From the NCBI GenBank assembly GCA_965205075.1, contig OZ242036.1, forward strand, positions 3,196,795-3,260,794: a stretch of DNA of 64,000 bases, given 5' to 3'. This DNA comes from Candidatus Poribacteria bacterium. Its GTDB lineage: Bacteria; Poribacteria; WGA-4E; PCPOR2b. Below, one piece after another: positions 1 to 64,000 of the stretch; within the stretch, counting starts at the first letter, position 1, and the number at the start of each line of letters is the position of its first letter. The notes under the pieces were generated by a model, which had not been told where the DNA came from, searched no databases, and saw only the letters and a program-made list of their open reading frames with translations. The translations under genes were made by a program, and so were the position numbers.

Positions 1-63
1 TCCACGCCCAATCCCGCGCGAGGAGCCGGTGATCAAAGCGACCTTGCCATGTAAGTCAACCAT
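1..63 (-). CDS. Short-chain dehydrogenase/reductase (SDR), N-terminal fragment; gene continues beyond the window's left edge
   Basis: Reverse strand reads ATG GTT GAC TTA CAT GGC AAG GTC GCT TTG ATC ACC GGC TCC TCG CGC GGG ATT GGG CGT GGA, giving MVDLHGKVALITGSSRGIGRG. This is the classic SDR TGxxxGIG Rossmann motif. AAAGGG lies upstream of the ATG at 61-63. Confidence 0.45.
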   Translation of the reverse strand, partial: MVDLHGKVALITGSSRGIGRG

Positions 64-240
64 ATTTCACCCTTTCTAAACAAATCAGAAGAGAGGCATC
101 CAAAAGGAACTATGCACCGCCTACAAAGGCATCAGAAACCGAGTTTTGCATGAGCCCCGTCGGCCGGATTGTTTAGCCCGACTACACTAATGTACCAATG
201 AACCAATTTGTTATCACGTTTTACGTTTCAGGTTTCACGC

Positions 241-1062
241 CTACAATTTCCACTCATCACCAAGGATAACTTCCAGTTGGTCATGCGGCTTGAAGTAATC
301 GGTCGGGTGATAGTCCTCACCCATGTATCCGAATAAGCGTTTACGGCGAGGTGTCATTCGCTCTAGCACATGCGGCGGAAGCGTTTCGTAGTCGTAGGGA
401 CGGCTCCACATCTGACCGTAACGGAAGGTGACACTTTTCCGAATCCGATCGGTTTTATTCGGTCCAACCGAGTGCCACTGTGCCCACGGAAAGATGACGG
501 CATCACCCGGATCGGCAAGCACTTGGATCGCTCCCTCCGGGATAAACCCGGGTTCTGGGCGTTCAGGGAAAGGCTTTTGCTGACTGCCCGGCACTAGCAT
601 GAAGTTCGCGCTGTCTGGCTTTGATACATCGGTCAAGAAGAACTGAACCTTGAATTGCAGTGGGAGGCTTTGGGGATGTGGGTGAATCTGCTGCAGTGAG
701 GGACCAGCATCCGTATGAAAACTCAGCAAAGGGTCATCGCTAGGGTGTCGAGTGTAGATCTGCGTTCCCATAATCTGGAGGTAGGGCCCCATCAATGCAA
801 GAATTGTCCCGAAGATGTTGGGGTGATCCGTTAAGACATCCAGCGCATCTGTTCTTTCGATCGCCCGAATGATGGTGAAAGCACCTCGACCAAACTGGGG
901 GGCATCTGGACCATCCGTTTCCCGGACGTATTCTTCAATAACCGGATCGACAGCCTCCAAAAGTGTGCAAACCTCCTCAGGGGAGAGCACCTGTTTCACA
1001 ATAAGATAGCCCTGCTCATCCCAGTGTTTGCGTTGTTCCTCTGTCAAGTATCCGTTTACCAT
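241..1062 (-). CDS. Phytanoyl-CoA dioxygenase (PhyH) family Fe(II)/2-oxoglutarate oxygenase
   Basis: 273-aa ORF with an HTDAG (HxD) iron-binding motif and a distal WH motif. Length and composition are typical of PhyH-family proteins. Confidence 0.75.
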   Translation of the reverse strand: MVNGYLTEEQRKHWDEQGYLIVKQVLSPEEVCTLLEAVDPVIEEYVRETDGPDAPQFGRGAFTIIRAIERTDALDVLTDHPNIFGTILALMGPYLQIMGTQIYTRHPSDDPLLSFHTDAGPSLQQIHPHPQSLPLQFKVQFFLTDVSKPDSANFMLVPGSQQKPFPERPEPGFIPEGAIQVLADPGDAVIFPWAQWHSVGPNKTDRIRKSVTFRYGQMWSRPYDYETLPPHVLERMTPRRKRLFGYMGEDYHPTDYFKPHDQLEVILGDEWKL

Positions 1063-1189
1063 CGTGATTCCTCCTGTTGTTTGTAGTCAATGAACCTTGA
1101 GATCTGCGTCAGTCAAAAACATTATAGACGATTTTGTGAGCGAGATCCAGTGGAAAGTGATTTGGCAGAATGTCGGTACTATTTTTTAA

Positions 1190-1217
1190 TTGACGCGGGT
1201 ATATATATCTGTATAAT
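1190..1217 (+). promoter_or_regulatory. Sigma70-type promoter, TTGACG-N16-TATAAT, upstream of the Gfo/Idh/MocA gene
   Basis: ttgacg at 1190-1195, a 16-nt spacer, tataat at 1212-1217, about 70 nt upstream of the ATG at 1286. Confidence 0.5.
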
Positions 1218-1285
1218 GAATCCTATTCCGGCTTTTGGGCACAGGTTTGTACAATATAGAGAGATTTCAGTTGAGGAGATAGCGT

Positions 1286-2287
1286 ATGAGCGACGTATTG
1301 TCGGTAGGAGTCATCGGTGCAGGCGGCATTGCCCGATCGCATATGAACGCAATAGAAGCAAACGACAACATAGAGCTAGTTGCGGTTATGGATGTAGACG
1401 CCGATCGAGTGGGTGCAGCCGCGGCGGACTTTGGTGCCAGCACCTATACAGACCTTGAGCCGCTTTTAGATGATGCACGAGTGGAGGCGGTGCACGTCTG
1501 CACACCTCATTCCTTACACGCTGATCAGGTAGTTGCAGCGGCAACGGCGGGAAAGCATGTATTGGTGGAAAAACCGATGGCGTTGACGCTTGCAGATTGC
1601 GATCGGATGATCGATGCCTGCGATCGAGCTGGGAAGATTCTGATGGTAGGTCAGGTGATGCGGTACTATCCCGTAAACCGTGCCATACGGAAAATGATTG
1701 CTGATGGAGAAATCGGGCAGGTGGGACACCTAATACGGCGGCGGTACAGCTATTTCAACCCAACACCAGCGGGGAGCGATTCTCGACATTGGTATCTCGA
1801 TCTGGAGATAGGCGGGATTTGCGTCCTCTACTGTTTTGGACCGCACGAATACGACATCCTGCATTGGTATCTTAATTCACCTGTAACACAGGTTTACGCC
1901 CAAGGCTCAGAGAGCACCGATCTGTACCGAGGACAGAAGGACTCCTATACCGCTATGATGACACATGAAAATGGCGCGGTGAGCGTACTATCGCAAACGG
2001 TTGTTTCTCATACCAGTGCTCATGATCAGTATATTGTTGGAAGCACAGGCTCGATGATGTTGTCAGGTGATAAGTTGACCGTCAATGGAGAGGAAATGTC
2101 AGTGGAGGGCTCGAGCCGAGAAGGGATGCCCAACCAGATTCGAGAATTTGCGGACTGCTGTCTCGAAGGGCGTGAACCCGATGCAAGTGGGCACTCTGTG
2201 CGTCATTCGATGGCGGTGATTGAAGCAGCTAAAATAAGTGCTGAACGGAATGCGCCGGTTCAGATGTCTGAATTCGATAAAGATTGA
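1286..2287 (+). CDS. Gfo/Idh/MocA family NAD(P)-dependent oxidoreductase
   Basis: N-terminal VGVIGAGGIARSH Rossmann motif and an EKPMALTLADCDRM motif typical of the family. RBS GAGGAG upstream. Confidence 0.85.
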   Translation: MSDVLSVGVIGAGGIARSHMNAIEANDNIELVAVMDVDADRVGAAAADFGASTYTDLEPLLDDARVEAVHVCTPHSLHADQVVAAATAGKHVLVEKPMALTLADCDRMIDACDRAGKILMVGQVMRYYPVNRAIRKMIADGEIGQVGHLIRRRYSYFNPTPAGSDSRHWYLDLEIGGICVLYCFGPHEYDILHWYLNSPVTQVYAQGSESTDLYRGQKDSYTAMMTHENGAVSVLSQTVVSHTSAHDQYIVGSTGSMMLSGDKLTVNGEEMSVEGSSREGMPNQIREFADCCLEGREPDASGHSVRHSMAVIEAAKISAERNAPVQMSEFDKD

Positions 2288-2345
2288 CAAGCCAACATCG
2301 CACTCCTCCTAAAGTGAATTTGAATGAGATGAAAGGAAATCCTGC

Positions 2346-3944
2346 ATGAAACCACGTCAACGAAAGTACGGCACTGTAGTTGGACCTCACCCTAGGACTG
2401 CCAACGCTGGTATGAATATCCTTCAATCAGGGGGTAACGCGGTGGATGCTGCAATCGCGGCTGCTTTTACTGAAGGGGTCGTTGAACCGTGCCACAACGG
2501 CATAGCGGGGTATGGTGGCTGCATGGTCATCTATCTAGCCGATCAGCGAAAGGTTGTCGCCCTCGACTACAATACAGTGGCACCCGCTGCAGCGTCGGAT
2601 CAGATGTTTACCATCGAAAAGACCGATACCCCAGCGGGCTATCGAGTGCCGGGGAGAGTTAATCTGCATGGACCTCTGGCAGTCGGTGTGCCCGGTGTGG
2701 TAGCAGGATTATGTTTGGCACTTGAGCAATTTGGATCTATGCCACTCGCCGAGATAATTCAACCGGCTATCAGATCTGCCCGCTATGGCTATGCTCCCAA
2801 CACCGCCAATCGAGGTGCCATGGCTGGCAACGCGGAACGATGGCTGCAGGATTTTCCAGAGACCGCGCGCGTTTTCTTAAAGAACGGTCAGGCACCGAAG
2901 CCGGGTGAACGACTTACAAACCCCGATCTCGCCCGAACGCTAGAGGCTGTCGCCGAAGGTGGATCTCCTGCCTTCTATCAAGGCAATATCGCACCAAAGA
3001 TCGCTGACTATATCCAAGAAAGCGGTGGGTGCTTGAGCGTTGAAGATCTGCAGCGTTATACACCACGAGTGCTTGAGCCGTATGAAATTAATTACCGAGG
3101 CTATCAGATCTATACAGCCCCACTCGGTGCAGGCGGATTGACCACCTTGCAGATGCTCCGGTTAATTGAGTCATACGATGTTGGAGGGACTTCCCTCGTC
3201 GAACGAACCCATCTCCTCGCCGAAGCGATGAAAATTGGTTGGCAAGAGCGGCTTAGTCGATTTGGGGATCCCGATTTTGTGGAGATTGATATTGCAGCGG
3301 AACTTTCAGATTCATTCGTCGCTAAATTCGCACCGGAGTTGAAAGCGGGTCTGGAGTCACCAAAGCCGGGAAGAATTGTGTATTATGAACCGCTCAATTG
3401 TACCAGCCACATTTCTACAGCGGATAGCAATGGAAACATGGTGAGTCTCACCCAAACGCATGGCGGCGGATTTGGCTCAATGTTTACCGTACCGGGGACG
3501 GGACTGTTGTTTGGGCACGGGGTGGGGCGTTTCGATCCACGACCGGGGTATGCTAACTCCATTGCCCCCGGCAAGCGACCGTTGCATAACATGGCACCGA
3601 TGCTCGCGTTGCGGAATGACGCTCCTTTTGCCACTTACGGCATTCCCGGCGGTCGTACCATTCCGAACAATCAACTCAGTATTTCGGTGAACCTCATCGA
3701 TCTGCAAATGACCGCTCAAGAAGCCCTAGATGCACCCCGCGTACACAACGAAGGGGCAGAACCGATTGGCGTTGAAGAGCGAGCCGGTGCGGATGTGCTT
3801 GACGGACTGCGAGGACAGGGGCATCAGGTTGAGCCACAGGGAGGTATCGGCGGGCCCGGTCACGCCATCGTGCTTTCGGATGATCCGGCAGTCCAATCCG
3901 GGGGCACCGACCCACGAGGCGAAGGTAGGGTCGCGTCCTTATAA
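2346..3944 (+). CDS. ggt: Gamma-glutamyltransferase
   Basis: 532 aa. Conserved autoprocessing and nucleophile region TSHISTADSNGNMVSLTQTHGGGFGS, with Thr as the nucleophile. Signature GGT family length. Confidence 0.85.
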   Translation: MKPRQRKYGTVVGPHPRTANAGMNILQSGGNAVDAAIAAAFTEGVVEPCHNGIAGYGGCMVIYLADQRKVVALDYNTVAPAAASDQMFTIEKTDTPAGYRVPGRVNLHGPLAVGVPGVVAGLCLALEQFGSMPLAEIIQPAIRSARYGYAPNTANRGAMAGNAERWLQDFPETARVFLKNGQAPKPGERLTNPDLARTLEAVAEGGSPAFYQGNIAPKIADYIQESGGCLSVEDLQRYTPRVLEPYEINYRGYQIYTAPLGAGGLTTLQMLRLIESYDVGGTSLVERTHLLAEAMKIGWQERLSRFGDPDFVEIDIAAELSDSFVAKFAPELKAGLESPKPGRIVYYEPLNCTSHISTADSNGNMVSLTQTHGGGFGSMFTVPGTGLLFGHGVGRFDPRPGYANSIAPGKRPLHNMAPMLALRNDAPFATYGIPGGRTIPNNQLSISVNLIDLQMTAQEALDAPRVHNEGAEPIGVEERAGADVLDGLRGQGHQVEPQGGIGGPGHAIVLSDDPAVQSGGTDPRGEGRVASL

Positions 3945-3973
3945 TAGCACTTAACCAATCAAAACGAAAAAGT

Positions 3974-5212
3974 ATGAATACTTACGAAACCAATCTTTTT
4001 ATCAATTCAGAAGCCCATCCTCCCCCGGAGTACGGTCCGGCACAGAAGGCATTACTGAATCGGGATGCCTTTGCCGATGTGGAAGCAGAGGTGACAAACC
4101 TACCCGGTTATCAACCGACGCCGTTAATCACGCTGAACGGTCTTGCTACGGCAAGCGGTGTCAGAGCCCTGTGGTGCAAGCACGAGGGGTATCGATTTGA
4201 GGTGGGAAGTTTCAAACCGACGGGGCCCGTCTACGCAATGCTGTCCGTGTTGAAAAGTGAGATCCAAAAAGCCACCGGCGTGGAAACCGTTACAACGCAG
4301 GAACTGATAGATCGGAAATACGAATCGGTGACGCAAGAGATTGTCGTCTCGGCGGCAACGTCGGGCAATCATGGACGAGCGTTGGCGTGGGGTGCCCGTA
4401 TGTTCGGTTGTCGGTGTGCCATTTACATGAACGATGGCGTCAGCGCGGGTAGGGAGAAAGCTATTGTCGGCTACGGCGCAGAGGTGGTGCGGGTGCCGGG
4501 AAACTATGACCGAGCGGTGCAACGTTCCTTTGCTGATGCCGAGAGGTTAGGCTATTTTGTCGTCTCGGATGACAAATCTGCCGCGTATCCCCACATTGCC
4601 GGTGCGATTATGCAAGGCTACGCAATGGTCGCGGACGAAATCGTTCAACAGTTCAGGGGCACCCAGCCACCCACTCACGTCTTCGTCCCCGGCGGCGGTG
4701 GGCGATTTGCCGGTGCAACCTGCGGGCATTTGTGGGAACGATATGGCAGCAGCCATCCACGGATAGTTGTCGTTGAGCCAACCCCATCTGCCTGCCTGTA
4801 CCAAAGCATGGTCGAAAATAGAGCGGCAACCGTCAGCGGTGATGGTCGATCGGTTATGGACGGATTGGTCGTTGAATCGGCGTCGTCCCAAGCGTGGGAG
4901 ATTCTCAAGGGCGGTGCTTTCGCTTTTCTGACTATCCCTGACGAAGCGGCGGTTGATGCCATATGGCAAGCAGCAGCAGGTGTCAGTGGAGATCCTTCGG
5001 TGGTCATTGGTGAAACAGGGATTGCAGCATGGGCAGGATTTTTGGCAGCAACCCGTGACGAAAATTTACATCAGCAGCTTGGACTCGATTCTAATAGCCG
5101 GGTTGTCATCATTGCAACCGAGGGAGCAACCGATCCAGAGGTTTATCGGAATATTGTTGGTGCAAGCCCGGAAAGGATTTTGGCGGGCCCCAAACCTCAA
5201 CCAACGGAATAG
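3974..5212 (+). CDS. PLP-dependent fold-type II enzyme, diaminopropionate ammonia-lyase/threonine dehydratase-like
   Basis: A GSFKPTG lysine motif and an NHGRALAWGA motif of the tryptophan-synthase-beta superfamily. 412 aa. Confidence 0.55.
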   Translation: MNTYETNLFINSEAHPPPEYGPAQKALLNRDAFADVEAEVTNLPGYQPTPLITLNGLATASGVRALWCKHEGYRFEVGSFKPTGPVYAMLSVLKSEIQKATGVETVTTQELIDRKYESVTQEIVVSAATSGNHGRALAWGARMFGCRCAIYMNDGVSAGREKAIVGYGAEVVRVPGNYDRAVQRSFADAERLGYFVVSDDKSAAYPHIAGAIMQGYAMVADEIVQQFRGTQPPTHVFVPGGGGRFAGATCGHLWERYGSSHPRIVVVEPTPSACLYQSMVENRAATVSGDGRSVMDGLVVESASSQAWEILKGGAFAFLTIPDEAAVDAIWQAAAGVSGDPSVVIGETGIAAWAGFLAATRDENLHQQLGLDSNSRVVIIATEGATDPEVYRNIVGASPERILAGPKPQPTE

Positions 5213-5223
5213 AAAGATTACAA

Positions 5224-6612
5224 ATGGCAGATTGTGTTCTCCAAAATTTGATACCAGACATCGAGCACTTGGCAGAAACAAAGGTTGCAAAGTATAGACT
5301 TCCCGGTATAGCACTCGGCATTATCCGTGACCAAACTCTCGCTTGGTTCGGCGGATTCGGTGCAGCGGATCTTGATTCGGACAAAAAACCTACCGAAAAC
5401 ACAATTGCCCGTATCGCTTCAGTAACCAAAACGTTCACAACAACTGCGGTTATGCAGCTGCGAGACGAGGGGAGGCTCGCACTGGAAGACCCACTGACAC
5501 AGCATATCCCCGAATTCGCGTCGGCTCGCGCTATCCGGGGCGATATTGAAGGCGTAACGCTCCGGCGATTGCTGACACACAGATCCGGATTGGTCACCGA
5601 GTCACCGACGTACGGCTGGAATGATCTTGACTTCCCAAGCCGTGAAGAAATGCTCGCCAAACTGCCGGAGACAGGGATTGTCATCCCGCAGGACTCCGCC
5701 TTCAAATACTCCAACCTTGCATTTGGATTACTCGGTGAGGTAGTGTACCGGATCACTGGCACGCCATATATCGAATATATCCACGCCAATATCATTGGGC
5801 CGCTTGGTTTAACGTCCACGGTCTTCGATCTCACAGACGAATTGCGTCCTCACTTCTTCGTCGGCTATAACCCAACGCCCTACCAAGACCGTCCTGAACG
5901 TGCCCCCTACGCCCATCTGAACGGCATTTCATCGGCGGGTCAACTACATTCTACTGTCAGCAACTTGGCAAGGTGGATATCGTTCCAATTCCAAACCGAT
6001 GGTGGAGATCGCTGTGGGGGACAGGTGCTCAAGGGGCAAACACTCACGGAGATTCAACAGCCGCAATATGTTGAATCGGACTGGTCGTCGGGGCAATGCC
6101 TAGGCTGGCGAGCGACCCGCGTTGGGGACCATATCTATCACAATCACGGTGGTGGGATTCACGGCTTTGGAACACAGGTGTGGTTTAACGTTCCGAGTAA
6201 GACAGGCGTGGTCGTTCTCATCAACATGTGGCCCCCGCACGGCGGTCTTGAGATGGCGCAGGAGGTCCTTGAGATAGTGCTAAATGCTGACGAAGCAGTG
6301 CCGTCTGTACCAGCGCAGCCAGCACTTGAGCCAACACCAGAGGCATTGCAGCGTTTCATCGGTTATTATCGCGCTGAGCCGGGCATTGATGTGAACATCG
6401 AGATGCGTGATGGTAGCTTGCAGCTTGCGGCTCACGGTGGTGCTGCATATTCCCTACACGCGCCGGCAGTCCTTGAACCGACCGATAATGAGGCGGAATG
6501 GCTTGTTCGTGGAGGGCGCGCGGCTGGCGAAATCGCCGTCTTTGATTTTGACGATGATAATCAGGTGAGAAGCTACGAGTTGGGAGCTTTTGTATTCAAA
6601 AAACTGGTATGA
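5224..6612 (+). CDS. Serine hydrolase, beta-lactamase/transpeptidase-like (class C/PBP4-like family)
   Basis: SxxK motif (ASVTKTF), YxN motif (YSNLAF), 462 aa. Confidence 0.75.
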   Translation: MADCVLQNLIPDIEHLAETKVAKYRLPGIALGIIRDQTLAWFGGFGAADLDSDKKPTENTIARIASVTKTFTTTAVMQLRDEGRLALEDPLTQHIPEFASARAIRGDIEGVTLRRLLTHRSGLVTESPTYGWNDLDFPSREEMLAKLPETGIVIPQDSAFKYSNLAFGLLGEVVYRITGTPYIEYIHANIIGPLGLTSTVFDLTDELRPHFFVGYNPTPYQDRPERAPYAHLNGISSAGQLHSTVSNLARWISFQFQTDGGDRCGGQVLKGQTLTEIQQPQYVESDWSSGQCLGWRATRVGDHIYHNHGGGIHGFGTQVWFNVPSKTGVVVLINMWPPHGGLEMAQEVLEIVLNADEAVPSVPAQPALEPTPEALQRFIGYYRAEPGIDVNIEMRDGSLQLAAHGGAAYSLHAPAVLEPTDNEAEWLVRGGRAAGEIAVFDFDDDNQVRSYELGAFVFKKLV

Positions 6613-6658
6613 TGATGCGGTTGAGTATGCGGCTTATTTCTTGCGCCATACAGCTGTA

Positions 6659-7186
6659 CTACTGCATTCTTGAAAATCTAAACACTCGCGCGTTAGGGCT
6701 ATAGGCAAATGGAGACCATTCGTAATAAGCAGCATAGGAATAGTACGGATTTTTATTTTTGTGCCATGCTGTATCGGTACGCATCCCCTCAAAATACTCT
6801 ATATCTAATTGCCCCTCCTTGACAACACCTGAGATTCTGATTGGACGATTTTCCTTCCGCGCAGACGCTGCCATTTGTAGCATTGATCGGATACGTGGCT
6901 GGTTCTCGAAATTAACTGTCTCCACGCAGCTAACACCATTGACAACAATCCTCCAGTGTCCTTCGTTGTAAGGCATTGGCGGCAAAAAATCGCCGTGCAG
7001 AGGAGTTTCGGGAACCCCAAGTATTGATATACGCTGTCCGTCGTGACCACTCAGTTGTGCCCCCAAGTTATCGGTGGAAATGGATTGATATGTCTTTCCA
7101 CATCCTAGCCAAGTAACACAACCCCAGCATAAAAATAGAATAATCTTTACCGGTTTCACCCTTTCAGCCCTCCTCAATTGACACAT
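6659..7186 (-). CDS. Hypothetical lipoprotein
   Basis: N-terminal signal with lipobox-like WLGCG. No recognisable domain. Start placed at the internal Met preceding the signal peptide. Confidence 0.4.
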   Translation of the reverse strand: MCQLRRAERVKPVKIILFLCWGCVTWLGCGKTYQSISTDNLGAQLSGHDGQRISILGVPETPLHGDFLPPMPYNEGHWRIVVNGVSCVETVNFENQPRIRSMLQMAASARKENRPIRISGVVKEGQLDIEYFEGMRTDTAWHKNKNPYYSYAAYYEWSPFAYSPNARVFRFSRMQ

Positions 7187-7273
7187 GAATCTTTTGGGTA
7201 GGATAGTATACATTGCACTGCCGGTCAAGCTATAAATGCTTTCCTAACGACTGACTTGTTGACCAATCGCTGT

Positions 7274-7606
7274 TCAATCGGCTTGCCAGTAAAAGACCTC
7301 AGGCAAACCTTCTGGATAAGCGTTAGCGGGATCATAGGTATCGCCGGTCGCGCTTTCCATAATCGGTGCCATGTATTCTTCCCAACGTACGGAGTCATCG
7401 CTTTCTGCTAAGATACGAGCTGCTTCCGCGTAATCCTCCATCTCCATATACAGAAAAAGTTGCAGACCGAACATAAAGATACTCATTTTGTGAACACCTG
7501 CCCGCTGTAAATCTGCTAGCACCTCTTGCCAGACCCGCTGGTGTCGTCGGATATATTCCTCTTGCTGCCCCTCCTTCACCCGCATAACAAAAGCGACACG
7601 CTGCAT
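7274..7606 (-). CDS. rhaM: L-rhamnose mutarotase family protein (RhaM/DUF718)
   Basis: MQRVAFVMRVKEGQQEEYIRRHQRVWQEVL matches the RhaM N-terminus. Start re-placed on the ATG preceded by RBS AAGGAGGGAGG. The longer ORF-track start at 7681 would overlap the upstream SDR gene. Confidence 0.65.
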   Translation of the reverse strand: MQRVAFVMRVKEGQQEEYIRRHQRVWQEVLADLQRAGVHKMSIFMFGLQLFLYMEMEDYAEAARILAESDDSVRWEEYMAPIMESATGDTYDPANAYPEGLPEVFYWQAD

Positions 7607-7628
7607 TGGCCTCCCTCCTTTGAAAGCA

Positions 7629-8441
7629 TTATTCTTTAGTGCCCGGTATCGGCATGGTACTGAGCAGCCCTCCATCAACATCTAGGGCAACACCTGTTAA
7701 AAACGATGATTCATCAGATAAAAAGAACAGAACTGCATTGACCACATCCGCTACAGTCGCATTGCGCTTGAGCGGAATACCTGCTGCAGTCTCCACGAGG
7801 ATTTCATCGGTTTCTTGACCTGTTGCGCCAATTTTCCAGTCGAGCACCGTTTGCCCCATCCCGGTTGTCGAAACCCCTACCGGACAGACACAGTTGACAG
7901 TTACTTGGTAAGGCGCCAACTCAGCAGCGAGTGCCTTAGTCAAGCCGACGACGCCGAACTTGGCTGCGCAGTATGACAGGATCATCGGACACCCAATTTT
8001 TGCAGCATCGGAACCGATGTTGACGATACGCCCACGCCGTCCACTTTCGCATAGCAATGGCGCAGCTGCTTGGCTGCACAAAAAGGGCCCTTTCAGATCG
8101 ACAGCCAGCACACGGTCCCAATCCGCCTCACTGATTTCTGCCAATGGTGCAAAGTGAATGACACCCGCTGAATTGATCAGTATATCCAATCCGCCGAAGG
8201 TTTCCTGACAAGCCATCACCCCCGCCTTGACCGAAACGGGCGAGGTCACATCAAGTTCCAAGGGCAGCACATCGTTGGCGTTACCCAAGTGTCGAGAGGC
8301 TTGCTCCAACCGCTCGGAATTAATGTCGCCAATTGCTACACGTGCTTGCTGACCAAGCAACGTTTCAGCGATGGCCAATCCGAAACCGCTAGCACCTCCG
8401 GTGATAAGTACGCGGCGCTGCGCCCCTCGCATGTTTGGCAT
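7629..8441 (-). CDS. SDR family oxidoreductase, possibly a sugar 1-dehydrogenase
   Basis: TGGASGFGLAIA Rossmann motif and a catalytic YxxxK region (YCAAK). Co-oriented immediately upstream of rhaM. Confidence 0.8.
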   Translation of the reverse strand: MPNMRGAQRRVLITGGASGFGLAIAETLLGQQARVAIGDINSERLEQASRHLGNANDVLPLELDVTSPVSVKAGVMACQETFGGLDILINSAGVIHFAPLAEISEADWDRVLAVDLKGPFLCSQAAAPLLCESGRRGRIVNIGSDAAKIGCPMILSYCAAKFGVVGLTKALAAELAPYQVTVNCVCPVGVSTTGMGQTVLDWKIGATGQETDEILVETAAGIPLKRNATVADVVNAVLFFLSDESSFLTGVALDVDGGLLSTMPIPGTKE

Positions 8442-8799
8442 TTCTCAATTCCTCACTATAGGCTGCCTCATAGCGTCACAAAGTCAGGTTATACCGTTTC
8501 TGAATAATTGTGTCGCATCATTCGGGAAAACTTACAAGAGGCTACAGTTGTTCATTAGTTCATTAATTACCCAATGAACTGATTTACGTTTCACATTTCA
8601 ACAATGCGTTATTCTTTTAGGAGTTACACACTTGAGTAAGGAACAACGATCGTTGTTCCCTACGAACTGTTGATGGCACCTCTATTGTAGTTGCCCGATT
8701 CATCGGGCGTTGTAAATTGTGTGCTGCGGCGATAAATCGCCGAACTACAGGACTTTGAACGTTCAACTGCGTAAGTCCTATTCTTTGTCAGAATTGGTA

Positions 8800-9660
8800 T
8801 TACTTCTGTCGGACAAACTTCTGCAAGCGATGATCCGCCTGCACTTCGCTGACATAGATATCGCCGTGCGAATCCAGCCAGATACCGTGTGGACAGGCGA
8901 AGAACTCGCCCGGAACAGTGCTGCCGCGTTCGCTACCCCATTGGGTGATAATCTCGCCATCAAGTGTCAAAATTGTGAGGCGCTGCTGTAACTCTGCAAT
9001 GTAAACAATGTCATCGTCATCAATAAAGATGGTATCTGGCTCCAAGAATCCGCCCCACTCCTCAATATATTCGCCATCAAGCGTGAAAAGCTGGATGCGG
9101 TTGTTGCTCCGGTCTGCGACCATTACACGGTTATGACGGTCTACCCGGACGCAATGCGGCAGATCGAACTCACCGGGACCCGTCCCCGGAGATCCCCAAG
9201 ACATAATGTACTCACCATCTGGGGAGTATTTGTGGATCCGTGCGTTGCCGTACCCATCGCTGATGAACATCTCTCCATCGGGACCGAGCGCAAGGTCTGT
9301 CGGCAAATTGAAAGGCTCACCTTCCGCACCGGGCTGATCGGGGGTCCCCAGTGTCATCAGGAGTTCCCCGTCAGCGGTGAATTTGCGCATGACATGCACC
9401 TCTCGCTCGACGCAATAGATGTGATCTTCGGCATCAATGAAAATACCGTGCGAGTCTTTGAGGATATCTTCGCCCCACGATGCGAGAAAGTTACCTTCGC
9501 GATCGAATACAACCATCGGGCGTTCGCTTCGACTGTAGACATAAATTCTATCCTGTGAATCAACCGCGACTGCGGGGATCCAACCAAATTTCCAACCTTC
9601 GGGGAGTTGTCCCCAACCTTCTTGCACCTCATAGGTATGGCTACCTGAACCATATATCAT
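8800..9660 (-). CDS. NHL-repeat beta-propeller protein
   Basis: Repeated D/N-x-x-N-x-R-I/V motifs (ADRSNNRIQLF, etc.). Start re-placed at ATG 9660 with RBS GGAGG 9 nt upstream. Confidence 0.65.
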   Translation of the reverse strand: MIYGSGSHTYEVQEGWGQLPEGWKFGWIPAVAVDSQDRIYVYSRSERPMVVFDREGNFLASWGEDILKDSHGIFIDAEDHIYCVEREVHVMRKFTADGELLMTLGTPDQPGAEGEPFNLPTDLALGPDGEMFISDGYGNARIHKYSPDGEYIMSWGSPGTGPGEFDLPHCVRVDRHNRVMVADRSNNRIQLFTLDGEYIEEWGGFLEPDTIFIDDDDIVYIAELQQRLTILTLDGEIITQWGSERGSTVPGEFFACPHGIWLDSHGDIYVSEVQADHRLQKFVRQK

Positions 9661-9911
9661 AATACTGTACCTCCAAGATTTATGGTAGATTTTAGAATTA
9701 CTTAGACACTTCCAATGGACATGTACAGATTGGGAAATCTGTACCCGCAAACAACCCCCTAAATCCCCCTTATCAGGGGGACTTTGGGAAATGTCCACTT
9801 ATTTCTCTAATTCACCATAGAATTTGAACAATCCGTGAGTTAAATTACGAATCCTGCCTAACGGTGTGGTATACTTTTCTAATAACAATCGACTTGAATT
9901 TTTGCCTATCT

Positions 9912-9935
9912 CTTTTTGAGAACTTTCTCAAAAAG
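9912..9935. promoter_or_regulatory. Perfect 11-bp-arm palindrome CTTTTTGAGAA-CT-TTCTCAAAAAG, candidate operator
   Basis: Exact inverted repeat read directly from the sequence, about 30 nt upstream of the DUF3179 ATG at 9968, in a divergent intergenic region. Confidence 0.4.
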
Positions 9936-9967
9936 TATACCTATAGTCAAAATTAAAAGGGGAAAAA

Positions 9968-11032
9968 ATGAAAAAAAATATAATCCTTCTATTGACAACA
10001 GCAGCTTTTATACTGTTCGGCTGTGCCCGAGATTCGGGGGAGGTCAATGCGATTGCATCGACGATAGATTATTCGGACGATCGCATCCTCACAGTTCTAC
10101 CGTATGATGCGATTCCTGCAATCCTAAATCCCGAATTCGTCTCTGCCAATAAAGCGAAACTAGCGGATAACTCGCCGGTGATTGGTGTTAGTTTCAATGG
10201 GGAAAGCCGCGCCTATTCGATCCATCTGCTCAACGGACACGAAATCGTCAACGATGAGGTCGGCGGCGTTAAGATTGCAACGACGTGGTGACCACTTTGC
10301 AAAACGGCTATCGTGTATAGTCGTGAACTTGACGGAAAAACCTACACCTTTGGCGTTTCCGGCAAACTCTTTCGCGATGCGCTGCTTATGTATGACCACC
10401 AAACCCGGACGCTCTGGTCACACATTACCGGCGAAGCCGTGCAAGGCGAGCTCAAGGGTAAACGGTTAAAGATGTTAGCTGGCACACCGCGAATCACATG
10501 GAAGGCCTGGAAACGCAACCAGCCATTGACAAAAGTGCTCTCTGTGGCAAACGATTTTCGTGGTCCGGAGAGACACCTCCAAGATATAAGAACCGATAAC
10601 TACGCTATGTATCATGCTAGTTCCGACGCAGGCATAAGCGGCACACAATATACCGACGACCGCTTGATGAACAAGGAGCTAGTTGTTGGCGTCCGCATCA
10701 ATGAGAGCTATCGCGCTTATCCTTTCACAACTTTCAAGAAGAAGTCAATTATCAATGACGAAGTAGGTGACGTGCCGGTGCTAGCCTTTCACGATTTGGA
10801 CTCGAATGCAACTGCCGTTTTTCTCCGCGTTGTAGATGAACAAACATTGAGGTTTGAGCCGGCGCGAGGTTACTTTGTTAAAGATGTTACAACGAAGACA
10901 ACATGGAATCTTATCACAGGGATGGCAACGAAGGGCAAACTTAAAGGACACACACTAGAGCGATTGCCAGCGATGAATATCTACTGGTTTGCTTGGGCGC
11001 GTTACCATCCTGAAACAACTGTCTACAACTAA
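9968..11032 (+). CDS. DUF3179 family secreted protein with an in-frame TGA (10289-10291) at the Cys of the conserved W-C-P-L-C motif; candidate selenoprotein (UxxC) or pseudogene
   Basis: ORFs 9968-10291 and 10313-11032 are in the same frame. The sequence reads TTW-TGA-PLCKTAIVYSRELDGKTYTFGVSGKLF, matching the DUF3179 CPLC core. Signal peptide with lipobox LFGC. Other genes in the window terminate at TGA, so a global TGA reassignment is unlikely. Confidence 0.5.
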
Positions 11033-11234
11033 GGTTTTATTGCTTACCGTAATACACAGGTTTGGCGAAAATCCCTCCAAGTAAGAGCCGTCCAGAAGGC
11101 GGGAAGGATAGTCCACTCTTCCCTCCGTCCAGCTACATTTCCTACCGCCCCAACGGCACCACATGCTTGATATTATATCACAATTATTGATTTTGATGGG
11201 AAAGTTTGTTTTCCCATAGATCTGCAATTTTAAC

Positions 11235-11263
11235 TTGACTACTTCACGTTTGTGTGGTATAAT
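11235..11263 (+). promoter_or_regulatory. Consensus sigma70 promoter TTGACT-N17-TATAAT
   Basis: ttgact at 11235-11240, a 17-nt spacer, tataat at 11258-11263. The nearest downstream gene starts 290 nt away at 11551. Confidence 0.5.
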
Positions 11264-11550
11264 TCACGATAAGAAAAACGAGTTTTACCTTTTTGTGAAC
11301 ATTCCAACATGTAAATCTTCCGAAAATGAAGATATTCTGAAGAAAAATGGGCACAGGGAGTTATTTAGGGATTGGTAATTCAATCAGTCATTCAATCCCT
11401 CTAACTCTCCCTGTTACCCCTGGAAACAGGGACCCTCTTTCGTAAGAGGGCAAATTGTGAGCAAGGGAAATGTATGAGCGATTAAATTCTTATTTCTTGA
11501 CGCTAAATCACCAGATGATTTTAACGTCAACCGGAACAGGAGGCTGAATC

Positions 11551-12465
11551 ATGAAATGTTGTAGAATCAGTTTGATTTTCTTGGGAATTGTCAGTGCGAT
11601 AGTTATTGGAGTCGTAGCTGAAGGACAGGAGACAGGTTACTTTATTGAGCAACTGCAGAACAAAAAAGAGATAGTTGAGGTTCGGCGCAAAGCTGCTTAT
11701 GCGTTAGGGCAGATTGGTGATCCAGCCGCTATCACAGTGTTGGTTAAGTCATTGAAGGATGAGCGTGGCGAGGTTCGGGCTGCGGCTGCCTCTGCTTTAG
11801 TGCGGATAGGTTCCCTTACTGTGCCTGAACTTATACGATCGCTGAATAGCAAAGATGCTGTTGTTCGTTCCACTGCGGCTTATGCCTTGGGTCGGATTGG
11901 TGAGCCCAATGCGATCCCCGCGTTGGTGCAGTTATTGAATGACGAACGATGGGAAGTCCGTCAAAATGCCGCTTCGGCATTGGGGAAAATTGACCAATCG
12001 TCTCAAACAGTTGTGTTCACCTTAATTCAAGGGTTGAGCGATAAGCATATCAATGTACGCATCTCGGCGGCTTCGATGTTGGGGCAGATTGGTGCACCGG
12101 CTGAAGCAGCTATTCCTGGGTTGGCGTACGCACTTAACCATCAACAGGTAACCCTTCGTGGTACTGCAGCGTATGCCTTGGGTCAGATTGGCGTACCGAC
12201 GCGAACGGCTGTTGCTGCGTTGATAAACGCGTTAAATGATGAGTCGCTGTGGGTACGCGCCAACGCCGCTTATGCGTTGGCTCAAGTCGACAATTCCAAA
12301 CACGAGATGGCGACCCACGCCTTGACAGAAGTGCTAAGTTGTAAAGTGGCTGGGGTTCGTTTGTACGCAGCGCGAGCACTAGCTGCTATGGATGACATCT
12401 CTCAACCCCGATTTTATCGGGATTCAAAGCAACCTGCGGTGATCGAGATCGCAAGTAAAGAGTAA
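11551..12465 (+). CDS. HEAT-repeat (PBS-lyase type) protein
   Basis: Tandem about 31-aa repeats of the type VRxxAAxALGxIGxPxAIPxLxxxLxD. RBS AGGAGG 7 nt upstream. Confidence 0.75.
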   Translation: MKCCRISLIFLGIVSAIVIGVVAEGQETGYFIEQLQNKKEIVEVRRKAAYALGQIGDPAAITVLVKSLKDERGEVRAAAASALVRIGSLTVPELIRSLNSKDAVVRSTAAYALGRIGEPNAIPALVQLLNDERWEVRQNAASALGKIDQSSQTVVFTLIQGLSDKHINVRISAASMLGQIGAPAEAAIPGLAYALNHQQVTLRGTAAYALGQIGVPTRTAVAALINALNDESLWVRANAAYALAQVDNSKHEMATHALTEVLSCKVAGVRLYAARALAAMDDISQPRFYRDSKQPAVIEIASKE

Positions 12466-12509
12466 GGCTTGCTTGAACTTGTAAGGTCTCGTTTCGTGGG
12501 ACCGAAGAT

Positions 12510-12542
12510 ATCTGCCTTCTGATATAGCATCAGGAGGCAGAT
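12510..12542 (+). terminator. Very stable 14-bp hairpin (ATCTGCCTTCTGAT-atagc-ATCAGGAGGCAGAT), 45 nt downstream of the HEAT gene; possible terminator lacking a U-tract, or a REP-like element
   Basis: 14 bp paired (one G-U), 5-nt loop. No T-run follows. Confidence 0.3.
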
Positions 12543-12583
12543 CCAATTCGAGAGCTAAATAGTCCGGTTCCAAAACTATACGA

Positions 12584-12612
12584 TTGCACAATCGCCAAAA
12601 ATGGAGTAAAAT
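12584..12612 (+). promoter_or_regulatory. Sigma70-like promoter TTGCAC-N17-TAAAAT
   Basis: Located 65 nt upstream of the Gfo gene ATG at 12677. Confidence 0.4.
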
Positions 12613-12676
12613 CTTCTGTGTAATGTACCAAAGTACTTGAGCCATAAATACCCTCAAAGTAAAAAGGGAGCTGCAG

Positions 12677-13774
12677 ATGAAGGATCGATTAAGAGTTGGC
12701 ATTGTTGGCGCGCGTAGAGGAGCCGGGCATATCCGTCCCTTCACAACCATTACAGAAACAGAGGTAACCGCAATCTGCGATCTGAACGAAGAGACTCTTC
12801 ATGAGGTCGGAGATCGATATGGTGTTCCGAAACGGTTCATGGACTATGAACAGATGCTCGCGGATGATATTGATATCGTTGTGCTAGGGACACCCGAAAA
12901 TCTGCATGTGCCGCAGTCTATTTCGGGGCTGGAGGCAGGGAAGCATGTCGTCAGCGAGGTGACGGCGGCAACCTCCATGGATCAGTGCTATGAGTTGGTC
13001 AGGGCAGTAAGAAAGAGCAAAACGAAGTATATGATGGCGGAGAACAAGTGCTATACACGGTCAAGCATGTTAATTGGAAACATGGTGCGTCAAGGCTTGT
13101 TCGGAGACATTTACTTTGGTGAGGGCGAATATCTCCATGACATCAAAGTGCTGCATCACGACAGCAGTGGCAATCCGACTTGGCGATACTATTGGCAGGT
13201 CGGTATAAACCGATGTAACTATGCGACGCATAGCCTTGGTCCGGTGATGGACTGGTTCAACGAACGGGTTGTTTCGGTGTGTTGTCTCGGAACTGGTGTA
13301 CACACCGATCCGGAACATGCCATGGAAGACACAGTAATGATGTTGTGCAAGACCGAGAGTGGGGCTCTGATTAAGATCCGAATTGATATGCTCTCCAATC
13401 GTCCGGCGAACTCATACCTGAGTTTGCAGGGAACAAAGGGCTGTTATGAAGGCACACGAGGAATGAGGGACGTAGAAAAGGTTTGGTTGGCAGATTACCA
13501 CCAACAGGGTGGGTGGCAGCCGTTAGCAGACTTTGAGGATGAGTTTCTGCCAGAAAGTTGGAAAAATCCGCCGGCGGAAGCCGTGAAGGCTGGAGATGTG
13601 ACCGAGGAGTATTTTGAGATGCGCGGTTTTGTCGATAGCATCATTAACGACACCAAGCCGCCAATTGATGTCTATGACGCTATGGATTTGACAGTGCCGG
13701 GGCTGCTCTCTGAGGAATCAATTGCAAATGGTGGAAAGCCCGTTGAGGTGCCTGATTTTCGGGAGATTGACTAG
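12677..13774 (+). CDS. Gfo/Idh/MocA family oxidoreductase
   Basis: N-terminal VGIVGARRGAGH Rossmann region and overall family architecture, 365 aa. Confidence 0.8.
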   Translation: MKDRLRVGIVGARRGAGHIRPFTTITETEVTAICDLNEETLHEVGDRYGVPKRFMDYEQMLADDIDIVVLGTPENLHVPQSISGLEAGKHVVSEVTAATSMDQCYELVRAVRKSKTKYMMAENKCYTRSSMLIGNMVRQGLFGDIYFGEGEYLHDIKVLHHDSSGNPTWRYYWQVGINRCNYATHSLGPVMDWFNERVVSVCCLGTGVHTDPEHAMEDTVMMLCKTESGALIKIRIDMLSNRPANSYLSLQGTKGCYEGTRGMRDVEKVWLADYHQQGGWQPLADFEDEFLPESWKNPPAEAVKAGDVTEEYFEMRGFVDSIINDTKPPIDVYDAMDLTVPGLLSEESIANGGKPVEVPDFREID

Positions 13775-13856
13775 CCTGAGTCGTACGATGAATGAGAGGG
13801 ATTGGGACCTCCCTAATCCCTCAGCGACGTTTGCTGTATTGAAGACATTTCTCACC

Positions 13857-15251
13857 TCAGAAATTGAGCCTGAAACCGGCTTCGACCGAAGTTTTCTGAA
13901 TTGGCTCAAACTGTGTCTCACCCGCCGCATCTTCTACCCGCCGGAAACGGTACTCGCGGAGAACGGCAATCTCAAACCTCGGAAAGATCTCATATCCGAT
14001 TCGCACGATGAACGCAGATTTACTATCGAGACGGAAGAGATCCTCGAAAAAGCCCGGATCTTCCCCCCTCTCAAGATCTGGTTCGCCGATGTTGCGTTTG
14101 AGATAGAATGCCCGGAACGACATCCGTTCAACTACCCCAGATTCCGTGATGCCAAGGTATAACTTTGGCTCCGTGTTGGTATAGTCCTCAAAAGTCGTTA
14201 TGAAATTGATCTGCGGAATCGGTCTAACGGCGATCATAGAAAAATAACCTTGTCGTGCCTGACCTTCACCGCCCTCATTCTCCAACCCCCAAAAGTCAGG
14301 AATATCTTCGGCAGCATCGTAAGCGTAGTCAAAGATAGTTGGATAAAACTGATCGCTAAAAATACGGTATTCAACCTTAAAGAGGGCTTGCGAAAGCGAC
14401 ACACCGATTCCGATAGCATTTCCTATCGCCACATCGGTTATCTCATCAATCTCCTCCGCTTTCGTTTCCGGTTTCGTGTTTAAGACTGCTATATCATCGT
14501 ATATATCCAAACGCATTGACTTGTTGTGAATAAGCGGGAAACCAATATCAACCCCCAATGCGATAAGCGGATCTCCGCCTGGAATCAAAGTTAGATCGGG
14601 TTCGATGTCTGTTAGATAGGTTGCGCCAAATTCAAGACTATTAAGAAGTGGTATGCCGCCCTCCTCCTGTTGCAAAGGACGTACAAACAACCGTCCGCCG
14701 AAAACAGTTGGATCACCGACGTTGTTGAGGATTGTCTCAATCCCAATCTTTTTTGTCTCTGAACTAAGGTTGAGACGCAAGCCCCGGCGGTCATAGTTTG
14801 AATAACCTGACATAATGAACCCGTGCCCAATAGTGGCGTAGTCCAACGCGCCGAAACGGGTGTAAAACGATTCACTAAGATGACCGTAACGCACATAGCG
14901 CACAACCCGCAAGACGGTACTTATGTCGTCCCACGTCTCGCCGTCCTCAGCGAGAATTGTGTGTTCGTCATCCTCAGAGGAACTATAAAGTAGTACAAGA
15001 CCGAGTCCAAAGCCGACTTTGCCGAGATCTATCTCCGGCTGCAACTGAAATCGCAAGAACGGTTCGCCATCAATGAAGGTGAACCCAAGTCCCGAAAGTT
15101 CTCCCCTACTCAAAGCCATTTCTTCTGGATTCGGTGGTCCCCCATATGACAGCGCTGTTTCGCCTGCAATCTCATTTTGGCCATAGGTTGTCAAGCCAAA
15201 GCCCAATAATAAAATTCCTATCCAAATGGCAACGCACTTGCTCCTGTTCAT
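13857..15251 (-). CDS. Outer-membrane beta-barrel protein (hypothetical)
   Basis: Signal peptide MNRSKCVAIWIGILLLGFGLTTYGQ. Alternating amphipathic beta-strand pattern. C-terminal ...AGFRLNF ends in Phe, as in the OMP targeting signature. Start re-placed to ATG 15251. Confidence 0.55.
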   Translation of the reverse strand: MNRSKCVAIWIGILLLGFGLTTYGQNEIAGETALSYGGPPNPEEMALSRGELSGLGFTFIDGEPFLRFQLQPEIDLGKVGFGLGLVLLYSSSEDDEHTILAEDGETWDDISTVLRVVRYVRYGHLSESFYTRFGALDYATIGHGFIMSGYSNYDRRGLRLNLSSETKKIGIETILNNVGDPTVFGGRLFVRPLQQEEGGIPLLNSLEFGATYLTDIEPDLTLIPGGDPLIALGVDIGFPLIHNKSMRLDIYDDIAVLNTKPETKAEEIDEITDVAIGNAIGIGVSLSQALFKVEYRIFSDQFYPTIFDYAYDAAEDIPDFWGLENEGGEGQARQGYFSMIAVRPIPQINFITTFEDYTNTEPKLYLGITESGVVERMSFRAFYLKRNIGEPDLERGEDPGFFEDLFRLDSKSAFIVRIGYEIFPRFEIAVLREYRFRRVEDAAGETQFEPIQKTSVEAGFRLNF

Positions 15252-15517
15252 AAAATTCCTTAAAAAAAATAAGTTGGGACTTACGCAGCTGAACGATGAG
15301 ATGTTGTAATTCAATGTTTCAGCGCCAATGCGGGGCAAGATGCCCCGCCTACGATGGGGGTGGAGTCTGAAAATGCCCCCCGATAGGATCGGGATGCAAG
15401 CACTTGACGCACAATGAATTGCGCTACTACAAACTCAAGTGGGTAAGTCCTATAAGTATTGTATAAGTTCTTGTCCAAGTAGACGCTTCTCTCCACCGAT
15501 TTGTAGTGAGATTCCTC

Positions 15518-16111
15518 TTATTCAAAGACGCGGAACAGAATATCAAAAACCGGATGATCATCAACGCGATGGCTAAATTGATCCCGACACAGCGTTATCT
15601 TTCCGCGCCCGCTTTGGAACTTGAGTCGTATTTTAATTGTAGTACTCGGAATCAACGCATCAAGTGCAAAAACTTCATAAAAGTCTTGTCGTTCTTCCGG
15701 TTTGAGACTGATGGGGAGGCTGTTGCGAAGTAAACTTGGAAAGAGCACCGCGTGCGGTACTTGGTATAACTCCGTATCTTGCCACCTGTGTCCAATTTTC
15801 GCTTGGAACTGGCAGGCTTGAATTGTAATAGGAACCTGATCGCCCTCGTTATAGATCCGACACGAAACGAGAAACAGTAGATGTCCACCGCGTGTGATAA
15901 AGCAGTTTGCCTGTTTTGTTAGTAGCTCGACCCTGAGATGGTTTCCGCGTCGTCTTCGACTGTGGGTTCGCCTGCCAGCGCGGTCTGCATGGAGGTCATA
16001 GACCCATTTAGAGGCAGCAAGTATAACGGCGATGATACTGAGGATGAGGGCAATTGTCGCATGGTCCATTGGCGATTCAAAGTTATCCTTACTTGATGAA
16101 ACGTAAGCCAC
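15518..16111 (-). CDS. Hypothetical membrane-anchored protein (single N-terminal TM helix)
   Basis: A TM segment IALILSIIAVILAA is followed by a soluble domain of about 150 aa. Co-oriented with the ABC exporter cluster. Confidence 0.4.
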   Translation of the reverse strand: MAYVSSSKDNFESPMDHATIALILSIIAVILAASKWVYDLHADRAGRRTHSRRRRGNHLRVELLTKQANCFITRGGHLLFLVSCRIYNEGDQVPITIQACQFQAKIGHRWQDTELYQVPHAVLFPSLLRNSLPISLKPEERQDFYEVFALDALIPSTTIKIRLKFQSGRGKITLCRDQFSHRVDDHPVFDILFRVFE

Positions 16112-16134
16112 TTTTCCATTTCACGTTTTACCCG

Positions 16135-16644
16135 TTAAATCTGTGTTTCAAGGAGGGCTATGCTCTTCGGATCTAGCCGATGGTAGTTGACAATTTCGTA
16201 TCGATTCCCATCAATATCTTTAATCAGCACCCGTCCGCTATCAAGTGAGGTGATGTCATTCCGAGAACGGAGATCGAAAGAAACGAGTCCTGCTTCAGTT
16301 TCAGCGGCCCACTCAGTGACGCCGAACCGTCCCGCAAGGTCATGAATCTTTGTAATTTTTGGCATAAAATAGCATTTTTCCAATTCTTCCGCTAGGACTG
16401 TCTGATCTGTTTTGTTTAACTGCTTTATGTCCTCAATTAGGCCCAACTCGTTTTTGTCGGCGTCAAGGAGACTGATATACTGATCCGGTTGGGTCAATGG
16501 AAACGTGCGCACCGGCTCAACCGGTGTGTGAACTGAGCCGTCCGGCAGTTCCGCTTCCAATTCTGCAAATTGGTTCCGGCTAATTTTCACCAGCTTAGGA
16601 TCAAGAAATTGGACTTCATCTTCGATCCGAATGGGTTGTTCCAC
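16135..16644 (-). CDS. Small cytoplasmic accessory protein, DUF1854-like (this family is found next to ABC exporters)
   Basis: 169 aa. RBS AAAGGAG precedes an internal GTG. Positioned immediately downstream of the ABC ATPase/permease. Family assignment is from memory and is low-confidence. Confidence 0.4.
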   Translation of the reverse strand: MEQPIRIEDEVQFLDPKLVKISRNQFAELEAELPDGSVHTPVEPVRTFPLTQPDQYISLLDADKNELGLIEDIKQLNKTDQTVLAEELEKCYFMPKITKIHDLAGRFGVTEWAAETEAGLVSFDLRSRNDITSLDSGRVLIKDIDGNRYEIVNYHRLDPKSIALLETQI

Positions 16645-16671
16645 TGTATCTACTCCTTTCACATCTCATTT

Positions 16672-19038
16672 TTACCACGCCCGAATCTTTGAGAGTTCTG
16701 TCTGCTTTTCGCATAGGTTGGCATACGTTCCACCTTCGGCGATCAACTCTTCGTGTGTACCAATCTCATCAATTTGCCCTTCTTTGAGGACAACCAGACG
16801 ATTAGAATGTTTGAGTGTCGAAAGGCGGTGGGCGATTGCGAAGACTGTCCGCCCCTGAATCAGCCGTCCCAACGCCTCTTGGATTCTTGATTCGGTCTCC
16901 GTATCAACAGACGAAGTAGCTTCATCGAGGATGAGAATGCGCGGATTTTTGAGGATCGCGCGAGCGATGGAGATCCGTTGACGTTCTCCACCAGAGACGC
17001 GTGCCCCCCTTTCACCAACCGTCGTATCGTAACCATCAGGGAATTTAACGATAAAGTCGTGGGCGTTTGCGGCTTTTGCCGCAGCGATAATCTCTTGGCG
17101 AGTTGCATCCGGTTTGCCATAACCGATATTGTCAGCGACGGAGCCTTCAAACAGGAATGGTTCCTGCAGCACCACGCCAATCTGCCCTCGCAGAGACCTG
17201 AGTTCAATATCGCGGCTATCATGCCCGTCAATAAGAATTTCACCCTCGTTGGGATCATAGAATCGGGTCACTAAATTGATGAGGGTACTTTTGCCTGCGC
17301 CGCTATGTCCGACGAGCCCAATCATCTCTCCCGGCTGGGTGGTAAAACTGATGCCATTGATAGCGTTTTTCTCACCATCGTAAGAGAAGAAAACGTCACG
17401 AAATTCGACCTGCCCCCGCATATTCGGAAGGCGAACAGCGTCTTTACGACTCGCAACGCTAGGCGGTGTGTCAAGGACCTCAAAGACCCGCTCAGCAGAC
17501 GTCGCAGCTCTCAGGAATCGACGGTTCATCTGAGCGAGTGTTCGTACGGGTTGTAAAAACCGCGTCATATAAGTCATGAATAGCGTAATTTCACCGAGCG
17601 TTAAGTCTCCATTGAGGATCTGCCGCCCTCCAACCAACCAGATGAGTACAGTCCCCAAATAGGTCATAAAGGTCATGATTGGCTGATAAAGTGTCCACAG
17701 TTTGGCGGCATTCATTTCTCCTTCAAAAACCTGATGGGTCTGCTCTTGAAAGCGATCGACTTCGTATTTCTCACGGGTGAATGCCTTAACAACCCGTATC
17801 CCCGGAATTGTACTTGCCAAAATTGTGCTAATCCCAGCGTAGCGCCTCCACAAGACGTGGAAAACCTTGGACATTTTGTGTCCAAAATAGAATGAGAAAA
17901 GGATAATGAAGGGAATCGGAAGCAACACCCAGAGTGCCAGCTGCCAGTTCACGGTAAACATGATAATGCACATAAAAATCAGCGTCATTGAATCGCCGAT
18001 AATATCCTGCAGCCCTTCAGCGATGAAGTCACGCAGCCGTCCGACATCCTGAGTGATGCGTGACATAAGATTCCCCGTCTCCCGCTGTTGGTAGAAGTCG
18101 AGTGAAAGGATACTCATGTGCTGATAGGCATCATTCCGCAATGTCAAGGTGATACGCTGCCCGACCCACGCCATCATGTACCCCCGAACTGCTGAGAAAG
18201 CTGCCGTAAAAACGTGTAATCCAACCATCAGAAGCACAATCATTACCACTTGTCCAAACGCGCCCGGCTGGACCGGCTGTCCTCCCGTCATTGCCATTGT
18301 TGCGGGAACGAGGATGTCATCAATCAGTTGCTGAACCAGAATAGGAGGATAAACGTCAACAAACCGGATAACCAGCATAACTAGTAACGCTGGAACAGAA
18401 ACCTTCCAAAATGGGAGGGCGTACTTTAGCAAGCGGACGAGGAGTTTCCCTTTTTCAACGCAGTTCGGGCAAACATCAGACCACCGTGGGATCGGGCGCC
18501 CACAGGTTTCACATCGAATTTTCTTTTTTCCGGGATCGACATATTTCCGACGCCGCTTAGATTTGTCCGCTTCTTCCGGCTTAACCTTGTCAATTAAAGA
18601 TTCGATTTCTGGGGTCGCTTCGGCAAATTTGGGAACGAACCGCTTGGAGTAGCGAGCAATTTCAAATGCTCCCTCTGCGGTTCGCACTTTCATGAAATTA
18701 TTGCCGTATAACTCTCGTATTTCGATTCTGTCAATGGTTTCGAGCGCAATATTTTGGATTTCAGGTCCGGGCACACCGTTTTGGTTAAAAGCGAGTAGGC
18801 GTTTCTCCGTCGCTAACACCCAATCTTTCCCGTAAGTGCCATCAAACTGTAAATCTGTAGAAATAGCAATTTTAATCTCTTCTTCTCCATCTAGCAAATC
18901 TTCAAGCTGATCTTGGAGCTCTGCTGGCACTTCCTCTAAAATTGTCATCTCTACATCGGGCCGTCTAACGTTGTTCCTTCTACCGGAAGAACGAGCCATT
19001 CGATGCATGTCTCGTCTAGAAAATCCCCCGCTGTGCAT
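16672..19038 (-). CDS. ABC transporter ATP-binding/permease fusion (type I exporter) with an N-terminal PH-like cytoplasmic domain and a C4 zinc ribbon
   Basis: Walker A GHSGAGKST, signature VSGGERQRISIARA, Walker B ILILDEATSSVD, H-loop AIAHRLST. Six predicted TM helices. N-terminal domain of about 150 aa followed by CETCGRPIPRWSDVCPNC. Start placed at ATG 19038 after RBS GAGGAGG. Confidence 0.85.
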   Translation of the reverse strand: MHSGGFSRRDMHRMARSSGRRNNVRRPDVEMTILEEVPAELQDQLEDLLDGEEEIKIAISTDLQFDGTYGKDWVLATEKRLLAFNQNGVPGPEIQNIALETIDRIEIRELYGNNFMKVRTAEGAFEIARYSKRFVPKFAEATPEIESLIDKVKPEEADKSKRRRKYVDPGKKKIRCETCGRPIPRWSDVCPNCVEKGKLLVRLLKYALPFWKVSVPALLVMLVIRFVDVYPPILVQQLIDDILVPATMAMTGGQPVQPGAFGQVVMIVLLMVGLHVFTAAFSAVRGYMMAWVGQRITLTLRNDAYQHMSILSLDFYQQRETGNLMSRITQDVGRLRDFIAEGLQDIIGDSMTLIFMCIIMFTVNWQLALWVLLPIPFIILFSFYFGHKMSKVFHVLWRRYAGISTILASTIPGIRVVKAFTREKYEVDRFQEQTHQVFEGEMNAAKLWTLYQPIMTFMTYLGTVLIWLVGGRQILNGDLTLGEITLFMTYMTRFLQPVRTLAQMNRRFLRAATSAERVFEVLDTPPSVASRKDAVRLPNMRGQVEFRDVFFSYDGEKNAINGISFTTQPGEMIGLVGHSGAGKSTLINLVTRFYDPNEGEILIDGHDSRDIELRSLRGQIGVVLQEPFLFEGSVADNIGYGKPDATRQEIIAAAKAANAHDFIVKFPDGYDTTVGERGARVSGGERQRISIARAILKNPRILILDEATSSVDTETESRIQEALGRLIQGRTVFAIAHRLSTLKHSNRLVVLKEGQIDEIGTHEELIAEGGTYANLCEKQTELSKIRAW

Positions 19039-19434
19039 AAAAAACCTCCTCACTGAAGCACACAAACGCAAACCGTACCGACAAATTTTGGTGCGGTTCT
19101 TTTTGGACGATGGAACATAGAAAATGTTGAGGAGAAATTGGGGATGAGCGAGACGAAGCAACAGGTAGAATCAGAAACGATTCAGAGAAGGGAAAGAAAC
19201 TGAACTTCTGCGAATAGGGCATACGATTGGGAAGAAAATCTGACCGACGTACCTATGATCTCTGAAAGGGAAGGAAGATTTCAATGACCAATCGTCAACT
19301 CACGGTGCTGTCAGGTTGCAGATTCTTCACCGGTACTCGGACGAGTCGACAGCACCGGAGCTTATGATTGCTCTGAAATAGGGGGAATCGGTGTTTCACA
19401 AAGAATGAGGTGTGTCAGGAGGTGTATAGTTGGA

Positions 19435-20178
19435 TTAGCAGCCGGTGGCGATAAATATCGCAACCTTCTGGATCAAATTGCCGTCCTTCGCCATTGACGA
19501 GAGGAATAGCATCGGCGCAGAAGATACCGCGTAATGTGGGGTCGCATTAAGGACCAAATCCAATTGATCGTCTCCATCCAGATCGCCCGCCCAAAGCAGG
19601 GTAGGTATAGCACCATTCGTAGAACTGTATGCGAGCAGTTCCTGCGATAAGTGCCCCTTGGACAGTTCAAGGCTGTAGTTTTCGAGTGAGGTAAACCCGT
19701 TCGGCCCGATATCCCCTTCGCCATAAACTGTCAACTGACTTTCGTTTTCGTCGTCCAATGTAAGGTTAAGGGATTTACCGGGACTCAAAATTGCCCCTTC
19801 ATCGGATAGTGTCTTGATGGATCCCCTTTCAGGTGCTTCCAAACCTTTTATCAGAAAAAGTGGGCGTGTCTGCCCCTCTGCCGACACCACTTTTCCGGTC
19901 TTCTCCCCGGCATTGTCAACGAATGGGTCATAAACGGTTTCCACCGTAATCCTCGAAGAGATGAGCGCGTACCCATCGGACGTCGAATACAATCCCAGCC
20001 AGACTTCACCAGATTCTGCTGAAACCTCGTCGCCGTGAAACGCACCCACCTGCAAGAGTTGAATTTCAGTTTCTACCGGTGATGCCGCTAATTGATCATT
20101 ACAACCAAACATGATGCAACAGATCAGACCCGCCCAAAAGATCGACATTGTAATTGTGAATGACATACGAAATAACAT
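19435..20178 (-). CDS. Hypothetical lipoprotein
   Basis: Signal with lipobox MFGCN. No recognisable domain. Confidence 0.4.
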   Translation of the reverse strand: MLFRMSFTITMSIFWAGLICCIMFGCNDQLAASPVETEIQLLQVGAFHGDEVSAESGEVWLGLYSTSDGYALISSRITVETVYDPFVDNAGEKTGKVVSAEGQTRPLFLIKGLEAPERGSIKTLSDEGAILSPGKSLNLTLDDENESQLTVYGEGDIGPNGFTSLENYSLELSKGHLSQELLAYSSTNGAIPTLLWAGDLDGDDQLDLVLNATPHYAVSSAPMLFLSSMAKDGNLIQKVAIFIATGC

Positions 20179-20425
20179 GGTCTTATTCCTCCTTACCTCA
20201 GATCGTGTTTCAGCTTACCCATTTTCAAAGGTTTCAAAATTGTGTTATATCTTTTTTGAGCAAGACGCGTGCCAAAACCATCGATCCCTTGGGAACAGTG
20301 GATTTGAGACCAGTTACAGACACAGAAATGGCAAAGTGTCTTAGTTCAGTGACACTTGGAACAAAAGCACATGGAATAGTGTATCTCTAAACACACACAC
20401 CTATTCATCAGTAAATTCTAAGGGC

Positions 20426-20454
20426 TTGAATTTTTGGTAAGTTCGTGCTATACT
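20426..20454 (+). promoter_or_regulatory. Sigma70-type promoter TTGAAT-N17-TATACT
   Basis: ttgaat at 20426-20431, a 17-nt spacer, tatact at 20449-20454, about 100 nt upstream of the ATG at 20554. Confidence 0.5.
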
Positions 20455-20553
20455 GAACACCTACAATTAATGAATTGACCAGAAGATAAACACCAATATA
20501 AGCGATATCAAGTGTAATATATAAAACTAAATCATTTGAAGGGACCTCATTCG

Positions 20554-22584
20554 ATGAAAAAATGGATTGTTTTTTTGCTACTTATCGCTGCGCTGTGTGT
20601 GTGGCAGGCAAGCGAAATATTTGCTGTAGGTTTTTTGAAGTTTGAACGGGAGTTCAGTGGGAAGGGCTCAACGGACGGATTTTTTAGCAAAAATATTCAT
20701 GTTGGATTTGACGACACAGGCAACATTTATGTCAGTGACGCAGATAACCGGCTGGTCCAGAAACTGTCACCAAAAGGCGATTTCATTATGCAAATCCCGA
20801 AAGAGAAAACTGTGGACAACATACTCAGAAAGCCGGGCGATGTTGCTGTTGATGGAGTTGGAAATATCTACGTCGTCGATCAGGCTGTACCTCATCATAT
20901 CCCGGAAACCGCAGATCCGAAACTCTATTGGTTTGGTCCCTGTGTTTACAAGTTCAATCGAGATGGCGAATTAATGCACACCTACGTTGTCGATGCGATC
21001 GACGTGCGTCCCAAAGTAGTCCTGCCCACACGCCTGATGATTGACGAGGAGGGTAAAACGGCATTCGCCTATCAACCGAGGAATTATGATCGGTCAGTTC
21101 GCATTGATGTAAACAGCCAAAATCAACTATATGTGTTGGATGCGAAAAACGCTAAGGTTCACAAATTTGGTGCAGATGGGGAGAAATTAATCGCGTTTGG
21201 AAGATACGGGGCAAGCAATGGTGAGTTTGACACCGATGCCTCGGACATTGAAATTGATGCAGCAGGGAATGTGCTTATTGCGGACACCGGCAATCACCGT
21301 GTGGTCAAGTTTAACGCGGACGGGGAGTTTACATTGAAATTTGGGGTGAGGGGACGTAACGAAGGGGAATTTGTCAAGCCCATTGCTGTTGTCGCTTTGG
21401 CAACAGGTGAGATTCTGGTGAAAGATAAGAGCCAATTCAAACGGTTTTTGGGCAGTCCACTCGCAAATTTCTTGGACGTTGTTTCACCTTCTGGACAGGG
21501 GCTCGCCGATGTGTATTCAACCGGCACAGGACTTGTCAATTCGGTCATCAATACCACTCGACCGCGCTCTGCCTCTCTTAACCCAAATTTGCAGTCGTCA
21601 GATCTGGCTATCCTAAATCAGCGGATTCGTCTGCTTGAGGAAGCGGAATATCGCCGCTACCTCAACGAATACCTCGATGAAGAAGATGAGAAAGACGAAA
21701 ACAGAAGAGAGGAGGCAGAAGATCTGAAGGTTAAAGAGATTCGTGAGACAATCTATCACAACATCATTGCGCGTGTACAGCGATTTGATAGTAACGGCAG
21801 ATATAGAGGACGCGTGGTGTATGAAGTGGATAGACAGAGCGCGGAAGACCACGATCTCGCTTTCCTTGCCTTAGATCCCCTTGGTCACATTTACCTTCGC
21901 GACGGCAGTGATTTAATCATTCGTCAATATTCCATTGCAGGTTTTACGATTAAGCCATCGCACATGAACGTGGTTTATAATACTCGGGCACTCAACCGCG
22001 ATCATGACTTCCTTGAAGATTACGAAGATATCGACGACAAAGCAGACGTTGACGACCAATTGAATCTGTTACAGTTGAATAACTCCTTCTTTTGGACATA
22101 TAACCTCTCGGAAAGCTGGAACCTGACCCTTGCGGATGTTTTCACTTATGGGGAGCAGGATGAGCGCTATATAACGCCGCCAAAAGAGGAAGATAGCTAC
22201 GACTTTGAAACCCAAGCGTTGACGAACACTGTCGTTGCAAATCTTAAATTTATCACAAATCCCAATGCCTACCACTACAAGGAGTTCAATCTTTACGCTG
22301 AACGAATTGACGGCACAACAGACCTCTATCAACAGGCACTCTATCCAAATCTGAACCGTCAAGGTCAGGAGGGAGAGGGTGATGCAAGTTCTACAGCTTT
22401 TGGGGTGAATTGGGATGTATTCACGGATGTCAATCTGTGGTTGGAATACACAGATTTGAATCCGGCGAACACAAGTCGTAATTTTGTGCGTCGTTATTTT
22501 GATGCTTCGGGCGATCTCTATGAAGTTTTTGGTAGCCGCAACCGGGCAAGACAGTTTGTCGGTGAATTAACGGTTAAGTTTTAG
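20554..22584 (+). CDS. NHL-repeat protein with a charged coiled-coil linker and a C-terminal beta-barrel-like domain (autotransporter-like architecture)
   Basis: Signal peptide MKKWIVFLLLIAALCVWQA. NHL repeats (ADTGNHRVVKF, etc.). Linker EEDEKDENRREEAEDLKVKE. C-terminal about 250 aa with alternating hydrophobic residues, ending in TVKF. Confidence 0.55.
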   Translation: MKKWIVFLLLIAALCVWQASEIFAVGFLKFEREFSGKGSTDGFFSKNIHVGFDDTGNIYVSDADNRLVQKLSPKGDFIMQIPKEKTVDNILRKPGDVAVDGVGNIYVVDQAVPHHIPETADPKLYWFGPCVYKFNRDGELMHTYVVDAIDVRPKVVLPTRLMIDEEGKTAFAYQPRNYDRSVRIDVNSQNQLYVLDAKNAKVHKFGADGEKLIAFGRYGASNGEFDTDASDIEIDAAGNVLIADTGNHRVVKFNADGEFTLKFGVRGRNEGEFVKPIAVVALATGEILVKDKSQFKRFLGSPLANFLDVVSPSGQGLADVYSTGTGLVNSVINTTRPRSASLNPNLQSSDLAILNQRIRLLEEAEYRRYLNEYLDEEDEKDENRREEAEDLKVKEIRETIYHNIIARVQRFDSNGRYRGRVVYEVDRQSAEDHDLAFLALDPLGHIYLRDGSDLIIRQYSIAGFTIKPSHMNVVYNTRALNRDHDFLEDYEDIDDKADVDDQLNLLQLNNSFFWTYNLSESWNLTLADVFTYGEQDERYITPPKEEDSYDFETQALTNTVVANLKFITNPNAYHYKEFNLYAERIDGTTDLYQQALYPNLNRQGQEGEGDASSTAFGVNWDVFTDVNLWLEYTDLNPANTSRNFVRRYFDASGDLYEVFGSRNRARQFVGELTVKF

Positions 22585-22614
22585 GCTCTGATTGAAAATT
22601 GAAAGGGGAATATT

Positions 22615-23418
22615 ATGGACACCCTAAACGATTTTGATTTCAAGCGTAGAAAATATATGCCAATCCTTCCAAAAGCGAAAGGCAAACCGACGGTTTATAT
22701 CGAAGGCTACCCCTCGGAGGACGAGCAACCTATGTCCGCAACGGGATTTCATGGCGTACAGATTACGACACTCAGCGACCAACTCAAGCGTTACTTTGGG
22801 AATGATAATCGCGTTTACATCGGTATTGATAGTTTCATCTATTATCGGGAGGGGGATCGCCGGAAATTTGTGGCACCCGATATTTACGTCGTCTACGGTG
22901 CTGAGTCGTTTCCAGAGCGGCGAAGTTTTTACACCTGGGCGGAAGGGGCAACCCCTATGGTGGTGTTTGAATTTCTTTCCGAATCCACTGCGGCTTACGA
23001 CCGGGGAGATAAAATCAGACAATACCTGGTTGAGATTGGAGTTGAGGAGTATTTTATCCATCAACCGGAAGGTGCCAAGCCGCCGGAGTTTCGCGGGTGG
23101 TGTCGAAACCCATCTGGTGAAATTGAAGAAATCGAACCCGATGTGCAAGGGGGAATGTTCAGCCACGCTTTGAATATGTGGCTCCGCTGGGAGTATCAAC
23201 CGATAAGTGAAGTTAGATTGTTACGCCCGTATCTGCCGGATGGCACACCAATTCACACCTCTGAGGAATTGAAAGCCATGGCTGAAGATGAAAAGCAACG
23301 CCGACAACAGGCAGAAGCAATTGTTCAAACAGAGATCCAACGCCGACAACAACTTGAATCCGAATTAGAACAACTGCGTGAGGAAATGGCTTCCCTGCGA
23401 GGCGACTCTTCCACATAA
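22615..23418 (+). CDS. Uma2-family (DUF820) putative restriction-endonuclease-like protein
   Basis: PD-(D/E)xK-like core (PDIYVVYG ... EFLSEST ... D ... K ... EYF) typical of the Uma2 family. C-terminal coiled coil. Confidence 0.7.
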   Translation: MDTLNDFDFKRRKYMPILPKAKGKPTVYIEGYPSEDEQPMSATGFHGVQITTLSDQLKRYFGNDNRVYIGIDSFIYYREGDRRKFVAPDIYVVYGAESFPERRSFYTWAEGATPMVVFEFLSESTAAYDRGDKIRQYLVEIGVEEYFIHQPEGAKPPEFRGWCRNPSGEIEEIEPDVQGGMFSHALNMWLRWEYQPISEVRLLRPYLPDGTPIHTSEELKAMAEDEKQRRQQAEAIVQTEIQRRQQLESELEQLREEMASLRGDSST

Positions 23419-23535
23419 GTGCAATCACCAACCCTCAATCCCAAAACATCCTCCCTTGAAATCTGTTTGACTTTGCCCCCGAATTTTGCTACATTGAATA
23501 TCCCCCGAAAAGGGGGTATCTTTCAATTAGTGCAA

Positions 23536-23569
23536 AGAAACCGAGTTTTTTTGGAAAAACTCGGTTTCT
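23536..23569. promoter_or_regulatory. 15-bp-arm perfect palindrome AGAAACCGAGTTTTT-ttgg-AAAAACTCGGTTTCT; operator or stable 5' UTR hairpin
   Basis: Exact inverted repeat, about 60 nt upstream of the cyclase-family gene. The same arms recur at 60926-60959. Confidence 0.4.
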
Positions 23570-23627
23570 CTATGACAAATATCATCCTAATGAATCAAAA
23601 GCCACCTCAAACAAAAGGAGAAAAACA

Positions 23628-24590
23628 ATGTCTCACAAACGCAAAAACATCGTTAAATTTTTCGCAATTTTAGGTTCAGCCGTGTTACTAATCGCACTGA
23701 CAGCAACTTGGACACTGACGGAAGAATCCAACTGGTATCCCTCCAAATGGGGAAAAGACGATCAGCGCGGCGCAGCAAACCTGCTGACAGCCACAAAGGT
23801 CGTAGAAGCTGCCAGCCTCATTAAGGAAGGAAAAGTCTACCAACTCGGTCGGGTTTACGAAGCAGGAATGCCGCTGTTTGGAACACGCCACTACAGTCTG
23901 TTGATTCCCCAAACCGGCAGCACCGACCACGCAAATAAGGTCACATGGCACGATGAAATTGTCAGTGGCGAAATTGGACAGATTGGCACCCAATTCGATG
24001 GGCTGGGACACATCGGTATCGGCGATCTTTACTACAACGGCAACAATCGACTCGACTTTGCAAAGCCTGATGGACTCAAAAAACTGGGTGTCGAGAATGT
24101 CGGCGTTTTCGTCACTCGCGGGGTGCTCATCGACGTTGCCGGGTATAAAGGCGTTGAGCATCTGGAGGGCGGCTACGAGATCACGGTTGAGGATATAGAG
24201 GGCGCATTAAAAAAGCAGGGTGTGGAGATACATCCGGGCGATGTGGTTATTACTCACACCGGTTGGGGGAAATTCTGGATGACGGACAACGAACGCTATA
24301 ACGGATCGGAGCCAGGTATCGGTATGGAGGCAGGCAAGTATCTGGTTGAGCAACAGATTGTTATGGCGGGTGCGGACAATTGGGCAATTGAAGTGGTCCC
24401 AAATCCTGACGAATCGGTTTTTGCCCCTGTCCATCAACTGTTCATTGCCAAAAACGGCATCTATAACATCGAGAATCTCATCACGGCAGAGCTCGCAGCG
24501 GATAAGGTTTATGAGTTTGCCTTTATCTTTTCTCCGCTACGGCTGAAAGGTGGCACCGGATCTCCGGGCAATCCCATTGCGATTCGTTAA
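23628..24590 (+). CDS. Cyclase-family protein (kynurenine formamidase-like, PF04199), secreted
   Basis: Signal peptide. Motifs such as GTQFDGLGHIG (the H-x-G-x-H-x-D-type metal-binding region of the family). Confidence 0.65.
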   Translation: MSHKRKNIVKFFAILGSAVLLIALTATWTLTEESNWYPSKWGKDDQRGAANLLTATKVVEAASLIKEGKVYQLGRVYEAGMPLFGTRHYSLLIPQTGSTDHANKVTWHDEIVSGEIGQIGTQFDGLGHIGIGDLYYNGNNRLDFAKPDGLKKLGVENVGVFVTRGVLIDVAGYKGVEHLEGGYEITVEDIEGALKKQGVEIHPGDVVITHTGWGKFWMTDNERYNGSEPGIGMEAGKYLVEQQIVMAGADNWAIEVVPNPDESVFAPVHQLFIAKNGIYNIENLITAELAADKVYEFAFIFSPLRLKGGTGSPGNPIAIR

Positions 24591-24630
24591 TTGGAAAGTA
24601 GTTATTTCCTTTCATAACTTAAAAGAGGCA

Positions 24631-26178
24631 ATGATGAAGCGATTGAGCATAGCAATGGCAGCTTTCGGACTGTTAGCTGCTCTTGCCTATCTCACAGCGT
24701 CCTTTTCAGGTTATGCTTCTGAAGAATCAGAACTGGAAAAGGGCACAGGCACCTTCCTCAAAGCAGGTGATTATGAGAATGCATTAAAATTGGTTGAGGG
24801 TTTTATTTTAGAGAACCCACAGGAACCGATTGGGCATGCCATGCTGGTGAAGGTCCTTGCCGCAAGTGGTCAAACCGAAAAGGCACTTAAAGCGTATTAT
24901 CAGTTTTATAAGCTGGGTAACTCCCTCTCTGAAGAGCTACTACTTGAACTACTGCTTAGCGCTCTTAATGATGATAGCTCGGAGGTGCGATCGTTTGCTA
25001 TGTGGGAGTTGAGAGAATTAGGAGATAACCGTGCTATCCCTGCTCTGAAAAATGCTCTCGACGATGATAGTTCGGAGGTACGATCGTTTGCCGCAGAAAC
25101 ATTGGGAAAATTAGGGGATAAAAGTGCCGTACCCCATTTGATAAACGCTCTCAACCATAACGATGACACGCTACAGGAGGCTGCCGCAAAAGCGTTGGGA
25201 AAATTAGGGGATAAAAGTGCCGTACCCCATTTGATAAAGATTCTCAACCATGAGGATGACGCGGTACAGAAGGCTGCCGCAAAAGCATTGGGAAAATTAG
25301 GGGATAAAAGTGCCGTACCCCATTTGATAAAGATTCTCAATGATGATGATAATTGGGTAAGATGGGAGGTTGCAGAAACGTTAGGAGAGTTGGGGGATAA
25401 AAGTGCGATTCCGGCTTTAATAAACGCTCTCAACGACATTCGCTGGGTACGCCTAGCTCCCGCGGGAGCGTTGGTAAAGTTGGGAGATAAGCGCGGTGAG
25501 TCCGTTTTGATAAACGCCCTCAACGATGACGATAGCACCGTACGACGGGTTGCTGCAAAAGTGTTGGACAAATCGGGGGATGGACGTGGTGTACTCGTTT
25601 TGATAAACGCTCTCAACCATGACGATAGCACGGTACGAATGAATGCCGCAGGTGTTTTGGGAGAGTTGGGAGATAAGCGTGCGGTGCCCGTTTTGATAAA
25701 CGCTCTCAACGATGACGATATCACGGTACAATGGCCCGCTGCAGAGGCGTTGGGAAAGTTGGGGGATAATAGTGCCGTTGCCTCTTTGATAAGCGCTCTT
25801 AACGATAAAAATATCCTTGCCGCAGAAGCATTGGGAAAATTGGGAGATGAGCGTGCGGTGCCCGCTTTGATAAATGCTCTCAACGATGATAATATCACGG
25901 TACAATGGATTGTCGCAGAAGCGTTGGGAAAGTTGGGGGATAAGCGTGGCATCCCTGTTTTGATAAACGCCGTCAAGCACAACGGAGGCTTGCCGCGATG
26001 GAATCCCGTAGACGAGAGCTTAGTAGTATGGAGTGCTGCAACAGCACTAGCGGAGTTAGGAGATAAACGTACGATGCCCGCTCTGATGGAAATTCTCGGA
26101 GACGACAATCAGGATATCGAAATAAAGCTCAAGGCAGTAGCAGTAGTGTTGAAATTAAACCGATCTACCCACAAGTAG
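24631..26178 (+). CDS. HEAT-repeat (PBS-lyase type) protein with a signal peptide and about 12 near-identical repeats
   Basis: Repeats LINALNDDDxxVRxxAAxALGKLGDKSAVPxLI. Start placed at ATG 24631 after RBS AAAGAGG. Confidence 0.75.
   Translation: MMKRLSIAMAAFGLLAALAYLTASFSGYASEESELEKGTGTFLKAGDYENALKLVEGFILENPQEPIGHAMLVKVLAASGQTEKALKAYYQFYKLGNSLSEELLLELLLSALNDDSSEVRSFAMWELRELGDNRAIPALKNALDDDSSEVRSFAAETLGKLGDKSAVPHLINALNHNDDTLQEAAAKALGKLGDKSAVPHLIKILNHEDDAVQKAAAKALGKLGDKSAVPHLIKILNDDDNWVRWEVAETLGELGDKSAIPALINALNDIRWVRLAPAGALVKLGDKRGESVLINALNDDDSTVRRVAAKVLDKSGDGRGVLVLINALNHDDSTVRMNAAGVLGELGDKRAVPVLINALNDDDITVQWPAAEALGKLGDNSAVASLISALNDKNILAAEALGKLGDERAVPALINALNDDNITVQWIVAEALGKLGDKRGIPVLINAVKHNGGLPRWNPVDESLVVWSAATALAELGDKRTMPALMEILGDDNQDIEIKLKAVAVVLKLNRSTHK
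24950..26000 (+). repeat. Coding tandem repeats (about 93 bp units, several nearly identical at the DNA level) within the HEAT-repeat gene
   Basis: The string ggggataaaagtgccgtaccccatttgataaa recurs three times. This explains the artefactual 400-aa antisense ORF at 24906-26108. Confidence 0.7.
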
Positions 26179-26186
26179 AGGGAGAT

Positions 26187-27266
26187 ATGCCTAAAACGAA
26201 GTACCGCGTCGGAATTATCGGTTGTGGCGGCATTGGGACACGTTATGCGGCAGCGTTTCAGCAGCTGCGTGACCGCGTGGAGGTTGTCGCCGCCTGCGAC
26301 ATCATCGAAGAGAAGGTGAACGCATTTGTCGAACAATTTGAGATTCCATCGGCGCACACGGACATGCAACAGATGTTAAGCAAAGAAAGGCTTGATATCG
26401 TCGGCGTGACAACGCACAACCGGGAGCATGTCGAGCCAACAATTGCAGCAGCCCACGCCGGGGTTAAAGCAATCCTCTGCGAAAAGCCGATGGCATTGAA
26501 CATGAGAGACGCGGACAGAGTCATCGAAGCGTGTGAGCGATCTGGGACGAAGCTAGCGATTGACCACACCATGCGGTTTGAACCCAATTGGCGTCGTGTC
26601 AAGCAGATGGTGGATGAAGGCGTAATTGGCAAACTCCTACATATCGAAGTTCAAAATTATGGCGATACCAGCACGTTGCTGCACAACGGGACGCACAGCT
26701 GCGACGCCATTCGGTGGTTCGGCGGAGACCCGGAGTGGGTTATCGCGACTGTCGACCGGAGCAATGAACGCGAACGGATTATGAGCTTTTTCAGTCTCAA
26801 CGACGGGATCACGGCACTGTTCATGACCGGCGGACACTGGGATTACCGGCTAGATGGCTGTTTTATCCTTGAAGGCAGCGAAGGTAAGATAGAGGTTCGT
26901 CCGCACCGTAGTTGGCAACCGCTGATCCGGCTTTGGAAGAAGGATGGAGGATTGGGAGATTTTCGTGAGGGAGAGCAGATCAAGGCGATAGGCAGCGAAC
27001 TCATTGGGGATTCGACAGGAGATGTACCGAGCGAAGGCGCGTGGGAAATGGTCGCTTGTCTCGACGAGGACAGAGAGAGCGTCTCCAGTGGATACGATGG
27101 TCGCATCGCTTTGGAGATGTGTCTCGCCGCTTACGAATCAGAACGGCTCGGTCGAGTCAAAATCCCGTTTCCATTAGCTCAAAAAGAATCTCCGCTTGAA
27201 CTGATGCTTCAAAGCGGACAGCTTCCATACATCCCTGCGAGGGAATACGGTTGGGAGTTGGGTTAA
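26187..27266 (+). CDS. Gfo/Idh/MocA family oxidoreductase
   Basis: VGIIGCGGIGTRYA Rossmann motif and an EKPMALNMRDADRV motif. Confidence 0.85.
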   Translation: MPKTKYRVGIIGCGGIGTRYAAAFQQLRDRVEVVAACDIIEEKVNAFVEQFEIPSAHTDMQQMLSKERLDIVGVTTHNREHVEPTIAAAHAGVKAILCEKPMALNMRDADRVIEACERSGTKLAIDHTMRFEPNWRRVKQMVDEGVIGKLLHIEVQNYGDTSTLLHNGTHSCDAIRWFGGDPEWVIATVDRSNERERIMSFFSLNDGITALFMTGGHWDYRLDGCFILEGSEGKIEVRPHRSWQPLIRLWKKDGGLGDFREGEQIKAIGSELIGDSTGDVPSEGAWEMVACLDEDRESVSSGYDGRIALEMCLAAYESERLGRVKIPFPLAQKESPLELMLQSGQLPYIPAREYGWELG

Positions 27267-27383
27267 ACGTTTATAAAATCTTTCCCACTGTCATCTTTTT
27301 GCCTTCCCCAGCGTTTTATGCTGCGTTGAGTCCCAGTTTTATTGGGGCGGCAACTATTCCATATCTGTGAAGGAGATCCTACC

Positions 27384-28376
27384 ATGTTTTTATTCAGGGG
27401 ACAGTACCTGTTGCCTCTGTTTATAGCAATTCCTCTTTTCCTAATTCTAGGGTGTAGTGAGAGTGAGCGTGACACGAATTTCGCGCCAAGAATTTCTGTC
27501 TTTGAGGTACACTCCGATATCATTGAACCCGGCAGCCCAGTCGATATCCAGTTCAAAGCCATTGACGTTGATGGCGACGAACTGTCTGTTGAATGGTATG
27601 CGACCGGTGGCACGATTAGCGGCGATGATCTCGGTGCGACTTGGACCGCTCCCCAAGAAGAACGAAAATACCTAATTGAAGTCACCGTGAGCGATGGCAG
27701 AAAATCGACCACAAGCGCCATCAACATCCAAGTGTGGCGGACCCGTCCGGGGGACTACTACCCACTTGCTGTTGGCAATAAATGGAACTATCGCGATGAT
27801 CAAGGAAATCGGGTTATCTTTGAAATCGTTGACACGATCGATATTCAAGTTACCCAGGATCGGATAGTTAAAAGCTACGTCCTACAAAAATCGAGTCCTG
27901 ATGAGGGGCTAGAAGGTATCCTCAATTTCTCCTATTTGGGTCATAAAATTGAAAATAGCGTTGTCAAAGGAATCCTCCAGCATGCACAGAATGTCACCTC
28001 CGGCACGGAAGATACAATCCTTTTTGCACCCTTTTTGCCACTTTACAATTTTCCACTGATCCCGGGGAATAAATGGCAAACAAATTTTCAGGCAAAGTTG
28101 ACCCCTGAATTGTTCCCGATCGGTGGTGGTGTGGATGAGTTTGAAGTTCTTTTAGAGGAAACCTTGACAGTCCCGGCAGGTACATTTGAGCACGTCTTTC
28201 AGGTGCAGGAGACATTTACGTGGAGCATTTTCGATCATCCCCTTGATATAACGGTGGCACAAAAATGGCTTGCTCCCAATGTTGGCATCGTCAAATTCAC
28301 TCAATCTCAGACCCGCGACGATATTACGGTTGATGTTGAGTTTGAACTAGAGTCTTTTGAACTAGCATCGAAATAA
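27384..28376 (+). CDS. Hypothetical lipoprotein with an Ig/PKD-like N-terminal domain
   Basis: Signal with lipobox LILGCS. RBS AAGGAG. No catalytic motifs recognised. Confidence 0.4.
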   Translation: MFLFRGQYLLPLFIAIPLFLILGCSESERDTNFAPRISVFEVHSDIIEPGSPVDIQFKAIDVDGDELSVEWYATGGTISGDDLGATWTAPQEERKYLIEVTVSDGRKSTTSAINIQVWRTRPGDYYPLAVGNKWNYRDDQGNRVIFEIVDTIDIQVTQDRIVKSYVLQKSSPDEGLEGILNFSYLGHKIENSVVKGILQHAQNVTSGTEDTILFAPFLPLYNFPLIPGNKWQTNFQAKLTPELFPIGGGVDEFEVLLEETLTVPAGTFEHVFQVQETFTWSIFDHPLDITVAQKWLAPNVGIVKFTQSQTRDDITVDVEFELESFELASK

Positions 28377-28385
28377 ACACCACAT

Positions 28386-29264
28386 TCAGCGATTTGAAAC
28401 CAGTTCTTTTAAGGGTGCGAGCAGTTTCGCCGTAAGATAGGGTCCTGATCCCTCCCCAATCGCATCAGGGTTCAAACTTCTTCGTCCCGATGCTTCATCG
28501 GGGGCAATCGGTGTCTCACCGTCATTGTCTTCTGGAATCAACTCGACAGATGTAATGCCTCCCCAGCTTTCACGACGCATCTCCATGCGATAGCACTCCA
28601 AACTCCCGTAACGCCCTTGGTCGATGTACTCCAATCCACACCTCTCAAAGCAGAGAAAGGCAGCATAATTATCGACCCCCACTTGAAGCTCAAAAGCCTC
28701 CACGCCGAGATGTTCAAATGCCCAGTCAATCGCCTGCTGCATCACCTCTGTACCATACCCCTGATAACGGCAATCAGGTCGAATAACAATAAACTCAACT
28801 GTTGCGAGTTTCCCATCCTCATCAGTGCATCTAATCAGCATAAAACCAACCAGTTCACCGGTTGGCAGATCAACTGAAAGTGGGTGCGTGTCTTCATCAG
28901 CGAGCCAACGATGCCAGTTGTCGACGTAAGCGTGGAACGGCATGAATTTAGTGTGCAAGCGATCACGAAGGGCAGGTTCATTCGTCCACCCCCAAATGCG
29001 CCGCAAATCTCGCTCCTCAGTTGTTCTCAGTTTTACGCTGCCGCCGTAAAGCTTTTCTAGCTCGCGCAGTTGAGTCCGTAAGATCGCCAACTGATCAGTA
29101 AATGAATCCGCCTGTCCTGCTGCGGTGCCAATCAGGCGCTGGTTCGGCTGATCAATGAACTCAGACTGCTTCAGTCGATTCTGAAAATAGGTGAGTTTCT
29201 GCTCATTTTTTTCAATAATTCGTCTCAATTTGTCAATCACTTGATGTCCACTATCGCTTCGCAC
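28386..29264 (-). CDS. GNAT-family N-acetyltransferase with an N-terminal coiled-coil region
   Basis: C-terminal GNAT core (VGFMLIRC ... RYQGYGTEVMQQAIDWAF). Start placed at GTG 29264 after RBS AAAGGAGG. It overlaps the rsgA stop by 14 nt. Confidence 0.55.
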   Translation of the reverse strand: MRSDSGHQVIDKLRRIIEKNEQKLTYFQNRLKQSEFIDQPNQRLIGTAAGQADSFTDQLAILRTQLRELEKLYGGSVKLRTTEERDLRRIWGWTNEPALRDRLHTKFMPFHAYVDNWHRWLADEDTHPLSVDLPTGELVGFMLIRCTDEDGKLATVEFIVIRPDCRYQGYGTEVMQQAIDWAFEHLGVEAFELQVGVDNYAAFLCFERCGLEYIDQGRYGSLECYRMEMRRESWGGITSVELIPEDNDGETPIAPDEASGRRSLNPDAIGEGSGPYLTAKLLAPLKELVSNR

Positions 29265-30252
29265 GTTTATGCCTCCTTTCATACCGTTTTTTCTCTTTCC
29301 TCGGTCCTTCACGTTCAAATCTTCCTGCACTGAATCCCGATATGCGCAAGTAGCTATCGTACCGCAACTCGCTAATCTCTCCACCTTCGACAGCACTTTT
29401 AACCGCACACCCCGGTTCATGCTGATGGGTGCACGCTGCAAATTTGCATTCAGGAATGTAAGGACGCATTTCAGGGAAGTAGATGTCTAGCCCCTGTTCA
29501 TCATCAATCTCAAACAAGCCGAGTGTACGGATGCCCGGTGTGTCTGCGACAAACCCACCAAAATGGAGTGGTAAAAGGGCAACCTCCGTTGTGGTATGCT
29601 GTCCCTTGTGCATCCGTTCATCAACATCGCCGACGCGCAGCCGCAAGCCCGGCTGGATTTCGTTGAGTAATGACGATTTGCCAACGCCAGACGATCCGAC
29701 GATAGCGGAAATCCGATCTCTCATCACCGTACGCATTTCGTCAATTCCAACACCAGTTACAATACTAGTGTAGATCACATTGTAACCGATTCTCTCGTAC
29801 AGCGCCATTTGTGCTTTTAATTTTTCCAGTTGGACCAAGTCAATCTTGTTAATACAGATTATGGGTAACATCCCCGATGCCTCGGCTGTCACGAGAAAGC
29901 GATCTAACATGCGTAATTTGAGTTGAGGGTTTCGTGCTGCAAAGATGACTAGCAAGAGATCGAGGTTCGCTACAATGACCTGTGGCAATTTGTTTACGCG
30001 CGTGCGGCCAAATTGGGTCTCACGCGGAAGAATCTCCTCAATATAACCCATATCCGCTTTCGACCCTGATCGAGAGATTTGCACTCGATCGCCGACAGAA
30101 ACGAGATCCACGTAGGGCAACTCTTTCGTTTCTGCACGCTCCCGTCTATCCGCTTCAATAATATGATGTCGCAATGAGCAGTGGTAGAGTTGTTCTCCGA
30201 TCTGGACATCATACCCCCCACCGTGTGCTTTGATAACGATTCCTTCATCCAT
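29251..30252 (-). CDS. rsgA: Ribosome small-subunit-dependent GTPase A
   Basis: G4 NKIDL, G1 GSSGVGKSSLLN, and a C-terminal zinc finger CKFAACTHQHEPGCAV. OB-fold N-terminus. Confidence 0.85.
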   Translation of the reverse strand: MDEGIVIKAHGGGYDVQIGEQLYHCSLRHHIIEADRRERAETKELPYVDLVSVGDRVQISRSGSKADMGYIEEILPRETQFGRTRVNKLPQVIVANLDLLLVIFAARNPQLKLRMLDRFLVTAEASGMLPIICINKIDLVQLEKLKAQMALYERIGYNVIYTSIVTGVGIDEMRTVMRDRISAIVGSSGVGKSSLLNEIQPGLRLRVGDVDERMHKGQHTTTEVALLPLHFGGFVADTPGIRTLGLFEIDDEQGLDIYFPEMRPYIPECKFAACTHQHEPGCAVKSAVEGGEISELRYDSYLRISGFSAGRFEREGPRKEKKRYERRHKRAKR

Positions 30253-30270
30253 AAAATAGAACCTCACAAG

Positions 30271-30318
30271 GTTAAATAAAAAAAGCCCGCAAGGAAACTC
30301 ATCCTTACGGGCTTTTCG
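30271..30318 (-). terminator. Rho-independent terminator (11-bp stem plus TTTTTTTATTT on the minus strand), 20 nt upstream of the rsgA start
   Basis: gcccgcaagga-aactca-tccttacgggc, flanked by an A-run on plus (a T-run on minus). No annotated minus-strand gene lies upstream of it. Confidence 0.5.
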
Positions 30319-30337
30319 ACATCACACCAAACGAGAT

Positions 30338-30454
30338 TTACGTAGCCGTTCCTACCAATCCGAAACGCAGATGGGCAGAGTCAAGACAAGTTCCTTGATT
30401 ATCCAATATATTGTTTTTTCTACCGCAGTTAATTCGTTTAAGCATTTCTTGCAT
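30338..30454 (-). CDS. Candidate small ORF (38 aa, MQEMLKRINCGRKNNILDNQGTCLDSAHLRFGLVGTAT) ending just before the terminator
   Basis: ATG preceded by AGGTGGT at 7-nt spacing. Located between a possible sigma54-like motif and the terminator. No homology evidence. Confidence 0.25.
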   Translation of the reverse strand: MQEMLKRINCGRKNNILDNQGTCLDSAHLRFGLVGTAT

Positions 30455-30681
30455 GACTTTGCACCACCTTTCTATGTAGTTGGATTGAGTTGCTATCTAT
30501 ATCTAACGCCTATTTCTAATCAAGGTTGCAATTTCACTTATTTTAACACACTTCAATCCCATCCTCAAGTAAAACTTCAGTTAATTTTCACACATCCAGA
30601 TCCATTAACAACAGAGATTAATACTGACCATCAATTTTTGTGCCAACTAGTCCCCATACCCCTTTGCAGCCATGAATTCCC

Positions 30682-30710
30682 TTGTCATTGCAGGTCGAAT
30701 TTGCTATAAT
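30682..30710 (+). promoter_or_regulatory. Consensus sigma70 promoter TTGTCA-N17-TATAAT driving the lpxL-lpt-rpoN operon
   Basis: ttgtca at 30682-30687, a 17-nt spacer, tataat at 30705-30710. It lies inside the ORF-track N-terminal extension, so the gene start was moved to 30721. Confidence 0.55.
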
Positions 30711-30720
30711 AGGGACAGAT

Positions 30721-31605
30721 ATGTGGCGCATTTTGAAAGATTACTGTTACGTATTTACGGCAAAATGTATAGGTCAGTGCATTGCTCGGCTGCCTCGTAA
30801 ACTTGCTTTATTCATAGGCGTTTATCTTGCTACGGCTGTTTTTTTATTGTCTGATCGCGAGAAGGATAAAGCGTGCAAGCATCTGGCACAGAGCCTTGGG
30901 ATTGGTCAGCCAATGGTAGGCAGGCTTGTCCGACGTTCCTTTCAGAACATCGGTAAGAACTTGATGGAATTTATGCAGCTGCCTCGCATGTCTCCCGAGA
31001 CTCTCCATCAGCTTGTTACCCTTGAGGGCAGAGAACATATTGATAAGGCATTAGCTCAAGGCAGAGGCGCGATCATTCTGACGGCTCACTTTGGCAACTG
31101 GGAACTTCTTGGTGCTAGCATCCTTGCACATGGCTATACAATCCGTGGGATCACGCGGGAGCTACGATCCAAACGTTTAGACGCTATTGTCAGCAGCTAT
31201 CGAGAAAAGGTTGGCTGGCAAGGTATCGACCGAGATGGATCGGTTCGTGAAGTATTACGTTGTCTCAATCGAAATGAACTAATCGCGATTCTTGCAGATG
31301 TGGACACCCGTACGCGAGGGATCTTCGTTGATTTTTTCGGCAAACCTGCCTATACACCTTATAGCCCGGTAGCCTTCGCGCTCAAGACCGGGGCTGCGAT
31401 TTTGCCAACTTTTATCGTCCGTCAACAGGACAATTCACATCGTGCTATTATCGAAGCACCACTGACTCTACAACAAAGTGGCGATAAAGAAGTAGACCTC
31501 TTGGTCAACACACAACAGTTCACCAAAGTTATTGAATCTTATATTCGACGCTACCCGGAACAGTGGATCTGGATGCATGAACGTTGGAAGACACAACCTG
31601 AATAA
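30721..31605 (+). CDS. lpxL: Lipid A biosynthesis lauroyl/myristoyl acyltransferase (LpxL/HtrB family)
   Basis: ILTAHFGNWELLGA motif (HX4D-like region of the family), 294 aa. Very short leader after the promoter. Confidence 0.7.
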   Translation: MWRILKDYCYVFTAKCIGQCIARLPRKLALFIGVYLATAVFLLSDREKDKACKHLAQSLGIGQPMVGRLVRRSFQNIGKNLMEFMQLPRMSPETLHQLVTLEGREHIDKALAQGRGAIILTAHFGNWELLGASILAHGYTIRGITRELRSKRLDAIVSSYREKVGWQGIDRDGSVREVLRCLNRNELIAILADVDTRTRGIFVDFFGKPAYTPYSPVAFALKTGAAILPTFIVRQQDNSHRAIIEAPLTLQQSGDKEVDLLVNTQQFTKVIESYIRRYPEQWIWMHERWKTQPE

Positions 31606-32158
31606 TCGACACTTATATATCACATTTCAAATCCCCTTCCTTTTGATAGCTTTTAGCCTATTCACTTTTGGCTGTGATAAAGCAGACGAAGAACCGACAG
31701 AACCGGTTCAAGAAACGCCTCAACAGATACTGCATACCTTTTCAACCCAACACGCAGACGGGGGCATCACGCGCTGGACGCTTGTTGCTGAGAAGGGAAC
31801 ATTCCTAAAAGAAATTGTGGAGATGCAAAAACCAACGGTCCAGATCTTTGAGGAGGGCAAGTGGGCAATAACCATAACAGGCGATCGTGGCGAGCTTATC
31901 GAGTCAAGCAATGATATTCATATTTTTGAGAATGTTGTTGGAAAGAGTCCAGATGGGCGCCTCTACACCGATGAACTTCACTGGCGAAACAGTGATGGCA
32001 AGCTATTTGCACCGAACACCTCTACAATTGTGCGGGGTGATTCAACAATGGTCGGTCAAGAACTGGAAGGCGATCCGACACTCGAAGTGGTTATAATGAA
32101 GAATGTTCAATCTAAAATTTATCCAAAGGATGAGAAATTTGATGCTACTGAGAATTAA
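31577..32158 (+). CDS. lptC: LPS export system protein LptC-like (periplasmic, lipid-anchored)
   Basis: N-terminal signal with lipobox FTFGC, an OstA/LptC-like beta-jellyroll sequence, and position upstream of lptA-lptB. Start uncertain. Confidence 0.5.
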   Translation: MNVGRHNLNNRHLYITFQIPFLLIAFSLFTFGCDKADEEPTEPVQETPQQILHTFSTQHADGGITRWTLVAEKGTFLKEIVEMQKPTVQIFEEGKWAITITGDRGELIESSNDIHIFENVVGKSPDGRLYTDELHWRNSDGKLFAPNTSTIVRGDSTMVGQELEGDPTLEVVIMKNVQSKIYPKDEKFDATEN

Positions 32159-32807
32159 TTCTGTAACAATTCCAAAACTTACCGTGGTCCTGCTGTGGAC
32201 AGTTGGCTTTCTCCTTAGTGTTCTTTTGCTCAACAACCAGGCATACCCAGTTGATGAACAAGAAACAGCTCCACCACAACAGGAAGAAATGGGCGATGAA
32301 AGGGCTTCAGAAGAGGAAGTAATTAATGTACGACATGCAGATCGCTTTGAGCAACGTGAAAAAGAAGGGGTGACAATTTTTACTGGTAACGTTCAAATCG
32401 AAAGACCCAACGGCTTCCTGAATGCCGACAAAGTGACCATTTATGAAAACGTTGACACGAATGAAACTGTTAAAACCGTTGCGGAAGGAAACGTTGAGCT
32501 TCGGGACGGGGATACATTTGTCACTTGTGCCCACGCGATCTTGAACCACCTCACTGATATTATAGACTTCAGCGATGACGTTATTGTCCTCCAAAATGAG
32601 GATCGGTTGGAGGCAGATACCTTCAAATATAACCGCCGCACGGGTGAACGCTCCGGAGAGGGCAATATAAAGGTTCGGATTCGTGTCAAGTCTCAGAAGG
32701 AACCTGGGGCGGAGTCACAGGAAGAAGAAGCAGAGTCGCAAGAAGAAGAGGTGATTTCACAAGAGGAAGAGGAGGCAGAGAGCAGTGGCGGTCCTTCAAA
32801 CCCATGA
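32130..32807 (+). CDS. lptA: LptA (OstA N-terminal domain) periplasmic LPS transport protein with an acidic C-terminal tail
   Basis: Signal peptide. Beta-jellyroll motifs (VTIFTGNVQIERPNGFLNADKVTIY). C-terminal SQEEEAESQEEE low-complexity tail. Confidence 0.6.
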   Translation: MRNLMLLRINSVTIPKLTVVLLWTVGFLLSVLLLNNQAYPVDEQETAPPQQEEMGDERASEEEVINVRHADRFEQREKEGVTIFTGNVQIERPNGFLNADKVTIYENVDTNETVKTVAEGNVELRDGDTFVTCAHAILNHLTDIIDFSDDVIVLQNEDRLEADTFKYNRRTGERSGEGNIKVRIRVKSQKEPGAESQEEEAESQEEEVISQEEEEAESSGGPSNP

Positions 32808-33528
32808 ACTTGTTAAAAGTTATACAAGACGTGGACCCATCGTTGTTAATCGAGTCAGCCTTGAAGTCGAGACAGGCGAAATTGTCGGTTTGCTGGGTCC
32901 GAACGGTGCGGGCAAGTCAACGACATTTTATATGGTTGTTGGACTGATCCGCCCCAACGCAGGACAAATCATCTATGATGATGAGGACATCACATTTCTG
33001 CCGATGTATAAACGCGCACGACGGGGCATCGGTTATCTCGCTCAGGAAACCTCTATCTTTCGGAAGCTGACGGTCAGACAGAACATCGAAGCCATCTTAG
33101 AGGTGCGCGATATTCCCAAAATGGAGCGTGGCGAACAAAGTGAACAACTGATGGACGAACTTGGCATTTCTGAGTTGGCAGATCGCAAGGCATACACCCT
33201 TTCGGGTGGCGAATGTCGTCGTGCTGAAATCGCAAGAGCTTTGGCAGCGTCTCCGTCTTTTATTTTATTGGATGAGCCATTTTCAGGGATAGATCCAATT
33301 GCAGTTCAAGATATTAAGCAGCTCATCTTACACTTACGCGATAGAAATCTTGGCATCCTAATCACAGACCACAATGCCTCGGAAATGTTAGGCATTGTTG
33401 ACCGTGCTTACTTAATTACTGACGGAAAAATCACGTTAAGCGGTACGCCTGAAACACTTGTTGAGAGTGAAATCGCTAGAGATCAGTACTTGGGGCATAA
33501 TTTTGAACTGCGCAGATCTCAGATATAA
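32785..33528 (+). CDS. lptB: LPS export ABC transporter ATP-binding protein
   Basis: GTG start. Walker A GPNGAGKSTTFYM, signature LSGGECRRAEIARAL, Walker B ILLDEPFSGIDP. Classic LptB N-terminus (ELVKSY). Confidence 0.85.
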   Translation: MAVLQTHELVKSYTRRGPIVVNRVSLEVETGEIVGLLGPNGAGKSTTFYMVVGLIRPNAGQIIYDDEDITFLPMYKRARRGIGYLAQETSIFRKLTVRQNIEAILEVRDIPKMERGEQSEQLMDELGISELADRKAYTLSGGECRRAEIARALAASPSFILLDEPFSGIDPIAVQDIKQLILHLRDRNLGILITDHNASEMLGIVDRAYLITDGKITLSGTPETLVESEIARDQYLGHNFELRRSQI

Positions 33529-33553
33529 CGCACTCATTTGAGGGGATTAAGTC

Positions 33554-35260
33554 ATGAACGTTGGAATGAGACAAACCGCGAACTTACAGCACCGGCTGGT
33601 CATGACGCCCAAGCTACAGCAAGCGATTCAAATACTTCTGATGTCACGACTGGATCTGACGCAGCATTTGAGTCAGCAATTGGAACAAAATCCGCTCTTA
33701 GAGGAGATACTCGAAGATGATGAGCTTGAGGGACTTTTCGATTTAGAACGGCTTGATCCGGATACCCAATGGAACGAACCCGAAGAGATTATTGATCGTG
33801 AGGATAAAGAACCGGATTTTGACTGGAAGGACTTTCTGGATGACTCCTTCCATCGGGGTGAAAGCGGAGAGTTTGAACATTGGCAGAACAACGACGACCA
33901 GCGTCCCTCCGACATCGCTTGTTTCCAGTCGCTACACGATTTTCTGGTGGAACAACTCCGTGTCGCACCTTTTTCGGCAATGGAACGCGAAATTGGTGAG
34001 CAGATTATTGGCAATCTTGATGATAACGGTCAGCTGCGGACCGGTCCTCTGTTCGACATAAATCCAGTATTCCAAAATCACTTAGATAATGGGATACTCT
34101 CAGAAAACCTGCAACAGGTAATCGAAAAAGGGTTGCGTAAGGAATTTGAAAACGATGAAATTTCGCTTTCTCCAAGTGCAATCGTCACTGTAAAATCGGA
34201 AGATAGCTGTTGGCTGATAACCGATGCGGCGGGTGAACAGACCTATACAATTAACAAGGAAGATGGTCAGTTCAATGTCTACAACATCACCCTCGAAGGT
34301 ATTGCAGCCGCCATCAGCTGCGACGTGGAGAAGGTCGAAGCTGTTTTGCACTTTATTCACAATAATTTTGAGCCCATCGGAATCGCTTATCGAACCATCC
34401 CGGAAACCCTTCTTACACAGATGAGAGCTGCACAAATTGAGAATCCACTCGCAGAAATGGTCATCAAACACCATTGGAAGGATTTAACGGATAATCATCT
34501 CCAGCGTATTGCCCAAGGACTTGGGGTACAAATCAGTGAAATTGTGGAAGCGCGCGAACTAATTGGTATTTTAGATCCCTATCCGGGGCGTCACTTCTCC
34601 GATCCTAGAGATCCAAGGGCACCTGAAACGATCGTCCCTGACGTTACAATTGAAAAAATTGAGGGGGAATACCGAGTTATCACCAATGACGACGGTATGC
34701 CTCGACTACGTTTGAATCCGGTCTATGTCGATTGGATGATGAACGGCAACAAAAACCTAGATACCGATACGAAGGAGTGGCTAGAGGTTCGCAGAACTCA
34801 GGCAAGGGATTTGTTACAAAGCATTGTACAGCGTCGCCAAACGATTGCAAGGGTAACGGAAGCAATCTTTGAGGTACAAGCGGATTTCTTGGAGCAAGGA
34901 GTTAAGGGACTTAAACCGTTGGTCCTAAAGCAGATAGCAGATATGGCGGGTGTCCATGAATCAACAGTCAGCCGGGTCACGTCGAATAAGTATGTTGAAA
35001 CACCTCAAGGCATCTATAGGCTGAAGTACTTTTTCAGCGGTGAACTTCCGACGGATTCCGGATCAAATGTTGCTGCAACCACAGTCAAAGAGAAGATTAA
35101 GGACATGATTGAAAATGAGGATGCAGCGAAACCGTTGAGTGACAAGGCAATCGCTGATGCATTGGAAGCACAAGGGATTCATACCGCAAGACGAACTGTT
35201 GCCAAATATCGTGAGGAACTTGATATTCTACCATCTCCTAAGAGGAAACGGAAATGGTAG
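33554..35260 (+). CDS. rpoN: RNA polymerase sigma-54 factor
   Basis: N-terminal region I (LQQAIQILLMSRLDL), a helix-turn-helix (QIADMAGVHESTVSRV) and the RpoN box (ARRTVAKYRE). Confidence 0.9.
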   Translation: MNVGMRQTANLQHRLVMTPKLQQAIQILLMSRLDLTQHLSQQLEQNPLLEEILEDDELEGLFDLERLDPDTQWNEPEEIIDREDKEPDFDWKDFLDDSFHRGESGEFEHWQNNDDQRPSDIACFQSLHDFLVEQLRVAPFSAMEREIGEQIIGNLDDNGQLRTGPLFDINPVFQNHLDNGILSENLQQVIEKGLRKEFENDEISLSPSAIVTVKSEDSCWLITDAAGEQTYTINKEDGQFNVYNITLEGIAAAISCDVEKVEAVLHFIHNNFEPIGIAYRTIPETLLTQMRAAQIENPLAEMVIKHHWKDLTDNHLQRIAQGLGVQISEIVEARELIGILDPYPGRHFSDPRDPRAPETIVPDVTIEKIEGEYRVITNDDGMPRLRLNPVYVDWMMNGNKNLDTDTKEWLEVRRTQARDLLQSIVQRRQTIARVTEAIFEVQADFLEQGVKGLKPLVLKQIADMAGVHESTVSRVTSNKYVETPQGIYRLKYFFSGELPTDSGSNVAATTVKEKIKDMIENEDAAKPLSDKAIADALEAQGIHTARRTVAKYREELDILPSPKRKRKW

Positions 35261-35336
35261 ATAATTAACGACTGACCGATTTGTGATGAATCGGCAGCGA
35301 CCAGTGAAGTATTAATTGAATAGAGGGAGCCTAAGC

Positions 35337-35906
35337 ATGCAAATCCATCTGATTAGCCGTCACTTTGAAATTACAGACGATATTCGAACTTACATTGAGA
35401 AGCGTGCTAAGAAAATCGAAGTGATTTTTAGTCCCGTTATCGATTTTCAGGTGGTTATGGAGGTGGAGAAAAACCGTTACCGAACGGAAATTACGCTTGC
35501 GACACGGAAAGCGACCTTCCACGCCCAAGGTGAAACGCACGATGTTTTCTCATCGCTCGACGATGTAATAGACAAGATCGAGGCACAAATTCGTCGCCAT
35601 AAGGAGAGAATTAAAGATCGGCGACATCGCATGTCTCAGCGTGAGGTAGCAGTGCAGTTAAGCGGTAATGAGGACGACCTAGAGGTGGGATTGGATACGA
35701 GTGATCCATCAGATATGCCGGCACCTCAGTTCAGTGCTCCTGAAAAATTCGCCTCCAAACCGATGAGTGTGGGTGAGGCAGTGATGCAGCTTCAAATTTC
35801 TGGAGATACCTTGTTACTTTTCTTAAACGCGCAGACAAATCAGGTCAATCTTGTTTACGAAAATGATAATGGTGAATATGGATGGGTTGAGCCTCAATTT
35901 GTCTAG
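35337..35906 (+). CDS. hpf: Ribosome hibernation-promoting factor, long form
   Basis: RaiA/HPF N-domain (MQIHLISRHFEITDDIRTYIEKR) plus the C-terminal dimerisation domain. RBS GAGGGAG. Confidence 0.85.
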   Translation: MQIHLISRHFEITDDIRTYIEKRAKKIEVIFSPVIDFQVVMEVEKNRYRTEITLATRKATFHAQGETHDVFSSLDDVIDKIEAQIRRHKERIKDRRHRMSQREVAVQLSGNEDDLEVGLDTSDPSDMPAPQFSAPEKFASKPMSVGEAVMQLQISGDTLLLFLNAQTNQVNLVYENDNGEYGWVEPQFV

Positions 35907-36081
35907 AGGTATTCGGGAAAGGTGTTTCACTGAACGATAGTCCACGTCCTCCAATTCACATATGCTCGGTCCGATTTTCTTCCGAGTGTGACCTGTCCCA
36001 ATCCATTGGACGGTCCCTCCCTATCCTTTCTTAAATTGCCACACAGATGAGATAAGATTAATCCACCCAAGGAATAGTCGA

Positions 36082-37101
36082 ATGCTAGACCATATAATGA
36101 CAGTGCGTCAGCTAATCAAATATGCCGGTTACGAACTACAGTTTGAGATCACGGCTGGACATGATGGGCTAGACCGTGCACTCAAAACAGCGGAGTCGAA
36201 CCGCCCAGGACTTGCCCTGTGTGGGCATTACGACCACTTTGGACACGAGCGGGTGCAGATTTTGGGACACGGTGAAATTTCATACATAGAAAGCCTCCCT
36301 TCCTTGGAGCGAATTGAAGTTTTACAGAAATTCTTCACGTATTCTCTCCCGTGTGTGGTTATTACAGGTGGCTTACCAGTCCCGTCAGAACTTGTCACCA
36401 TTGGCAATCAAACAAATATACCAATCTTAACTACCCGGCTATCATCTGCCATCTTCACAACCCGGCTGCTGCTGTTTCTTGAAGATGAATTTGGCCCCTC
36501 GGAGTACGTCCACGGGAACTTGGTTGATGTGTTTGGGGTTGGCGTTTTAATCCTCGGCGACAGTGGAATTGGCAAAAGCGAATGTGCTTTGGAACTCCTG
36601 CAGAGGGGACATCGCCTCATTGCAGACGATACCGTTCTTTTGAAACGTGTATCCGGACACCGTGTTTTCGGGATGCGCACCCAACCGGTGAAGCATTATA
36701 TGGAGGTCCGGGGGTTAGGAATTGTCGATGTGATCGGACTCTTTGGGGTCACCGCGGTCGGTGATCGCACACAGGTGGAATTGGTCGTCACACTAGAACA
36801 TTGGGACGAAAACAAAGTGTACAACCGAACGGGACTTGATGAGGAAGTTTACAGTTTTCACAATGAACGGATACCATACCTTGTCATTCCGGTGGCGCCC
36901 GGACGAAATATCTCAAATCTGATCGAAGCTGCAGCGATGAACCTCTGGGGACAAAAGTTGGGATTCCACGCAGCAAAAGAACTCAATGAAACCCTCATTG
37001 CGGAAATGGCAGAGCAGAACGATGAAGCCGTGCTCGACGAGTGGCAGCACACAACGCTTCATCGTGAAATCTTGGAGCCAACGAAGTCGAAGGTAATTTA
37101 A
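36082..37101 (+). CDS. hprK: HPr kinase/phosphorylase
   Basis: Walker A GDSGIGKSECALEL and the HprK signature LIADDTVLLKR. Confidence 0.85.
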   Translation: MLDHIMTVRQLIKYAGYELQFEITAGHDGLDRALKTAESNRPGLALCGHYDHFGHERVQILGHGEISYIESLPSLERIEVLQKFFTYSLPCVVITGGLPVPSELVTIGNQTNIPILTTRLSSAIFTTRLLLFLEDEFGPSEYVHGNLVDVFGVGVLILGDSGIGKSECALELLQRGHRLIADDTVLLKRVSGHRVFGMRTQPVKHYMEVRGLGIVDVIGLFGVTAVGDRTQVELVVTLEHWDENKVYNRTGLDEEVYSFHNERIPYLVIPVAPGRNISNLIEAAAMNLWGQKLGFHAAKELNETLIAEMAEQNDEAVLDEWQHTTLHREILEPTKSKVI

Positions 37102-37131
37102 CAGCTCCATCAGCCGATAAGGAAGATAATT

Positions 37132-37401
37132 ATGATTGAACACTTGGTAACAATCCGCAATACGCTCGGTTTGCATGCCCGTCCCGCCGGCGTGCTGTCT
37201 CAAGCGGCGAATGAATTCTCTTCCAACATCTACATCCAAAAAGGGCTGATGAAAGTAAATGCAAAAAGTATCATGGGAGTCATGATGTTAGCAGCAAGCC
37301 GTGGCACTCAACTTACGATTTGGGCAGAAGGACCTGACGAGGAAGAAGCTGTTGAAGCCCTATCGAAATTGGTTGAAAGCGGCTTCGATGAGACGGGCTA
37401 A
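37132..37401 (+). CDS. ptsH: Phosphocarrier protein HPr
   Basis: 89 aa with the GLHARPA active-site His15 motif and a regulatory Ser region (KSIMGVM). Confidence 0.8.
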   Translation: MIEHLVTIRNTLGLHARPAGVLSQAANEFSSNIYIQKGLMKVNAKSIMGVMMLAASRGTQLTIWAEGPDEEEAVEALSKLVESGFDETG

Positions 37402-37456
37402 AACGTCTCCAACAACGTCGCATTCCAACGGAGTCAATTCAAATTAGGAGTATCAC

Positions 37457-38281
37457 ATGACACCGGAAGAGAGATACCTATTTGATCTGCACGGATACTT
37501 GGTGCTGCGCGGGGTGCTGTCCCCCGATATACGTCAACGCCTCAACGAAACGATAGATTATCTTGAAACGCTTGATGATAGTCAGACCGTAGCCTTGGGC
37601 ACCGAACGGAAATATCGTGCCTCGGACAACGTCTACGCTCAGACGGGTGTCCCGTCAGAAGATGGCTTAGGCGATTATGACTGTGAGGTGCTACGCTATG
37701 GTGGTCCCTTTGAGGAACTTATCGACCTGCCCCAAACACTTCACTATATTGAGGAGATGATTGGTGAACCCAGCCGGCTCGATGCAGCCAGCTTTATGTC
37801 ACGGAACAGTGGAGGAGCGTTTCGGTTCCATCACGGTTATGCGGAGTTACTACCCTATAGCGAGTATGCCTTCCGAGACGGAGCGTTCAAGTGCGTAAGC
37901 GTGAAAATTGGGTATGCGTTGACGAACGTTGATGTGGAAGACGGTTGTTTTGCTGTTATCCCCGGAAGCCACAAGAGCAACTTCACCAACCCGCTCGTGG
38001 GGCAGATTCCAGATCCCGCCCATCCACTTGTGCAACCGCTGCCGTGTAAAGCCGGTGATGCCATCATCTTCTCTGAAGACCTATCCCACGGGGCTGTAGA
38101 GAACTACGGCTCAAAGGTACGGCGGACACTGTTTTATTCCTACGCACCGGCGTTTCACTGCACTTGGCACGGCTTGGCAATGACAGCCGAAGGTTTTGAG
38201 CAGCGCGCAACTCCACGCCAACTCGAACTTATCCAAGGACCGCCCCCATTTGCTCATACCTCCGAAGCTGATGTCCGCTAA
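37457..38281 (+). CDS. Phytanoyl-CoA dioxygenase (PhyH) family protein
   Basis: N-terminal FDLHGYLVLRGVL motif, an HxD...H arrangement, family length. Confidence 0.7.
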   Translation: MTPEERYLFDLHGYLVLRGVLSPDIRQRLNETIDYLETLDDSQTVALGTERKYRASDNVYAQTGVPSEDGLGDYDCEVLRYGGPFEELIDLPQTLHYIEEMIGEPSRLDAASFMSRNSGGAFRFHHGYAELLPYSEYAFRDGAFKCVSVKIGYALTNVDVEDGCFAVIPGSHKSNFTNPLVGQIPDPAHPLVQPLPCKAGDAIIFSEDLSHGAVENYGSKVRRTLFYSYAPAFHCTWHGLAMTAEGFEQRATPRQLELIQGPPPFAHTSEADVR

Positions 38282-38331
38282 TATCTGTCCCAATGAATTA
38301 AAAACAGGCATAATTCCAGAGAAATCAGAAG

Positions 38332-39177
38332 GTGAACTCCATGAAACCAGCTACGGAAGAAGATGTTTTTGACTTGCAGATTGGTCTTGGTGAATCCGAA
38401 ACCGCTGTTGAAGATAAGCATTTCTTCGACACAGCTGGTTATCTGGTATTAGAAGATCTCCTGACTCCGGGACAAGTTTCGCAGGCGCACGATACGTTGG
38501 CAAGTATTAAAGCAACAACACCGAAAAATATAACGCTATTACCAGATGGGCCCTATGGATGCGAATTGGTCAACATCATTGAAGGAAGGAATGTCGTTGA
38601 GGATGCCATGGCACTGCCCCGTGTCCTCGATTATGTGCAGGAATTCATTTGGGGACGCCAATACCGCCTCGTTGGCTCACGGGCAATAGTGCGAACACCG
38701 GGAAAGGGCAGTCAACTCACGCAAGGAGGGGATGCAGATCCGAGACGTTATGCCCGCTACCGTTGCTTTGGAGACGGTCAATTCCGTTGTCTGATGATTA
38801 CCTGTCTAATTGCGTTGACTAACACCGCCGATGGGGACGGAGCGTTTTGTGCAATTCCCGCCAGTCACAAAGCTAGCCTTCCACACCCCTATGAGAATAC
38901 GGATTTAAGCGCGATTGCGCCGCTGCAGAATATCCCATTGCGTGCCGGATCGGGTGTTTTGTTTACTGAAAACCTCTCTCACGCATTTCGACCGACTACC
39001 GGTGAAGGAGATGTGTGGCTGTCTTATCAGTACGGTCCTTCTTATATGGTCAATTGGCCCCGCTGCGAACCGTCAGCTGATCTGCTAGCGCGTACCGCTG
39101 CTAATCCCGCCAAGTCGCATCTGTTGTTAGAGCCGTATTACCACCCCGCCGGTTCACAAAAGAAACAAGAGATGTAG
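38332..39177 (+). CDS. Phytanoyl-CoA dioxygenase (PhyH) family protein (second paralog)
   Basis: FFDTAGYLVLEDLL N-motif, similar architecture to the preceding gene. Confidence 0.65.
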   Translation: MNSMKPATEEDVFDLQIGLGESETAVEDKHFFDTAGYLVLEDLLTPGQVSQAHDTLASIKATTPKNITLLPDGPYGCELVNIIEGRNVVEDAMALPRVLDYVQEFIWGRQYRLVGSRAIVRTPGKGSQLTQGGDADPRRYARYRCFGDGQFRCLMITCLIALTNTADGDGAFCAIPASHKASLPHPYENTDLSAIAPLQNIPLRAGSGVLFTENLSHAFRPTTGEGDVWLSYQYGPSYMVNWPRCEPSADLLARTAANPAKSHLLLEPYYHPAGSQKKQEM

Positions 39178-39205
39178 TTAATGTAGATCGCACCTAAAGG
39201 GTATA

Positions 39206-40222
39206 TCAGATAAGGCCCGCAGTAAAATCTTCCAGTCGAATTACTTCACCGCCCCGTGCAGCCGATGCATTTGCACCGAGAACTGCTGCGAGGCTATTCA
39301 TACTAGTGGCATAAGAACTCCGCATCATGCTAGCATCACCAATCCGCACAGCTTTGACAAAAGCGTGCGCTTGCAAGGCAAAAGCGTTATCGCTTTCCGT
39401 CGTTTCCCAGACAGTCTCACCATTCTCCACAACCTTTTGCCCCGACCACTCCATCAATGAATCATCGCTGACCAGCATCACTTGCTGCCGTGAAATACTC
39501 ACATTTGTCAGCACCCGCGAAACACTCACATTGGCAGTTATGCCGTTAGTGAAGCGGTAATTGACGTTGTATACATGCGGCATGTTCATCGGTTCGGGTC
39601 CCTCGCCGGGCTTCCGGTCAACGTAGAAAGCGGACACTGCTTCGATATCTCCCAAGAAGTAGCGCAGTAGATCTACCGTGTGGATGGTGTTTTCGACGAA
39701 TGAACCACCGCATAACTCGAAACGACTTGTCCAGTAGCGGATCGGCCTGCCACTGTAGAGACGCTGCACCAAGGCGTGTCGCAAGGTGCGCCCCTGCAAT
39801 CTCCGACACACCTCTTCTGCCGACGGATAATAACGGCTCATAAAGCCGACTTGGGAGACAACGCCCGATTCTTGGATAGCGGTTTCAAACCGAACGGCTT
39901 GCGCCATATCGAGTGTTTGCGGTTTCTCGACAAAGATAGCCAATCCTTTGTCCGCTGCAATAAGGATTTCGTCTGTGTGGAGTGTTGGCGGAATACAAAG
40001 ATAGACTGCGTCGAGGTCTTCTTTGTCCAACATTTCGTGGTGGTCGGTGTAGGTTGCCTGCGCCCCGAAGGCTGCAGCTTGTGTCTTTACAGTCTCTTCA
40101 TTGATATCACAGAATGCTTGCAAAGTGACCTCGCCGGCTTCGACTAACGGTGCAAGGGCGGGCAGGTGTGACCGAGTGGTGATATGGCCAAGACCGATAA
40201 ATCCCAAACGAACAGGTTTCAT
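39206..40222 (-). CDS. Gfo/Idh/MocA family oxidoreductase
   Basis: LGFIGLGHITTRSH Rossmann motif and an EKPQTLDMAQA motif. Start placed at ATG 40222 after GGAGG. Confidence 0.8.
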   Translation of the reverse strand: MKPVRLGFIGLGHITTRSHLPALAPLVEAGEVTLQAFCDINEETVKTQAAAFGAQATYTDHHEMLDKEDLDAVYLCIPPTLHTDEILIAADKGLAIFVEKPQTLDMAQAVRFETAIQESGVVSQVGFMSRYYPSAEEVCRRLQGRTLRHALVQRLYSGRPIRYWTSRFELCGGSFVENTIHTVDLLRYFLGDIEAVSAFYVDRKPGEGPEPMNMPHVYNVNYRFTNGITANVSVSRVLTNVSISRQQVMLVSDDSLMEWSGQKVVENGETVWETTESDNAFALQAHAFVKAVRIGDASMMRSSYATSMNSLAAVLGANASAARGGEVIRLEDFTAGLI

Positions 40223-40617
40223 AGTGATAGATACCTCCATTTCTGAAAAATGCTATAAGGACATGATGAGAATACCATATCTCAGCAACAATTAGCAAGT
40301 GTGATATGAGTTGACAAATCAATCGGTTATGAATAATAATTGTCTATAGGCATTTTCATGGAAATCAGGATTGCTTTGAGGAATAATCTGATTGTGCGGG
40401 ATTTGGAGGTTTTTGTGCAACCTAAAATTCAGTGAAAGTGTCAATCTATTCTTGAATTATCGTGCTGCAATTATGATATAATATCTTGATTAAAGAAGGG
40501 TTTCTTACGTCTGAGATTTGGTACTCTTATAGTCGGTATCATGTGTATAACTCTTGGTATTATCTTCGCTGTTCGTATTTCGATTTAGAATTTTCGTGTC
40601 CATAAAAAGGAGAGAAC

Positions 40618-41724
40618 ATGAAGGATTTATACCGTGTCGCTATTATCGGCACCGGTCGTATGGGTGGCTTAATCGAAGATGAACTCACGGTTAACCAATT
40701 TTCGAGCCCTTATGGGCACTTCAGCGCCTATGCCGCCATTGAGCAGACCGAGGTGGTCGCCGTTGCCAATCGTGGGGAGGAACGCTTGAAGCGGTTCACC
40801 GATCGGTTTGGCATTACCAACACTTATCTCGATTATCGCGAGATGATTGAGCGGGAAAAGCCGGACATTGTGAGTGTGACCACGCCATCATTCGCACGCG
40901 CTGAGCCGATTATCTTTGCGGCAGAGCATGGTGTACGAGGGATATATTCGGAGAAAGGGCTGTGTGCGTCATTGGAGGAAGCTGATCGCATTACCGCCGC
41001 GTGTAAAGCAAATGAGGTTGCCTTCAACTGGGGTGCGATGCGCCGACACCATGACGGCTACATTCGGGTGCGCGACGCGATTGCCCAAGGAGATATTGGC
41101 GAACCTCGCTATGCAGTAATGTCGAGCTATACCGACATCATTAAACACCACCCGCACACGCTAGATTTGGTAGCCATGTTGTTGGGGGACCCGATGCCGA
41201 TTTGGGTGGAGGGACGCTTGGTGCAGCGGGGCGAACCGTTGGCTGCAAACGCGGATCAACGTCCCCGCGCGTACCCAGAGTATGACTCCAATGGACATCG
41301 CTTTGTGCCACCCGCCGGGGAAGAGATTGCTGACCCCATGGTCGGATTCTTCCGGATTGGCTATGAAAACGATACGGAGGGGATTTTTCTACCCCTATCT
41401 GGACCATTTAACATTGATGTACACGGCACTGAAGGACACGCCTACGCATGGGACAACGGCGATGTTTTCTGCGTCCGCCGCAGTGCAAAGGGCGGGGCTG
41501 CCGTTGACGAAACGTTTATCAAGCCAGCAGGCGCAAGTCCTACGGTGTGCACAATTCGCAATATCATCCACGAGATTGAAACGGGTGAGCGCACCACAGG
41601 AAATATCGACATAACGATGCAATCGGTGGAGGCGCAATTCGGTATCGCGCATTCGCACTTGCAAGGGGGTGCTCGCGTGGCATTACCTGTCGCAGATCGA
41701 ACCCTTTACATCCCCGGCGGTTGA
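40618..41724 (+). CDS. Gfo/Idh/MocA family oxidoreductase (candidate glycoside 3-dehydrogenase)
   Basis: VAIIGTGRMGG Rossmann motif. Immediately followed by a DUF1080 gene. Confidence 0.8.
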   Translation: MKDLYRVAIIGTGRMGGLIEDELTVNQFSSPYGHFSAYAAIEQTEVVAVANRGEERLKRFTDRFGITNTYLDYREMIEREKPDIVSVTTPSFARAEPIIFAAEHGVRGIYSEKGLCASLEEADRITAACKANEVAFNWGAMRRHHDGYIRVRDAIAQGDIGEPRYAVMSSYTDIIKHHPHTLDLVAMLLGDPMPIWVEGRLVQRGEPLAANADQRPRAYPEYDSNGHRFVPPAGEEIADPMVGFFRIGYENDTEGIFLPLSGPFNIDVHGTEGHAYAWDNGDVFCVRRSAKGGAAVDETFIKPAGASPTVCTIRNIIHEIETGERTTGNIDITMQSVEAQFGIAHSHLQGGARVALPVADRTLYIPGG

Positions 41725-41854
41725 TAGTAATAGGACTGACGCAGCTGGAAGTTGGGCAGGCACAAGACCTGCCCCTACAAAGGATTACTTCCCTGTAGGG
41801 GAAACCCTTGTGGTTGCCCTTGCTATTCAATTCACAACAAAGGAGACAGCATTC

Positions 41855-42388
41855 ATGGCAAACGAATCAATTCAACTTTTTAATGGAACGGATCTCACCG
41901 GTTGGCGGATGCGGCATCCGGACCAAGAACACAAGTGGGTTGTTCACGACGGCATCCTCGACAACACCGGTAAAGGTGTAGATATCATGACGGAGCAAGA
42001 GTTCGGGGACTTTGAACTGCATATCGAGTATCTGGTGCCAGAGGATAGCAACAGTGGTATCTACTTCCGGGGTCGATATGAGATCCAGATTTTAGACAGT
42101 CTTGGGAAGACGTACTCATACCCAGCGGAGAACGGTGCCCTTTATAATCAGAAGCATGTAGATGTTGAGGCGAGTAAGCCAGCAGGAGAATGGCAAACAG
42201 TAGATGCAACACTCAAGGGTATGAGTCTGACAGTAGTCCTAAATGGGGTCAAGATTCACGACAATGTGACCATCGAGGGACCGACAGGTGGACAACTCGC
42301 CGATGATAATCCACCCAAGGGTCCTCTGATGTTGCAGGGGGACCATGGCCCCGTTCAATTTCGCAATATTCGGATTCGGGAATTGTGA
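41855..42388 (+). CDS. DUF1080 (3-keto-disaccharide hydrolase) family protein
   Basis: LFNGTDLTGW...NSGIYFRGRYEIQILDS...GPLMLQGDHGPVQFRNIRIREL family hallmarks. Start placed at ATG 41855 after AAGGAGA. Confidence 0.75.
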   Translation: MANESIQLFNGTDLTGWRMRHPDQEHKWVVHDGILDNTGKGVDIMTEQEFGDFELHIEYLVPEDSNSGIYFRGRYEIQILDSLGKTYSYPAENGALYNQKHVDVEASKPAGEWQTVDATLKGMSLTVVLNGVKIHDNVTIEGPTGGQLADDNPPKGPLMLQGDHGPVQFRNIRIREL

Positions 42389-42744
42389 TAACGGATGAAA
42401 CGATGTCTTGAACACATCCTTCTACACCAACTCAATGAAACTGCCTATGTGAGCCTCACGATTTACGATGCACAAGGACACATCGCTCAGTTGCTATATC
42501 TCGGTCAAAAGGATGCCGGCTTCTATCACATTCTATCACAATCGTTCCCACGCTGCATATTGGGCTGGTCGTAACAAACACAATGAAAAGGTCGCTTCGG
42601 GGCTCTACTTCTACCAGATTTACGCGTCCAGTGAAGCGAGATATGGATTCCAAATCCCGACACCTCACCGGAGTTAGTTAATTGGTTAATGGGTTAATTG
42701 AAGAAATACCCAATGATGTTAGGCTTGGTAAAGAGGTTAGCATG

Positions 42745-44580
42745 AACATCCACACTAAATTAATTTTGAATTACATGGGAATCGTGCTGGTCATTTTGCT
42801 AGCGATGTATGGCTATCTGGATTATTCGTTAAAGCAGAACTTGAGTGAACGAATCACGAGCGAGCTGACAGTGCAAGCGAATCTGACGCGGGAATTTCTG
42901 CTGGAGAAACTCCCTGACACATTCAGTTACGACGTTGTGGACAGCTTTGTGGATCGGCTCGGAGCCGCTAGTAGGGTACGTCTCACATTTATTGGGTGCG
43001 ATGGAATTGTATGGGGAGATACAGAACGTGATGGACAGCGTTTACGGGAGATGGATAATCACCGGAATCGACCAGAAGTACAAGAGGCTTTGGCAGGTGG
43101 AATTGGGACGATCGACCGATATAGCGATACTGTGATGACCACGCTTCGCTACCTTGCCTTGCCAGTGATTCGTGAGGGGAAGATGATTGGTATCTGTCGG
43201 GTTGCGCTGCCTATGAGGGAGATCGATACAGCCATTGGTCAACTCAGATGGCTTTTGCTATTGGCAATCAGTGCAGGTCTTGTGTTCGCAATCTTGTTCA
43301 GCATTATCACCACCAACGTGACCACGAAGCCGATCCGAGACTTGACCCAAGCCACAAAATCGCTCGCAGTTGGCGAATTAAACTCGCGTGTCTCCGTTGC
43401 CGCGTCGGGTGAACTGGGAGAATTGTCCAATCATTTCAATCAGATGGCTAATCGGATTGAAATGCAGATCCATGAGATTTCTCGTGAGCGCAATCTAAGG
43501 GATAGCATCTTATCAAAGATGGTCGAGGGGGTGCTCTTAATTGACGCGCAGTTTGCCATCACGTATGCGAATTCGGCAGCAATCACAATGCTAGACTTTC
43601 CTGTCCACTATCAGGCACTCTCCTTGGTTGAAAGCATCCCTGACCCGGCATTGAAACACCTCCTAATGCAGGTGACGGATACAGAAAAAGCGGGATTCGC
43701 AGAAATCAATCTGATCCGAACAACCGAACGCGAGACGGAAATTATTGTCGTACCCGTCGGAGGGGAGTATCTGGTCAGTCTCCACGACGTGAGTCAGTTG
43801 AGGAAATTGGAGCGGATTCGATCAGATTTCGTCGCGAACGTCGCTCACGAAATGCGAGTTCCGTTGACTTCAATTCACGGCTATGCAGAAACGCTTCTCA
43901 ATGGTGCTTTGGACGACACCGACGCAAACGAGCGGTTTGTGGAAAAGATTTTACAGCAGTCAGCACGGCTCTCACAGTTGGTCTCAGATCTTCTGGATTT
44001 GTCTCAGCTCGAATCCGGGGAGGTAAAGCTCAAATTAAAGCCGTGTGAGATTGACGAATTTCAAGAGACCGTCTTAGCACTCTTTGAACCCGTATTTGAG
44101 GAAGCGGATTTGAGGCTTGAGTGGAGGGTGCCTAAGTATCTACCCACCGTGTTTGCCGATAAGCAACTTATCGGACAGGTATTGGCAAATTTAATTGAGA
44201 ACGCGATCAAGTATACACCAGCGGGGGGAGGGGTTACCATTTCTGCTGAAGCCAGCGAATCAGAGGTTATCGTTCATGTAAAAGATACCGGAATCGGTAT
44301 TCCTTCTGAGGCGTTGCCCCGAATTTTCGAGCGATTCTACCGGGTGGATAAGGGACGCTCGCGCGAGATGGGGGGCACAGGATTGGGACTTGCGATTGCT
44401 AAACACATTCTGCTTCAACATGGTGGAAGGATATGGGTTGACAGCACTTTGGGAGAGGGATCAGTATTTTACTTTGCCTTGCCGTTGCAAAGGAGATTCT
44501 CGGCGACGGAACAGATAGCACAACTCTCTCACATCAAGGAAGCTGAATTATTGCCCCCTTCAACAGTGGATGGGGGATAA
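42745..44580 (+). CDS. phoR: Sensor histidine kinase (TM-HAMP-PAS-HisKA-HATPase), PhoR-like
   Basis: H-box SDFVANVAHEMRVPLTSI, N-box LIENAIKYT, G-boxes DTGIGIP and GGTGLGLAI. Adjacent to phoB and the pst genes. Confidence 0.75.
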   Translation, partial: NIHTKLILNYMGIVLVILLAMYGYLDYSLKQNLSERITSELTVQANLTREFLLEKLPDTFSYDVVDSFVDRLGAASRVRLTFIGCDGIVWGDTERDGQRLREMDNHRNRPEVQEALAGGIGTIDRYSDTVMTTLRYLALPVIREGKMIGICRVALPMREIDTAIGQLRWLLLLAISAGLVFAILFSIITTNVTTKPIRDLTQATKSLAVGELNSRVSVAASGELGELSNHFNQMANRIEMQIHEISRERNLRDSILSKMVEGVLLIDAQFAITYANSAAITMLDFPVHYQALSLVESIPDPALKHLLMQVTDTEKAGFAEINLIRTTERETEIIVVPVGGEYLVSLHDVSQLRKLERIRSDFVANVAHEMRVPLTSIHGYAETLLNGALDDTDANERFVEKILQQSARLSQLVSDLLDLSQLESGEVKLKLKPCEIDEFQETVLALFEPVFEEADLRLEWRVPKYLPTVFADKQLIGQVLANLIENAIKYTPAGGGVTISAEASESEVIVHVKDTGIGIPSEALPRIFERFYRVDKGRSREMGGTGLGLAIAKHILLQHGGRIWVDSTLGEGSVFYFALPLQRRFSATEQIAQLSHIKEAELLPPSTVDGG

Positions 44581-44840
44581 AAATAATCGCTCATGTTAAG
44601 AAATCGTGCAACAGAAACCGTAGAGGCAGGTCTTGTGCCTGCCCAAAAGGGCAACCATAAGGGTTGCCCCTACAGCTCTTTTCGTATTTTGCATTTTCTT
44701 CTTACATGAGCTAAAATAATTTTTATATCTCCTTTTTACTGTGGTTGAGACACATATCGGATTCAGATGGCATCAAAACTTAGCGTTTTGCTTTGACCAT
44801 GTTTTTGCTGTCTGGATTCATAACATTTTCGAGAAGGAAG

Positions 44841-45527
44841 ATGGCATCAAAGATCCTGATTGTGGAAGATGAACCTGATATTGTTGAATTATTAATGTAC
44901 AACTTGCACCAAGCGGGCTTTAAGGCCGACGCAGTCCTTAATGGGGCGGCTGCCCTTGAACGGGTCAAAATCGAGCCGCCTGATCTCATTCTCTTGGACC
45001 TATTGCTTCCAGAGGTAGACGGCCTGGAGGTATGTCGTACCTTAAAACGCGATCCTGAGACGGCAAGCATTCCCATTATTATGCTCACGGCAAAAGGTGA
45101 AGCGATTGACCGAATTGTTGGGTTGGAGTTAGGAGCAGACGACTACATCACCAAGCCATTTAGTCCGCGGGAAGTTATGCTGAGAGTCCGCGCCGTGCTG
45201 CGTCGCGCGCCGAACGTTCCGCGCAGCAGACCTGCAAACCAAATTCAGATTGATGACTTGAAGATTGATCTGGACAGACACCAAGTATTCAGCGATGGCA
45301 GCGTTATTGATCTAACTGCCACAGAGTTCAAAATCCTTTCTCTATTTGCTCATTCCCCGGGGCGTGTCTTCACACGCAGTATTCTGATGGATGCGGTTTG
45401 GGGGCAGGAGTATTACGGCATTGAGCGCACGATGGATACCCATGTAAGTCGTTTGCGGCGTAAGTTAGGACAGTTTGGAGAGCGGATTGAGACCGTACAT
45501 GGAGTCGGCTATCGGCTTAAAGAGTAA
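44841..45527 (+). CDS. phoB: OmpR/PhoB-family response regulator
   Basis: Receiver ILIVEDEPDI...DLILLDLLLP...K, and a winged-helix C-terminus (RVFTRSILMDAVWG...VSRLRRKL). Confidence 0.85.
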   Translation: MASKILIVEDEPDIVELLMYNLHQAGFKADAVLNGAAALERVKIEPPDLILLDLLLPEVDGLEVCRTLKRDPETASIPIIMLTAKGEAIDRIVGLELGADDYITKPFSPREVMLRVRAVLRRAPNVPRSRPANQIQIDDLKIDLDRHQVFSDGSVIDLTATEFKILSLFAHSPGRVFTRSILMDAVWGQEYYGIERTMDTHVSRLRRKLGQFGERIETVHGVGYRLKE

Positions 45528-45570
45528 CAGCACAAAGATATTAAACTATTAAGTTGAATAAGAGATGAGA

Positions 45571-45608
45571 AAAGCCCGGTGGGAGAAATTCTTGCCGGGC
45601 TTTTTTTG
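45571..45608 (+). terminator. Rho-independent terminator after phoB
   Basis: AAGCCCGG-tgggagaaattctt-GCCGGGCTTTTTTTG. Confidence 0.7.
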
Positions 45609-45689
45609 TTTCCCATCACCCTTTCATTAAGATAAACCTTTGAGTTTTAGCACTAAAGCAATTTTGCCACAGAAAAGCCAAAGGAACGC

Positions 45690-45894
45690 TAAAATTTTGT
45701 AACATTTCGAGACTATACTTAGGGCGTTGGTTGGGGAAATCAAGAAATTTGGGATGGAAGGCTTTTGCTGTCCATCCCAAATTTCGTTTTACCACCAAGT
45801 GAAAATGTCCCAAGTCAGACAACCCCTACGTAAGTTAATTGCCACAAAAAGTCGAAAGAAATGTCAAAATTTTGTAACATTCATAACCTATACT
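45690..45894 (+). promoter_or_regulatory. Duplicated promoter-like module (AAAATTTTGTAACATT-N7-CTATACT) at 45690-45719 and 45865-45894, flanking a 13-bp-stem hairpin plus T-run (45745-45792)
   Basis: Two about 30-nt copies with identical core, 175 bp apart. A hairpin aaatttgggatgg/ccatcccaaattt is followed by tcgtttta. Upstream of the TonB-dependent receptor gene. Confidence 0.4.
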
Positions 45895-45938
45895 GTAAGT
45901 GCACTAAAACAAACAGACGTAATCAGAACGGGAGAACG

Positions 45939-48779
45939 ATGAAACAATCACTTTTGTGGGTGTTGGTAGTATGGATTTGTTGGGTTCCATCAACACTCAT
46001 CGCGCAACAAACTGGACGTATTGAAGGGATCGTCCTTGATGAAGCGACAGAAACACCGATAGAAGATGTCAGCATCGTATTGAGCGCGACCCAACAGCGC
46101 GTGTCAACGGATCAGGACGGGGCATTCACTCTCGAAGTTCCCTTGGGGACTTACAACATCAGCGTCCGATTTCCTTTCTATCTCACACAGACCGTATCCG
46201 GAATTGAAGTCAACAAATCACAGCCGAAGCAATCCCTCCGTATTACTCTCACCCCTCAAGTCATTAAATTGGGACCTATACATTTACCTGTCCGCCTGAG
46301 CGAATCCAGTGAAACAGGTCTCTTGGAGAAGCGGCGACTAAGTTTTGCTGTCGAAGATAGCATCAGTACCGAGTTGATGGCTAAGCTCCCCGTCTCAGAC
46401 GCTGGGGAAGCACTAAAACGGGTCACCGGCATCAGTATTGTTGGTGGGCGATACGTTTTCGTGCGTGGGCTAGGGGAACGCTATAGTAACACCTTGCTGA
46501 ACAGCGTCCAGATCCCAAGTCCTGAACCCAACCGCCGCGTTGTTCCGATGGATATTTTTCCTGCCAATCTTCTGGAGAGCCTTCAAACCGTTAAAACTTT
46601 CTCTCCCGATCAGCCGGGTAATTTCGCCGGCGGATCCGTGCAGGTTTTCACGAAAGACTTCCCAGATGCGTTCACTATGTCGCTATCAATGTCCAGTAGT
46701 TTTAATACGGAAACAACGGGCAAGGAACTCCTTGAGTATCCGGGCGGAGATTTAGACAGGTTTGGGTTTGACGACGGCACACGCGCACTCCCCGGTATCA
46801 TTGCAGATCAACCACCGGACGCTCCAATTCGCGAACGTGGGCGTTTTACCAGAGGTGGATTCACACCAGAGGAAATTCAACAGTTTGGCAGAGCCTTTGA
46901 TAATGTTTGGTCACCAGAAAGATATACCGCCCCAGCGAACCAAAGCTATAAGTTTAGCATCGGAAATTCCACTCAACTCGTTGGAAAGGATTTCGGGTAT
47001 TTAGGCATTATTTCATATGGTAATGGACACAGTCATCGCCCAGCAGAAGAACAGAATGCGTTTCGGCTAGGCTTGAATGATCTCACCCCCGTGACGGCAT
47101 ATCTGGTGGAGCGCAGCGCAAATGATGTTAGTTGGGGCGGGGTGCTGAACACAAGTATGCGTTTTTCGCCCGGACAGAAGGTGAGTTTGAGAACACTATA
47201 TAGCCATACCGCCGAAGATGAAACGCGGACTTGGGAGGGTTTCAACGCCGACCGCGGCACAGATATGCGAAGTTCTCGCTTGCTCTATGTTGAACGCGGT
47301 CTCTTTTCCAGCCAGCTTGCCGGCGACCATGAATTTGACTTTGCCTCCGAAAACTTCAATGGTGACTCGGAATCTAAAGCAGGGGAAGAAAGCGATACCA
47401 GTGAACCAGAGTTTACGCCTGTACCGACGCTCTCGTGGCGCTTGACCTTCTCTCGTGCGGTGCGAAACGAACCGGATACCCGCGAAGTCATCTATGAAAA
47501 ACGCCGGGATGAATGGCTTTTCCGTGACATCACTCAGAGCGGTAGTCGGTTCTTCTTTGATTTGGCAGATGATGAAATCAGCGGTAGGCTTGATTGGTCA
47601 ATGCCTATTGTAAGAACAGGCTTGTTCAAAGTCGGCGGGATGTGGAGAGATCGCGATAGAACATTTGATGCCCGTCGTTTTCGGTTTCTGCCCTCCGACA
47701 ATATCGAATTATTCTTAGATCGGACTGCTCATCCGGAGGAACTGTTTACCGCAGAACATATTGCTCCTAACCTCTTTGAACTGCGGGAATCAACGCGAGC
47801 AACAGATAACTACCTCGCCGCACATAGCGTGTGGGCTGGCTATGGTATGATCGATCTGCCGTTGTCGAAGAAGTTTCGGGTGACAACCGGCGCTCGGTTG
47901 GAGGTTTCCGATCAGAACGTCACAACATTTGATCCCTTCACCGCAGAACAGCAAGCGATAGAGGCGAACCTAGATACTACAGATATCCTGCCCAGTCTGA
48001 ACCTGACATACCGGCTGACGGAGCGGATGAACTTGCGCTTGGCTGCCTCCCGCACAGTGACGAGACCAGACCTTCGGGAGTTAGCACCTTTCGAGTTTAC
48101 GGATTTCGTTGGTGGCAGAACAATTTTCGGCAATCCAGAACTTGAACGCACACAAATTGACAATTACGATATCCGTTGGGAGGTTTTCCCAGAATTAGGA
48201 GGCGTGGTAGCAATCAGCGGTTTCTACAAGAAATTCCACAAACCCATTGAGCAGATAATCCAACCAGCGGCTGAAGTGCGAATCACCTACGAAAACGCAG
48301 CAGCAGCGAATAACTATGGGCTTGAACTGGAAGTACGCCAAAACCTCAGCATTCTCGCTTCAAGGTTAAGATATTTGTCGGTCAACACCAACGTAGCGTT
48401 CATCTCGTCTAAAGTTGAGTTGCCCGACGTGGGAATTCAGACCTCTTCTGAGCGTGCGCTGCAGGGACAGTCACCGTATGTTGTGAACGCCAGTCTCGGA
48501 TATGACAATCCCGATTTGGAAATCACCGCCGCGGTTGCGTATCATGTCTTTGGAAAACGAATTGCGGAGGTGGGTAATCACGGCAGTCCGGATGTGTTTG
48601 AACTGCCGCGTTCCCAACTGGATGTGACTTTTGGGAGGCAATTACTCCCATTTCTCCGTTTGAGCCTTTCAGCAAAGAATTTGCTGAATCCTGACGTTAC
48701 CTTAGAACAAGGTAGCGAAACCTACGTGCGGTATCGCACGGGTCGGACATTTTCGTTCGGCTTGAGTTACAACTTGTAA
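45939..48779 (+). CDS. TonB-dependent outer-membrane receptor (with an N-terminal carboxypeptidase-regulatory-like domain)
   Basis: Signal peptide. A CarbopepD_reg-like region, plug-domain motifs and a long beta-barrel (947 aa) with a C-terminal barrel strand. In the Pho cluster. Confidence 0.8.
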   Translation: MKQSLLWVLVVWICWVPSTLIAQQTGRIEGIVLDEATETPIEDVSIVLSATQQRVSTDQDGAFTLEVPLGTYNISVRFPFYLTQTVSGIEVNKSQPKQSLRITLTPQVIKLGPIHLPVRLSESSETGLLEKRRLSFAVEDSISTELMAKLPVSDAGEALKRVTGISIVGGRYVFVRGLGERYSNTLLNSVQIPSPEPNRRVVPMDIFPANLLESLQTVKTFSPDQPGNFAGGSVQVFTKDFPDAFTMSLSMSSSFNTETTGKELLEYPGGDLDRFGFDDGTRALPGIIADQPPDAPIRERGRFTRGGFTPEEIQQFGRAFDNVWSPERYTAPANQSYKFSIGNSTQLVGKDFGYLGIISYGNGHSHRPAEEQNAFRLGLNDLTPVTAYLVERSANDVSWGGVLNTSMRFSPGQKVSLRTLYSHTAEDETRTWEGFNADRGTDMRSSRLLYVERGLFSSQLAGDHEFDFASENFNGDSESKAGEESDTSEPEFTPVPTLSWRLTFSRAVRNEPDTREVIYEKRRDEWLFRDITQSGSRFFFDLADDEISGRLDWSMPIVRTGLFKVGGMWRDRDRTFDARRFRFLPSDNIELFLDRTAHPEELFTAEHIAPNLFELRESTRATDNYLAAHSVWAGYGMIDLPLSKKFRVTTGARLEVSDQNVTTFDPFTAEQQAIEANLDTTDILPSLNLTYRLTERMNLRLAASRTVTRPDLRELAPFEFTDFVGGRTIFGNPELERTQIDNYDIRWEVFPELGGVVAISGFYKKFHKPIEQIIQPAAEVRITYENAAAANNYGLELEVRQNLSILASRLRYLSVNTNVAFISSKVELPDVGIQTSSERALQGQSPYVVNASLGYDNPDLEITAAVAYHVFGKRIAEVGNHGSPDVFELPRSQLDVTFGRQLLPFLRLSLSAKNLLNPDVTLEQGSETYVRYRTGRTFSFGLSYNL

Positions 48780-49010
48780 AGAATAAGAAAAACTCTCTTT
48801 ATGTTTCACACTTAATCTATGGTGGATTCTAAAAATAAATGGACACTTTCGCCTCCCGGTAGGTGCGGTTTGCAACCGCACCGAATAGGCGCAGTTAGAA
48901 ACAGCGCCTACCAAACGGTAGAACGGTAGTTTCGTTTTCCTAACCGCACCGGATTGGAGTGTCTAAGTAATTCTAAAATCTACTATAAAAAAGAAAGGAA
49001 GTTTAATTCA

Positions 49011-50345
49011 ATGAGTAGTCTTTTGTTTTTCCGGTTGTCCTCTACTCTGTGTATCTGCCTCGCTCTTCTGTTTGTAGGCTGTGGAGATGATGAAGTGGAT
49101 GACATCACTGAAACTGATGATGGTGACACTGTCACCACCGCTGAAGAACCGAGCGGCCCAAACATCCTTGAGGGGAAAATCACAGAAGATATGACCCTCA
49201 CAGCAAGCCGCGAACATATATTGCGGGGAGCCGTGTTTGTGGAAGACGGTGCCACATTGACGATTGAGCCTGGCACCCTCATTTATGGTGAGGGAGTTTC
49301 TAACGGAACTCTCATTATCGCACAAGGTGCAAAGATTATGGCTGAGGGAACGCAGAACGCACCGATTGTTTTCACCAGTGACGCGCTTGACGGTTCACGG
49401 GGCCGCGGCCAGTGGGGTGGTTTGATTATTAACGGTCGTGCACCCAGCAACCAAGGTGTCACATTTGGTGAAGGGGATACAGGTGCTTTCGGTGGGAACA
49501 ACCCCGGAGACAACAGCGGTGTCCTCAAGTATGTCCGTGTCGAATATGCAGGTATCGAGTTTAGCCCTGATAACGAGCTAAATGGTATCGCCTTCCAAGG
49601 TGTCGGTTCCGGCACGGTCGTCGATTATGTGCAGGTTCACTTGAATCAGGATGACGGTATTGAAATGTTCGGTGGTACGGTCAACATCAAACACGCGCTT
49701 GTCACGGGTGCACGTGATGACTCCTTCGACTGGACAGATGGTTGGACAGGTAAAGGACAGTTCTGGATCGCACAGCAACGTGGAGATGAGGCTGATAACG
49801 GTTTTGAAAATGACAACAGTAGCAAGAACAATGATGCAACGCCGCGGTCTGCCCCGACAATTTACAACGCCACGCTCATCGGTGATCCGCAGGGCCCCAC
49901 GAGTGACACCGGTATGCTAATTCGTGAAGGCGCAGCAGGCATATACCGCAACATCATTGTACACGGCTTTAAGAACAAAGCTGGACTTGATATTGATAAC
50001 GCCTCAACGATTGCTCAGGCAAACAGTGGTGGTCTGACCGTCCAAAACACCATTTTCTCCAACAACCAGCCGGGGAACTTCGCCGAACCGGACGAAGATT
50101 TTGATGAAGCTGCATGGGCGATGGATCCTGCGTTTAATAACCTTGAAGCGGATGCGAAATTGCGTAACCCATTCGCTCAGAGTGACCCAGATTTCCGCCC
50201 AGCCGCCGATTCCCCCGCGCTCAATGGTGCGATTCCAGTCGCCTCGCCGCCCGGCGATGGCTTTTTTGATCCTGTGAATTTCATTGGTGGAATGGGGCCT
50301 AACGATAACTGGACAGAGGGTTGGACGACAACCGCTCAAAACTAA
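49011..50345 (+). CDS. Hypothetical lipoprotein, predicted parallel beta-helix-like
   Basis: Lipobox LFVGCG. An acidic linker. Repetitive G-rich beta-helix-like segments. RBS AAAGGAAG. Confidence 0.45.
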   Translation: MSSLLFFRLSSTLCICLALLFVGCGDDEVDDITETDDGDTVTTAEEPSGPNILEGKITEDMTLTASREHILRGAVFVEDGATLTIEPGTLIYGEGVSNGTLIIAQGAKIMAEGTQNAPIVFTSDALDGSRGRGQWGGLIINGRAPSNQGVTFGEGDTGAFGGNNPGDNSGVLKYVRVEYAGIEFSPDNELNGIAFQGVGSGTVVDYVQVHLNQDDGIEMFGGTVNIKHALVTGARDDSFDWTDGWTGKGQFWIAQQRGDEADNGFENDNSSKNNDATPRSAPTIYNATLIGDPQGPTSDTGMLIREGAAGIYRNIIVHGFKNKAGLDIDNASTIAQANSGGLTVQNTIFSNNQPGNFAEPDEDFDEAAWAMDPAFNNLEADAKLRNPFAQSDPDFRPAADSPALNGAIPVASPPGDGFFDPVNFIGGMGPNDNWTEGWTTTAQN

Positions 50346-50420
50346 TCAGGATTCAAGGATGTTCAGGATTGAGATGTTCAACAATCCTGTTCAATCCTTG
50401 AACTTTATCTTATTTCACAG

Positions 50421-50921
50421 ATGAAATGGCGAATTGTATTAGGGATAATTTCCCTCATTCTGCTGATTGCATCAATCGGCTGGCACAGAATAAATGCTTG
50501 GGAGGGCAGCTTGGATTCCCCGGTTGCCCTTGGTCAAGCTGTCGTTGACGCGCTGAATCGTGGGGATATTGATGGGCTGCATCGGTTGAGAGTCAATCAA
50601 GATGAATACCTTTCATGGATTTGGCCCGCTTTTCCCGCAAGCCGTCCACCCTATAATTTTACCGCTGATTTTGCATGGTCAAATCTAAATAAGAGGTGCA
50701 TTGTCGGTGCAAATAGCGGGATTGAACAGTACGGCGGTCAAAACTTAGCCTTCGTGGACGTGGATTTTGACCGTCCAACCGAAGAATACAAAGGGTTTAA
50801 GTTGCTACGCGGAAGCGTGCTTACAGTACAAAACGCGAATGGCAAAAAAGTCGAATTGAGAATTCTTGGATCCGTTGTCAAGAAAGGAAACCATTATAAA
50901 CTTTTAAGTTATGAGGATTAG
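50421..50921 (+). CDS. Hypothetical membrane-anchored protein
   Basis: N-terminal TM IVLGIISLILLIASIGW. No recognised domain. Confidence 0.35.
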   Translation: MKWRIVLGIISLILLIASIGWHRINAWEGSLDSPVALGQAVVDALNRGDIDGLHRLRVNQDEYLSWIWPAFPASRPPYNFTADFAWSNLNKRCIVGANSGIEQYGGQNLAFVDVDFDRPTEEYKGFKLLRGSVLTVQNANGKKVELRILGSVVKKGNHYKLLSYED

Positions 50922-50927
50922 ACAACT

Positions 50928-51944
50928 ATGAGTGGTTACATTTCTAGTTATAAAGCAAATAAACACATAGACAAGAAAAAGAGGGCAAAAAGTCGAGAGC
51001 GGCTGGTAACGAACTCCTCCCCACCATCTTCCAGCGCCGGACAAGCACCTACGCCCCGTGTGAGTCGGGCATCCGTCCATGAAGGTAAGGGACATTCTAT
51101 ACCAAGTCGAAGTCAAGCTGTCCCCAAGCAAGCAGGTAAAAGAGGGGGAGCATTTTTTGTCTCTGTTGTGGTTCATCTTGCCGGGGCGTTGATTGCTACA
51201 GCATACGTTGTACAGGAAAAGATCGTCAATGAGGAATTAGTACAAGGAGTACTCATGAAACCTGCCCCCAAACCGACGCTCAAGCGCAGATCTCGTCCAC
51301 GCATTGCCAAAACGACCACGCCTCGAAAGACAATAGACACACCCAAACCGCAACTTCAACAAATCGCTACAACCAGTGCCCGACTCCCAATAGGCAGCGA
51401 AAGGTTTACAATTCCAGCGAGCAGTCTTTCTGTTGGATCGATCGGTGAACCGAGCACCCAACTCGGCAGAGGTCTGTTCGCCGGAGCCCGTCAGGCGCAA
51501 GTCGTTGCTGTAACACCTCAGTTTGAAGCCCCAAAATTTATGAGTACATCAATAACCAGTAAGATTGACACAGGGAACAGTTTTGCACAAATGGACTTTA
51601 ATCCGGAGGCGATGGACCCGATTACAGCAGAGCTGAGAGATGCGACACAGTCCTTTACGGAGTTTCTCCAGTCAATCCGCGAAAAAATCAAACGCTCTCA
51701 ACGTTATCCACGATCGGTCCGGAATTTAGCTGACGGCAGTGAAGCACAGGTGCAATTCACAATTCGGCGCGATGGAAGTCTGCTTGACGCTAAAGTTGTC
51801 GCTTCCTCCGGCTCCAAATCACTTGACGCCGCCGCTTTGGCTGTTGTGCGGGATGCTGCGCCCTATCCCTCTTTTCCCGAGGGTCAAGAGGGATCAACGC
51901 TTCGTTTAGAAATCCCAATCTCTTTTCAATTAAAAACGAATTAA
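50928..51944 (+). CDS. tonB: Energy transducer TonB-family protein
   Basis: N-terminal TM, a Pro/Lys-rich spacer, and a C-terminal TonB domain (QVQFTIRRDGSLLDAKVVASSGSKSLDAAALAVVRDAAPYPSFP). Confidence 0.7.
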   Translation: MSGYISSYKANKHIDKKKRAKSRERLVTNSSPPSSSAGQAPTPRVSRASVHEGKGHSIPSRSQAVPKQAGKRGGAFFVSVVVHLAGALIATAYVVQEKIVNEELVQGVLMKPAPKPTLKRRSRPRIAKTTTPRKTIDTPKPQLQQIATTSARLPIGSERFTIPASSLSVGSIGEPSTQLGRGLFAGARQAQVVAVTPQFEAPKFMSTSITSKIDTGNSFAQMDFNPEAMDPITAELRDATQSFTEFLQSIREKIKRSQRYPRSVRNLADGSEAQVQFTIRRDGSLLDAKVVASSGSKSLDAAALAVVRDAAPYPSFPEGQEGSTLRLEIPISFQLKTN

Positions 51945-52054
51945 CGCCCGATCGCAGATCGACAGAGCAGTGCCCTCCATTGGCTGTGTTTGTGAATTTT
52001 TTCTTTGTCCCAGTTAAATTTCCTTTTCAGAGACAGCCTTCATGACACGCTTTT

Positions 52055-52086
52055 TTGTGACAAATTTGTGACATTTATGGTATATT
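52055..52086 (+). promoter_or_regulatory. Pho-box-like direct repeats (TTGTGACAAAT TTGTGACATTT, 11-bp periodicity) abutting a -10 TATATT
   Basis: Two TGTGACA heptads spaced 11 bp apart, ending 4 nt before tatatt at 52081-52086. Located 70 nt upstream of the porin gene. A PhoB-activated promoter typically has a pho box in place of the -35. Confidence 0.45.
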
Positions 52087-52154
52087 TTATTTAAGTAGTG
52101 TTAAGTGATTAACCAGAATGTCATTGCGCAAAAATGGTATCGAATGGAGGTTCA

Positions 52155-53189
52155 ATGAAAAGATATTTTCTACGCGGCATTTTACCTTTAATGTGTCTAT
52201 TGTTAAGCAGTCCCGCTGTTCTGTGGGGAGATGCGGGTAAGATTAGCGGTTACTTTTTTGGCGATTATTACTATGTGCTGAAGTCTCACAACGCTGAACT
52301 TGAGAGCCGGAATGGATTTCAGTATCGACGCGTCTATTTCAATTACGACAAGGATCTGTCAGAAGCATTTTCGATGCGGTTTCGGTTCGAGATGAATGGC
52401 GCATCATTCCCCACAGATCGTCAGAAAATCGAACCGTATCTCAAAAATGGCTATCTGAGGTGGAAGAAACCCGAGTGGCGGACCAATCTTTATTTAGGGA
52501 TATCTAGCAACCCGACTTGGAAGAATGTTGAAAGGGTATGGGGCTATCGTTCTGTTGCAGAAACGGCGCTTCACATGCACAAAATGGGAAATGGCTCCGA
52601 CTTTGGTATAGCTCTACAAGGCGATGTCGATAAATCAAAAAAGGTTAGCTACCATTTGATGTTCGCAAATGGCACGAGCACAAGTGCAGAAATTGATGGC
52701 AATAAGAAGATCGCCTTTTCACTCGCAGCCAAGCCCGTTACAGGCTTTATCGTTGAAGGATATGCCGATTTGGAAAATGCAGTGGATCGGGGCAGATGGT
52801 ACACATTACAAGGTTTTCTAGGCTATCAACGGGAGCAGCTTCGGGTCGGTATTCAGCTTGCCAATCAGACGCGGGAACAGGAAGACAAGGACGACCTTAA
52901 CATTTTAGTGAGCTCGGTATTCGGTGCGGCGCAATTGCTCGAAAAGAAGGTATGGGCTTTTGCTCGGTTTGACAGGCTGTTCGATCCAAGTCCTGCTGCG
53001 AATAAAGGTTATATCCATTTTGATGGTACAGCAGCGCCAAATATGATTCTTGTCGGGTTGGATTGGAAACCCATTGAGGCGTTAAATATCATGCCCAATC
53101 TTGTCTTCGTCTTTTACGATGAACCGGATAATGGCCCCAAACCTGACGCGACGATTATGCCGCGTTTGACAGCATTCTTCAGGTTCTAG
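52155..53189 (+). CDS. Outer-membrane porin, probably phosphate-selective (OprO/OprP-like)
   Basis: Signal peptide. Beta-barrel pattern. C-terminal ...AFFRF. Pho-box promoter and Pho-cluster context. Confidence 0.55.
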   Translation: MKRYFLRGILPLMCLLLSSPAVLWGDAGKISGYFFGDYYYVLKSHNAELESRNGFQYRRVYFNYDKDLSEAFSMRFRFEMNGASFPTDRQKIEPYLKNGYLRWKKPEWRTNLYLGISSNPTWKNVERVWGYRSVAETALHMHKMGNGSDFGIALQGDVDKSKKVSYHLMFANGTSTSAEIDGNKKIAFSLAAKPVTGFIVEGYADLENAVDRGRWYTLQGFLGYQREQLRVGIQLANQTREQEDKDDLNILVSSVFGAAQLLEKKVWAFARFDRLFDPSPAANKGYIHFDGTAAPNMILVGLDWKPIEALNIMPNLVFVFYDEPDNGPKPDATIMPRLTAFFRF

Positions 53190-53223
53190 CAATGGAGGCG
53201 TGGAACCTGATGTGGGACAGTCA

Positions 53224-53258
53224 GAAAACGGGACCGCTCTGCTCCCGTTTTCTCCTCT
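53224..53258 (+). terminator. Rho-independent terminator after the porin gene
   Basis: GAAAACGGGA-ccgctctgc-TCCCGTTTTC followed by TCCTCT. Confidence 0.65.
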
Positions 53259-53304
53259 AATATCTTCTCACGTTTCACGTTTCATTCGTTGGAGGGGACA
53301 CGCT

Positions 53305-54435
53305 ATGCAATCTAACTTAGAAGAAAACATGCAGCAGGACATCGATCTGATCCGCAGCAATGTAATTGAGATGGGTAAATTAGTTGAGCAAGCGTTAGAA
53401 ACCTGTCTGAATGCGATTCAGCATAATGATCGACAATCGGCTTATGTTGTGATCTTAAGAGACCGGCATATCGATGAGTTAGAGGAGACTCTAGAATCAC
53501 TTTGCCAGAGGTTCCTGATTAAGCACCTACCCGTTGCGAGTCAAATGCGCTTTGTTTATTCGGTTATCAAAATCAACACCGAATTAGAGCGTGTTGGCGA
53601 TTATGCGAAAGCGATGGCTCGGCGATTTTTGACTGTCAGTGACTTGGGCGCGCAAGCCTCCCATCCCAAGCTCATCGACATTGCCAACCTTGCAATTCCG
53701 TTCCTCCGTAACGCCTTGCAAGCCTTCGCTGAAGGTGACGCTGAATTGGCAAAAGCAACGAGGGAAAAGGAAAAAGAACGGGCGATAGATAATTTACGCT
53801 ACGAAATTCACAGTGATTTAATCCAATTACACATCAAGGACGAATTGCCATCAGAGGCACTAGTTCCGCTGGTGACGATTGTCAGTTGCTTGGAGCGTGT
53901 AGCAAATCAGGCGAGCAATATTTCCGAGGAAATCTTGTATATGTGTACCGGCGAAGATTTAAGACACGACTACCAACAGGTGTTGCGTGTACTTTTCGTC
54001 GCCGAGCACGATGCGTGCCGAGGACAGATGGCAGCCGGTATCGGCAGTTCCCTCGAATCGCATAGGATACTGTTTAGTAGTGCCGGCGTGGCGTCCCAAC
54101 CACTGGATCCGAAAACCGTGCAATTCATGGAGGAAAAAGGCATTGATATTTCTGGTCAAAGGTCCAAATATTTAAGCCAAATCTTAGATCTCAAAGATTA
54201 CGCAATCATTGTATCGCTCAGTGAGGAAGCAGACAAAGCTCTCCCGTCGTTGCCATCGCGACCAGTGCGTATCAATTGGGAAGTGCCGGATCCGTCAAAG
54301 CTTGAAGGAACCGAAGAGGAAGTTCAAGCTGCATACCAAACAACATTTCAATTTTTAGAAACACACATCCGAGAATTGGTTCAAGCAATTCTCGGTGATA
54401 ATATTGAGAAGGAGAAGGAAACTGATGTTCAATAA
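53305..54435 (+). CDS. phoU: PhoU-domain protein fused to a C-terminal LMW-phosphatase/ArsC-like domain that lacks the catalytic cysteines
   Basis: N-terminal tandem PhoU repeats (IDELEETLESLCQRF..., ELERVGDYAKAMARRF). C-terminal VLFVAEHDACRGQMAAG aligns to the LMW-PTP/ArsC P-loop V-x-F-x-C-x-G-N-x-C-R-S with the nucleophile Cys replaced by Ala. DPKTVQFMEEKGIDISGQRSK matches ArsC, and the downstream Cys pair is replaced (SLSEEADKA). Confidence 0.7.
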   Translation: MQSNLEENMQQDIDLIRSNVIEMGKLVEQALETCLNAIQHNDRQSAYVVILRDRHIDELEETLESLCQRFLIKHLPVASQMRFVYSVIKINTELERVGDYAKAMARRFLTVSDLGAQASHPKLIDIANLAIPFLRNALQAFAEGDAELAKATREKEKERAIDNLRYEIHSDLIQLHIKDELPSEALVPLVTIVSCLERVANQASNISEEILYMCTGEDLRHDYQQVLRVLFVAEHDACRGQMAAGIGSSLESHRILFSSAGVASQPLDPKTVQFMEEKGIDISGQRSKYLSQILDLKDYAIIVSLSEEADKALPSLPSRPVRINWEVPDPSKLEGTEEEVQAAYQTTFQFLETHIRELVQAILGDNIEKEKETDVQ

Positions 54436-55309
54436 AGTGTTGTGCGCTATCGTTGCGGTAGCGTTCTGTCTGTTTTCAAACGGCTGCACAAAGAAAGATG
54501 AGGCCAGTGAAAAGGTCGTGATTCAGAACGCGGGTTCTGATACGATGGTCAATCTCGCACAGGCATGGGCAGAGGCGTATGCTACCGTCGAGCCCAATGT
54601 GTCCCTTGAAGTTTCCGGTGGTGGTTCGGGAACCGGCATCGCTGCGCTGACCAGCGGCACGGTAGACATCGCGAATTGTAGCCGTCAAATGACGCTGGCA
54701 GAAAACGAACGGGTGAAACAGAACACAGGCGAAGCACCGAAAGAATTCATCGTTGGATACGATGCACTCGCTGTTTACGTCCACAAAGATAATCCGTTGG
54801 CTGAAATCTCCATAGATCAACTTGCTGCTATCTACGGAGAAGGCGGAGACATAACTGAATGGTCTCAACTCGGCATTGATAATAGCGAGTGTGCTAATGA
54901 CGAGATTATTCGGGTGAGTAGACAATCGAATTCCGGGACATTCGTCTATTTCCGCTCGGCAGTTCTCGGCAAGAAGCGCGACTATAAGCTCGGCTCAAGA
55001 GATCTACACGGTTCCAAGGATGTCGTCGAACTCGTCGCACATACACCGTGTGCAATTGGCTATAGCGGCATGGGGTACGCCACAGAAGAGGTGAAGATGC
55101 TCAAAATTGCTAAGAATGCAGGTGATACCGCCTATGGGCCCACCGCCCAAGGTGTGCTTGACGGTACGTATCCAATCGCAAGACCCCTGTATATGTATTC
55201 GCTCGGAACGCCAGAACCGCAGGAACAGACTTACCTAGATTGGATCTTTTCGCCAACGGGACAGGGGATTGTTGAGAAAACAGGTTACGTGCCCGTCGGA
55301 CAGAAATGA
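54425..55309 (+). CDS. pstS: Phosphate ABC transporter substrate-binding protein
   Basis: Lipobox FSNGC. PstS-family motifs (SGGGSGTG, TVDIANCSR). Confidence 0.8.
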   Translation: MFNKVLCAIVAVAFCLFSNGCTKKDEASEKVVIQNAGSDTMVNLAQAWAEAYATVEPNVSLEVSGGGSGTGIAALTSGTVDIANCSRQMTLAENERVKQNTGEAPKEFIVGYDALAVYVHKDNPLAEISIDQLAAIYGEGGDITEWSQLGIDNSECANDEIIRVSRQSNSGTFVYFRSAVLGKKRDYKLGSRDLHGSKDVVELVAHTPCAIGYSGMGYATEEVKMLKIAKNAGDTAYGPTAQGVLDGTYPIARPLYMYSLGTPEPQEQTYLDWIFSPTGQGIVEKTGYVPVGQK

Positions 55310-55367
55310 GTCGTGATAGGTGCTTGTCGAATTACGATGCCGACACGCCAGTGGATGACCATCAATT

Positions 55368-56276
55368 ATGCGAACAATCGTGAACATTTTTCACCAACTC
55401 GAACGTTGGTGCGAGCCAGTTATCGAAGCAATTATTCGCCTATGCGGTATCAGCGCAATTATCTTCGTCTTCGGCATATTCTTCTTCGTCTTCCGCGAAG
55501 GGATGGGCTTTTTCTTCGGCGGATTGGACATCGTTGAGTTTCTCACAAGCCCCGAATGGTATCCTACTTCTCTTAGCAACAAACGTTACGGCGTATTGGC
55601 ATTAATCGCAGGTACGTTTAGCGTGACAGCCTTGGCGATGGTTATTGCTGTGCCGTTTGGGCTTGGAGCAGCTATCTTCGTGTCTGAATTTTGCGGACCG
55701 AAATTGAAGGAAACCCTCAAAATCGTCATTGAGTTGCTCGCGGCGATTCCATCCGTTGTGTGGGGTTTCATCGGCTTAACGGTGATGAACGCGCTGATTA
55801 TCAAGATATTCAACGTCCCAATCGGTTTGACGATGCTAAACGGCGGTATTATTCTAGCACTGATGAGCGTCCCTATCATTGTCTCCATAGGTGAGGACGC
55901 ACTCAAAGCAGTTCCGGATTCGTATCGAGAAGCGGCTGAAGCACTCGGTGCAACGCGATGGCAGGTGATTTATCGTGTGTTGTTGCCTACAGCAAAGAAT
56001 GGATTGCTTGCAGCGGTACTGTTGGGCGTTGGTCGTGCAGTGGGTGAAACCATGGCGGTGTTGATGACAACGGGCCATGCGGTAAACATGCCAAATAGCC
56101 CTTTCGATTCTGTCCGTACGCTGACCGCCACGATCGCAGCCGAATTGGGTGAGGCAGCGGTGGGCAGTGATCATTATCGTGTGTTGTTTATTATCGGCGT
56201 TTTGTTATTTACAATTACATTTATCGTAAACTTTGTTACCGACCTTGTGATTAAAGGCATCCGCGAAAAGGCGTAG
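55368..56276 (+). CDS. pstC: Phosphate ABC transporter permease PstC
   Basis: Six-TM permease with the EAA-like loop (EAAEALGATRWQ). Confidence 0.85.
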   Translation: MRTIVNIFHQLERWCEPVIEAIIRLCGISAIIFVFGIFFFVFREGMGFFFGGLDIVEFLTSPEWYPTSLSNKRYGVLALIAGTFSVTALAMVIAVPFGLGAAIFVSEFCGPKLKETLKIVIELLAAIPSVVWGFIGLTVMNALIIKIFNVPIGLTMLNGGIILALMSVPIIVSIGEDALKAVPDSYREAAEALGATRWQVIYRVLLPTAKNGLLAAVLLGVGRAVGETMAVLMTTGHAVNMPNSPFDSVRTLTATIAAELGEAAVGSDHYRVLFIIGVLLFTITFIVNFVTDLVIKGIREKA

Positions 56277-56295
56277 CGTTCATTCGAAAAATTAG

Positions 56296-57237
56296 ATGGC
56301 AACAGATATAAATTCCTCCCCCACCTCTCCAGAAGTCGTCGCTCCTCACTTGATGTTCACCGCCACCGCACAGAGCCGTAAAAAACAGCTGATGGAGAAT
56401 ATTGCACGGGGCGTCTTTTTCGTAATGACGCTGTTAATGATCCTGCCGCTTATCCTCATCGTTGTATATCTCTTTGTCAAGGCAGCACCGGTCCTGTCTC
56501 CAGAGTTCTTTTTCACGAATCCTGCAAAGGGGATGAGAGCTGGCGGTATATGGGCACCGCTGCTTGGAACGATTTATATTGTGATAATTTCGCTGCTTGT
56601 TTCCGCGCCAATCGGTGTTTTAGCTGCGGTCTATCTAAACGAGTACGCCCGTGAAAGCTGGTTTACCCGAATCATCAACCTTGCAGTCGTCAATCTCGCC
56701 GGTGTGCCGAGCATCGTTCACGCCCTTTTTGGGGTGGGTGCCTTTGTGTACTTTGCAAAAATGGGACGCTCAGTTTTAGCCGCTTCCCTCACATTGGCGA
56801 TTATGACGCTGCCGGTTATCATTGCAAGCACGAAGGAAGCACTCGGCGCTGTTCCGATGGCGTTCCGGGAAGCGTGTTGGAATACCGGCGCGACACGGTG
56901 GCAGACAATTCGTGGCATTGTTTTGCCAAATTCAATTAGTGGTATACTGACCGGGGTAATTTTACAGGTGTCACGAGCGGCGGGTGAGACTGCGCCAATT
57001 ATGTTTACCGGGGCAGTATTTTTTAAGGCTATCTCTGAAGGGGATGTTCTCGCCTACGGTCTACTCGATCGGTTTATGGCGCTCTCAATGCACCTGTACC
57101 AACTTTCGACGCAAGTACCGGGTGTTCCCGAAGCCTTAGAGTACGGTACAGCCGTTGTGCTATTGGGTGCTGTGCTGATGGTGAACGCGGTGGCGATTGT
57201 GCTGCGTGTGTACCTGCGATCTCGCAAGCGGTGGTAG
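56296..57237 (+). CDS. pstA: Phosphate ABC transporter permease PstA
   Basis: Permease with EAA motif (REACWNTGATRWQ). Confidence 0.85.
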   Translation: MATDINSSPTSPEVVAPHLMFTATAQSRKKQLMENIARGVFFVMTLLMILPLILIVVYLFVKAAPVLSPEFFFTNPAKGMRAGGIWAPLLGTIYIVIISLLVSAPIGVLAAVYLNEYARESWFTRIINLAVVNLAGVPSIVHALFGVGAFVYFAKMGRSVLAASLTLAIMTLPVIIASTKEALGAVPMAFREACWNTGATRWQTIRGIVLPNSISGILTGVILQVSRAAGETAPIMFTGAVFFKAISEGDVLAYGLLDRFMALSMHLYQLSTQVPGVPEALEYGTAVVLLGAVLMVNAVAIVLRVYLRSRKRW

Positions 57238-57334
57238 GATTCTAGTTGAAAACCCGTAGCGATTAAGAACTACAAGCGAAGCGACATTTGAAATTCAATG
57301 CTGAGAATTTTAATTTACCGTAAAATCTAAGACA

Positions 57335-58108
57335 TTGGCACAGATAGCTAACTTTACAAAGAAAATTGAAATCGCCGACCTTACAGTCCGATACGGAGAG
57401 ATGGAAGCCCTTAAAGGGATTTCCTTCGATGTATATGAGAATGAAATACTTGGCGTTATCGGTCCGGCACAATCCGGCAAAACAACACTGTTGAAAACTA
57501 TCAATCGTACGATTGAATTGGAGCCAAGTGCACAGGTCAGCGGTTTGGTAAAAATTGACGGCACAGATGTACAAAGTATCAAAAATGTCAACCAACTGCG
57601 TAGACGAATTGGGATGGTATTTCCGCTGCCTGTCGGTTTACCCTTGTCCATCTACGATAACGTTGCGTTCGCGCCTCGTACTGCGGGGATCCGCAAACGG
57701 AGCGAGTTAGACGAACTTGTTGAGCGTTGTCTAAAACAGGCGGCACTTTGGGATGAGGTTAAAGATCGCCTCAATAGTCTCGGTACAAAGTTGTCGGGAG
57801 GACAGCAGCAGCGTTTGACTATTGCCCGTGCACTCTCACACCAACCCGAAATTCTCTGTCTCGACGAATTTTCGATTGCTGTGGATCCGGTGACAACCAT
57901 GCGCATTGAGGATATCCTCAAAGAATTGCGATCCCAAGTCACGATCATCCTCGTTACCAATTTGGTTCAACAGGCACGTCGTTTGGCAGACCGCACCGCG
58001 TTTATATTTGAAAGCGAGCTAATCGAAATCGACGACAACGATGTTATTTTCTCCGATTCACCGGCGAATAGACTAACCTATGACTATGTGAATGGAACCT
58101 TCGGATGA
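57335..58108 (+). CDS. pstB: Phosphate ABC transporter ATP-binding protein PstB1 (degenerate Q-loop and H-loop, intact LSGGQ)
   Basis: Walker A GPAQSGKTT. Q-loop MVFPLP (Q to P). Signature LSGGQQQRL. Walker B ILCLDEF. H-loop VTNLVQQA (H to N). Confidence 0.85.
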   Translation: MAQIANFTKKIEIADLTVRYGEMEALKGISFDVYENEILGVIGPAQSGKTTLLKTINRTIELEPSAQVSGLVKIDGTDVQSIKNVNQLRRRIGMVFPLPVGLPLSIYDNVAFAPRTAGIRKRSELDELVERCLKQAALWDEVKDRLNSLGTKLSGGQQQRLTIARALSHQPEILCLDEFSIAVDPVTTMRIEDILKELRSQVTIILVTNLVQQARRLADRTAFIFESELIEIDDNDVIFSDSPANRLTYDYVNGTFG

Positions 58109-58881
58109 GCGCAGACAAAAGACACAGCATCGAAACCCGTCAACTTAACCTATGGTACGGCGACTTTCAGGCACTTATCAATGTGAGCATGAAGATTGTT
58201 GACGGTTTGATAACCGGGCTCATTGGTCCCTCCGGCTGTGGCAAAACCACGTTGCTGCGCTGTTTCAACCGCGTGAACGAACGCTACGGCAATGTCACGA
58301 CGACCGGCGAGGTTGAAATCCTCGGTAAAAATATTTACGATGCGGACGTCTCACTGCCGGAACTACGCAAAAACGTCGGTATGGTATTTCAGCGTCCGAA
58401 TCCCCTACCAATCTCCGTTTACGAAAATATTATTTTTGGTTTGCGGATCCACTCCGAACAGCGTATGCGGAAGAAGTCAGCAACTGACGATATCGTTGAA
58501 GCAGCGTTAAGGGAGGTCTTCCTGTGGGATGATCTGAAGGATCAACTAAAGGTGAAGGCAACCACCCTGCAGCTCGAACAGCAGCAAAAGTTGTGCATAG
58601 CCCGACTGCTGCCGTTGAAACCACGGGTGATTTTGATGGACGAACCGTGTTCTGCCCTTGACGCCAAAGGCACGCGGACCGTCGAAGAATTAATGTTGGA
58701 ACTCGCAGGGCAGTACACCATTCTGATTGTCACGCACAATATGGCGCAGGCGCGCCGTGTGAGCGATGAATGTATCTTCATGCTGCTCGGTGAGATTGTT
58801 GAGCACAGCCGCACTGAAGATCTATTCCTGACGCCCCAGAACGAAAAAACGGCGGATTATATCGAAGGTCGATACGGATAA
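58105..58881 (+). CDS. pstB: Phosphate ABC transporter ATP-binding protein PstB2 (canonical NBD motifs but degenerate signature LQLEQ)
   Basis: Walker A GPSGCGKTT. Q-loop MVFQRP. Signature LQLEQQQKL instead of LSGGQ. Walker B ILMDEP. H-loop VTHNM. Confidence 0.85.
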   Translation: MSADKRHSIETRQLNLWYGDFQALINVSMKIVDGLITGLIGPSGCGKTTLLRCFNRVNERYGNVTTTGEVEILGKNIYDADVSLPELRKNVGMVFQRPNPLPISVYENIIFGLRIHSEQRMRKKSATDDIVEAALREVFLWDDLKDQLKVKATTLQLEQQQKLCIARLLPLKPRVILMDEPCSALDAKGTRTVEELMLELAGQYTILIVTHNMAQARRVSDECIFMLLGEIVEHSRTEDLFLTPQNEKTADYIEGRYG

Positions 58882-58887
58882 TCAACT

Positions 58888-59512
58888 TAGTATACGTCGG
58901 AACCCTTTAGCGGAAGTGCCACAACCCAGATATTACGATACTTCACCGGGTTACCGTGGTTTGCAGGCGTAAGGGTCCCGGTGCTGCGGCTTCGTCGTCC
59001 GTCGCCCCACCTGTAGCCCCCTCTATTTGGACGTTATTCTGTATCACAATCCCATTCTGCAGCACGGTCACACGTGCGTTCTCTTCAATCTCTCCCGACT
59101 CACTGATGCGAGCAGCGCGGAATATCGCATCGTATGTTTGCCATTCAAGCGGTGGCTTGCAAGCGTTTACCAACGATGCAAATTGATTGTAAATTGCGCC
59201 ACAGTCTCCCATGCCCGGCACATCAATCCCGTAGGAATCCAAGACTTGGATTTCATACCGTCCCTGAAGGAATACCCCACTATTTCCTTTTGCTTGACCC
59301 GTTGCGTCTGGCATGTCGGGTGTCATGAACTCTAAATGAAGTAGAAAATCGGTAAACTTCTCCCGACTCACGATGTCCCCTCCGCCGGCGGTCACGGTCA
59401 TCGCGCCGTCAGCGACCTCCCACGCCGGTGATCCGCCATCAAGTGTCGTCCAGTTGCTGAGATCTGTCCCATCAAAAAGAATAACTGCCGCCTCCGGTGG
59501 TGTCTGCATCAT
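58888..59512 (-). pseudogene. DUF1080 (3-keto-disaccharide hydrolase) family gene with an apparent 1-nt frameshift near the C-terminus (or a sequencing error)
   Basis: ORF 58943-59515 ends ...GPLRLQTTVTR*. Shifting one base after LQ (around 58958-58964) restores the conserved family C-terminus HGNPVKYRNIWVVALPLKGSDVY-stop at 58888. Confidence 0.45.
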
Positions 59513-59530
59513 CAATTGCCCTCTCTTTTG

Positions 59531-59567
59531 AAAAATAAAAAAGCAGGGCTAAAAAATCAGCCCTGCT
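59531..59567 (-). terminator. Intrinsic terminator on the minus strand (AGCAGGGCT-gatttttt-AGCCCTGCT plus TTTTTTATTTTT), 20 nt upstream of the DUF1080 start
   Basis: Stem-loop at 59542-59567. The T-tract on the minus strand corresponds to the plus-strand A-run at 59531-59542. Confidence 0.55.
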
Positions 59568-59710
59568 CTGCACCTAAGTTTGAGATCAAGGGAAGAACCG
59601 TCCCCTAGGAGAAAGCTCCCTTGATGGGGGAAGCACTGTCTCCTAAAAGACAGCACCTCCCTTGATCATTCCACTAGATGGTAACAAGAATGATCACCTC
59701 CTTTCATTTT
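59568..59710 (-). ncRNA. Candidate structured 5' leader (riboswitch/attenuator-like) preceding the terminator and the DUF1080 gene
   Basis: Multiple nested inverted repeats: ATCAAGGGA/TCCCTTGAT twice, CTGTC/GACAG, CCCCTAGG. No coding potential. Immediately followed by the terminator and RBS. Confidence 0.3.
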
Positions 59711-60002
59711 AAAGGATACGAATAGCATAGCACACCTAGAAAACTTTGTCAACAGTAAAGTCTGTTCATTTTTCTCAATAGTTAAAAAAATCTGAGTTAG
59801 TGGTGAAAATATCAAAAAGAGAATATAACACCTGAATTGAAAACTGGAGGCAAATCAGAATGATTTTTTGTTGACTTTTTCCTACAAAGGTGTTAGGTTG
59901 ATTTGCACGACAGGTGTTCACCATCTGATCTATTACACCCCAAAAATATGTGCGAATTTTGGTTCAAGTACACAACAGCCAGCAAACCAGCAGGAGGATA
60001 TC

Positions 60003-60851
60003 ATGCCTTACAAACTTAGACCAGACAAGATGTATATGATGCCAACACACTTTGGTCCCGGCATGGGACCGAGGCAGGGACCGTGTGGACGCAAATTCGA
60101 GTGTAAGGACAGTCCGAAGTCAACGTCCGTATCAGTCAGCTTTTTGACGAACCGTGAACAACTTCAGGAATTTTTGCCTGAACGCTTCGAGGTTGGCGCA
60201 GAGCCGGTCGTCAGCGTTTCTGCATCCTATATGACGGAGATCGAGTGGTTGGCGGGTCGTGGATACAATGTCCTCGGCGTCAGCTTTCCCGCCATCTTCA
60301 ACGGGGAACGAGATCGCGCTGAAGGCGGGCTGCTGACGGTGCTTTGGGAAAACCTGTGCGATCCGATCCTTACGGGTCGTGAGCAGTTGGGCTTCTCCAA
60401 AATCTACTGTGAGCTTCCGGAGCCGGTCGTGCTTCGCGGAGACACACACTGCATTGCCAGTTGGCTCGGCTTCAAGTTCTTGGATATGGAACTGACGAAC
60501 ATGGAGCAGGTGGCACTGGATCCAAACCCTGCGCCGGCAGCTCCACCTCCGGATGATGGTGTGCTGCGGGGGACCTTGCACTACAAATATATGCCCCGAA
60601 CCGGGGAATGGGGCCAAGGCGATGTCGGGTATGCCGTACTCACGCCGGCAGAAGGAAGCAACAGCATTACTAAAGAACTGTGGCGCGGTGAGGGAACAGT
60701 GGAGTTTCACAAAGCGAGGTGGGAAGACCTACCAACACAGTATCACATAGTCAACGCCTTCCATGAGTTGGAAATTAAAGAATACCGCGGTGCAACCATC
60801 TCTAAAAGCGTTGGCGGCAAAGATCTCAGCGATCAACGAATTCTTCAGTAG
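60003..60851 (+). CDS. Hypothetical protein, possibly acetoacetate-decarboxylase-like fold
   Basis: 282 aa. RBS AGGAGGA 6 nt upstream of the ATG. Weak resemblance only. No firm motif. Confidence 0.4.
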   Translation: MPYKLRPDKMYMMPTHFGPGMGPRQGPCGRKFECKDSPKSTSVSVSFLTNREQLQEFLPERFEVGAEPVVSVSASYMTEIEWLAGRGYNVLGVSFPAIFNGERDRAEGGLLTVLWENLCDPILTGREQLGFSKIYCELPEPVVLRGDTHCIASWLGFKFLDMELTNMEQVALDPNPAPAAPPPDDGVLRGTLHYKYMPRTGEWGQGDVGYAVLTPAEGSNSITKELWRGEGTVEFHKARWEDLPTQYHIVNAFHELEIKEYRGATISKSVGGKDLSDQRILQ

Positions 60852-60925
60852 GGGCGGGGTGACCCTGCCCCTACGGGCAGAGCGAAAAAAAATTATGTAG
60901 GCTCATATCAAAAGAAAGCGCGAAG

Positions 60926-60959
60926 AGAAACCGAGTTTTTGTCAAAAACTCGGTTTCTG
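60926..60959. promoter_or_regulatory. Second copy of the 15-bp-arm palindrome AGAAACCGAGTTTTT-gtca-AAAAACTCGGTTTCT
   Basis: Identical arms to 23536-23569. Located 10 nt upstream of the RBS of the aldo/keto reductase gene. Confidence 0.4.
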
Positions 60960-60980
60960 CAGCACGACTGGAGGCAAGCT

Positions 60981-61970
60981 ATGGAATATCGTCCGTTTGG
61001 TCAAACAGGGCTGCAGGTTTCAGCGATTGGGTTCGGTTGCTGGGAGATGGGCGGCGGTTACGGTTCTATTGAGGAATCGGAAGTCATCAAGGCAATCCAC
61101 CGCGCCCTCGACCTTGGAATCAACTGTTTTGACACCGCCGAAGGCTATGGAAAGGGCAGGTCTGAAGAATTGTTGTCAAAGGCGTTGGGTGCCCGGCGAA
61201 AAGACGTTATCGTTGTGACCAAGTTCGGCGTAGGTTACGATGATCGTCCGAAGGGGAGGGATAGCCGGCGATCCACCGCGCACGCCGCGATTGATCGGAG
61301 CCTCAAGGCACTGAACACCGACTATGTTGATGTGTACCTCGTTCATTGGCCCGATCGCACAACTCCCTTCGACGAGACAATGCAGGCACTAGAGGAACTT
61401 GTCCAACAGGGGAAGGTGCGCCACGTCGGCCTATCGAATTTTACGCTCGATGAAATCAAGACGTGCGCGGCAATGCGTCGGGTTGAGGTTTTGCAGTATA
61501 GCTGCAACCTCTTTGATCGGCGTATGGCAGAATGGATCTTCCCTTATGCCGAAGAGAACGGGATTGGCGTCATGACATACGGCTCACTCGCCTACGGATT
61601 GCTGACAGGCGCATTCACCGAGGAAACCACATTTGAGGAAGGGGATTGGCGGCGCAATGGCGGCTGGGACATGTCGCTGAGGTTGTTCATGCCAGAGGTT
61701 TTCAAGCGCAACGTTCAAGCGGTCAACGAACTCAAACCGATAGCAGAACGGCTTGGGAAAAAACTTCCCCACCTCGCACTCAATTGGACGCATTCCAACC
61801 CTGGCGTCAGCGTGTCACTTGTTGGAGCGAGGCGTGCCTCCGAAGTTGAGGACAACATGGGAGCGGTTGGTTGGCAGTTGGGGGACGATGTGCGGGCTGA
61901 AATTGATCAGGTCTTCGCCGAATACGAAATCGACACCGCACCGAACAAATGGGTGGAACAGGTCGATTAA
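60981..61970 (+). CDS. Aldo/keto reductase family oxidoreductase
   Basis: MEYRPFGQTGLQVSAIGFGCWEMGG...DTAEGYGKGRSEELL (catalytic D-Y-K-H tetrad region), 329 aa. RBS GGAGG. Confidence 0.85.
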   Translation: MEYRPFGQTGLQVSAIGFGCWEMGGGYGSIEESEVIKAIHRALDLGINCFDTAEGYGKGRSEELLSKALGARRKDVIVVTKFGVGYDDRPKGRDSRRSTAHAAIDRSLKALNTDYVDVYLVHWPDRTTPFDETMQALEELVQQGKVRHVGLSNFTLDEIKTCAAMRRVEVLQYSCNLFDRRMAEWIFPYAEENGIGVMTYGSLAYGLLTGAFTEETTFEEGDWRRNGGWDMSLRLFMPEVFKRNVQAVNELKPIAERLGKKLPHLALNWTHSNPGVSVSLVGARRASEVEDNMGAVGWQLGDDVRAEIDQVFAEYEIDTAPNKWVEQVD

Positions 61971-62391
61971 TGCACAGATCTGGAAACTCGCTTTATAGGC
62001 TAACTCGGTCCTATTTATGTTTGATAACCCGTAGGTTGGGTTGAGCGGTTAAAAGCAAATACCTATCAAGGACGATACAGGTTCGGTCATTCAACAACAC
62101 CTGATTATAGACAGATACAGTGAAACCCAACGAAGGGTTTTATCGAGAAATCTTCTCTGCAAAAAGTTAGCTCGTAAAACTGTTCTTTTGTACCACGATC
62201 TGTTAGATTGTGATCCGAGTCCGCAAACTAACAGTTTGCACTACATTTAGCAGATTGATCGATGTTTATAGCGTTTGCCGATCCCGACTTGTCGAGGCTG
62301 CCGATGAATCGGCATTAGCAACATCAAAATGTCAGCAGAACCTAGCCACTTGGGTTAGTATACCGTCTAAAATGGAATAGGCAGATTTAGC

Positions 62392-64000
62392 TTACTTCAA
62401 TATTAACATCCGCCGTGTTGCCGTGAACTCTCCCGCTGCCAGTGTGTAAAAATAGAGACCACTAACGACAAACTCACCCAGCTGGTTCCGTCCGTCCCAA
62501 TAGGCTGCGCGGCTGCGACTCTGATACATCCCCGCCGCTTGATGCCCTACCGGCAATCGTCGAACCATCTCCCCATTTATATCATAAATCGTCAGCGTCA
62601 CCTCTGCTGACTCCGCTAACTGATAGGGCATCCACGTCTCCGGGTTAAACGGATTCGGATAGTTTGCCAACAACGCGGTCTCTTCAGGAATTAATGAGGC
62701 TAGCAGTTTTTGGAGGTTCTTTATTCCCTGTTTGAAGGGGTGCGAACCATCATCTTCCAACCGTGCCTGCGCTATCCACGCTTCTATCATCGCAGCATCT
62801 ATGTTTTCTGCTGCAACCACAGGCGCAGCAGATGATCCGGCAATCCTCTGTGACACGAGGATGAGGTCAAGGATACTGACAACACCGTCGCCGTTGACAT
62901 CCACCGCCGAACCTGCGGACACTCTTTTACCCAACTGTTGCGCAACAAGAACCAGATCCAGAATGCTCACCCGTCCATCCCGATTCACGTCCCCGGTGGT
63001 AAGCTGTCCTTCTATAGTAATGTGAATTTCATGGGGGCCTGCAGGAATACTATCACCGGTGCTAGCAGCAAACTCAAAATCACGCAGTGCCAACTCTGTT
63101 TCACCGATGGCTTTCGCCTTGAACCTTACTTGAAGCAGTGTACCGGTGCCACCCACACCTTGGGAGGACAACCGCGCCGCATTGAGTCCCGTAATTTTAC
63201 CCGCTGCGTTATCAATACTTCCTCCCTGAAAAAAGGTGGTGCCGCCACCGGTCTTCAGGAAATCACCCTCGCTCACGTTGATGACTTCAAGGACAGTAGG
63301 GTCGAAGGCGATATCAAACTGCCACCCTGCTAGGTTAATGACATCTTCTGCACGGATGTCAAGGGTAAAGGTATCACCTATATGAATTGGCGTTTTAGAA
63401 AAAGCGTAATCAAGACTGGGGTTTGTCACTGTATATTCAGTGCCGGGCTCAAATCCAAAAAAAGCGTTACCGTCACTAGGCGTGATATTAACTGCCGCTA
63501 ACAGGATATTTCTCCCCTGCTTCAGCGTAACCGGGGAATAATCACTGTAATCCTCACCCCAAAGCCTATCAAGGCGCTCGTAAACCAAACCCCCGTTGAG
63601 CCAGACCTTTAGCCCGTGCAGGGCACCAACGTACATCGCTGTGTTCTGTTCCTGTGGAGAATAGAGGGACACAGTGCCGTAGACAACTCCACGGAACTCG
63701 CGTTTCAGCATATCTTCAATGTTATCCCAGCCCATAGTTGGGAGTTTATAGAATGTCCACACATCATCGCCGACAGATTGCCCTTCCACTGCCCCGTGGG
63801 TGGAGACCTCCACCTCTGTCACCCTCCCACCACTCACTTCTGATAGTAAATCGGTACTGCTATCCAGCTTAGTATCCGGTAGCACGACCCATAGCCACGG
63901 TCCTTCTATCTTCGGCCCCCCTTGTGGAAATCCCGGATTTGCGTGCCAAATAAGCGTTATATTCTCTCGTAATCCGTCCAAGGGCGAAAAGTCGGAAATT
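62392..64000 (-). CDS. Secreted cohesin-domain plus tandem dockerin-repeat protein with a T9SS-type (Por_Secre_tail/FlgD-Ig-like) C-terminal sorting domain; 5' end lies beyond the window
   Basis: Cohesin-like segment (TLDIRAEDVINLAGWQFDIAFDPTVLEVINVSEGDF...). Dockerin repeats (GDVNRDGRVSILDLVLVAQQL, VDVNGDGVVSILDLILVSQRI). C-terminal NYPNPFNPET...GLYFYTLAAGEFTATRRMLILK. Confidence 0.7.
   Translation of the reverse strand, partial: ISDFSPLDGLRENITLIWHANPGFPQGGPKIEGPWLWVVLPDTKLDSSTDLLSEVSGGRVTEVEVSTHGAVEGQSVGDDVWTFYKLPTMGWDNIEDMLKREFRGVVYGTVSLYSPQEQNTAMYVGALHGLKVWLNGGLVYERLDRLWGEDYSDYSPVTLKQGRNILLAAVNITPSDGNAFFGFEPGTEYTVTNPSLDYAFSKTPIHIGDTFTLDIRAEDVINLAGWQFDIAFDPTVLEVINVSEGDFLKTGGGTTFFQGGSIDNAAGKITGLNAARLSSQGVGGTGTLLQVRFKAKAIGETELALRDFEFAASTGDSIPAGPHEIHITIEGQLTTGDVNRDGRVSILDLVLVAQQLGKRVSAGSAVDVNGDGVVSILDLILVSQRIAGSSAAPVVAAENIDAAMIEAWIAQARLEDDGSHPFKQGIKNLQKLLASLIPEETALLANYPNPFNPETWMPYQLAESAEVTLTIYDINGEMVRRLPVGHQAAGMYQSRSRAAYWDGRNQLGEFVVSGLYFYTLAAGEFTATRRMLILK

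What the first reader, a model, noticed from the sequence alone, without database searches (positions are those of the whole stretch)
9968..11032. DUF3179 gene with an in-frame TGA exactly at the Cys of its conserved W-C-P-L-C motif: candidate novel selenoprotein (UxxC)
Two adjacent ORFs (9968-10291 and 10313-11032) are in the same frame, separated only by TGA at 10289-10291. The flanking sequence TTW-[TGA]-PLCKTAIVYSR...FGVSGKLF matches the DUF3179 core, where a Cys normally occupies this position. TGA is a normal stop elsewhere in the window (genes ending at 2287 and 6612), so global recoding is unlikely. Sec replacing Cys in a CxxC redox motif is the classic signature of selenoproteins. A 7-bp hairpin (CGGCTAT-cgtgt-ATAGTCG, 10305-10323) begins 14 nt downstream of the UGA, roughly where a bacterial SECIS sits. 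The alternative is an authentic nonsense mutation or pseudogene.
Basis: partly seen in the sequence, partly recalled or inferred. Interest (0 to 1): 0.8.

Follow-up and report, generated by a model that had tools for sequence, protein, structure and literature searches.

The report
Known-family selenoprotein gene (DUF3179)
The in-frame TGA is almost certainly a genuine selenocysteine codon, with a conserved RNA hairpin just downstream, in an exported protein of unknown function from a sponge-associated Poribacteria-like bacterium; the DUF3179 family is already listed as a selenoprotein family, so this is a correct but ordinary call.

Summary
Window 9968-11032 is one 354-codon DUF3179 gene (Pfam E=1.5e-83) interrupted only by TGA at 10289-10291, in the motif W-U-P-L-C. 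The same codon is TGA in 80 of 81 related loci from Poribacteria, Latescibacterota and Chloroflexota, and more distant homologues carry Cys there. The hairpin at 10304-10324 (loop CGUGU) meets all four published bacterial SECIS criteria. It is paired in 98.9% of cells across 80 genes and shows two compensatory pair changes. It also covers the five most synonymously constrained codons of the gene (p=1.8e-5). TGA ends 11 of 53 long ORFs in the window, so the code is not reassigned. Pseudogene, assembly error, split gene and global recoding are therefore rejected. No Sec machinery lies in the 64 kb; support for it is at phylum level, from the literature only. The claim of novelty fails: two reviews (2022, 2026) list DUF3179 as a selenoprotein family with motif UxxC/T and cite Zhang & Gladyshev 2007. 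Extra findings are a signal peptide, an internal duplication of a ~120-residue module, and a weak Rieske-ferredoxin-like fold. Within that fold, Sec may occupy the position of a cluster-binding Cys, but this is a lead only. Interest is low.

The parts
9956..9963 (+). Purine-rich Shine-Dalgarno-like stretch (AAAGGGGA), 4 nt upstream of ATG 9968
   Evidence: Read directly. No comparable stretch precedes the internal GTG at 10313, which argues for a single translation start at 9968 (inference).
9968..11032 (+). Complete DUF3179 selenoprotein gene: 354 codons including Sec108, plus TAA stop
   Evidence: Pfam PF11376, E=1.5e-83, profile 2-292/292. Orthologues are aligned over residues 1-354.
9968..10024 (+). 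N-terminal signal sequence MKKNIILLLTTAAFILFGC with a lipobox-like LFGC, so the protein is probably exported or lipid-anchored
   Evidence: Sequence. Most orthologues have similar hydrophobic N-termini, but the lipobox Cys is not universal. No signal-peptide predictor was available, so this is inference.
10178..10543 (+). Module 1 of an internal duplication (residues 71-192). It carries His91 (10238-10240), Sec108 and Cys111.
   Evidence: BLASTP of module 1 against module 2 gives 34% identity, E=2e-18. The model of the Cys-form orthologue shows two beta-rich modules.
10289..10291 (+). UGA read as selenocysteine (Sec108), first position of U-P-L-C
   Evidence: TGA at the aligned codon in 80 of 81 related loci. 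Cys is at this position in P0037, P0058, P0079 and the Scalindua-type proteins.
10298..10300 (+). Cys111, second position of the UxxC motif
   Evidence: Cys in 79/79 TGA-carrying genes, with both TGT and TGC in use. It is replaced by Ala in Scalindua-type Cys forms.
10304..10324 (+). Bacterial SECIS upper stem-loop: stem 10304-10311 / 10317-10324, apical loop CGUGU at 10312-10316
   Evidence: Fold (-8.0 kcal/mol). It meets the published criteria. It is paired in 98.9% of cells with 2 compensatory pairs, and RNAalifold recovers it. Codons 10304-10318 are the five least synonymously variable of 162.
10292..10335 (+). Possible lower SECIS helix (10292-10297 pairing with 10331-10335) enclosing the upper stem-loop; weak in this window
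   Evidence: helix 1 is 87.9% paired, with covariation at columns 12/51. In the window itself that pair is an A-C mismatch, so this part is tentative.
10682..11029 (+). Module 2 of the duplication (residues 239-354). The columns holding His/Sec/Cys in module 1 hold Lys/Asp/Ser here, so the site is lost.
   Evidence: Alignment.

Best explanation
Window 9968-11032 is a single intact gene for an exported DUF3179 protein. Codon 108 (UGA, 10289-10291) is decoded as selenocysteine. The hairpin 10304-10324, which lies inside the coding sequence with 20 nt between the UGA and its apical loop, acts as a bacterial SECIS. It is expected to recruit SelB-GTP-Sec-tRNA(Sec) so that the ribosome inserts Sec instead of terminating. 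The product carries Sec in the family's one universally conserved Cys position (W-[C/U]-P-L). That position lies in the first of two duplicated beta-rich modules. The most likely role of the Sec is as a redox-active nucleophile, able to form a selenenylsulfide with Cys111, or alternatively as a metal ligand, in the periplasm. Shown here: the continuous frame, conservation of the TGA, Cys/Sec pairing with homologues, a SECIS-like structure under RNA-level selection, and normal use of TGA as a stop elsewhere. Inferred: SelB dependence, export, and the chemistry of the Sec site.
For: Frame and motif. Full-length DUF3179 match.

Conservation of the TGA: about 100 of the 120 best protein homologues are 239-aa N-truncated gene calls, which is the signature of callers stopping at the TGA. 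An 89%-identical syntenic orthologue is split in the same way, into 106 + 239 aa. TGA is at the aligned codon in 80 of 81 loci from distinct species of Poribacteria, Latescibacterota and Dehalococcoidia/Chloroflexota.

Coding selection across the TGA: HEIVND upstream and P-L-C downstream are invariant at the protein level while their codons vary synonymously. The 21 nt between the TGA and the GTG are therefore translated.

Cys homologues: P0037, P0058, P0079 and the Scalindua-type proteins have Cys at this position.

SECIS: the criteria quoted are all met. The loop is 5 nt, the stem 8 bp, G is at loop position 2 followed by U, the spacing is 20 nt, and the MFE is -8.0. The upper helix is paired in 98.9% of cells against 28-45% for the slid controls. 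CG->GC and UA->CG compensatory changes occur in four Chloroflexota genes, and GC/GU alternate at one pair. Normalised synonymous entropy is 0.13 for codons 10304-10319 against 0.79 for the other 156 conserved degenerate codons (Mann-Whitney p=1.8e-5).

TGA as an ordinary stop: 11 of 53 ORFs in the window and many orthologues end in TGA.

Sec use in the phylum: SelA, SelB and SelD COGs are present in Ca. Poribacteria WGA-3G and enriched in sponge symbionts (PMC5649159 Table S4). Sec-type hydrogenases have been reported in Poribacteria and Chloroflexota MAGs (PMC13582414).

Family status: DUF3179 is already listed as a selenoprotein family with motif UxxC/T.
Against: No selA, selB, selD or tRNA-Sec lies in the 64-kb window, and the rest of the source genome could not be inspected. 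On this single sequence the hairpin is not statistically unusual. The loop CGUGU has the required G but does not fit the commonest N1-G-[G/U]-N-N2 sub-pattern, in which N1 and N2 pair. No Rfam model exists for bacterial SECIS, so there is no independent database hit. One Cys-form orthologue (L082) keeps the whole hairpin, so the hairpin sequence alone does not prove current SECIS function. There is no experimental evidence of selenium incorporation for any DUF3179 protein in the papers I could read.
Confidence: 0.92

Rival explanations
1. The UGA is recoded through the same SECIS and SelB, but as cysteine rather than selenocysteine, by a tRNA-ReC-type tRNA (SelC*).
For: PMC13582414 notes that tRNA-ReC lets UGA with a SECIS be read as Cys. 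It reports such tRNAs in some MAG lineages and calls this an inherent limit of bioinformatic selenoprotein calls. The genome behind this window could not be searched for tRNAs beyond the 64 kb.
Against: That paper found tRNA-ReC in only a minority of Sec-type genomes (about 2-17%) and does not report it for Poribacteria. Keeping UGA plus a SECIS in about 80 species merely to insert Cys, when TGT/TGC would do, is hard to explain. SelA and SelD, which are needed only for Sec, are reported in Poribacteria.
Confidence: 0.04
2. The TGA is a true nonsense mutation or an assembly error, and the gene is a pseudogene.
For: A single in-frame stop splits the gene, and public annotations call the orthologues as two fragments.
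Against: The same TGA is present in 80 of 81 independent assemblies from three phyla, including long complete chromosomes. Both halves are under purifying selection at the protein level. There are no other frame disruptions. For contrast, a truly decayed copy (L068) has an extra stop and a truncation.
Confidence: 0.01
3. There are two separate genes. Translation terminates at the TGA and restarts at GTG 10313, giving a two-subunit DUF3179 protein.
For: The GTG at 10313 is in frame, and gene callers use it.
Against: The 21 nt between the TGA and the GTG encode P-L-C-K-T-A-I. These residues are conserved at the protein level with synonymous variation and include the family's second Cys. No Shine-Dalgarno-like sequence precedes 10313. 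The GTG is itself a constrained SECIS loop codon. The Cys forms are single polypeptides, and the split would cut through the middle of a beta-module.
Confidence: 0.02
4. TGA is reassigned genome-wide to a sense codon (Trp or Gly, as in genetic codes 4 and 25).
For: None beyond the in-frame TGA itself.
Against: 11 of 53 long ORFs in the window end at TGA, with their Pfam domains complete. No other long gene in the window needs TGA read-through. The homologous residue is Cys, not Trp or Gly.
Confidence: 0.01

Closest known systems
Sec-containing DUF3179 domain proteins (PF11376), listed as a prokaryotic selenoprotein family with motif UxxC/T; credited to Zhang & Gladyshev 2007, NAR 35:4952, in PMC9312934 and PMC13188914
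   Same: Same Pfam family over its full length, the same Sec position and the same U-x-x-C motif, with a SECIS-like hairpin directly downstream of the UGA.
   Different: Nothing essential differs. This copy comes from a Poribacteria-like genome. The closest orthologues (Ca. Poribacteria MAGs, 82-88% identity) are annotated in public databases as truncated 239-aa proteins rather than as selenoproteins. I could not tell which named family in the 2007 paper corresponds to DUF3179.
Bacterial SECIS / SelB-dependent UGA recoding (consensus bSECIS model of Zhang & Gladyshev, as summarised in PMC13188914 Fig. 2)
   Same: The stem-loop lies in the coding region just 3' of the UGA. The loop is 5 nt with G at position 2 followed by U, the stem is 8 bp, the spacing is 20 nt and the MFE is -8.0.
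   Different: The loop CGUGU does not fit the commonest sub-pattern, in which the flanking loop bases pair. SelB binding was not tested.
Cys-containing DUF3179 proteins (e.g. P0037 from Ca. Poribacteria OY730443.1; Candidatus Scalindua proteins P0092, P0117)
   Same: 41-63% identical over the full length, with the same two-module architecture and Cys exactly where the window has UGA.
   Different: They have TGT/TGC instead of TGA. The Scalindua-type proteins also lack the second Cys (WCPLA). Two of the three Cys-form genes examined have a degraded hairpin (L083, L084) and one keeps it (L082).
Rieske-type [2Fe-2S] ferredoxins (e.g. PDB 2qpz, 5bok; E. coli HcaC)
   Different: There is no significant sequence similarity (hhalign probability 0.2%; no Pfam Rieske hit). 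The four-ligand pattern CxH...CxxH is not present: the protein has N-G-H-x16-U-P-L-C instead. It is therefore not a Rieske protein and probably does not hold a Rieske cluster.

Membership tests
Bacterial selenoprotein gene (Sec-UGA plus bSECIS) | In-frame UGA aligned with Cys in homologues (a Cys/Sec pair) | tested here: met
   the window has W-U-P-L-C, while P0037, P0058, P0079 and the Scalindua proteins have W-C-P-L.
Bacterial selenoprotein gene (Sec-UGA plus bSECIS) | TGA-containing homologues in other organisms, with coding conservation on both sides of the TGA | tested here: met
   80 of 81 loci in three phyla carry TGA. Codon-level conservation is shown.
Bacterial selenoprotein gene (Sec-UGA plus bSECIS) | bSECIS geometry: apical loop of 3-9 nt, upper stem of 4-16 bp, G in the first two loop positions, 16-37 nt between UGA and loop, MFE <= -7.5 kcal/mol (PMC13188914 Fig. 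2) | tested here: met
   The loop is CGUGU (5 nt, G at position 2), the stem is 8 bp, the spacing is 20 nt (10292-10311) and the MFE is -8.0.
Bacterial selenoprotein gene (Sec-UGA plus bSECIS) | The hairpin is maintained by selection at the RNA level | tested here: met
   98.9% of cells are paired, with 2 compensatory pairs. Codons 10304-10318 are the five lowest in synonymous entropy of 162 codons, p=1.8e-5.
Bacterial selenoprotein gene (Sec-UGA plus bSECIS) | selA, selB, selC (tRNA-Sec) and selD present in the same genome | not testable with these tools
   None is in the 64-kb window, and the rest of the genome was not available. Only phylum-level literature support exists: SelA/SelB/SelD COGs in Ca. 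Poribacteria WGA-3G and Sec-type hydrogenases in Poribacteria MAGs.
Bacterial selenoprotein gene (Sec-UGA plus bSECIS) | Selenium actually incorporated (75Se labelling or mass spectrometry) | not testable with these tools
   This is experimental. No such data for DUF3179 were found in the searchable library.
DUF3179 (Pfam PF11376) | Match to the family HMM above the gathering score over the whole domain | tested here: met
   281 bits against a cutoff of 27, E=1.5e-83, profile positions 2-292 of 292.
DUF3179 (Pfam PF11376) | Sec form with motif UxxC/T, as catalogued in the reviews | tested here: met
   U-P-L-C at residues 108-111, matching the tables in PMC9312934 and PMC13188914.
Rieske [2Fe-2S] domain | Rieske beta-fold | tested here: inconclusive
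Rieske [2Fe-2S] domain | Four cluster ligands C-x-H ... C-x-x-H | tested here: not met
   The protein has N-G-H91 ... U108-P-L-C111. The first Cys is absent and the second His is replaced by Cys. The motif itself is recalled from established knowledge and is visible in E. coli HcaC (CSH...CPLH).
Rieske [2Fe-2S] domain | Sequence or profile similarity to Rieske families | tested here: not met
   No Pfam Rieske hit even at E<=10. hhalign against HcaC gives probability 0.2%.
Thioredoxin-fold CxxC/UxxC oxidoreductases | Thioredoxin fold around the CxxC motif | tested here: not met

The most novel reading that the evidence does not exclude
DUF3179 may be a tandemly duplicated, exported derivative of the Rieske fold. 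In this reading, the Sec of module 1 sits at the position of the box II cluster-ligating Cys. Together with the retained box I His (His91) and Cys111, it would form a previously undescribed selenium-containing mononuclear metal or redox centre. This Sec form, with an almost identical SECIS, is nearly universal in Poribacteria and shared with Chloroflexota and Latescibacterota genomes, several of whose MAG names look sponge- or coral-derived. That pattern could reflect habitat-linked selection or horizontal spread.
Probability: 0.15. Interest if true: 0.55.

Novelty: new member of a known kind. Interest (0 to 1): 0.2.

Why it matters
The main value is for annotation. The gene should be annotated as one 354-residue selenoprotein, not as the 107-aa and 239-aa fragments now called in public records for its Poribacteria orthologues. 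It also shows that the source organism uses the selenocysteine system, which fits earlier reports that SelA and SelB are enriched in sponge symbionts. Beyond that it adds no new principle, because the family and the motif are already catalogued. The internal duplication and the Rieske-like fold give a starting point for working out what this uncharacterised exported family does.

Tried and rejected
- **Rfam:** no hit at gathering score on the whole window or at E<=10 on 10200-10450. Rfam gave no match here, so this is uninformative.
- **tRNA search:** ARAGORN found no tRNA or tRNA-Sec in the window or in 60 related loci.
- **Other selenoprotein genes:** a scan of the window for further TGA-interrupted genes found no convincing candidate.
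- **Pfam scan of 50 long ORFs:** no SelA, SelB, SelD or other selenium-related gene.
- **NCBIfam:** no model matches the protein.
- **PDB by sequence or profile:** no match.
- **Exact-sequence look-up of the window's 239-aa ORF:** not on record, so the source contig could not be extended.
- **Structure prediction of the window protein with Cys at position 108:** The Cys-form orthologue P0037 was modelled instead.
- **Neighbour-gene clustering over 85 loci:** no partner gene is conserved across phyla. SDR, PhyH, M42 peptidase and GFO_IDH neighbours reflect synteny within Poribacteria only.
- **Promoter and terminator scan:** nothing above chance.
- **hhalign of the module-1 profile against E. 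coli HcaC:** not significant.
- **Mapping DUF3179 to a named family in the 2007 paper:** I could not establish which one it is.

Full report
**Observation.** An ORF from ATG 9968 runs to TGA at 10289-10291. The same frame continues without any other stop to TAA at 11030-11032. The context is ...VGGVKIATTW-[TGA]-PLCKTAIVYSRELDGKTYTFGVSGKLF.... With Cys placed at codon 108, the 354-residue product matches Pfam DUF3179 (PF11376) over the whole profile (positions 2-292 of 292, 281 bits against a cutoff of 27, E=1.5e-83). A purine-rich Shine-Dalgarno-like stretch precedes ATG 9968, and none precedes the internal GTG at 10313. The hairpin at 10305-10323 exists, and an eighth A-U pair extends it to 10304-10324. 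Its loop is CGUGU and its MFE is -8.0 kcal/mol. On this single sequence the fold is unremarkable (z = -0.97).

**Is TGA an ordinary stop here?** Yes. 11 of 53 long ORFs in the window end in TGA. No other long gene in the window needs TGA read-through. Many orthologues of this gene also terminate with TGA. Genome-wide reassignment is excluded.

**Comparative evidence for the codon.**
- In a search of 5.8 billion proteins, about 100 of the 120 best hits (down to roughly 57% identity) are 239-aa proteins covering only the C-terminal 67% of the query. Gene callers have started them at the GVG-equivalent GTG after the TGA. The named hits are from Candidatus Poribacteria.
- A syntenic orthologue at 89% identity is called as 106 + 239 aa, both fragments DUF3179.
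- A scan of one genome per GTDB species returned 80 loci: about 62 Poribacteria, 2 Latescibacterota, and the rest Dehalococcoidia/Chloroflexota.
- The codon aligned with 10289-10291 is TGA in 80 of the 81 loci L001-L081. Locus L080 carries two tandem paralogues, both with TGA.
- The single exception, L068, has TGT but is a decayed copy with an extra stop and a truncation. An intact Cys-form gene (P0037 = L082) lies elsewhere in that same genome.
- More distant full-length homologues (P0058, P0079, Scalindua proteins) have Cys at this position.
- In a codon alignment of 79 genes, residues on both sides are invariant as amino acids while their codons vary synonymously. This holds for HEIVND upstream and for Pro, Leu and Cys in the 21 nt between the TGA and the GTG. 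The whole frame is therefore translated and under purifying selection.
- Together these results reject the pseudogene, assembly-error and split-gene readings.

**Evidence for a SECIS.** The 2026 review quotes the consensus bacterial SECIS model as follows: apical loop of 3-9 nt, upper stem of 4-16 bp, G in the first two loop positions, 16-37 nt between the UGA and the loop, and MFE <= -7.5 kcal/mol. The window element has a 5-nt loop (CGUGU, G at position 2 followed by U), an 8-bp stem, 20 nt of spacing (10292-10311) and an MFE of -8.0. It meets every criterion.

Across 80 TGA-carrying genes (alignment A1) the comparative picture is:
- The upper helix is paired in 98.9% of cells, against 28-45% when the 3' partners are slid by 1-3 columns.
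- Two pairs show compensatory double changes (CG->GC and UA->CG) in four Chloroflexota genes.
- One pair alternates between G-C and G-U.
- RNAalifold recovers the core of the helix independently.
- Because the peptide A-I-V-Y-S is itself conserved, I tested synonymous sites directly. Codons ACG-GCT-ATC-GTG-TAT (10304-10318) are the five least variable of 162 conserved degenerate codons in the gene.
- Mean normalised codon entropy for codons 10304-10319 is 0.13, against 0.79 for the other 156 codons (Mann-Whitney p=1.8e-5).
- A possible lower helix (10292-10297 with 10331-10335) is 87.9% paired across the family but has an A-C mismatch in this window, so I treat it as tentative.
- Of three Cys-form genes, two have a degraded hairpin and one keeps it. 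That sample is too small to be a strong control.

**Sec machinery.** The window contains no tRNA and no Rfam match. A Pfam scan of 50 long ORFs found no SelA, SelB or SelD. It looks like an ordinary Gram-negative chromosomal segment: lptC-lptA-lptB-rpoN-hpf-hprK, a pst/phoU cluster, TonB and its receptor, and many GFO_IDH and PhyH paralogues. The exact 239-aa ORF is not on record, so the source contig could not be extended.

At phylum level the literature is supportive. Slaby et al. 2017 report SelA and SelB as enriched in sponge-symbiont bins. Their Table S4 lists COG1921 (SelA) = 2, COG3276 (SelB) = 1 and COG0709 (SelD) = 1 for Ca. Poribacteria WGA-3G. A 2026 study reports Sec-containing group 4 hydrogenases in Poribacteria and Chloroflexota MAGs. 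The same study raises a caveat: tRNA-ReC can decode UGA with a SECIS as Cys. I keep that as a minor rival.

**What is known.** DUF3179 is already in the catalogue of prokaryotic selenoprotein families. The 2022 review lists 'DUF3179 domain-containing protein, pfam11376, UxxC/T' with example MBW1804167.1. The 2026 review lists the same family with example MDJ0986319.1. Both cite Zhang & Gladyshev 2007 on the Olavius symbionts. I could not determine which of that paper's named families corresponds to it. No paper in the searchable library addresses the function of DUF3179, no NCBIfam model matches it, and no solved structure matches by sequence. The gene is therefore a new member of a known selenoprotein family, not a novel selenoprotein.

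**How the protein may work (inference).**
- The N-terminus (MKKNIILLLTTAAFILFGC) looks like a signal or lipoprotein leader. Most orthologues have similar leaders, so the protein is probably exported.
- The AlphaFold model of the Cys-form orthologue P0037 (pLDDT 82, pTM 0.80) shows two beta-rich modules.
- BLASTP of window residues 69-193 against 235-354 gives 34% identity, E=2e-18, so the protein is an internal duplication.
- His91, Sec108 and Cys111 of module 1 align with Lys, Asp and Ser in module 2. Only module 1 keeps the candidate site.
- A profile of module 1 shows no significant similarity to the E. coli Rieske ferredoxin HcaC (probability 0.2%). The only local match is ATTWCPLCK with ATVECPLHA, which is the Rieske box II.
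- The Rieske ligand pattern C-x-H...C-x-x-H is not met. The protein has N-G-H-x16-U-P-L-C.
- I therefore do not file it as a Rieske protein. The Sec may sit where a cluster-ligating Cys sits in that fold.
- Because Scalindua-type members lack the second Cys (WCPLA), the first position is the essential one. A nucleophilic or redox role, or a metal-ligand role, are the two candidates. I cannot separate them here.
- No neighbouring gene is conserved across phyla that would help.

**Verdict.** The novelty claim is not supported. Interest is low (0.2). The practical outcome is a corrected annotation, plus some descriptive points about an uncharacterised family.

Noticed in passing
Loci L002-L081 (e.g. 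L002:2822, L063:2759, L067:2744); window 10304-10324: The SECIS core GGCTATCGTGTATAGYC is almost identical at the nucleotide level in Poribacteria, Latescibacterota and most Dehalococcoidia genes, although the proteins are only 42-51% identical. Several MAG names look sponge- or coral-derived. This could reflect strong SelB constraint or horizontal transfer among co-resident symbionts.
   Followed up: partly
Window 10178-10543 and 10682-11029: DUF3179 is an internal tandem duplication of a ~120-residue beta module (34% identity, E=2e-18). His/Sec/Cys of module 1 are replaced by Lys/Asp/Ser in module 2. The best structural matches are Rieske ferredoxins. I found no mention of this in the papers searched.
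   Followed up: partly
L068:2519-3079 and L082:3001-4044 (both on contig OY730443.1): The one Poribacteria genome without a TGA form carries an intact Cys-form gene (P0037, which still has the full hairpin) plus a second, decayed Cys-form copy with an in-frame stop and a truncation. This looks like a recent Sec-to-Cys conversion followed by duplication and decay.
   Followed up: partly
L080:2507-3436 and L080:3468-4691: A Chloroflexota contig has two tandem DUF3179 paralogues. Both carry TGA at the same codon and the compensated GGGCAU/AUGCC stem variant.
   Followed up: no
Proteins P0087, P0106, P0111, P0120; P0107 and P0120 carry Pfam PF01391: Some Poribacteria orthologues have a collagen-like G-x-y repeat (for example GADGIDGRDGTDGQDGADGQDGGDGG) inserted between the two modules.
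   Followed up: no
L083:168-2293: A Cys-form DUF3179 gene (P0058) directly follows an FGE-sulfatase family gene and overlaps it by 4 nt, so the two are probably co-translated. This is the only hint of a functional partner and is seen in one short contig only.
   Followed up: no
L001:1-452: An IS605 OrfB / TnpB-like (Cas12f1-like_TNB) gene lies about 2.5 kb from the orthologous DUF3179 gene in a 1.1-Mb ENA contig. It is absent from the corresponding position in the window.
   Followed up: no
Window 53200-54435: This ORF combines two PhoU domains with a C-terminal low-molecular-weight phosphotyrosine phosphatase / ArsC-like domain. It sits at the head of a pstS-pstC-pstA-pstB-pstB cluster (54395-58881).
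   Followed up: no
Window 62392-63981 (minus strand): This ORF has cohesin, dockerin type I and FlgD Ig-like domains, which is an unusual combination.
   Followed up: no
Window 241-1062, 1286-2287, 12677-13774, 26187-27266, 37457-39177, 39206-41724: There are many paralogous GFO_IDH_MocA oxidoreductase and PhyH dioxygenase genes, plus HEAT-repeat proteins (11551-12465, 24550-26178) and NHL-repeat proteins (8800-9798, 20536-22584). This matches the expansions of COG0673 (MviM dehydrogenases) and COG5285 listed for Poribacteria in Slaby 2017 Table S4.
   Followed up: no

What the first reader, a model, noticed from the sequence alone, without database searches (positions are those of the whole stretch)
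13857..19038. Co-oriented cluster: ABC exporter with PH-like and zinc-ribbon N-terminal extension, DUF1854-like protein, membrane-anchored protein, outer-membrane barrel; a possible uncharacterised export module
All four genes are on the minus strand. ABC-DUF1854-like is spaced 7 nt and probably translationally coupled, followed 23 nt later by a single-TM protein, and after a 267-nt gap by a beta-barrel OMP ending in Phe. The ABC protein has a cytoplasmic N-terminal domain of about 150 aa with a PH-like beta-rich pattern, then a C4 zinc ribbon, before a type I exporter core. The ABC permease plus small cytoplasmic partner pairing resembles loci of unknown function. The substrate is unknown.
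Basis: partly seen in the sequence, partly recalled or inferred. Interest (0 to 1): 0.5.

Follow-up and report, generated by a model that had tools for sequence, protein, structure and literature searches.

The report
ABC exporter with DUF1854 partner
A sponge-symbiont (Poribacteria) genome carries an already catalogued two-gene unit, an ABC exporter with an unusual N-terminal domain plus a small DUF1854 partner. A lineage-specific membrane-anchored protein often travels with the partner, while the neighbouring outer-membrane barrel is only a chance neighbour, so the proposed four-gene export module does not hold.

Summary
The ABC protein has a bPH-like domain, an invariant C4 zinc ribbon and an ABCB-type exporter core. 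The next gene is a true DUF1854 protein, followed by an N-terminally anchored membrane protein and a beta-barrel ending in Phe.

The window is from Candidatus Poribacteria. Only the ABC-DUF1854 pair is a conserved unit. The two genes are adjacent in 78 of 78 evaluable Poribacteria genomes and in 30 of 42 evaluable diverse metagenome loci, always with the same N-terminal extension.

This pair is already catalogued. Pfam lists PF08909, and NCBIfam lists 'cyanophycin metabolism-associated ABC transporter' and its DUF1854 partner. Price et al. proposed it exports an amino-acid polymer. The window proteins score below both NCBIfam cut-offs, and no cphA lies in the window or near any Poribacteria locus, so the substrate here is unknown.

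The 183-aa membrane protein belongs to an undescribed, narrow family. It sits next to DUF1854 in 6 of 8 lineages with usable context, in two of them with no ABC gene directly upstream, so it is probably a real accessory partner.

The barrel is not TolC-like. It co-occurs only within genus-level synteny, and elsewhere it follows a LolCD/MacB-like ABC pair.

Verdict: a new member of a known kind, of modest interest.

The parts
16672..19038 (-). ABC exporter half-transporter, 788 aa. Cytoplasmic N-terminal bPH-like domain (~49-140), C4 zinc ribbon (C176/C179/C190/C193), six-helix ABCB-type membrane domain (~199-500), and nucleotide-binding domain with intact Walker A (GHSGAGKST), signature (VSGGERQR), Walker B (ILILDEATS) and H-loop.
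16135..16644 (-). DUF1854 (PF08909) cytoplasmic partner protein, 169 aa. GTG start with an AAGGAG ribosome-binding site; the mechanical ORF starts at 16662.
15518..16069 (-). 183-aa N-terminally anchored membrane protein ('TM183'). Narrow family with no Pfam, NCBIfam or PDB match. C-terminal ~140-aa domain predicted cytoplasmic. Lineage-specific accessory gene linked to DUF1854.
13857..15251 (-). 464-aa outer-membrane beta-barrel protein with a signal peptide, ~20 strands and a C-terminal Phe. A neighbour only; not a conserved member of the unit.
15252..15517 (-). 266-nt spacer between the membrane-protein gene and the OMP gene. It contains a unique perfect 8-bp GC hairpin (15330-15349) without a T-run. 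Spacer length varies among close relatives (65-187 nt, and 1076 nt in one).

Best explanation
The conserved unit is a two-gene system. The first gene encodes an ABCB-type (type IV fold) half-transporter that should work as a homodimer. Each subunit carries a cytoplasmic N-terminal bacterial-PH-like domain and a C4 zinc ribbon ahead of the membrane domain. The second gene encodes a separately made cytoplasmic DUF1854 protein, predicted to consist of two small beta-rich, helix-capped halves with weak PH-like resemblance.

I infer that DUF1854 docks on the cytoplasmic face of the transporter, near the nucleotide-binding domains and the N-terminal module. Together they would select or deliver a substrate made in the cytoplasm, or gate the ATPase, and ATP hydrolysis would drive export across the inner membrane.

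In Betaproteobacteria the homologous pair is linked to, and cofit with, cphA/cphA', so there the cargo is probably a cyanophycin-like amino-acid polymer. In this Poribacteria lineage no cphA is linked and the cargo is unknown.

The 183-aa membrane-anchored protein is a lineage-specific third component. It probably binds or tethers DUF1854 at the membrane. The beta-barrel OMP belongs to a different system.

Shown: gene content, domain architecture, co-conservation, a fusion of the ABC and DUF1854 genes, and absence of cphA nearby. Inferred: physical docking, direction of transport, adaptor or gating role, and the role of the membrane protein.
For: - Domain architecture comes from Pfam and NCBIfam, with a full-length match to NF052233 (profile positions 10-746 of 766) and to NF052234.
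- The ABC gene lies directly upstream of DUF1854 in 78/78 evaluable Poribacteria genomes and 30/42 evaluable diverse metagenome loci, always with the N-domain and CxxC...CxxC.
- A natural fusion, ABC_membrane-ABC_tran-DUF1854, occurs in P0243 (866 aa). It places DUF1854 after the cytoplasmic NBD.
- The zinc-ribbon cysteines are invariant in 83/83 orthologues.
- In the Ralstonia locus, cphA-cphA lies divergent from ABC-DUF1854, and that ABC protein is 39% identical to the window protein over residues 49-779.
- Price et al. report cofitness of DUF1854, the ABC gene and cphA/cphA' in Acidovorax and Cupriavidus, and propose polymer efflux (10.1101/072470).
- An activated-sludge cluster has two cphA genes plus an ABC transporter and no cphB (PMC10687191).
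- The ABC core is closest to the exporters TmrAB, Sav1866, MsbA and ABCB1.
- DUF1854 has no hydrophobic segment. Its model has pLDDT 83, with two beta-rich halves each capped by a helix.
- The membrane protein is adjacent to DUF1854 in 6 of 8 lineages with context.
Against: - No experiment on any member shows transport, a substrate or a complex.
- The window proteins score below the NCBIfam equivalog cut-offs (674 vs 880 bits; 115 vs 150 bits).
- No cphA homologue is present in the 64-kb window, within 10 kb of about 90 Poribacteria loci, or in 80 diverse metagenome loci, so the polymer idea cannot be transferred here.
- 12 of 42 evaluable metagenome loci, plus L001/L002, have DUF1854 without an adjacent ABC gene, so DUF1854 may not be an obligate ABC subunit.
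- hhalign finds no significant similarity between DUF1854 and the ABC N-domain.
- The cytoplasmic orientation of the membrane protein's domain rests only on the positive-inside rule.
Confidence: 0.7

Rival explanations
1. One reading: a four-gene trans-envelope export module. ABC plus DUF1854 would energise export at the inner membrane, the single-TM protein would bridge the periplasm, and the beta-barrel would be the outer-membrane exit.
For: - All four genes are co-oriented.
- In the closest clade the gaps between the membrane-protein gene and the OMP gene are short (65-187 nt in most), so co-transcription there is possible.
- The OMP is a real barrel with a signal peptide and a C-terminal Phe.
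Against: - The OMP is found near the pair only where DUF1854 is at least 82% identical, and there unrelated genes (GFO/IDH/MocA, NHL, HEAT) are also syntenic.
- It is absent from L007 and L020, which keep the membrane protein.
- At 50-58% identity it follows a MacB_PCD/FtsX + ABC ATPase pair, with a 4-nt overlap in L089. A paralogue lies beside an SSF transporter gene.
- No HlyD-type adaptor is present here.
- The membrane protein has only ~2 residues before its helix and an Arg-rich stretch after it, which predicts a cytoplasmic domain.
- A census of 116 flanking ORFs in diverse loci shows no recurrent OMP family.
Confidence: 0.06
2. It is a true orthologue of the cyanophycin-associated transporter and exports cyanophycin or a cyanophycin-like poly-amino acid made by a cphA gene located elsewhere in the Poribacteria genome.
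For: - The best NCBIfam hits for both proteins are the CphA-associated families, with full-length alignments.
- The architecture is shared with the Ralstonia cphA-linked pair.
Against: - Both scores are below the curated equivalog cut-offs.
- tblastn with both Ralstonia CphA proteins finds nothing in the window, the Poribacteria loci or the 80 diverse loci.
- Nearest neighbours are highly variable, which suggests the family as a whole is not tied to cphA.
- Cyanophycin specialists state that no cyanophycin export process is known (PMC9974463).
Confidence: 0.1
3. The transporter is a general lipid or drug flippase of the MsbA/Sav1866 type. DUF1854 and the N-terminal bPH/zinc-ribbon module would be regulators that sense a ligand or membrane state and gate ATPase activity, rather than substrate adaptors.
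For: - The core gives high-scoring but sub-threshold matches to MsbA, MsbA_rel and SmdA models and to MsbA, TmrAB and Sav1866 structures.
- PH-like folds commonly bind ligands or lipids (established knowledge).
- DUF1854 also occurs without an adjacent ABC gene, and in one lineage a response-regulator gene lies between DUF1854 and the membrane-protein gene.
Against: - All named transporter models are below their cut-offs.
- The cofitness with cphA genes in two Betaproteobacteria points to a dedicated cargo.
- No ligand is known for bPH_3 or DUF1854.
Confidence: 0.2

Closest known systems
NCBIfam NF052233 / NF052234, 'cyanophycin metabolism-associated ABC transporter' and 'DUF1854 family protein'. 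Examples: the Ralstonia wenshanensis p56D2 locus and Cupriavidus RR42_RS04420 (Price et al. 2016 preprint, 10.1101/072470).
   Same: Same two-gene layout and the same full-length architecture: N-terminal PH-like region, C4 zinc ribbon, ABCB core, and a ~160-aa DUF1854 partner. The ABC protein is 39% identical and DUF1854 ~35% identical to the Ralstonia pair.
   Different: Scores are below both equivalog cut-offs. No cphA/cphA' is nearby. The phylum is different (Poribacteria). This clade has an extra downstream membrane-anchored gene.
Homodimeric ABCB-type bacterial exporters with solved structures: MsbA, Sav1866, TmrAB, TM287/288.
   Same: The membrane domain and NBD (residues ~199-784) align end to end, and all ATPase motifs are intact.
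   Different: None has the ~198-residue N-terminal bPH plus zinc-ribbon extension or a DUF1854 partner. The MsbA and related models score below their cut-offs.
Type I secretion systems (HlyB-HlyD-TolC).
   Same: An ABC exporter near an outer-membrane protein gene. The HlyB subfamily model matches at 428 bits.
   Different: The score is below the 725-bit cut-off. There is no HlyD adaptor and no C39 or CLD domain. The OMP is an all-beta monomeric barrel, not a TolC alpha/beta trimer, and is not co-conserved.
Bacterial PH (bPH) domain proteins, Pfam PF14470 bPH_3.
   Same: The N-terminal domain of the ABC protein matches bPH_3 at the gathering threshold. Weak hits recur in orthologues.
   Different: Here the domain is fused to a zinc ribbon and an ABC exporter. 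The match is marginal and no function is known for bPH_3.

Membership tests
Pfam PF08909 (DUF1854) | HMM score above the gathering cut-off over the whole domain | tested here: met
   135.7 bits against 26.8; profile positions 1-128 of 130.
NCBIfam NF052234 (cyanophycin metabolism-associated DUF1854 protein, equivalog) | Score at or above the curated cut-off of 150 bits | tested here: not met
   115.1 bits.
NCBIfam NF052233 (cyanophycin metabolism-associated ABC transporter, equivalog) | Score at or above the curated cut-off of 880 bits | tested here: not met
   674.3 bits, although the alignment is full length (protein residues 32-782 to profile positions 10-746 of 766).
Cyanophycin-associated ABC/DUF1854 system | Genomic linkage to cphA/cphA' | tested here: not met
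   No ORF of 400 aa or more in the window has Mur-ligase or ATP-grasp domains. tblastn with Ralstonia CphA and CphA' finds nothing in the window or any Poribacteria locus. The rest of the genome could not be searched.
DUF1854-associated ABC exporter (broad family) | ABC gene directly upstream of DUF1854, with an N-terminal PH-like domain and a CxxC...CxxC zinc ribbon before the membrane domain | tested here: met
   Window; 78/78 Poribacteria genomes and 30/30 adjacent ABC genes in diverse loci; Ralstonia.
ABC exporter, type IV fold (ABCB-like) | ABC_membrane plus ABC_tran domains with Walker A, Walker B, signature motif and H-loop intact | tested here: met
   PF00664 at 173 bits and PF00005 at 128 bits. 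The motifs were read from the translation. The closest solved structures are exporters.
MsbA (TIGR02203) | Score at or above the 602-bit cut-off | tested here: not met
   482.6 bits.
Type I secretion system | HlyB-type ABC above cut-off, HlyD adaptor and TolC-family OMP in the locus | tested here: not met
   TIGR01846 scores 428 bits against a cut-off of 725.55. None of the locus proteins scanned (the four cluster genes and four flanking genes) has a HlyD-family match. The OMP has no OEP/TolC match and an all-beta fold.
Outer-membrane beta-barrel protein (generic) | Signal peptide, all-beta transmembrane barrel and C-terminal aromatic residue | tested here: met
Pfam PF14470 (bPH_3) | Score at or above the gathering cut-off of 23 bits | tested here: inconclusive
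   23.1 bits, E 1e-4, residues 49-140, which is exactly at threshold. L095 scores 21.6 bits. No structure model of this domain was made.

The most novel reading that the evidence does not exclude
The 183-aa membrane-anchored protein defines an undescribed, apparently Poribacteria-restricted family that is a dedicated partner of DUF1854. In some lineages it seems to take the place of the adjacent ABC gene. This would mean DUF1854 is a membrane-recruited adaptor or regulator module that can serve different membrane partners, not just a subunit of one exporter. It would also mean the non-cphA branch of this widespread family (about 1,600 clusters at 50% identity) handles an unknown cargo unrelated to cyanophycin.
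Probability: 0.3. Interest if true: 0.45.

Novelty: new member of a known kind. Interest (0 to 1): 0.3.

Why it matters
DUF1854-associated ABC exporters are widespread: 1,595 representative clusters at 50% identity. They remain biochemically uncharacterised, and the only functional clue is cofitness with cphA genes in two Betaproteobacteria.

This analysis shows that the pair, with its full N-terminal PH-like and zinc-ribbon architecture, is kept in nearly every Poribacteria genome and in many other lineages without any nearby cphA. That cautions against transferring the 'cyanophycin' label.

It also removes a false lead, the outer-membrane barrel, and adds a small real one, a lineage-specific membrane-anchored partner of DUF1854. 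For sponge-symbiont biology the exported substrate could matter, but nothing here identifies it.

Tried and rejected
- Sequence and profile searches of the PDB found nothing meaningful for DUF1854, the membrane protein or the OMP.
- Three hhalign comparisons were not significant: DUF1854 against the ABC N-domain (E 0.053, probability 1%), the membrane protein against DUF1854, and the membrane protein against the N-domain. A common origin of these modules is therefore not supported.
- Pfam at E up to 5 on 43 OMP and 37 membrane-protein homologues found no consistent family.
- Rfam on 13500-20600 at E up to 1 gave no match.
- The sigma-70 promoter and terminator scan found nothing useful. The promoter count (12) was somewhat above shuffles (6.1 ± 2.4), terminators were not above shuffles, and no site stood out upstream of the genes. 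The consensus may also not apply to this phylum.
- PADLOC gave only generic ABC ATPase hits, so there is no defence-system signal.
- The GC hairpin in the spacer is unique in the window and not a repeated element.
- The first search for related loci attempt, with a 48-sequence alignment, failed for lack of a conserved stretch.
- The genome-contig scan returned only Poribacteria, so a metagenome scan seeded with non-Poribacteria members was used for diversity.
- The afdb50 fold library was unavailable.
Full report
**1. What is in the sequence**

Four ORFs lie head to tail on the minus strand between 13857 and 19038.

- **ABC gene.** It starts at the ATG at 19038, 7 nt after GAGGAGG, and ends at 16672, giving 788 aa.
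- **DUF1854 gene.** The mechanical ORF starts at the GTG at 16662 (175 aa). The great majority of homologues are 169 aa, and the GTG at 16644 has AAGGAG 7 nt upstream, so 16135-16644 is the likely gene.
- **Membrane-protein gene.** Its mechanical ORF starts at the GTG at 16111 (197 aa). Homologues begin at the MD... that corresponds to the ATG at 16069, giving 183 aa.
- **OMP gene.** It runs from the ATG at 15251 (AAGGA upstream) to 13857, giving 464 aa.
- **Spacers.** The intergenic distances are 27 nt (or 9), 65 nt (or 23) and 266 nt.

**2. Domain checks**

- **ABC protein.** Pfam finds bPH_3 at residues 49-140, right at the gathering threshold (23.1 bits against 23). It also finds ABC_membrane at 219-498 and ABC_tran at 561-709. 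The motif C176-x2-C179-x10-C190-x2-C193 sits between the PH-like domain and the first transmembrane helix. All four cysteines are invariant in 83 of 83 distinct orthologues. Walker A, the signature motif, Walker B and the H-loop are intact. The core aligns end to end with ABCB-type exporters such as TmrAB, Sav1866, MsbA and ABCB1. No solved structure covers residues 1-198.
- **DUF1854 protein.** It is a clear PF08909 member (135.7 bits).
- **Membrane protein.** It has one hydrophobic helix at the extreme N-terminus, followed by 7 Arg/Lys in 21 residues. By the positive-inside rule this puts its ~140-residue C-terminal domain in the cytoplasm.
- **No family assignment.** Neither the OMP nor the membrane protein matches any Pfam, NCBIfam or PDB sequence family, even at lenient thresholds on 43 and 37 homologues.

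**3. Organism**

The closest homologues of all proteins come from Candidatus Poribacteria MAGs, which are sponge symbionts and marine relatives.

**4. The pair is already catalogued**

NCBIfam's best hits are NF052233, 'cyanophycin metabolism-associated ABC transporter', and NF052234, 'cyanophycin metabolism-associated DUF1854 family protein'.

- NF052233 gives a full-length alignment at 674 bits, below the 880 cut-off.
- NF052234 gives 115 bits, below the 150 cut-off.

Price et al. (bioRxiv 10.1101/072470) found DUF1854 cofit with an ABC transporter and with cphA/cphA' in Acidovorax and Cupriavidus. [quoted passage not shown]

I confirmed the canonical arrangement in Ralstonia wenshanensis. 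There cphA-cphA lies divergent from ABC(768 aa)-DUF1854. The window ABC protein is 39% identical to the Ralstonia one over residues 49-779, and the zinc-ribbon cysteines align. A fusion protein, ABC_membrane-ABC_tran-DUF1854 (P0243, 866 aa), was also confirmed. An activated-sludge study describes a cluster of two cphA genes plus an ABC transporter, without cphB (PMC10687191). Cyanophycin specialists state that no cyanophycin export process is known (PMC9974463).

**5. Neighbourhood test**

I ran tblastn with the window proteins against 80 Poribacteria genome loci with 10-kb flanks, plus further loci.

- **ABC-DUF1854.** The ABC gene is directly upstream of DUF1854 in 78 of 78 evaluable genomes.
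- **Membrane protein.** It is present only where DUF1854 is at least 67% identical.
- **OMP.** It is present only where DUF1854 is at least 82% identical, and in those loci the unrelated flanking genes (GFO/IDH/MocA oxidoreductase, NHL-repeat protein, HEAT protein) are syntenic too. In the 54-62% clade the downstream genes are MR_MLE and PhyH enzymes.
- **OMP elsewhere.** OMP homologues at 50-58% identity lie directly behind a MacB_PCD/FtsX permease and a 224-aa ABC ATPase (LolCD/MacB-like). In L089 the genes overlap by 4 nt, and lpxK is close by in L091/L092. A 65% paralogue lies next to an SSF transporter gene. No FtsX-type gene is in the window. The OMP is therefore a chance neighbour.
- **Diverse loci.** I scanned metagenomes with a non-Poribacteria DUF1854 alignment. 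In 30 of 42 evaluable loci the ABC gene is adjacent, always with the N-domain and CxxC...CxxC.
- **cphA.** None of the 80 diverse loci has a cphA homologue. Neither does any Poribacteria locus or the window.
- **Flanking genes.** A Pfam census of 116 nearest flanking ORFs shows no dominant family: Sulfatase 7, HlyD_3 5, second DUF1854 copies 5.

The conserved unit is the pair alone, and linkage to cphA is a feature of only part of the family.

**6. The membrane protein is a partial surprise**

Its family is narrow: 57 cluster representatives, all at least 43% identical. It is adjacent to DUF1854 in 6 of 8 lineages for which context was available.

Linked:
- the window clade;
- L007/L008 (degraded in L008);
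- L020;
- L095/L096, where a response-regulator gene lies between DUF1854 and the membrane-protein gene;
- L138/L154-158, where no ABC gene occurs within 10 kb;
- L181/L182, where no ABC gene lies directly upstream.

Not linked:
- L093/L094;
- L097/L098.

On a neighbour-joining tree of DUF1854 sequences, the linked members form a grade next to the large unlinked Poribacteria clade, and L095/L096 lies far away. Much of the linkage may therefore be inherited. Even so, it has survived rearrangements that removed the ABC gene from the neighbourhood. I read the membrane protein as a lineage-specific accessory partner of DUF1854.

**7. Structure of DUF1854**

**8. Mechanism**

The best-supported reading is a homodimeric ABCB-type exporter. 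Its cytoplasmic bPH and zinc-ribbon module, together with DUF1854, would form an accessory assembly on the cytoplasmic side that recruits cargo or gates ATP hydrolysis.

- Physical association is supported by the near-universal adjacency, the natural fusion and the published cofitness.
- Direction of transport is inferred from the exporter fold.
- The cargo is probably a CphA/CphA' product in Betaproteobacteria, and it is unknown here.

The rivals are the four-gene trans-envelope module, a true cyanophycin exporter, and a regulated lipid or drug flippase. They are weighed in their own sections of this report.

**9. Verdict**

The interpretation as a four-gene export module is not supported. 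The core is a new member of a known, named but biochemically unstudied family. Interest is modest. The one new lead is the DUF1854-linked membrane-protein family.

Noticed in passing
L089:4966-8398; L091:5011-8416; L092:2088-5493: In more distant Poribacteria, homologues of the window's beta-barrel OMP (50-58% identity) lie directly behind a MacB_PCD/FtsX permease and a 224-aa ABC ATPase (LolCD/MacB-like). The genes overlap by 4 nt in L089, and lpxK is nearby in L091/L092. This may be an undescribed envelope-biogenesis trio.
   Followed up: partly
L109-L112, L116, L121 (e.g. L109:9864-10331 + and ~10375-10884 -): A second, orphan DUF1854 gene lies convergent to a complete ABC-DUF1854 pair in one metagenomic lineage.
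   Followed up: no
L001/L002:8001-8555: A DUF1854 gene 71% identical to the window's lies behind an N6/N4 DNA methyltransferase gene, with no ABC gene within 8 kb.
   Followed up: no
L154:9616-11055 and L138:9611-11055: A DUF6787 (108 aa) - DUF1854 - TM183 homologue trio lies behind a D-serine-dehydratase-like gene, with no ABC exporter within 10 kb. DUF1854 and the TM183 homologue are 17 nt apart.
   Followed up: partly
window 15330-15349: A perfect 8-bp GC hairpin (GCGGGGCA-TCT-TGCCCCGC) without a T-run lies in the 266-nt spacer before the OMP gene. It is unique in the window. The spacer is 65-187 nt in most close relatives and 1076 nt in L011.
   Followed up: partly
window 45664-45719 and 45839-45894: A 56-nt direct repeat (77% identity, 175 nt apart) lies just upstream of, and overlapping, the start of a 972-aa TonB-dependent receptor gene (45861-48779).
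   Followed up: no
window 62392-63981 (-): A 529-aa protein combines cohesin, dockerin and FlgD-Ig domains, an unusual architecture in this phylum.
   Followed up: no
window 19435-20178 (-) and 20536-22584 (+): A secreted 247-aa protein with no family match and a 682-aa NHL-repeat protein (ScyF-like hit) flank the cluster. They are conserved only in the closest clade.
   Followed up: partly
OY282374.1 (L045 and L076); JAJEIP01 (L028 and L082): Some Poribacteria genomes carry two ABC-DUF1854 loci, so the family has paralogues within the phylum.
   Followed up: no

What the first reader, a model, noticed from the sequence alone, without database searches (positions are those of the whole stretch)
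23536..23569. 15-bp-arm perfect palindrome family (AGAAACCGAGTTTTT/AAAAACTCGGTTTCT) upstream of unrelated genes
Identical arms with different 4-nt centres (ttgg here, gtca at 60926-60959) sit in the 5' regions of a cyclase-family gene and an aldo/keto reductase gene. A lone half-site AGAAACCGAGTTTT occurs at 134-147. An exact 15-nt identity at distant loci implies either a shared operator for one transcription factor (regulon) or a mobile miniature inverted-repeat element forming stable 5' UTR hairpins.
Basis: seen in the sequence. Interest (0 to 1): 0.5.

Follow-up and report, generated by a model that had tools for sequence, protein, structure and literature searches.

The report
Dispersed hairpin repeat, not an operator
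The two identical palindromes are copies of a small hairpin-forming repeat scattered between genes at an estimated hundred or more copies per genome in Poribacteria and several unrelated bacterial phyla, so they are repeat DNA of the REP type and not a shared switch for the neighbouring genes.

Summary
Perfect 15-bp-arm palindromes AGAAACCGAGTTTTT/AAAAACTCGGTTTCT lie at 23536-23569 (centre TTGG) and 60926-60958 (centre GTC, not gtca/60959). A truncated copy lies at 134-148.

They are not an operator:
- The centre length varies from 2 to 9 nt among 123 further copies.
- Copies are depleted between divergent genes and lie closer to the upstream stop codon than to the next start.
- A few copies lie in frame inside real genes.
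- Neighbouring genes are unrelated.
- The hairpin is not conserved upstream of cyclase orthologs and is absent downstream of orthologs of copy 2's upstream gene.

The element belongs to a dispersed stem-loop repeat family, at roughly 30-46 copies per Mb. It occurs in Candidatus Poribacteria (the window's source), Chloroflexota, Thiotrichaceae, KSB3/Vecturithrix and others. The stem is almost invariant or changes by compensatory pairs, and the loop varies freely.

It resembles REP elements in size, copy number and placement. It differs in lacking a GTAG/CGTC tag, target-site duplications and RAYT flanking; the RAYT-like genes found are flanked by other repeats. No mobilising enzyme was identified.

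Best reading: a new, untagged REP-like family, probably spread in trans and between phyla, and at most a generic RNA/DNA hairpin. Interest is modest.

The parts
23536..23569 (.). Copy 1 of the hairpin repeat: 15-bp perfect arms, 4-nt centre TTGG. It lies 118 nt after the Uma2-family gene stop and 59 nt before the cyclase ATG.
   Evidence: An orthologous copy in L116 has loop TCGG and one arm mismatch.
23530..23535 (.). GTGCAA directly 5' of copy 1. It matches the inner end of the longer (about 95 bp) poribacterial composite form of the element (...CGTGCAA|AGAAACCGAG).
   Evidence: Comparison with the 19 composite copies listed. Inference from a short match.
60926..60958 (.). Copy 2 of the hairpin repeat: same 15-bp arms, 3-nt centre GTC. 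It lies 75 nt after the upstream gene's stop and 22 nt before the aldo/keto reductase ATG (60981).
60900..60925 (.). GGCTCATATCAAAAGAAAGCGCGAAG: the outer arm of the poribacterial composite element, retained on the left of copy 2. The right outer arm is lost apart from a possible GCACGA remnant at 60962-60967.
   Evidence: Matches the reverse complement of the composite's right part (GCTCATATAAAAGAAAGTGCAAAGCG...) seen in L044, L081, L102 and L108. blastn of L102 and L108 against window 60889-60967 gives about 80% identity.
134..155 (.). Truncated copy: left arm AGAAACCGAGTTTTG followed directly by CATGAGCC, the usual outer terminus of the composite element. This looks like an internal deletion derivative, not an operator half-site.
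   Evidence: Terminus consensus YATRAGCC. The left-arm variant ...GTTTTG is a poribacterial subfamily. The deletion reading is an inference.
23467..23495 (+). Context only: sigma-70-like promoter TTGACT-17-TACATT with an upstream TG. It is conserved upstream of cyclase orthologs and would place copy 1 in the cyclase 5' UTR.
   Evidence: conservation in L116, L119, L118, L202, L203 and L204.
23502..23516 (+). Context only: small GC hairpin CCCCCGAAAAGGGGG with a T-rich tail (terminator-like), unrelated to the repeat family.

Best explanation
The palindromes are copies of a small dispersed stem-loop repeat: 33-34 bp, a 15-bp stem and a free 3-4-nt loop. In kind it is an untagged REP-like element. 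Shown: it is multi-copy, almost entirely intergenic, biased to the 3' side of genes, nearly identical between unrelated loci, and present in at least four phyla. Pairing is maintained by compensatory changes, individual copies are inherited at orthologous sites, and copies decay, get truncated, get interrupted or form tandem arrays. Inferred: new copies are made in trans by an enzyme that recognises the stem, probably as a hairpin or cruciform whose A/T-rich centre favours extrusion. Only intact stems would then leave descendants while the loop drifts, and the family has moved between phyla. Where a copy is transcribed, in a 3' UTR, an intercistronic spacer or (as for copy 1) a 5' UTR, it would form a stable RNA hairpin. 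That hairpin could at most act generically, for example as a block to 3' exonucleases or a weak bidirectional terminator. It does not co-regulate the cyclase and aldo/keto reductase genes.
For: A relaxed search found 158 paired copies in 933 kb, about 43 of them not used as seeds. The window itself has 2 full copies and 1 truncated copy in 64 kb. Structure: loop length is 3 nt (94 copies), 4 (24), 5 (3), 2 (1) and 9 (1), and one genome has 16 different loops among 24 copies. The 15-bp helix is paired in 95.6% of cells, 7 of 15 pairs show changes on both sides, no shuffle out of 500 reached the covariation score, and the flanking 3 nt do not pair. Placement: 103 of 125 copies are intergenic against about 84% crudely called coding sequence. 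Co-directional, convergent and divergent spacers hold 64, 20 and 7 copies against 51.5, 15.4 and 24.1 expected from intergenic space (p = 2.6e-4; divergent depletion p = 5.7e-6). The median distance is 29 nt to the upstream stop and at least 55 nt to the next start. Repeat-like behaviour: solo arms, a copy split by a 68-nt loop insertion, a copy with a 72-nt insertion plus a 25-nt duplication, tandem arrays, and in-frame copies in a histidine-kinase linker. Orthology: the copy is intact at 96% cyclase identity, decayed in the 73% ortholog, and absent or unrecognisable in the 74-79% orthologs. No copy lies downstream of 85-87% orthologs of copy 2's upstream gene. Lineage-specific compensated stem variants exist, for example AAAACCGGGTTTCT/AGAAACCCGGTTTT in KSB3. 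The placement pattern matches that described for REPs (PMC3733652).
Against: No mobilising enzyme was found. None of 776 neighbouring ORFs forms a transposase cluster, and no transposase or integrase family recurs among 148 immediate neighbours. The two RAYT-like genes in hairpin-seeded loci are flanked by other repeats. There are no target-site duplications, and no clean filled-versus-empty site pair between close strains was obtained, so transposition is inferred and not shown. At several orthologous sites the arms are better conserved than the adjacent spacer (1 of about 29 arm positions against about 18% flank divergence in the unselected copy L073-1271). That could mean host-level selection on each copy instead of selfish spread.
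Confidence: 0.75

Rival explanations
1. Shared operator: a dimeric transcription factor binds the palindrome and co-regulates the cyclase, the aldo/keto reductase and other genes (a regulon).
For: There are two identical perfect palindromes in the 5' regions of two genes. Copy 1 lies downstream of a conserved promoter-like element. Aldo/keto reductase was the most frequent neighbour family, 5 of 148 ORFs.
Against: The spacing between half-sites varies from 2 to 9 nt, mostly 3 or 4, which a rigid dimer would not tolerate. Copies are depleted between divergent genes and lie closer to upstream stop codons than to downstream starts. Density is about 30-46 per Mb. Some copies are in frame inside real genes. 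The aldo/keto reductase neighbours are distant paralogs with the hairpin 46-3491 nt downstream or 927-1784 nt upstream. The hairpin is not conserved upstream of cyclase orthologs. Copies are near-identical, unlike the degenerate sites typical of operators.
Confidence: 0.03
2. Host-selected RNA element: the hairpin exists mainly because it serves each locus as a bidirectional intrinsic terminator or a 3'-end mRNA stabiliser, and each copy is kept by selection.
For: Placement is after stop codons and between convergent and co-directional genes. The architecture is an A-tract (AGAAA), a stem with a GC clamp (CCGAG/CUCGG), then UUUCU followed by pyrimidine-rich flanks on both strands, as in bidirectional terminators (architecture from general knowledge). 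The RNA fold is very stable on both strands. Pairing is maintained by compensation. Arms are better kept than spacer at some orthologous sites.
Against: The terminator scan did not flag either copy, since no T-run follows the full stem. Copies also occur between a promoter and its gene (copy 1), between pyrimidine-biosynthesis genes in L092, and inside ORFs, where a strong terminator would be harmful. Selection for termination constrains structure and not sequence, so it does not explain a 30-nt identity across loci and phyla. Copies decay or vanish at orthologous sites.
Confidence: 0.15
3. Classical REP/REPIN mobilised by a RAYT (Y1/HUH) transposase.
For: Size, copy number, intergenic placement and orientation bias match REPs (PMC3733652). 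REPs also lack target-site duplications. RAYT homologs exist in these genomes, and two lie in hairpin-seeded loci: L105 at E = 2e-41, 1.4 kb from a copy, and L102 at E = 7e-9, about 320 nt from a copy.
Against: There is no conserved GTAG or CGTC tag, and the flanks are not conserved. Both RAYT-like genes are flanked by other repeats: GTAGGTTGGGTTGAGC... elements in L105, and GC-rich GGCGGGGCA...TGCCCCGCC hairpins in L102. The stem is longer (15 bp against 6-13) and A/T-rich. The family spans several phyla, whereas REPIN-RAYT systems are described as mostly vertically inherited (abstract of bioRxiv 10.1101/2022.05.22.493013, listed).
Confidence: 0.1
4. Classical MITE: an internally deleted derivative of a DDE-transposase insertion sequence, whose terminal inverted repeats are the two arms.
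For: The arms are perfect inverted repeats. In Poribacteria the core sits inside a longer imperfect palindrome of about 95 bp with GGCTCAT...ATGAGCC ends. Solo arms and interrupted copies exist.
Against: Target-site duplications of 2-6 nt are at or below the control. No pair of arms more than 100 bp apart brackets a gene in 0.93 Mb. No transposase is enriched nearby. A constant 3-4-nt interior is not what independent internal deletions would give.
Confidence: 0.05

Closest known systems
REP (repetitive extragenic palindromic) elements and REPINs, as catalogued by Di Nocera et al. 2013 (PMC3733652) and Bertels & Rainey 2011 (PMC3116915)
   Same: It is a 20-40-bp palindromic stem-loop with a short variable loop, high copy number and intergenic location. 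It is enriched between co-directional and convergent genes, close to upstream stop codons, with occasional in-frame intragenic copies, no target-site duplication and compensatory stem changes.
   Different: There is no unpaired GTAG or CGTC tag. The stem is 15 bp and A/T-rich, against 6-13 bp. Copies are mostly singletons and not inverted doublets. It does not flank the RAYT-like genes found; those carry other repeats. The same stem occurs in several phyla.
Untagged REP-like stem-loop families, noted in PMC3733652 for M. tuberculosis, D. radiodurans, Bordetella, Brucella and cyanobacteria
   Same: They are dispersed small palindromic repeats without a terminal tag and without a known dedicated transposase. 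This is the class in which the element fits best.
   Different: Those families are lineage-specific as described. I did not compare sequences directly, and none of the literature searched mentions this sequence.
TAACTGA intergenic repeats of Beggiatoaceae, cyanobacteria and Bacteroidetes (PMC4679880)
   Same: A short intergenic repeat with a patchy cross-phylum distribution that suggests horizontal spread, with no evident mechanism. The host range overlaps (Thiotrichales; one odd copy in a Nostocaceae MAG). These hosts belong to a reported gene-sharing network of filamentous bacteria that includes KSB3 (PMC6390638).
   Different: Those are direct heptamer arrays and not hairpins. There is no sequence relation.
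MITEs (miniature inverted-repeat transposable elements)
   Same: It is small, non-coding, multi-copy and has inverted-repeat ends. The poribacterial form of about 95 bp looks MITE-like.
   Different: There is no target-site duplication, no parent transposon, and the interior is only 3-4 nt.
Cross-phylum palindromic operators such as CIRCE (TTAGCACTC-N9-GAGTGCTAA, HrcA) - recalled from general knowledge
   Same: A perfect inverted repeat conserved in sequence across phyla.
   Different: CIRCE has a fixed 9-nt spacer, a few copies per genome and a fixed position upstream of chaperone operons. The present element has none of these properties.

Membership tests
REP / REPIN (RAYT-associated) | Small (20-40 bp) palindromic repeat in high copy number, mostly extragenic | tested here: met
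   The element is 33-34 bp. There are 158 paired copies in 933 kb of held DNA, and 103 of 125 exact-core copies are intergenic.
REP / REPIN (RAYT-associated) | Predominantly between unidirectional and convergent ORFs, close to the 3' end of the upstream ORF | tested here: met
   Observed 64/20/7 against 51.5/15.4/24.1 expected; divergent depletion p = 5.7e-6. The median distance to the upstream stop is 29 nt.
REP / REPIN (RAYT-associated) | Conserved unpaired GTAG or CGTC tetranucleotide at one end | tested here: not met
   The three positions outside the stem neither pair (35%) nor show a consensus, and the pooled flank logos show no tag.
REP / REPIN (RAYT-associated) | A RAYT (Y1/HUH) gene flanked by the repeat | tested here: not met
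   The RAYT homologs in L105 and L102 are flanked by GTAGGTTGGGTTGAGC... elements and GC-rich GGCGGGGCA hairpins, not by this hairpin. Only 1.26 Mb was searched, so whole genomes remain untested.
REP / REPIN (RAYT-associated) | Inverted doublets (REPINs) as the replicating unit | tested here: not met
   Most copies are singletons. Thiotrichaceae show direct tandem arrays. In Poribacteria the core sits at the centre of a larger palindrome and does not form a doublet.
MITE | Target-site duplication flanking the element | tested here: not met
   Direct-repeat matches of 2-6 nt number 7, 1, 1, 0 and 0, against control means of 8.2, 1.9, 0.6, 0.07 and 0.01.
MITE | A related autonomous element with the same terminal inverted repeats and a transposase | tested here: inconclusive
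   None was found in the held DNA: no distant arm pairs and no transposase among neighbours. Complete genomes could not be scanned.
Palindromic transcription-factor operator (regulon) | Fixed spacing between half-sites | tested here: not met
   Centres are 2, 3, 4, 5 and 9 nt in 1, 94, 24, 3 and 1 copies. The two window copies differ, at 4 and 3 nt.
Palindromic transcription-factor operator (regulon) | Location in promoter regions of a functionally coherent gene set | tested here: not met
   Copies are depleted in divergent spacers. Neighbours span 156 Pfam families. The aldo/keto reductase neighbours have no common arrangement. Some copies are intragenic.
Palindromic transcription-factor operator (regulon) | Conservation upstream of orthologous genes | tested here: not met
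   For cyclase orthologs the promoter and RBS are conserved, but the hairpin is present only in the 96% ortholog (intact) and the 73% ortholog (decayed). Orthologs of copy 2's upstream gene have no copy downstream.
Intrinsic (Rho-independent) terminator | G+C-rich stem immediately followed by a U-tract | tested here: inconclusive
   The consensus scan did not flag either copy. If only the inner 10 bp are taken as the stem, the tail is UUUCUNNN with 4-6 U in 8. The stem is A/U-rich apart from the CCGAG/CUCGG clamp.
Any curated RNA family (Rfam 15) | Match at or above the family's gathering score | tested here: not met
   There were no matches in the window or in four other loci. Permissive searches gave only miRNA-precursor-type hairpin noise, at no more than 26 bits against gathering scores of 36-117.

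The most novel reading that the evidence does not exclude
The hairpin is the recognition element of a mobilisation or binding system that has not been described and is distinct from RAYT/REP. That system would be a protein, or a mobile element encoding one, that recognises this A/T-centred 15-bp stem. It would have carried the element horizontally among Poribacteria, filamentous Chloroflexota, Thiotrichaceae, KSB3 and others, and would co-evolve with lineage-specific compensated stem variants.
Probability: 0.2. Interest if true: 0.65.

Novelty: new member of a known kind. Interest (0 to 1): 0.35.

Why it matters
For annotating this window, the point is practical. The palindromes should be labelled as dispersed repeat copies, not as regulatory sites linking the cyclase and aldo/keto reductase genes.

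More broadly, small REP-like repeats are almost uncharted outside Proteobacteria. Here one family keeps an essentially identical 30-nt stem in at least four phyla, most of them uncultured, and the locally found RAYT-like genes are not flanked by it.

That makes the family a usable marker for horizontal exchange among these lineages. It is also a concrete handle for finding whatever enzyme spreads untagged palindromic repeats, a question the REP literature leaves open (PMC3733652). If the hairpin also shapes mRNA 3' ends, it would affect the expression of many genes in these genomes.

Tried and rejected
1. Uma2 link. Copy 1 and a copy in L033 both follow a Uma2-family gene, but only 1 of the 115 loci has a Uma2 homolog, so the association was rejected.
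2. Aldo/keto reductase regulon. This was the top neighbour family (5 of 148), but the genes are distant paralogs with hairpins at scattered positions, so it was rejected.
3. RAYT association. Two RAYT-like genes were found in hairpin-seeded loci, but both are flanked by other repeats.
4. Target-site duplications. None were found.
5. Loop orientation relative to transcription. No bias was found.
6. A larger parent element bounded by the arms. None was found; the only split copy has a 68-nt loop insertion.
7. Phage or plasmid vectors. There were 0 hits in 2.9 million viral contigs and 0 in PLSDB.
8. Rfam at gathering and permissive thresholds. Nothing meaningful was found.
9. Literature searches by sequence string and by topic. 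These returned only primers and similar oligonucleotides, with no description of this repeat.
10. Exact look-up of the window's cyclase protein. It is not on record, so orthologs were reached through a homology search.
11. Orthologous series for copy 2. Relatives at 85-87% identity have a different downstream gene and no hairpin, so no filled-versus-empty comparison was possible.
12. Empty-site polymorphisms among held loci. All orthologous pairs found carry the copy, which partly reflects how the loci were selected.

Full report
**Observation**

The window holds two perfect palindromes with identical 15-nt arms. The first is AGAAACCGAGTTTTT-ttgg-AAAAACTCGGTTTCT at 23536-23569. The second is AGAAACCGAGTTTTT-gtc-AAAAACTCGGTTTCT at 60926-60958. 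The centre is 3 nt, or 1 nt if the arms are read as 16 nt. A lone left arm lies at 134-148, with one mismatch at the last base.

Chance is excluded. Allowing up to 3 mismatches, the 15-mer has 10 matches against 2.44 expected, and no shuffle out of 100 reached 10. Both copies fold into very stable hairpins. As RNA the energies are -19.8 to -24 kcal/mol on either strand (z -4.6 to -7.0). As DNA they are about -15 kcal/mol.

Copy 1 lies 118 nt after the stop of a Uma2-family gene and 59 nt before the ATG of a cyclase-family gene. Copy 2 lies 75 nt after the stop of the upstream gene and 22 nt before the ATG (60981) of an aldo/keto reductase.

**What it belongs to**

The hosts are:
- many Candidatus Poribacteria genomes, each with several copies;
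- Chloroflexota (Ardenticatenaceae, Caldilineaceae, Litorilinea, Ornatilinea and other Anaerolineae);
- Thiotrichaceae;
- the KSB3 bacteria UASB270 and Candidatus Vecturithrix;
- two unclassified MAGs with 12 and 24 copies;
- single copies in Desulfatirhabdium and in a Patescibacteria-labelled contig;
- two atypical single matches, in Methylotenera (2-nt centre) and a Nostocaceae MAG (9-nt centre).

Mis-binning does not explain this spread. The loci differ in G+C from 0.40 to 0.64. One host is a 7.29-Mb single contig. Lineages also carry their own stem variants. The window itself is poribacterial: its cyclase has 96% to about 73% identical homologs, and the named ones are from Candidatus Poribacteria.

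**Anatomy of the family**

In the 115 genome loci, 123 copies have the exact core. The centre is 3 nt in 94 copies, 4 in 24, 5 in 3, 2 in 1 and 9 in 1. Loop sequences are very diverse even within one genome, with 16 different loops among 24 copies in one MAG. They show no orientation bias relative to transcription.

A relaxed search, which allowed each arm to vary independently, found 158 paired copies in 933 kb. Of these, 101 are perfect over 14+14 nt. The search also found many compensated variants:
- CCGAG/CTCGG changing to CCGGG/CCCGG, CTAAG/CTTAG or CCAGG/CCTGG;
- TTTTT/AAAAA changing to TTTCT/AGAAA;
- the outer G-C pair changing to A-T or T-A.

On a non-redundant alignment of 71 copies, the 15-bp helix is paired in 95.6% of cells, and 7 of 15 pairs have changes on both sides. 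No shuffle out of 500 reached the observed covariation score. The three positions outside the helix do not pair (35%), so the element ends exactly at AGAAAC...GTTTCT.

In Poribacteria the core often lies at the centre of a longer imperfect palindrome of about 95 bp, with GGCTCAT...ATGAGCC ends. Window copy 2 keeps the left outer arm of this form (60900-60925). The 'half-site' at 134-148 is followed directly by CATGAGCC, the usual outer terminus. I read it as an internally deleted copy; this is an inference.

**Where copies sit**

Of the 125 exact-core copies (the 123 plus the window's two), 103 are intergenic, in DNA that is about 84% coding by a crude caller.

I compared copy placement with the intergenic space available in the same loci. 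Co-directional, convergent and divergent spacers hold 64, 20 and 7 copies against 51.5, 15.4 and 24.1 expected (chi-square p = 2.6e-4). Divergent depletion alone gives p = 5.7e-6. In co-directional contexts the median distance is 29 nt to the upstream stop and at least 55 nt to the downstream start. This is the placement reported for REP elements (PMC3733652).

A few copies are truly intragenic and in frame:
- A 45-nt-period array in L088 encodes roughly residues 847-896 of a hybrid histidine kinase, between HATPase_c (720-843) and the receiver domains.
- A copy in L060 lies in a melibiase-family ORF.
- Two copies in L027 lie in the N-terminal region of an NRPS ORF.

The 33-nt unit has no fixed stop codon in any frame on either strand; only certain loop sequences would create one. 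This was read directly from the sequence.

**Neighbours and candidate mobilising genes**

The 776 ORFs in the seeded loci form no transposase cluster. The largest clusters are cohesin/dockerin-type surface proteins, Gfo/Idh/MocA oxidoreductases, PhyH proteins, ABC ATPases and response regulators. Genes between closely spaced copies are ordinary, for example a SIS-domain protein and a cyclophilin, and one copy lies between pyrimidine-biosynthesis genes.

A bulk Pfam scan of 148 immediate neighbours hit 156 families, with no recurring transposase or integrase. Aldo/keto reductase was the most frequent family, at 5 ORFs. Those genes are distant paralogs (24-33% identity) with the hairpin 46-3491 nt downstream or 927-1784 nt upstream. 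They therefore give no regulon signal. A Uma2 link was also rejected, with 1 of the 115 loci positive.

I then searched all held DNA (1.26 Mb, six frames) with the E. coli RAYT, after verifying the sequence against PDB entry 4er8. This found a strong homolog in L105 (E = 2e-41) and a weaker one in L102 (E = 7e-9). Both are flanked by other repeats. L105 has GTAG-tagged elements of about 170 bp beginning GTAGGTTGGGTTGAGC. L102 has GC-rich GGCGGGGCA...TGCCCCGCC hairpins. The focal hairpin lies 1.4 kb and about 320 nt away respectively.

No target-site duplication accompanies the element. It was not found in 2.9 million viral contigs or in PLSDB plasmids. Rfam has no matching family. The literature held here does not mention the sequence.

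**History at orthologous sites**

For copy 1, the promoter-like element TTGACT-17-TACATT (23467-23495) and the ribosome-binding region are conserved upstream of cyclase orthologs down to 73-74% identity. Copy 1 therefore probably lies in the cyclase 5' UTR.

The hairpin itself is not conserved:
- It is present at 96% identity with one loop change and one uncompensated arm change, in a spacer that is 94% identical overall.
- It is clearly decayed in the 73% ortholog, as AGAAACCAAGTTT...AAACGCGGTTTCT.
- It is absent or unrecognisable in the orthologs at 74-79% identity. One of these has a short UTR that looks like an empty site.

For copy 2, the closest relatives of the upstream gene (85-87%) have a different downstream gene and no hairpin. 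About 330 kb of related DNA that was not selected for the hairpin holds only the copies at the cyclase site, so abundance is lineage-specific.

Among poribacterial loci, five orthologous pairs carry the copy in both genomes, with flanks 82-89% identical. In these pairs the arms are better preserved than the adjacent spacer. In one copy not selected by my pattern, 1 of about 29 arm positions differs against about 18% flank divergence. The loops change between orthologs, and one copy has acquired a 72-nt insertion with a 25-nt duplication. The sample is small and partly biased by how the loci were fetched.

**Interpretation**

The operator reading fails on five counts: spacing, placement, copy number, neighbour diversity and ortholog conservation. 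The data fit a dispersed stem-loop repeat of the REP kind.

An invariant or compensated stem with a freely drifting loop is what one expects if only copies with an intact stem can be copied again. The same pattern would arise if pairing is selected at each site. The cross-phylum identity and lineage-specific variants point to horizontal spread followed by within-lineage amplification. Gene sharing among Thiotrichales, cyanobacteria, KSB3 and Desulfonema has been reported (PMC6390638). So has another small repeat with a patchy cross-phylum distribution and no known mechanism (PMC4679880).

What is shown is the family, its anatomy, its placement, its inheritance and its decay. What is inferred is mobilisation in trans by a stem-recognising enzyme, and any RNA-level role. 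The A-tract/stem/U-rich-tail layout and the 3'-end placement are compatible with weak bidirectional termination or 3'-end protection. However, the terminator scan flags neither copy. Copies inside operons, 5' UTRs and ORFs also argue against strong termination.

**Classification**

The element meets the descriptive REP criteria of size, copy number, extragenic location and orientation bias. It fails the two features that define tagged, RAYT-associated REPs: it has no GTAG/CGTC tag, and it does not flank the RAYT-like genes found. It also fails the MITE criterion of target-site duplication.

It is best filed with the loosely defined untagged REP-like stem-loop families, which the REP survey lists as known but uncatalogued (PMC3733652). 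That makes it a new member of a known kind. Its unusual traits are a long A/T-centred perfect stem and a multi-phylum host range.

**Verdict**

The finding is real and the operator idea is wrong. The 'mobile inverted repeat' idea is approximately right. Interest is modest (0.35). The open and more interesting question is what spreads or binds this hairpin across phyla.

Noticed in passing
window 60848-60874 and 41754-41819: A second palindromic repeat type, G+C-rich: GTAGGGGCGGGGT-g-ACCCTGCCCCTAC, and GGGCAGGCACAAGACCTGCCCCTACA / TGTAGGGGAAACCC... The same type of hairpin (GGCGGGGCA..TGCCCCGCC, GTAAGGCGGGGCA..TGCCCCGCCTAC) flanks a Y1-transposase-like gene in L102, so this may be a true RAYT-associated REP family of Poribacteria.
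   Followed up: partly
window 62031-62135; L105 3469-3628 and 4211-4440: An exact GTAGGTTGGGTTGAGC, followed about 90 nt later by GTGAAACCCAAC, lies just after the aldo/keto reductase stop. In L105, elements of about 170 bp starting with the same GTAG-tagged sequence flank both sides of a strong RAYT homolog (E = 2e-41). This looks like a classical REPIN-RAYT system, and the window copy looks partial.
   Followed up: partly
window 9681-9819; L098 2067-2205: A 139-bp segment is 95% identical to a segment of another poribacterial genome. It has imperfect inverted ends (TATGGTAGATTTTAGAA...TTCTCTAATTCACCATA) and an internal CCCCCTTATCAGGGGG hairpin. It is probably a separate MITE-like repeat family.
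   Followed up: no
window 23467-23495 and orthologs (L116, L118, L119, L202, L203, L204): A sigma-70-like promoter (TTGAYT, 17 nt, TGCTACAYT) is conserved upstream of cyclase-family orthologs even where the rest of the upstream region is not alignable. It is a good candidate for the real promoter of this gene.
   Followed up: partly
L088 4156-4303; L027 5404-5486: In Thiotrichaceae MAGs the hairpin forms short direct tandem arrays together with 12-20 nt of duplicated flank. In L088 the array has a 45-nt period and is translated as part of a hybrid histidine-kinase linker.
   Followed up: partly
L039 4662-4791 (orthologous to L011 4107-4139 and L073 1271-1301): One orthologous copy carries a 72-nt insertion that itself contains another small palindrome (GGTGCGGTTtccAACCGCACC). 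The insertion is flanked by a 25-nt direct duplication made of one hairpin arm plus adjacent flank. That duplication is unusually long, and its origin is unexplained.
   Followed up: no
L035 925-1020: A copy of the hairpin is split by a 68-nt insertion exactly in its loop (AAAACCGAGTTTTT...68 nt...AAAAACTCGGTTTT). This suggests the loop or palindrome centre can be a target for other insertions.
   Followed up: no
L122-L124, immediately after the stop of the orthologs of the window gene 59868-60851: A short palindrome, AGAATCTCGGATTCT (AGAATCTCGGGTTCT in L124), overlaps the stop codon. It loosely resembles the outer part of the focal hairpin (AGAAAC...GTTTCT), and this may be coincidence.
   Followed up: no
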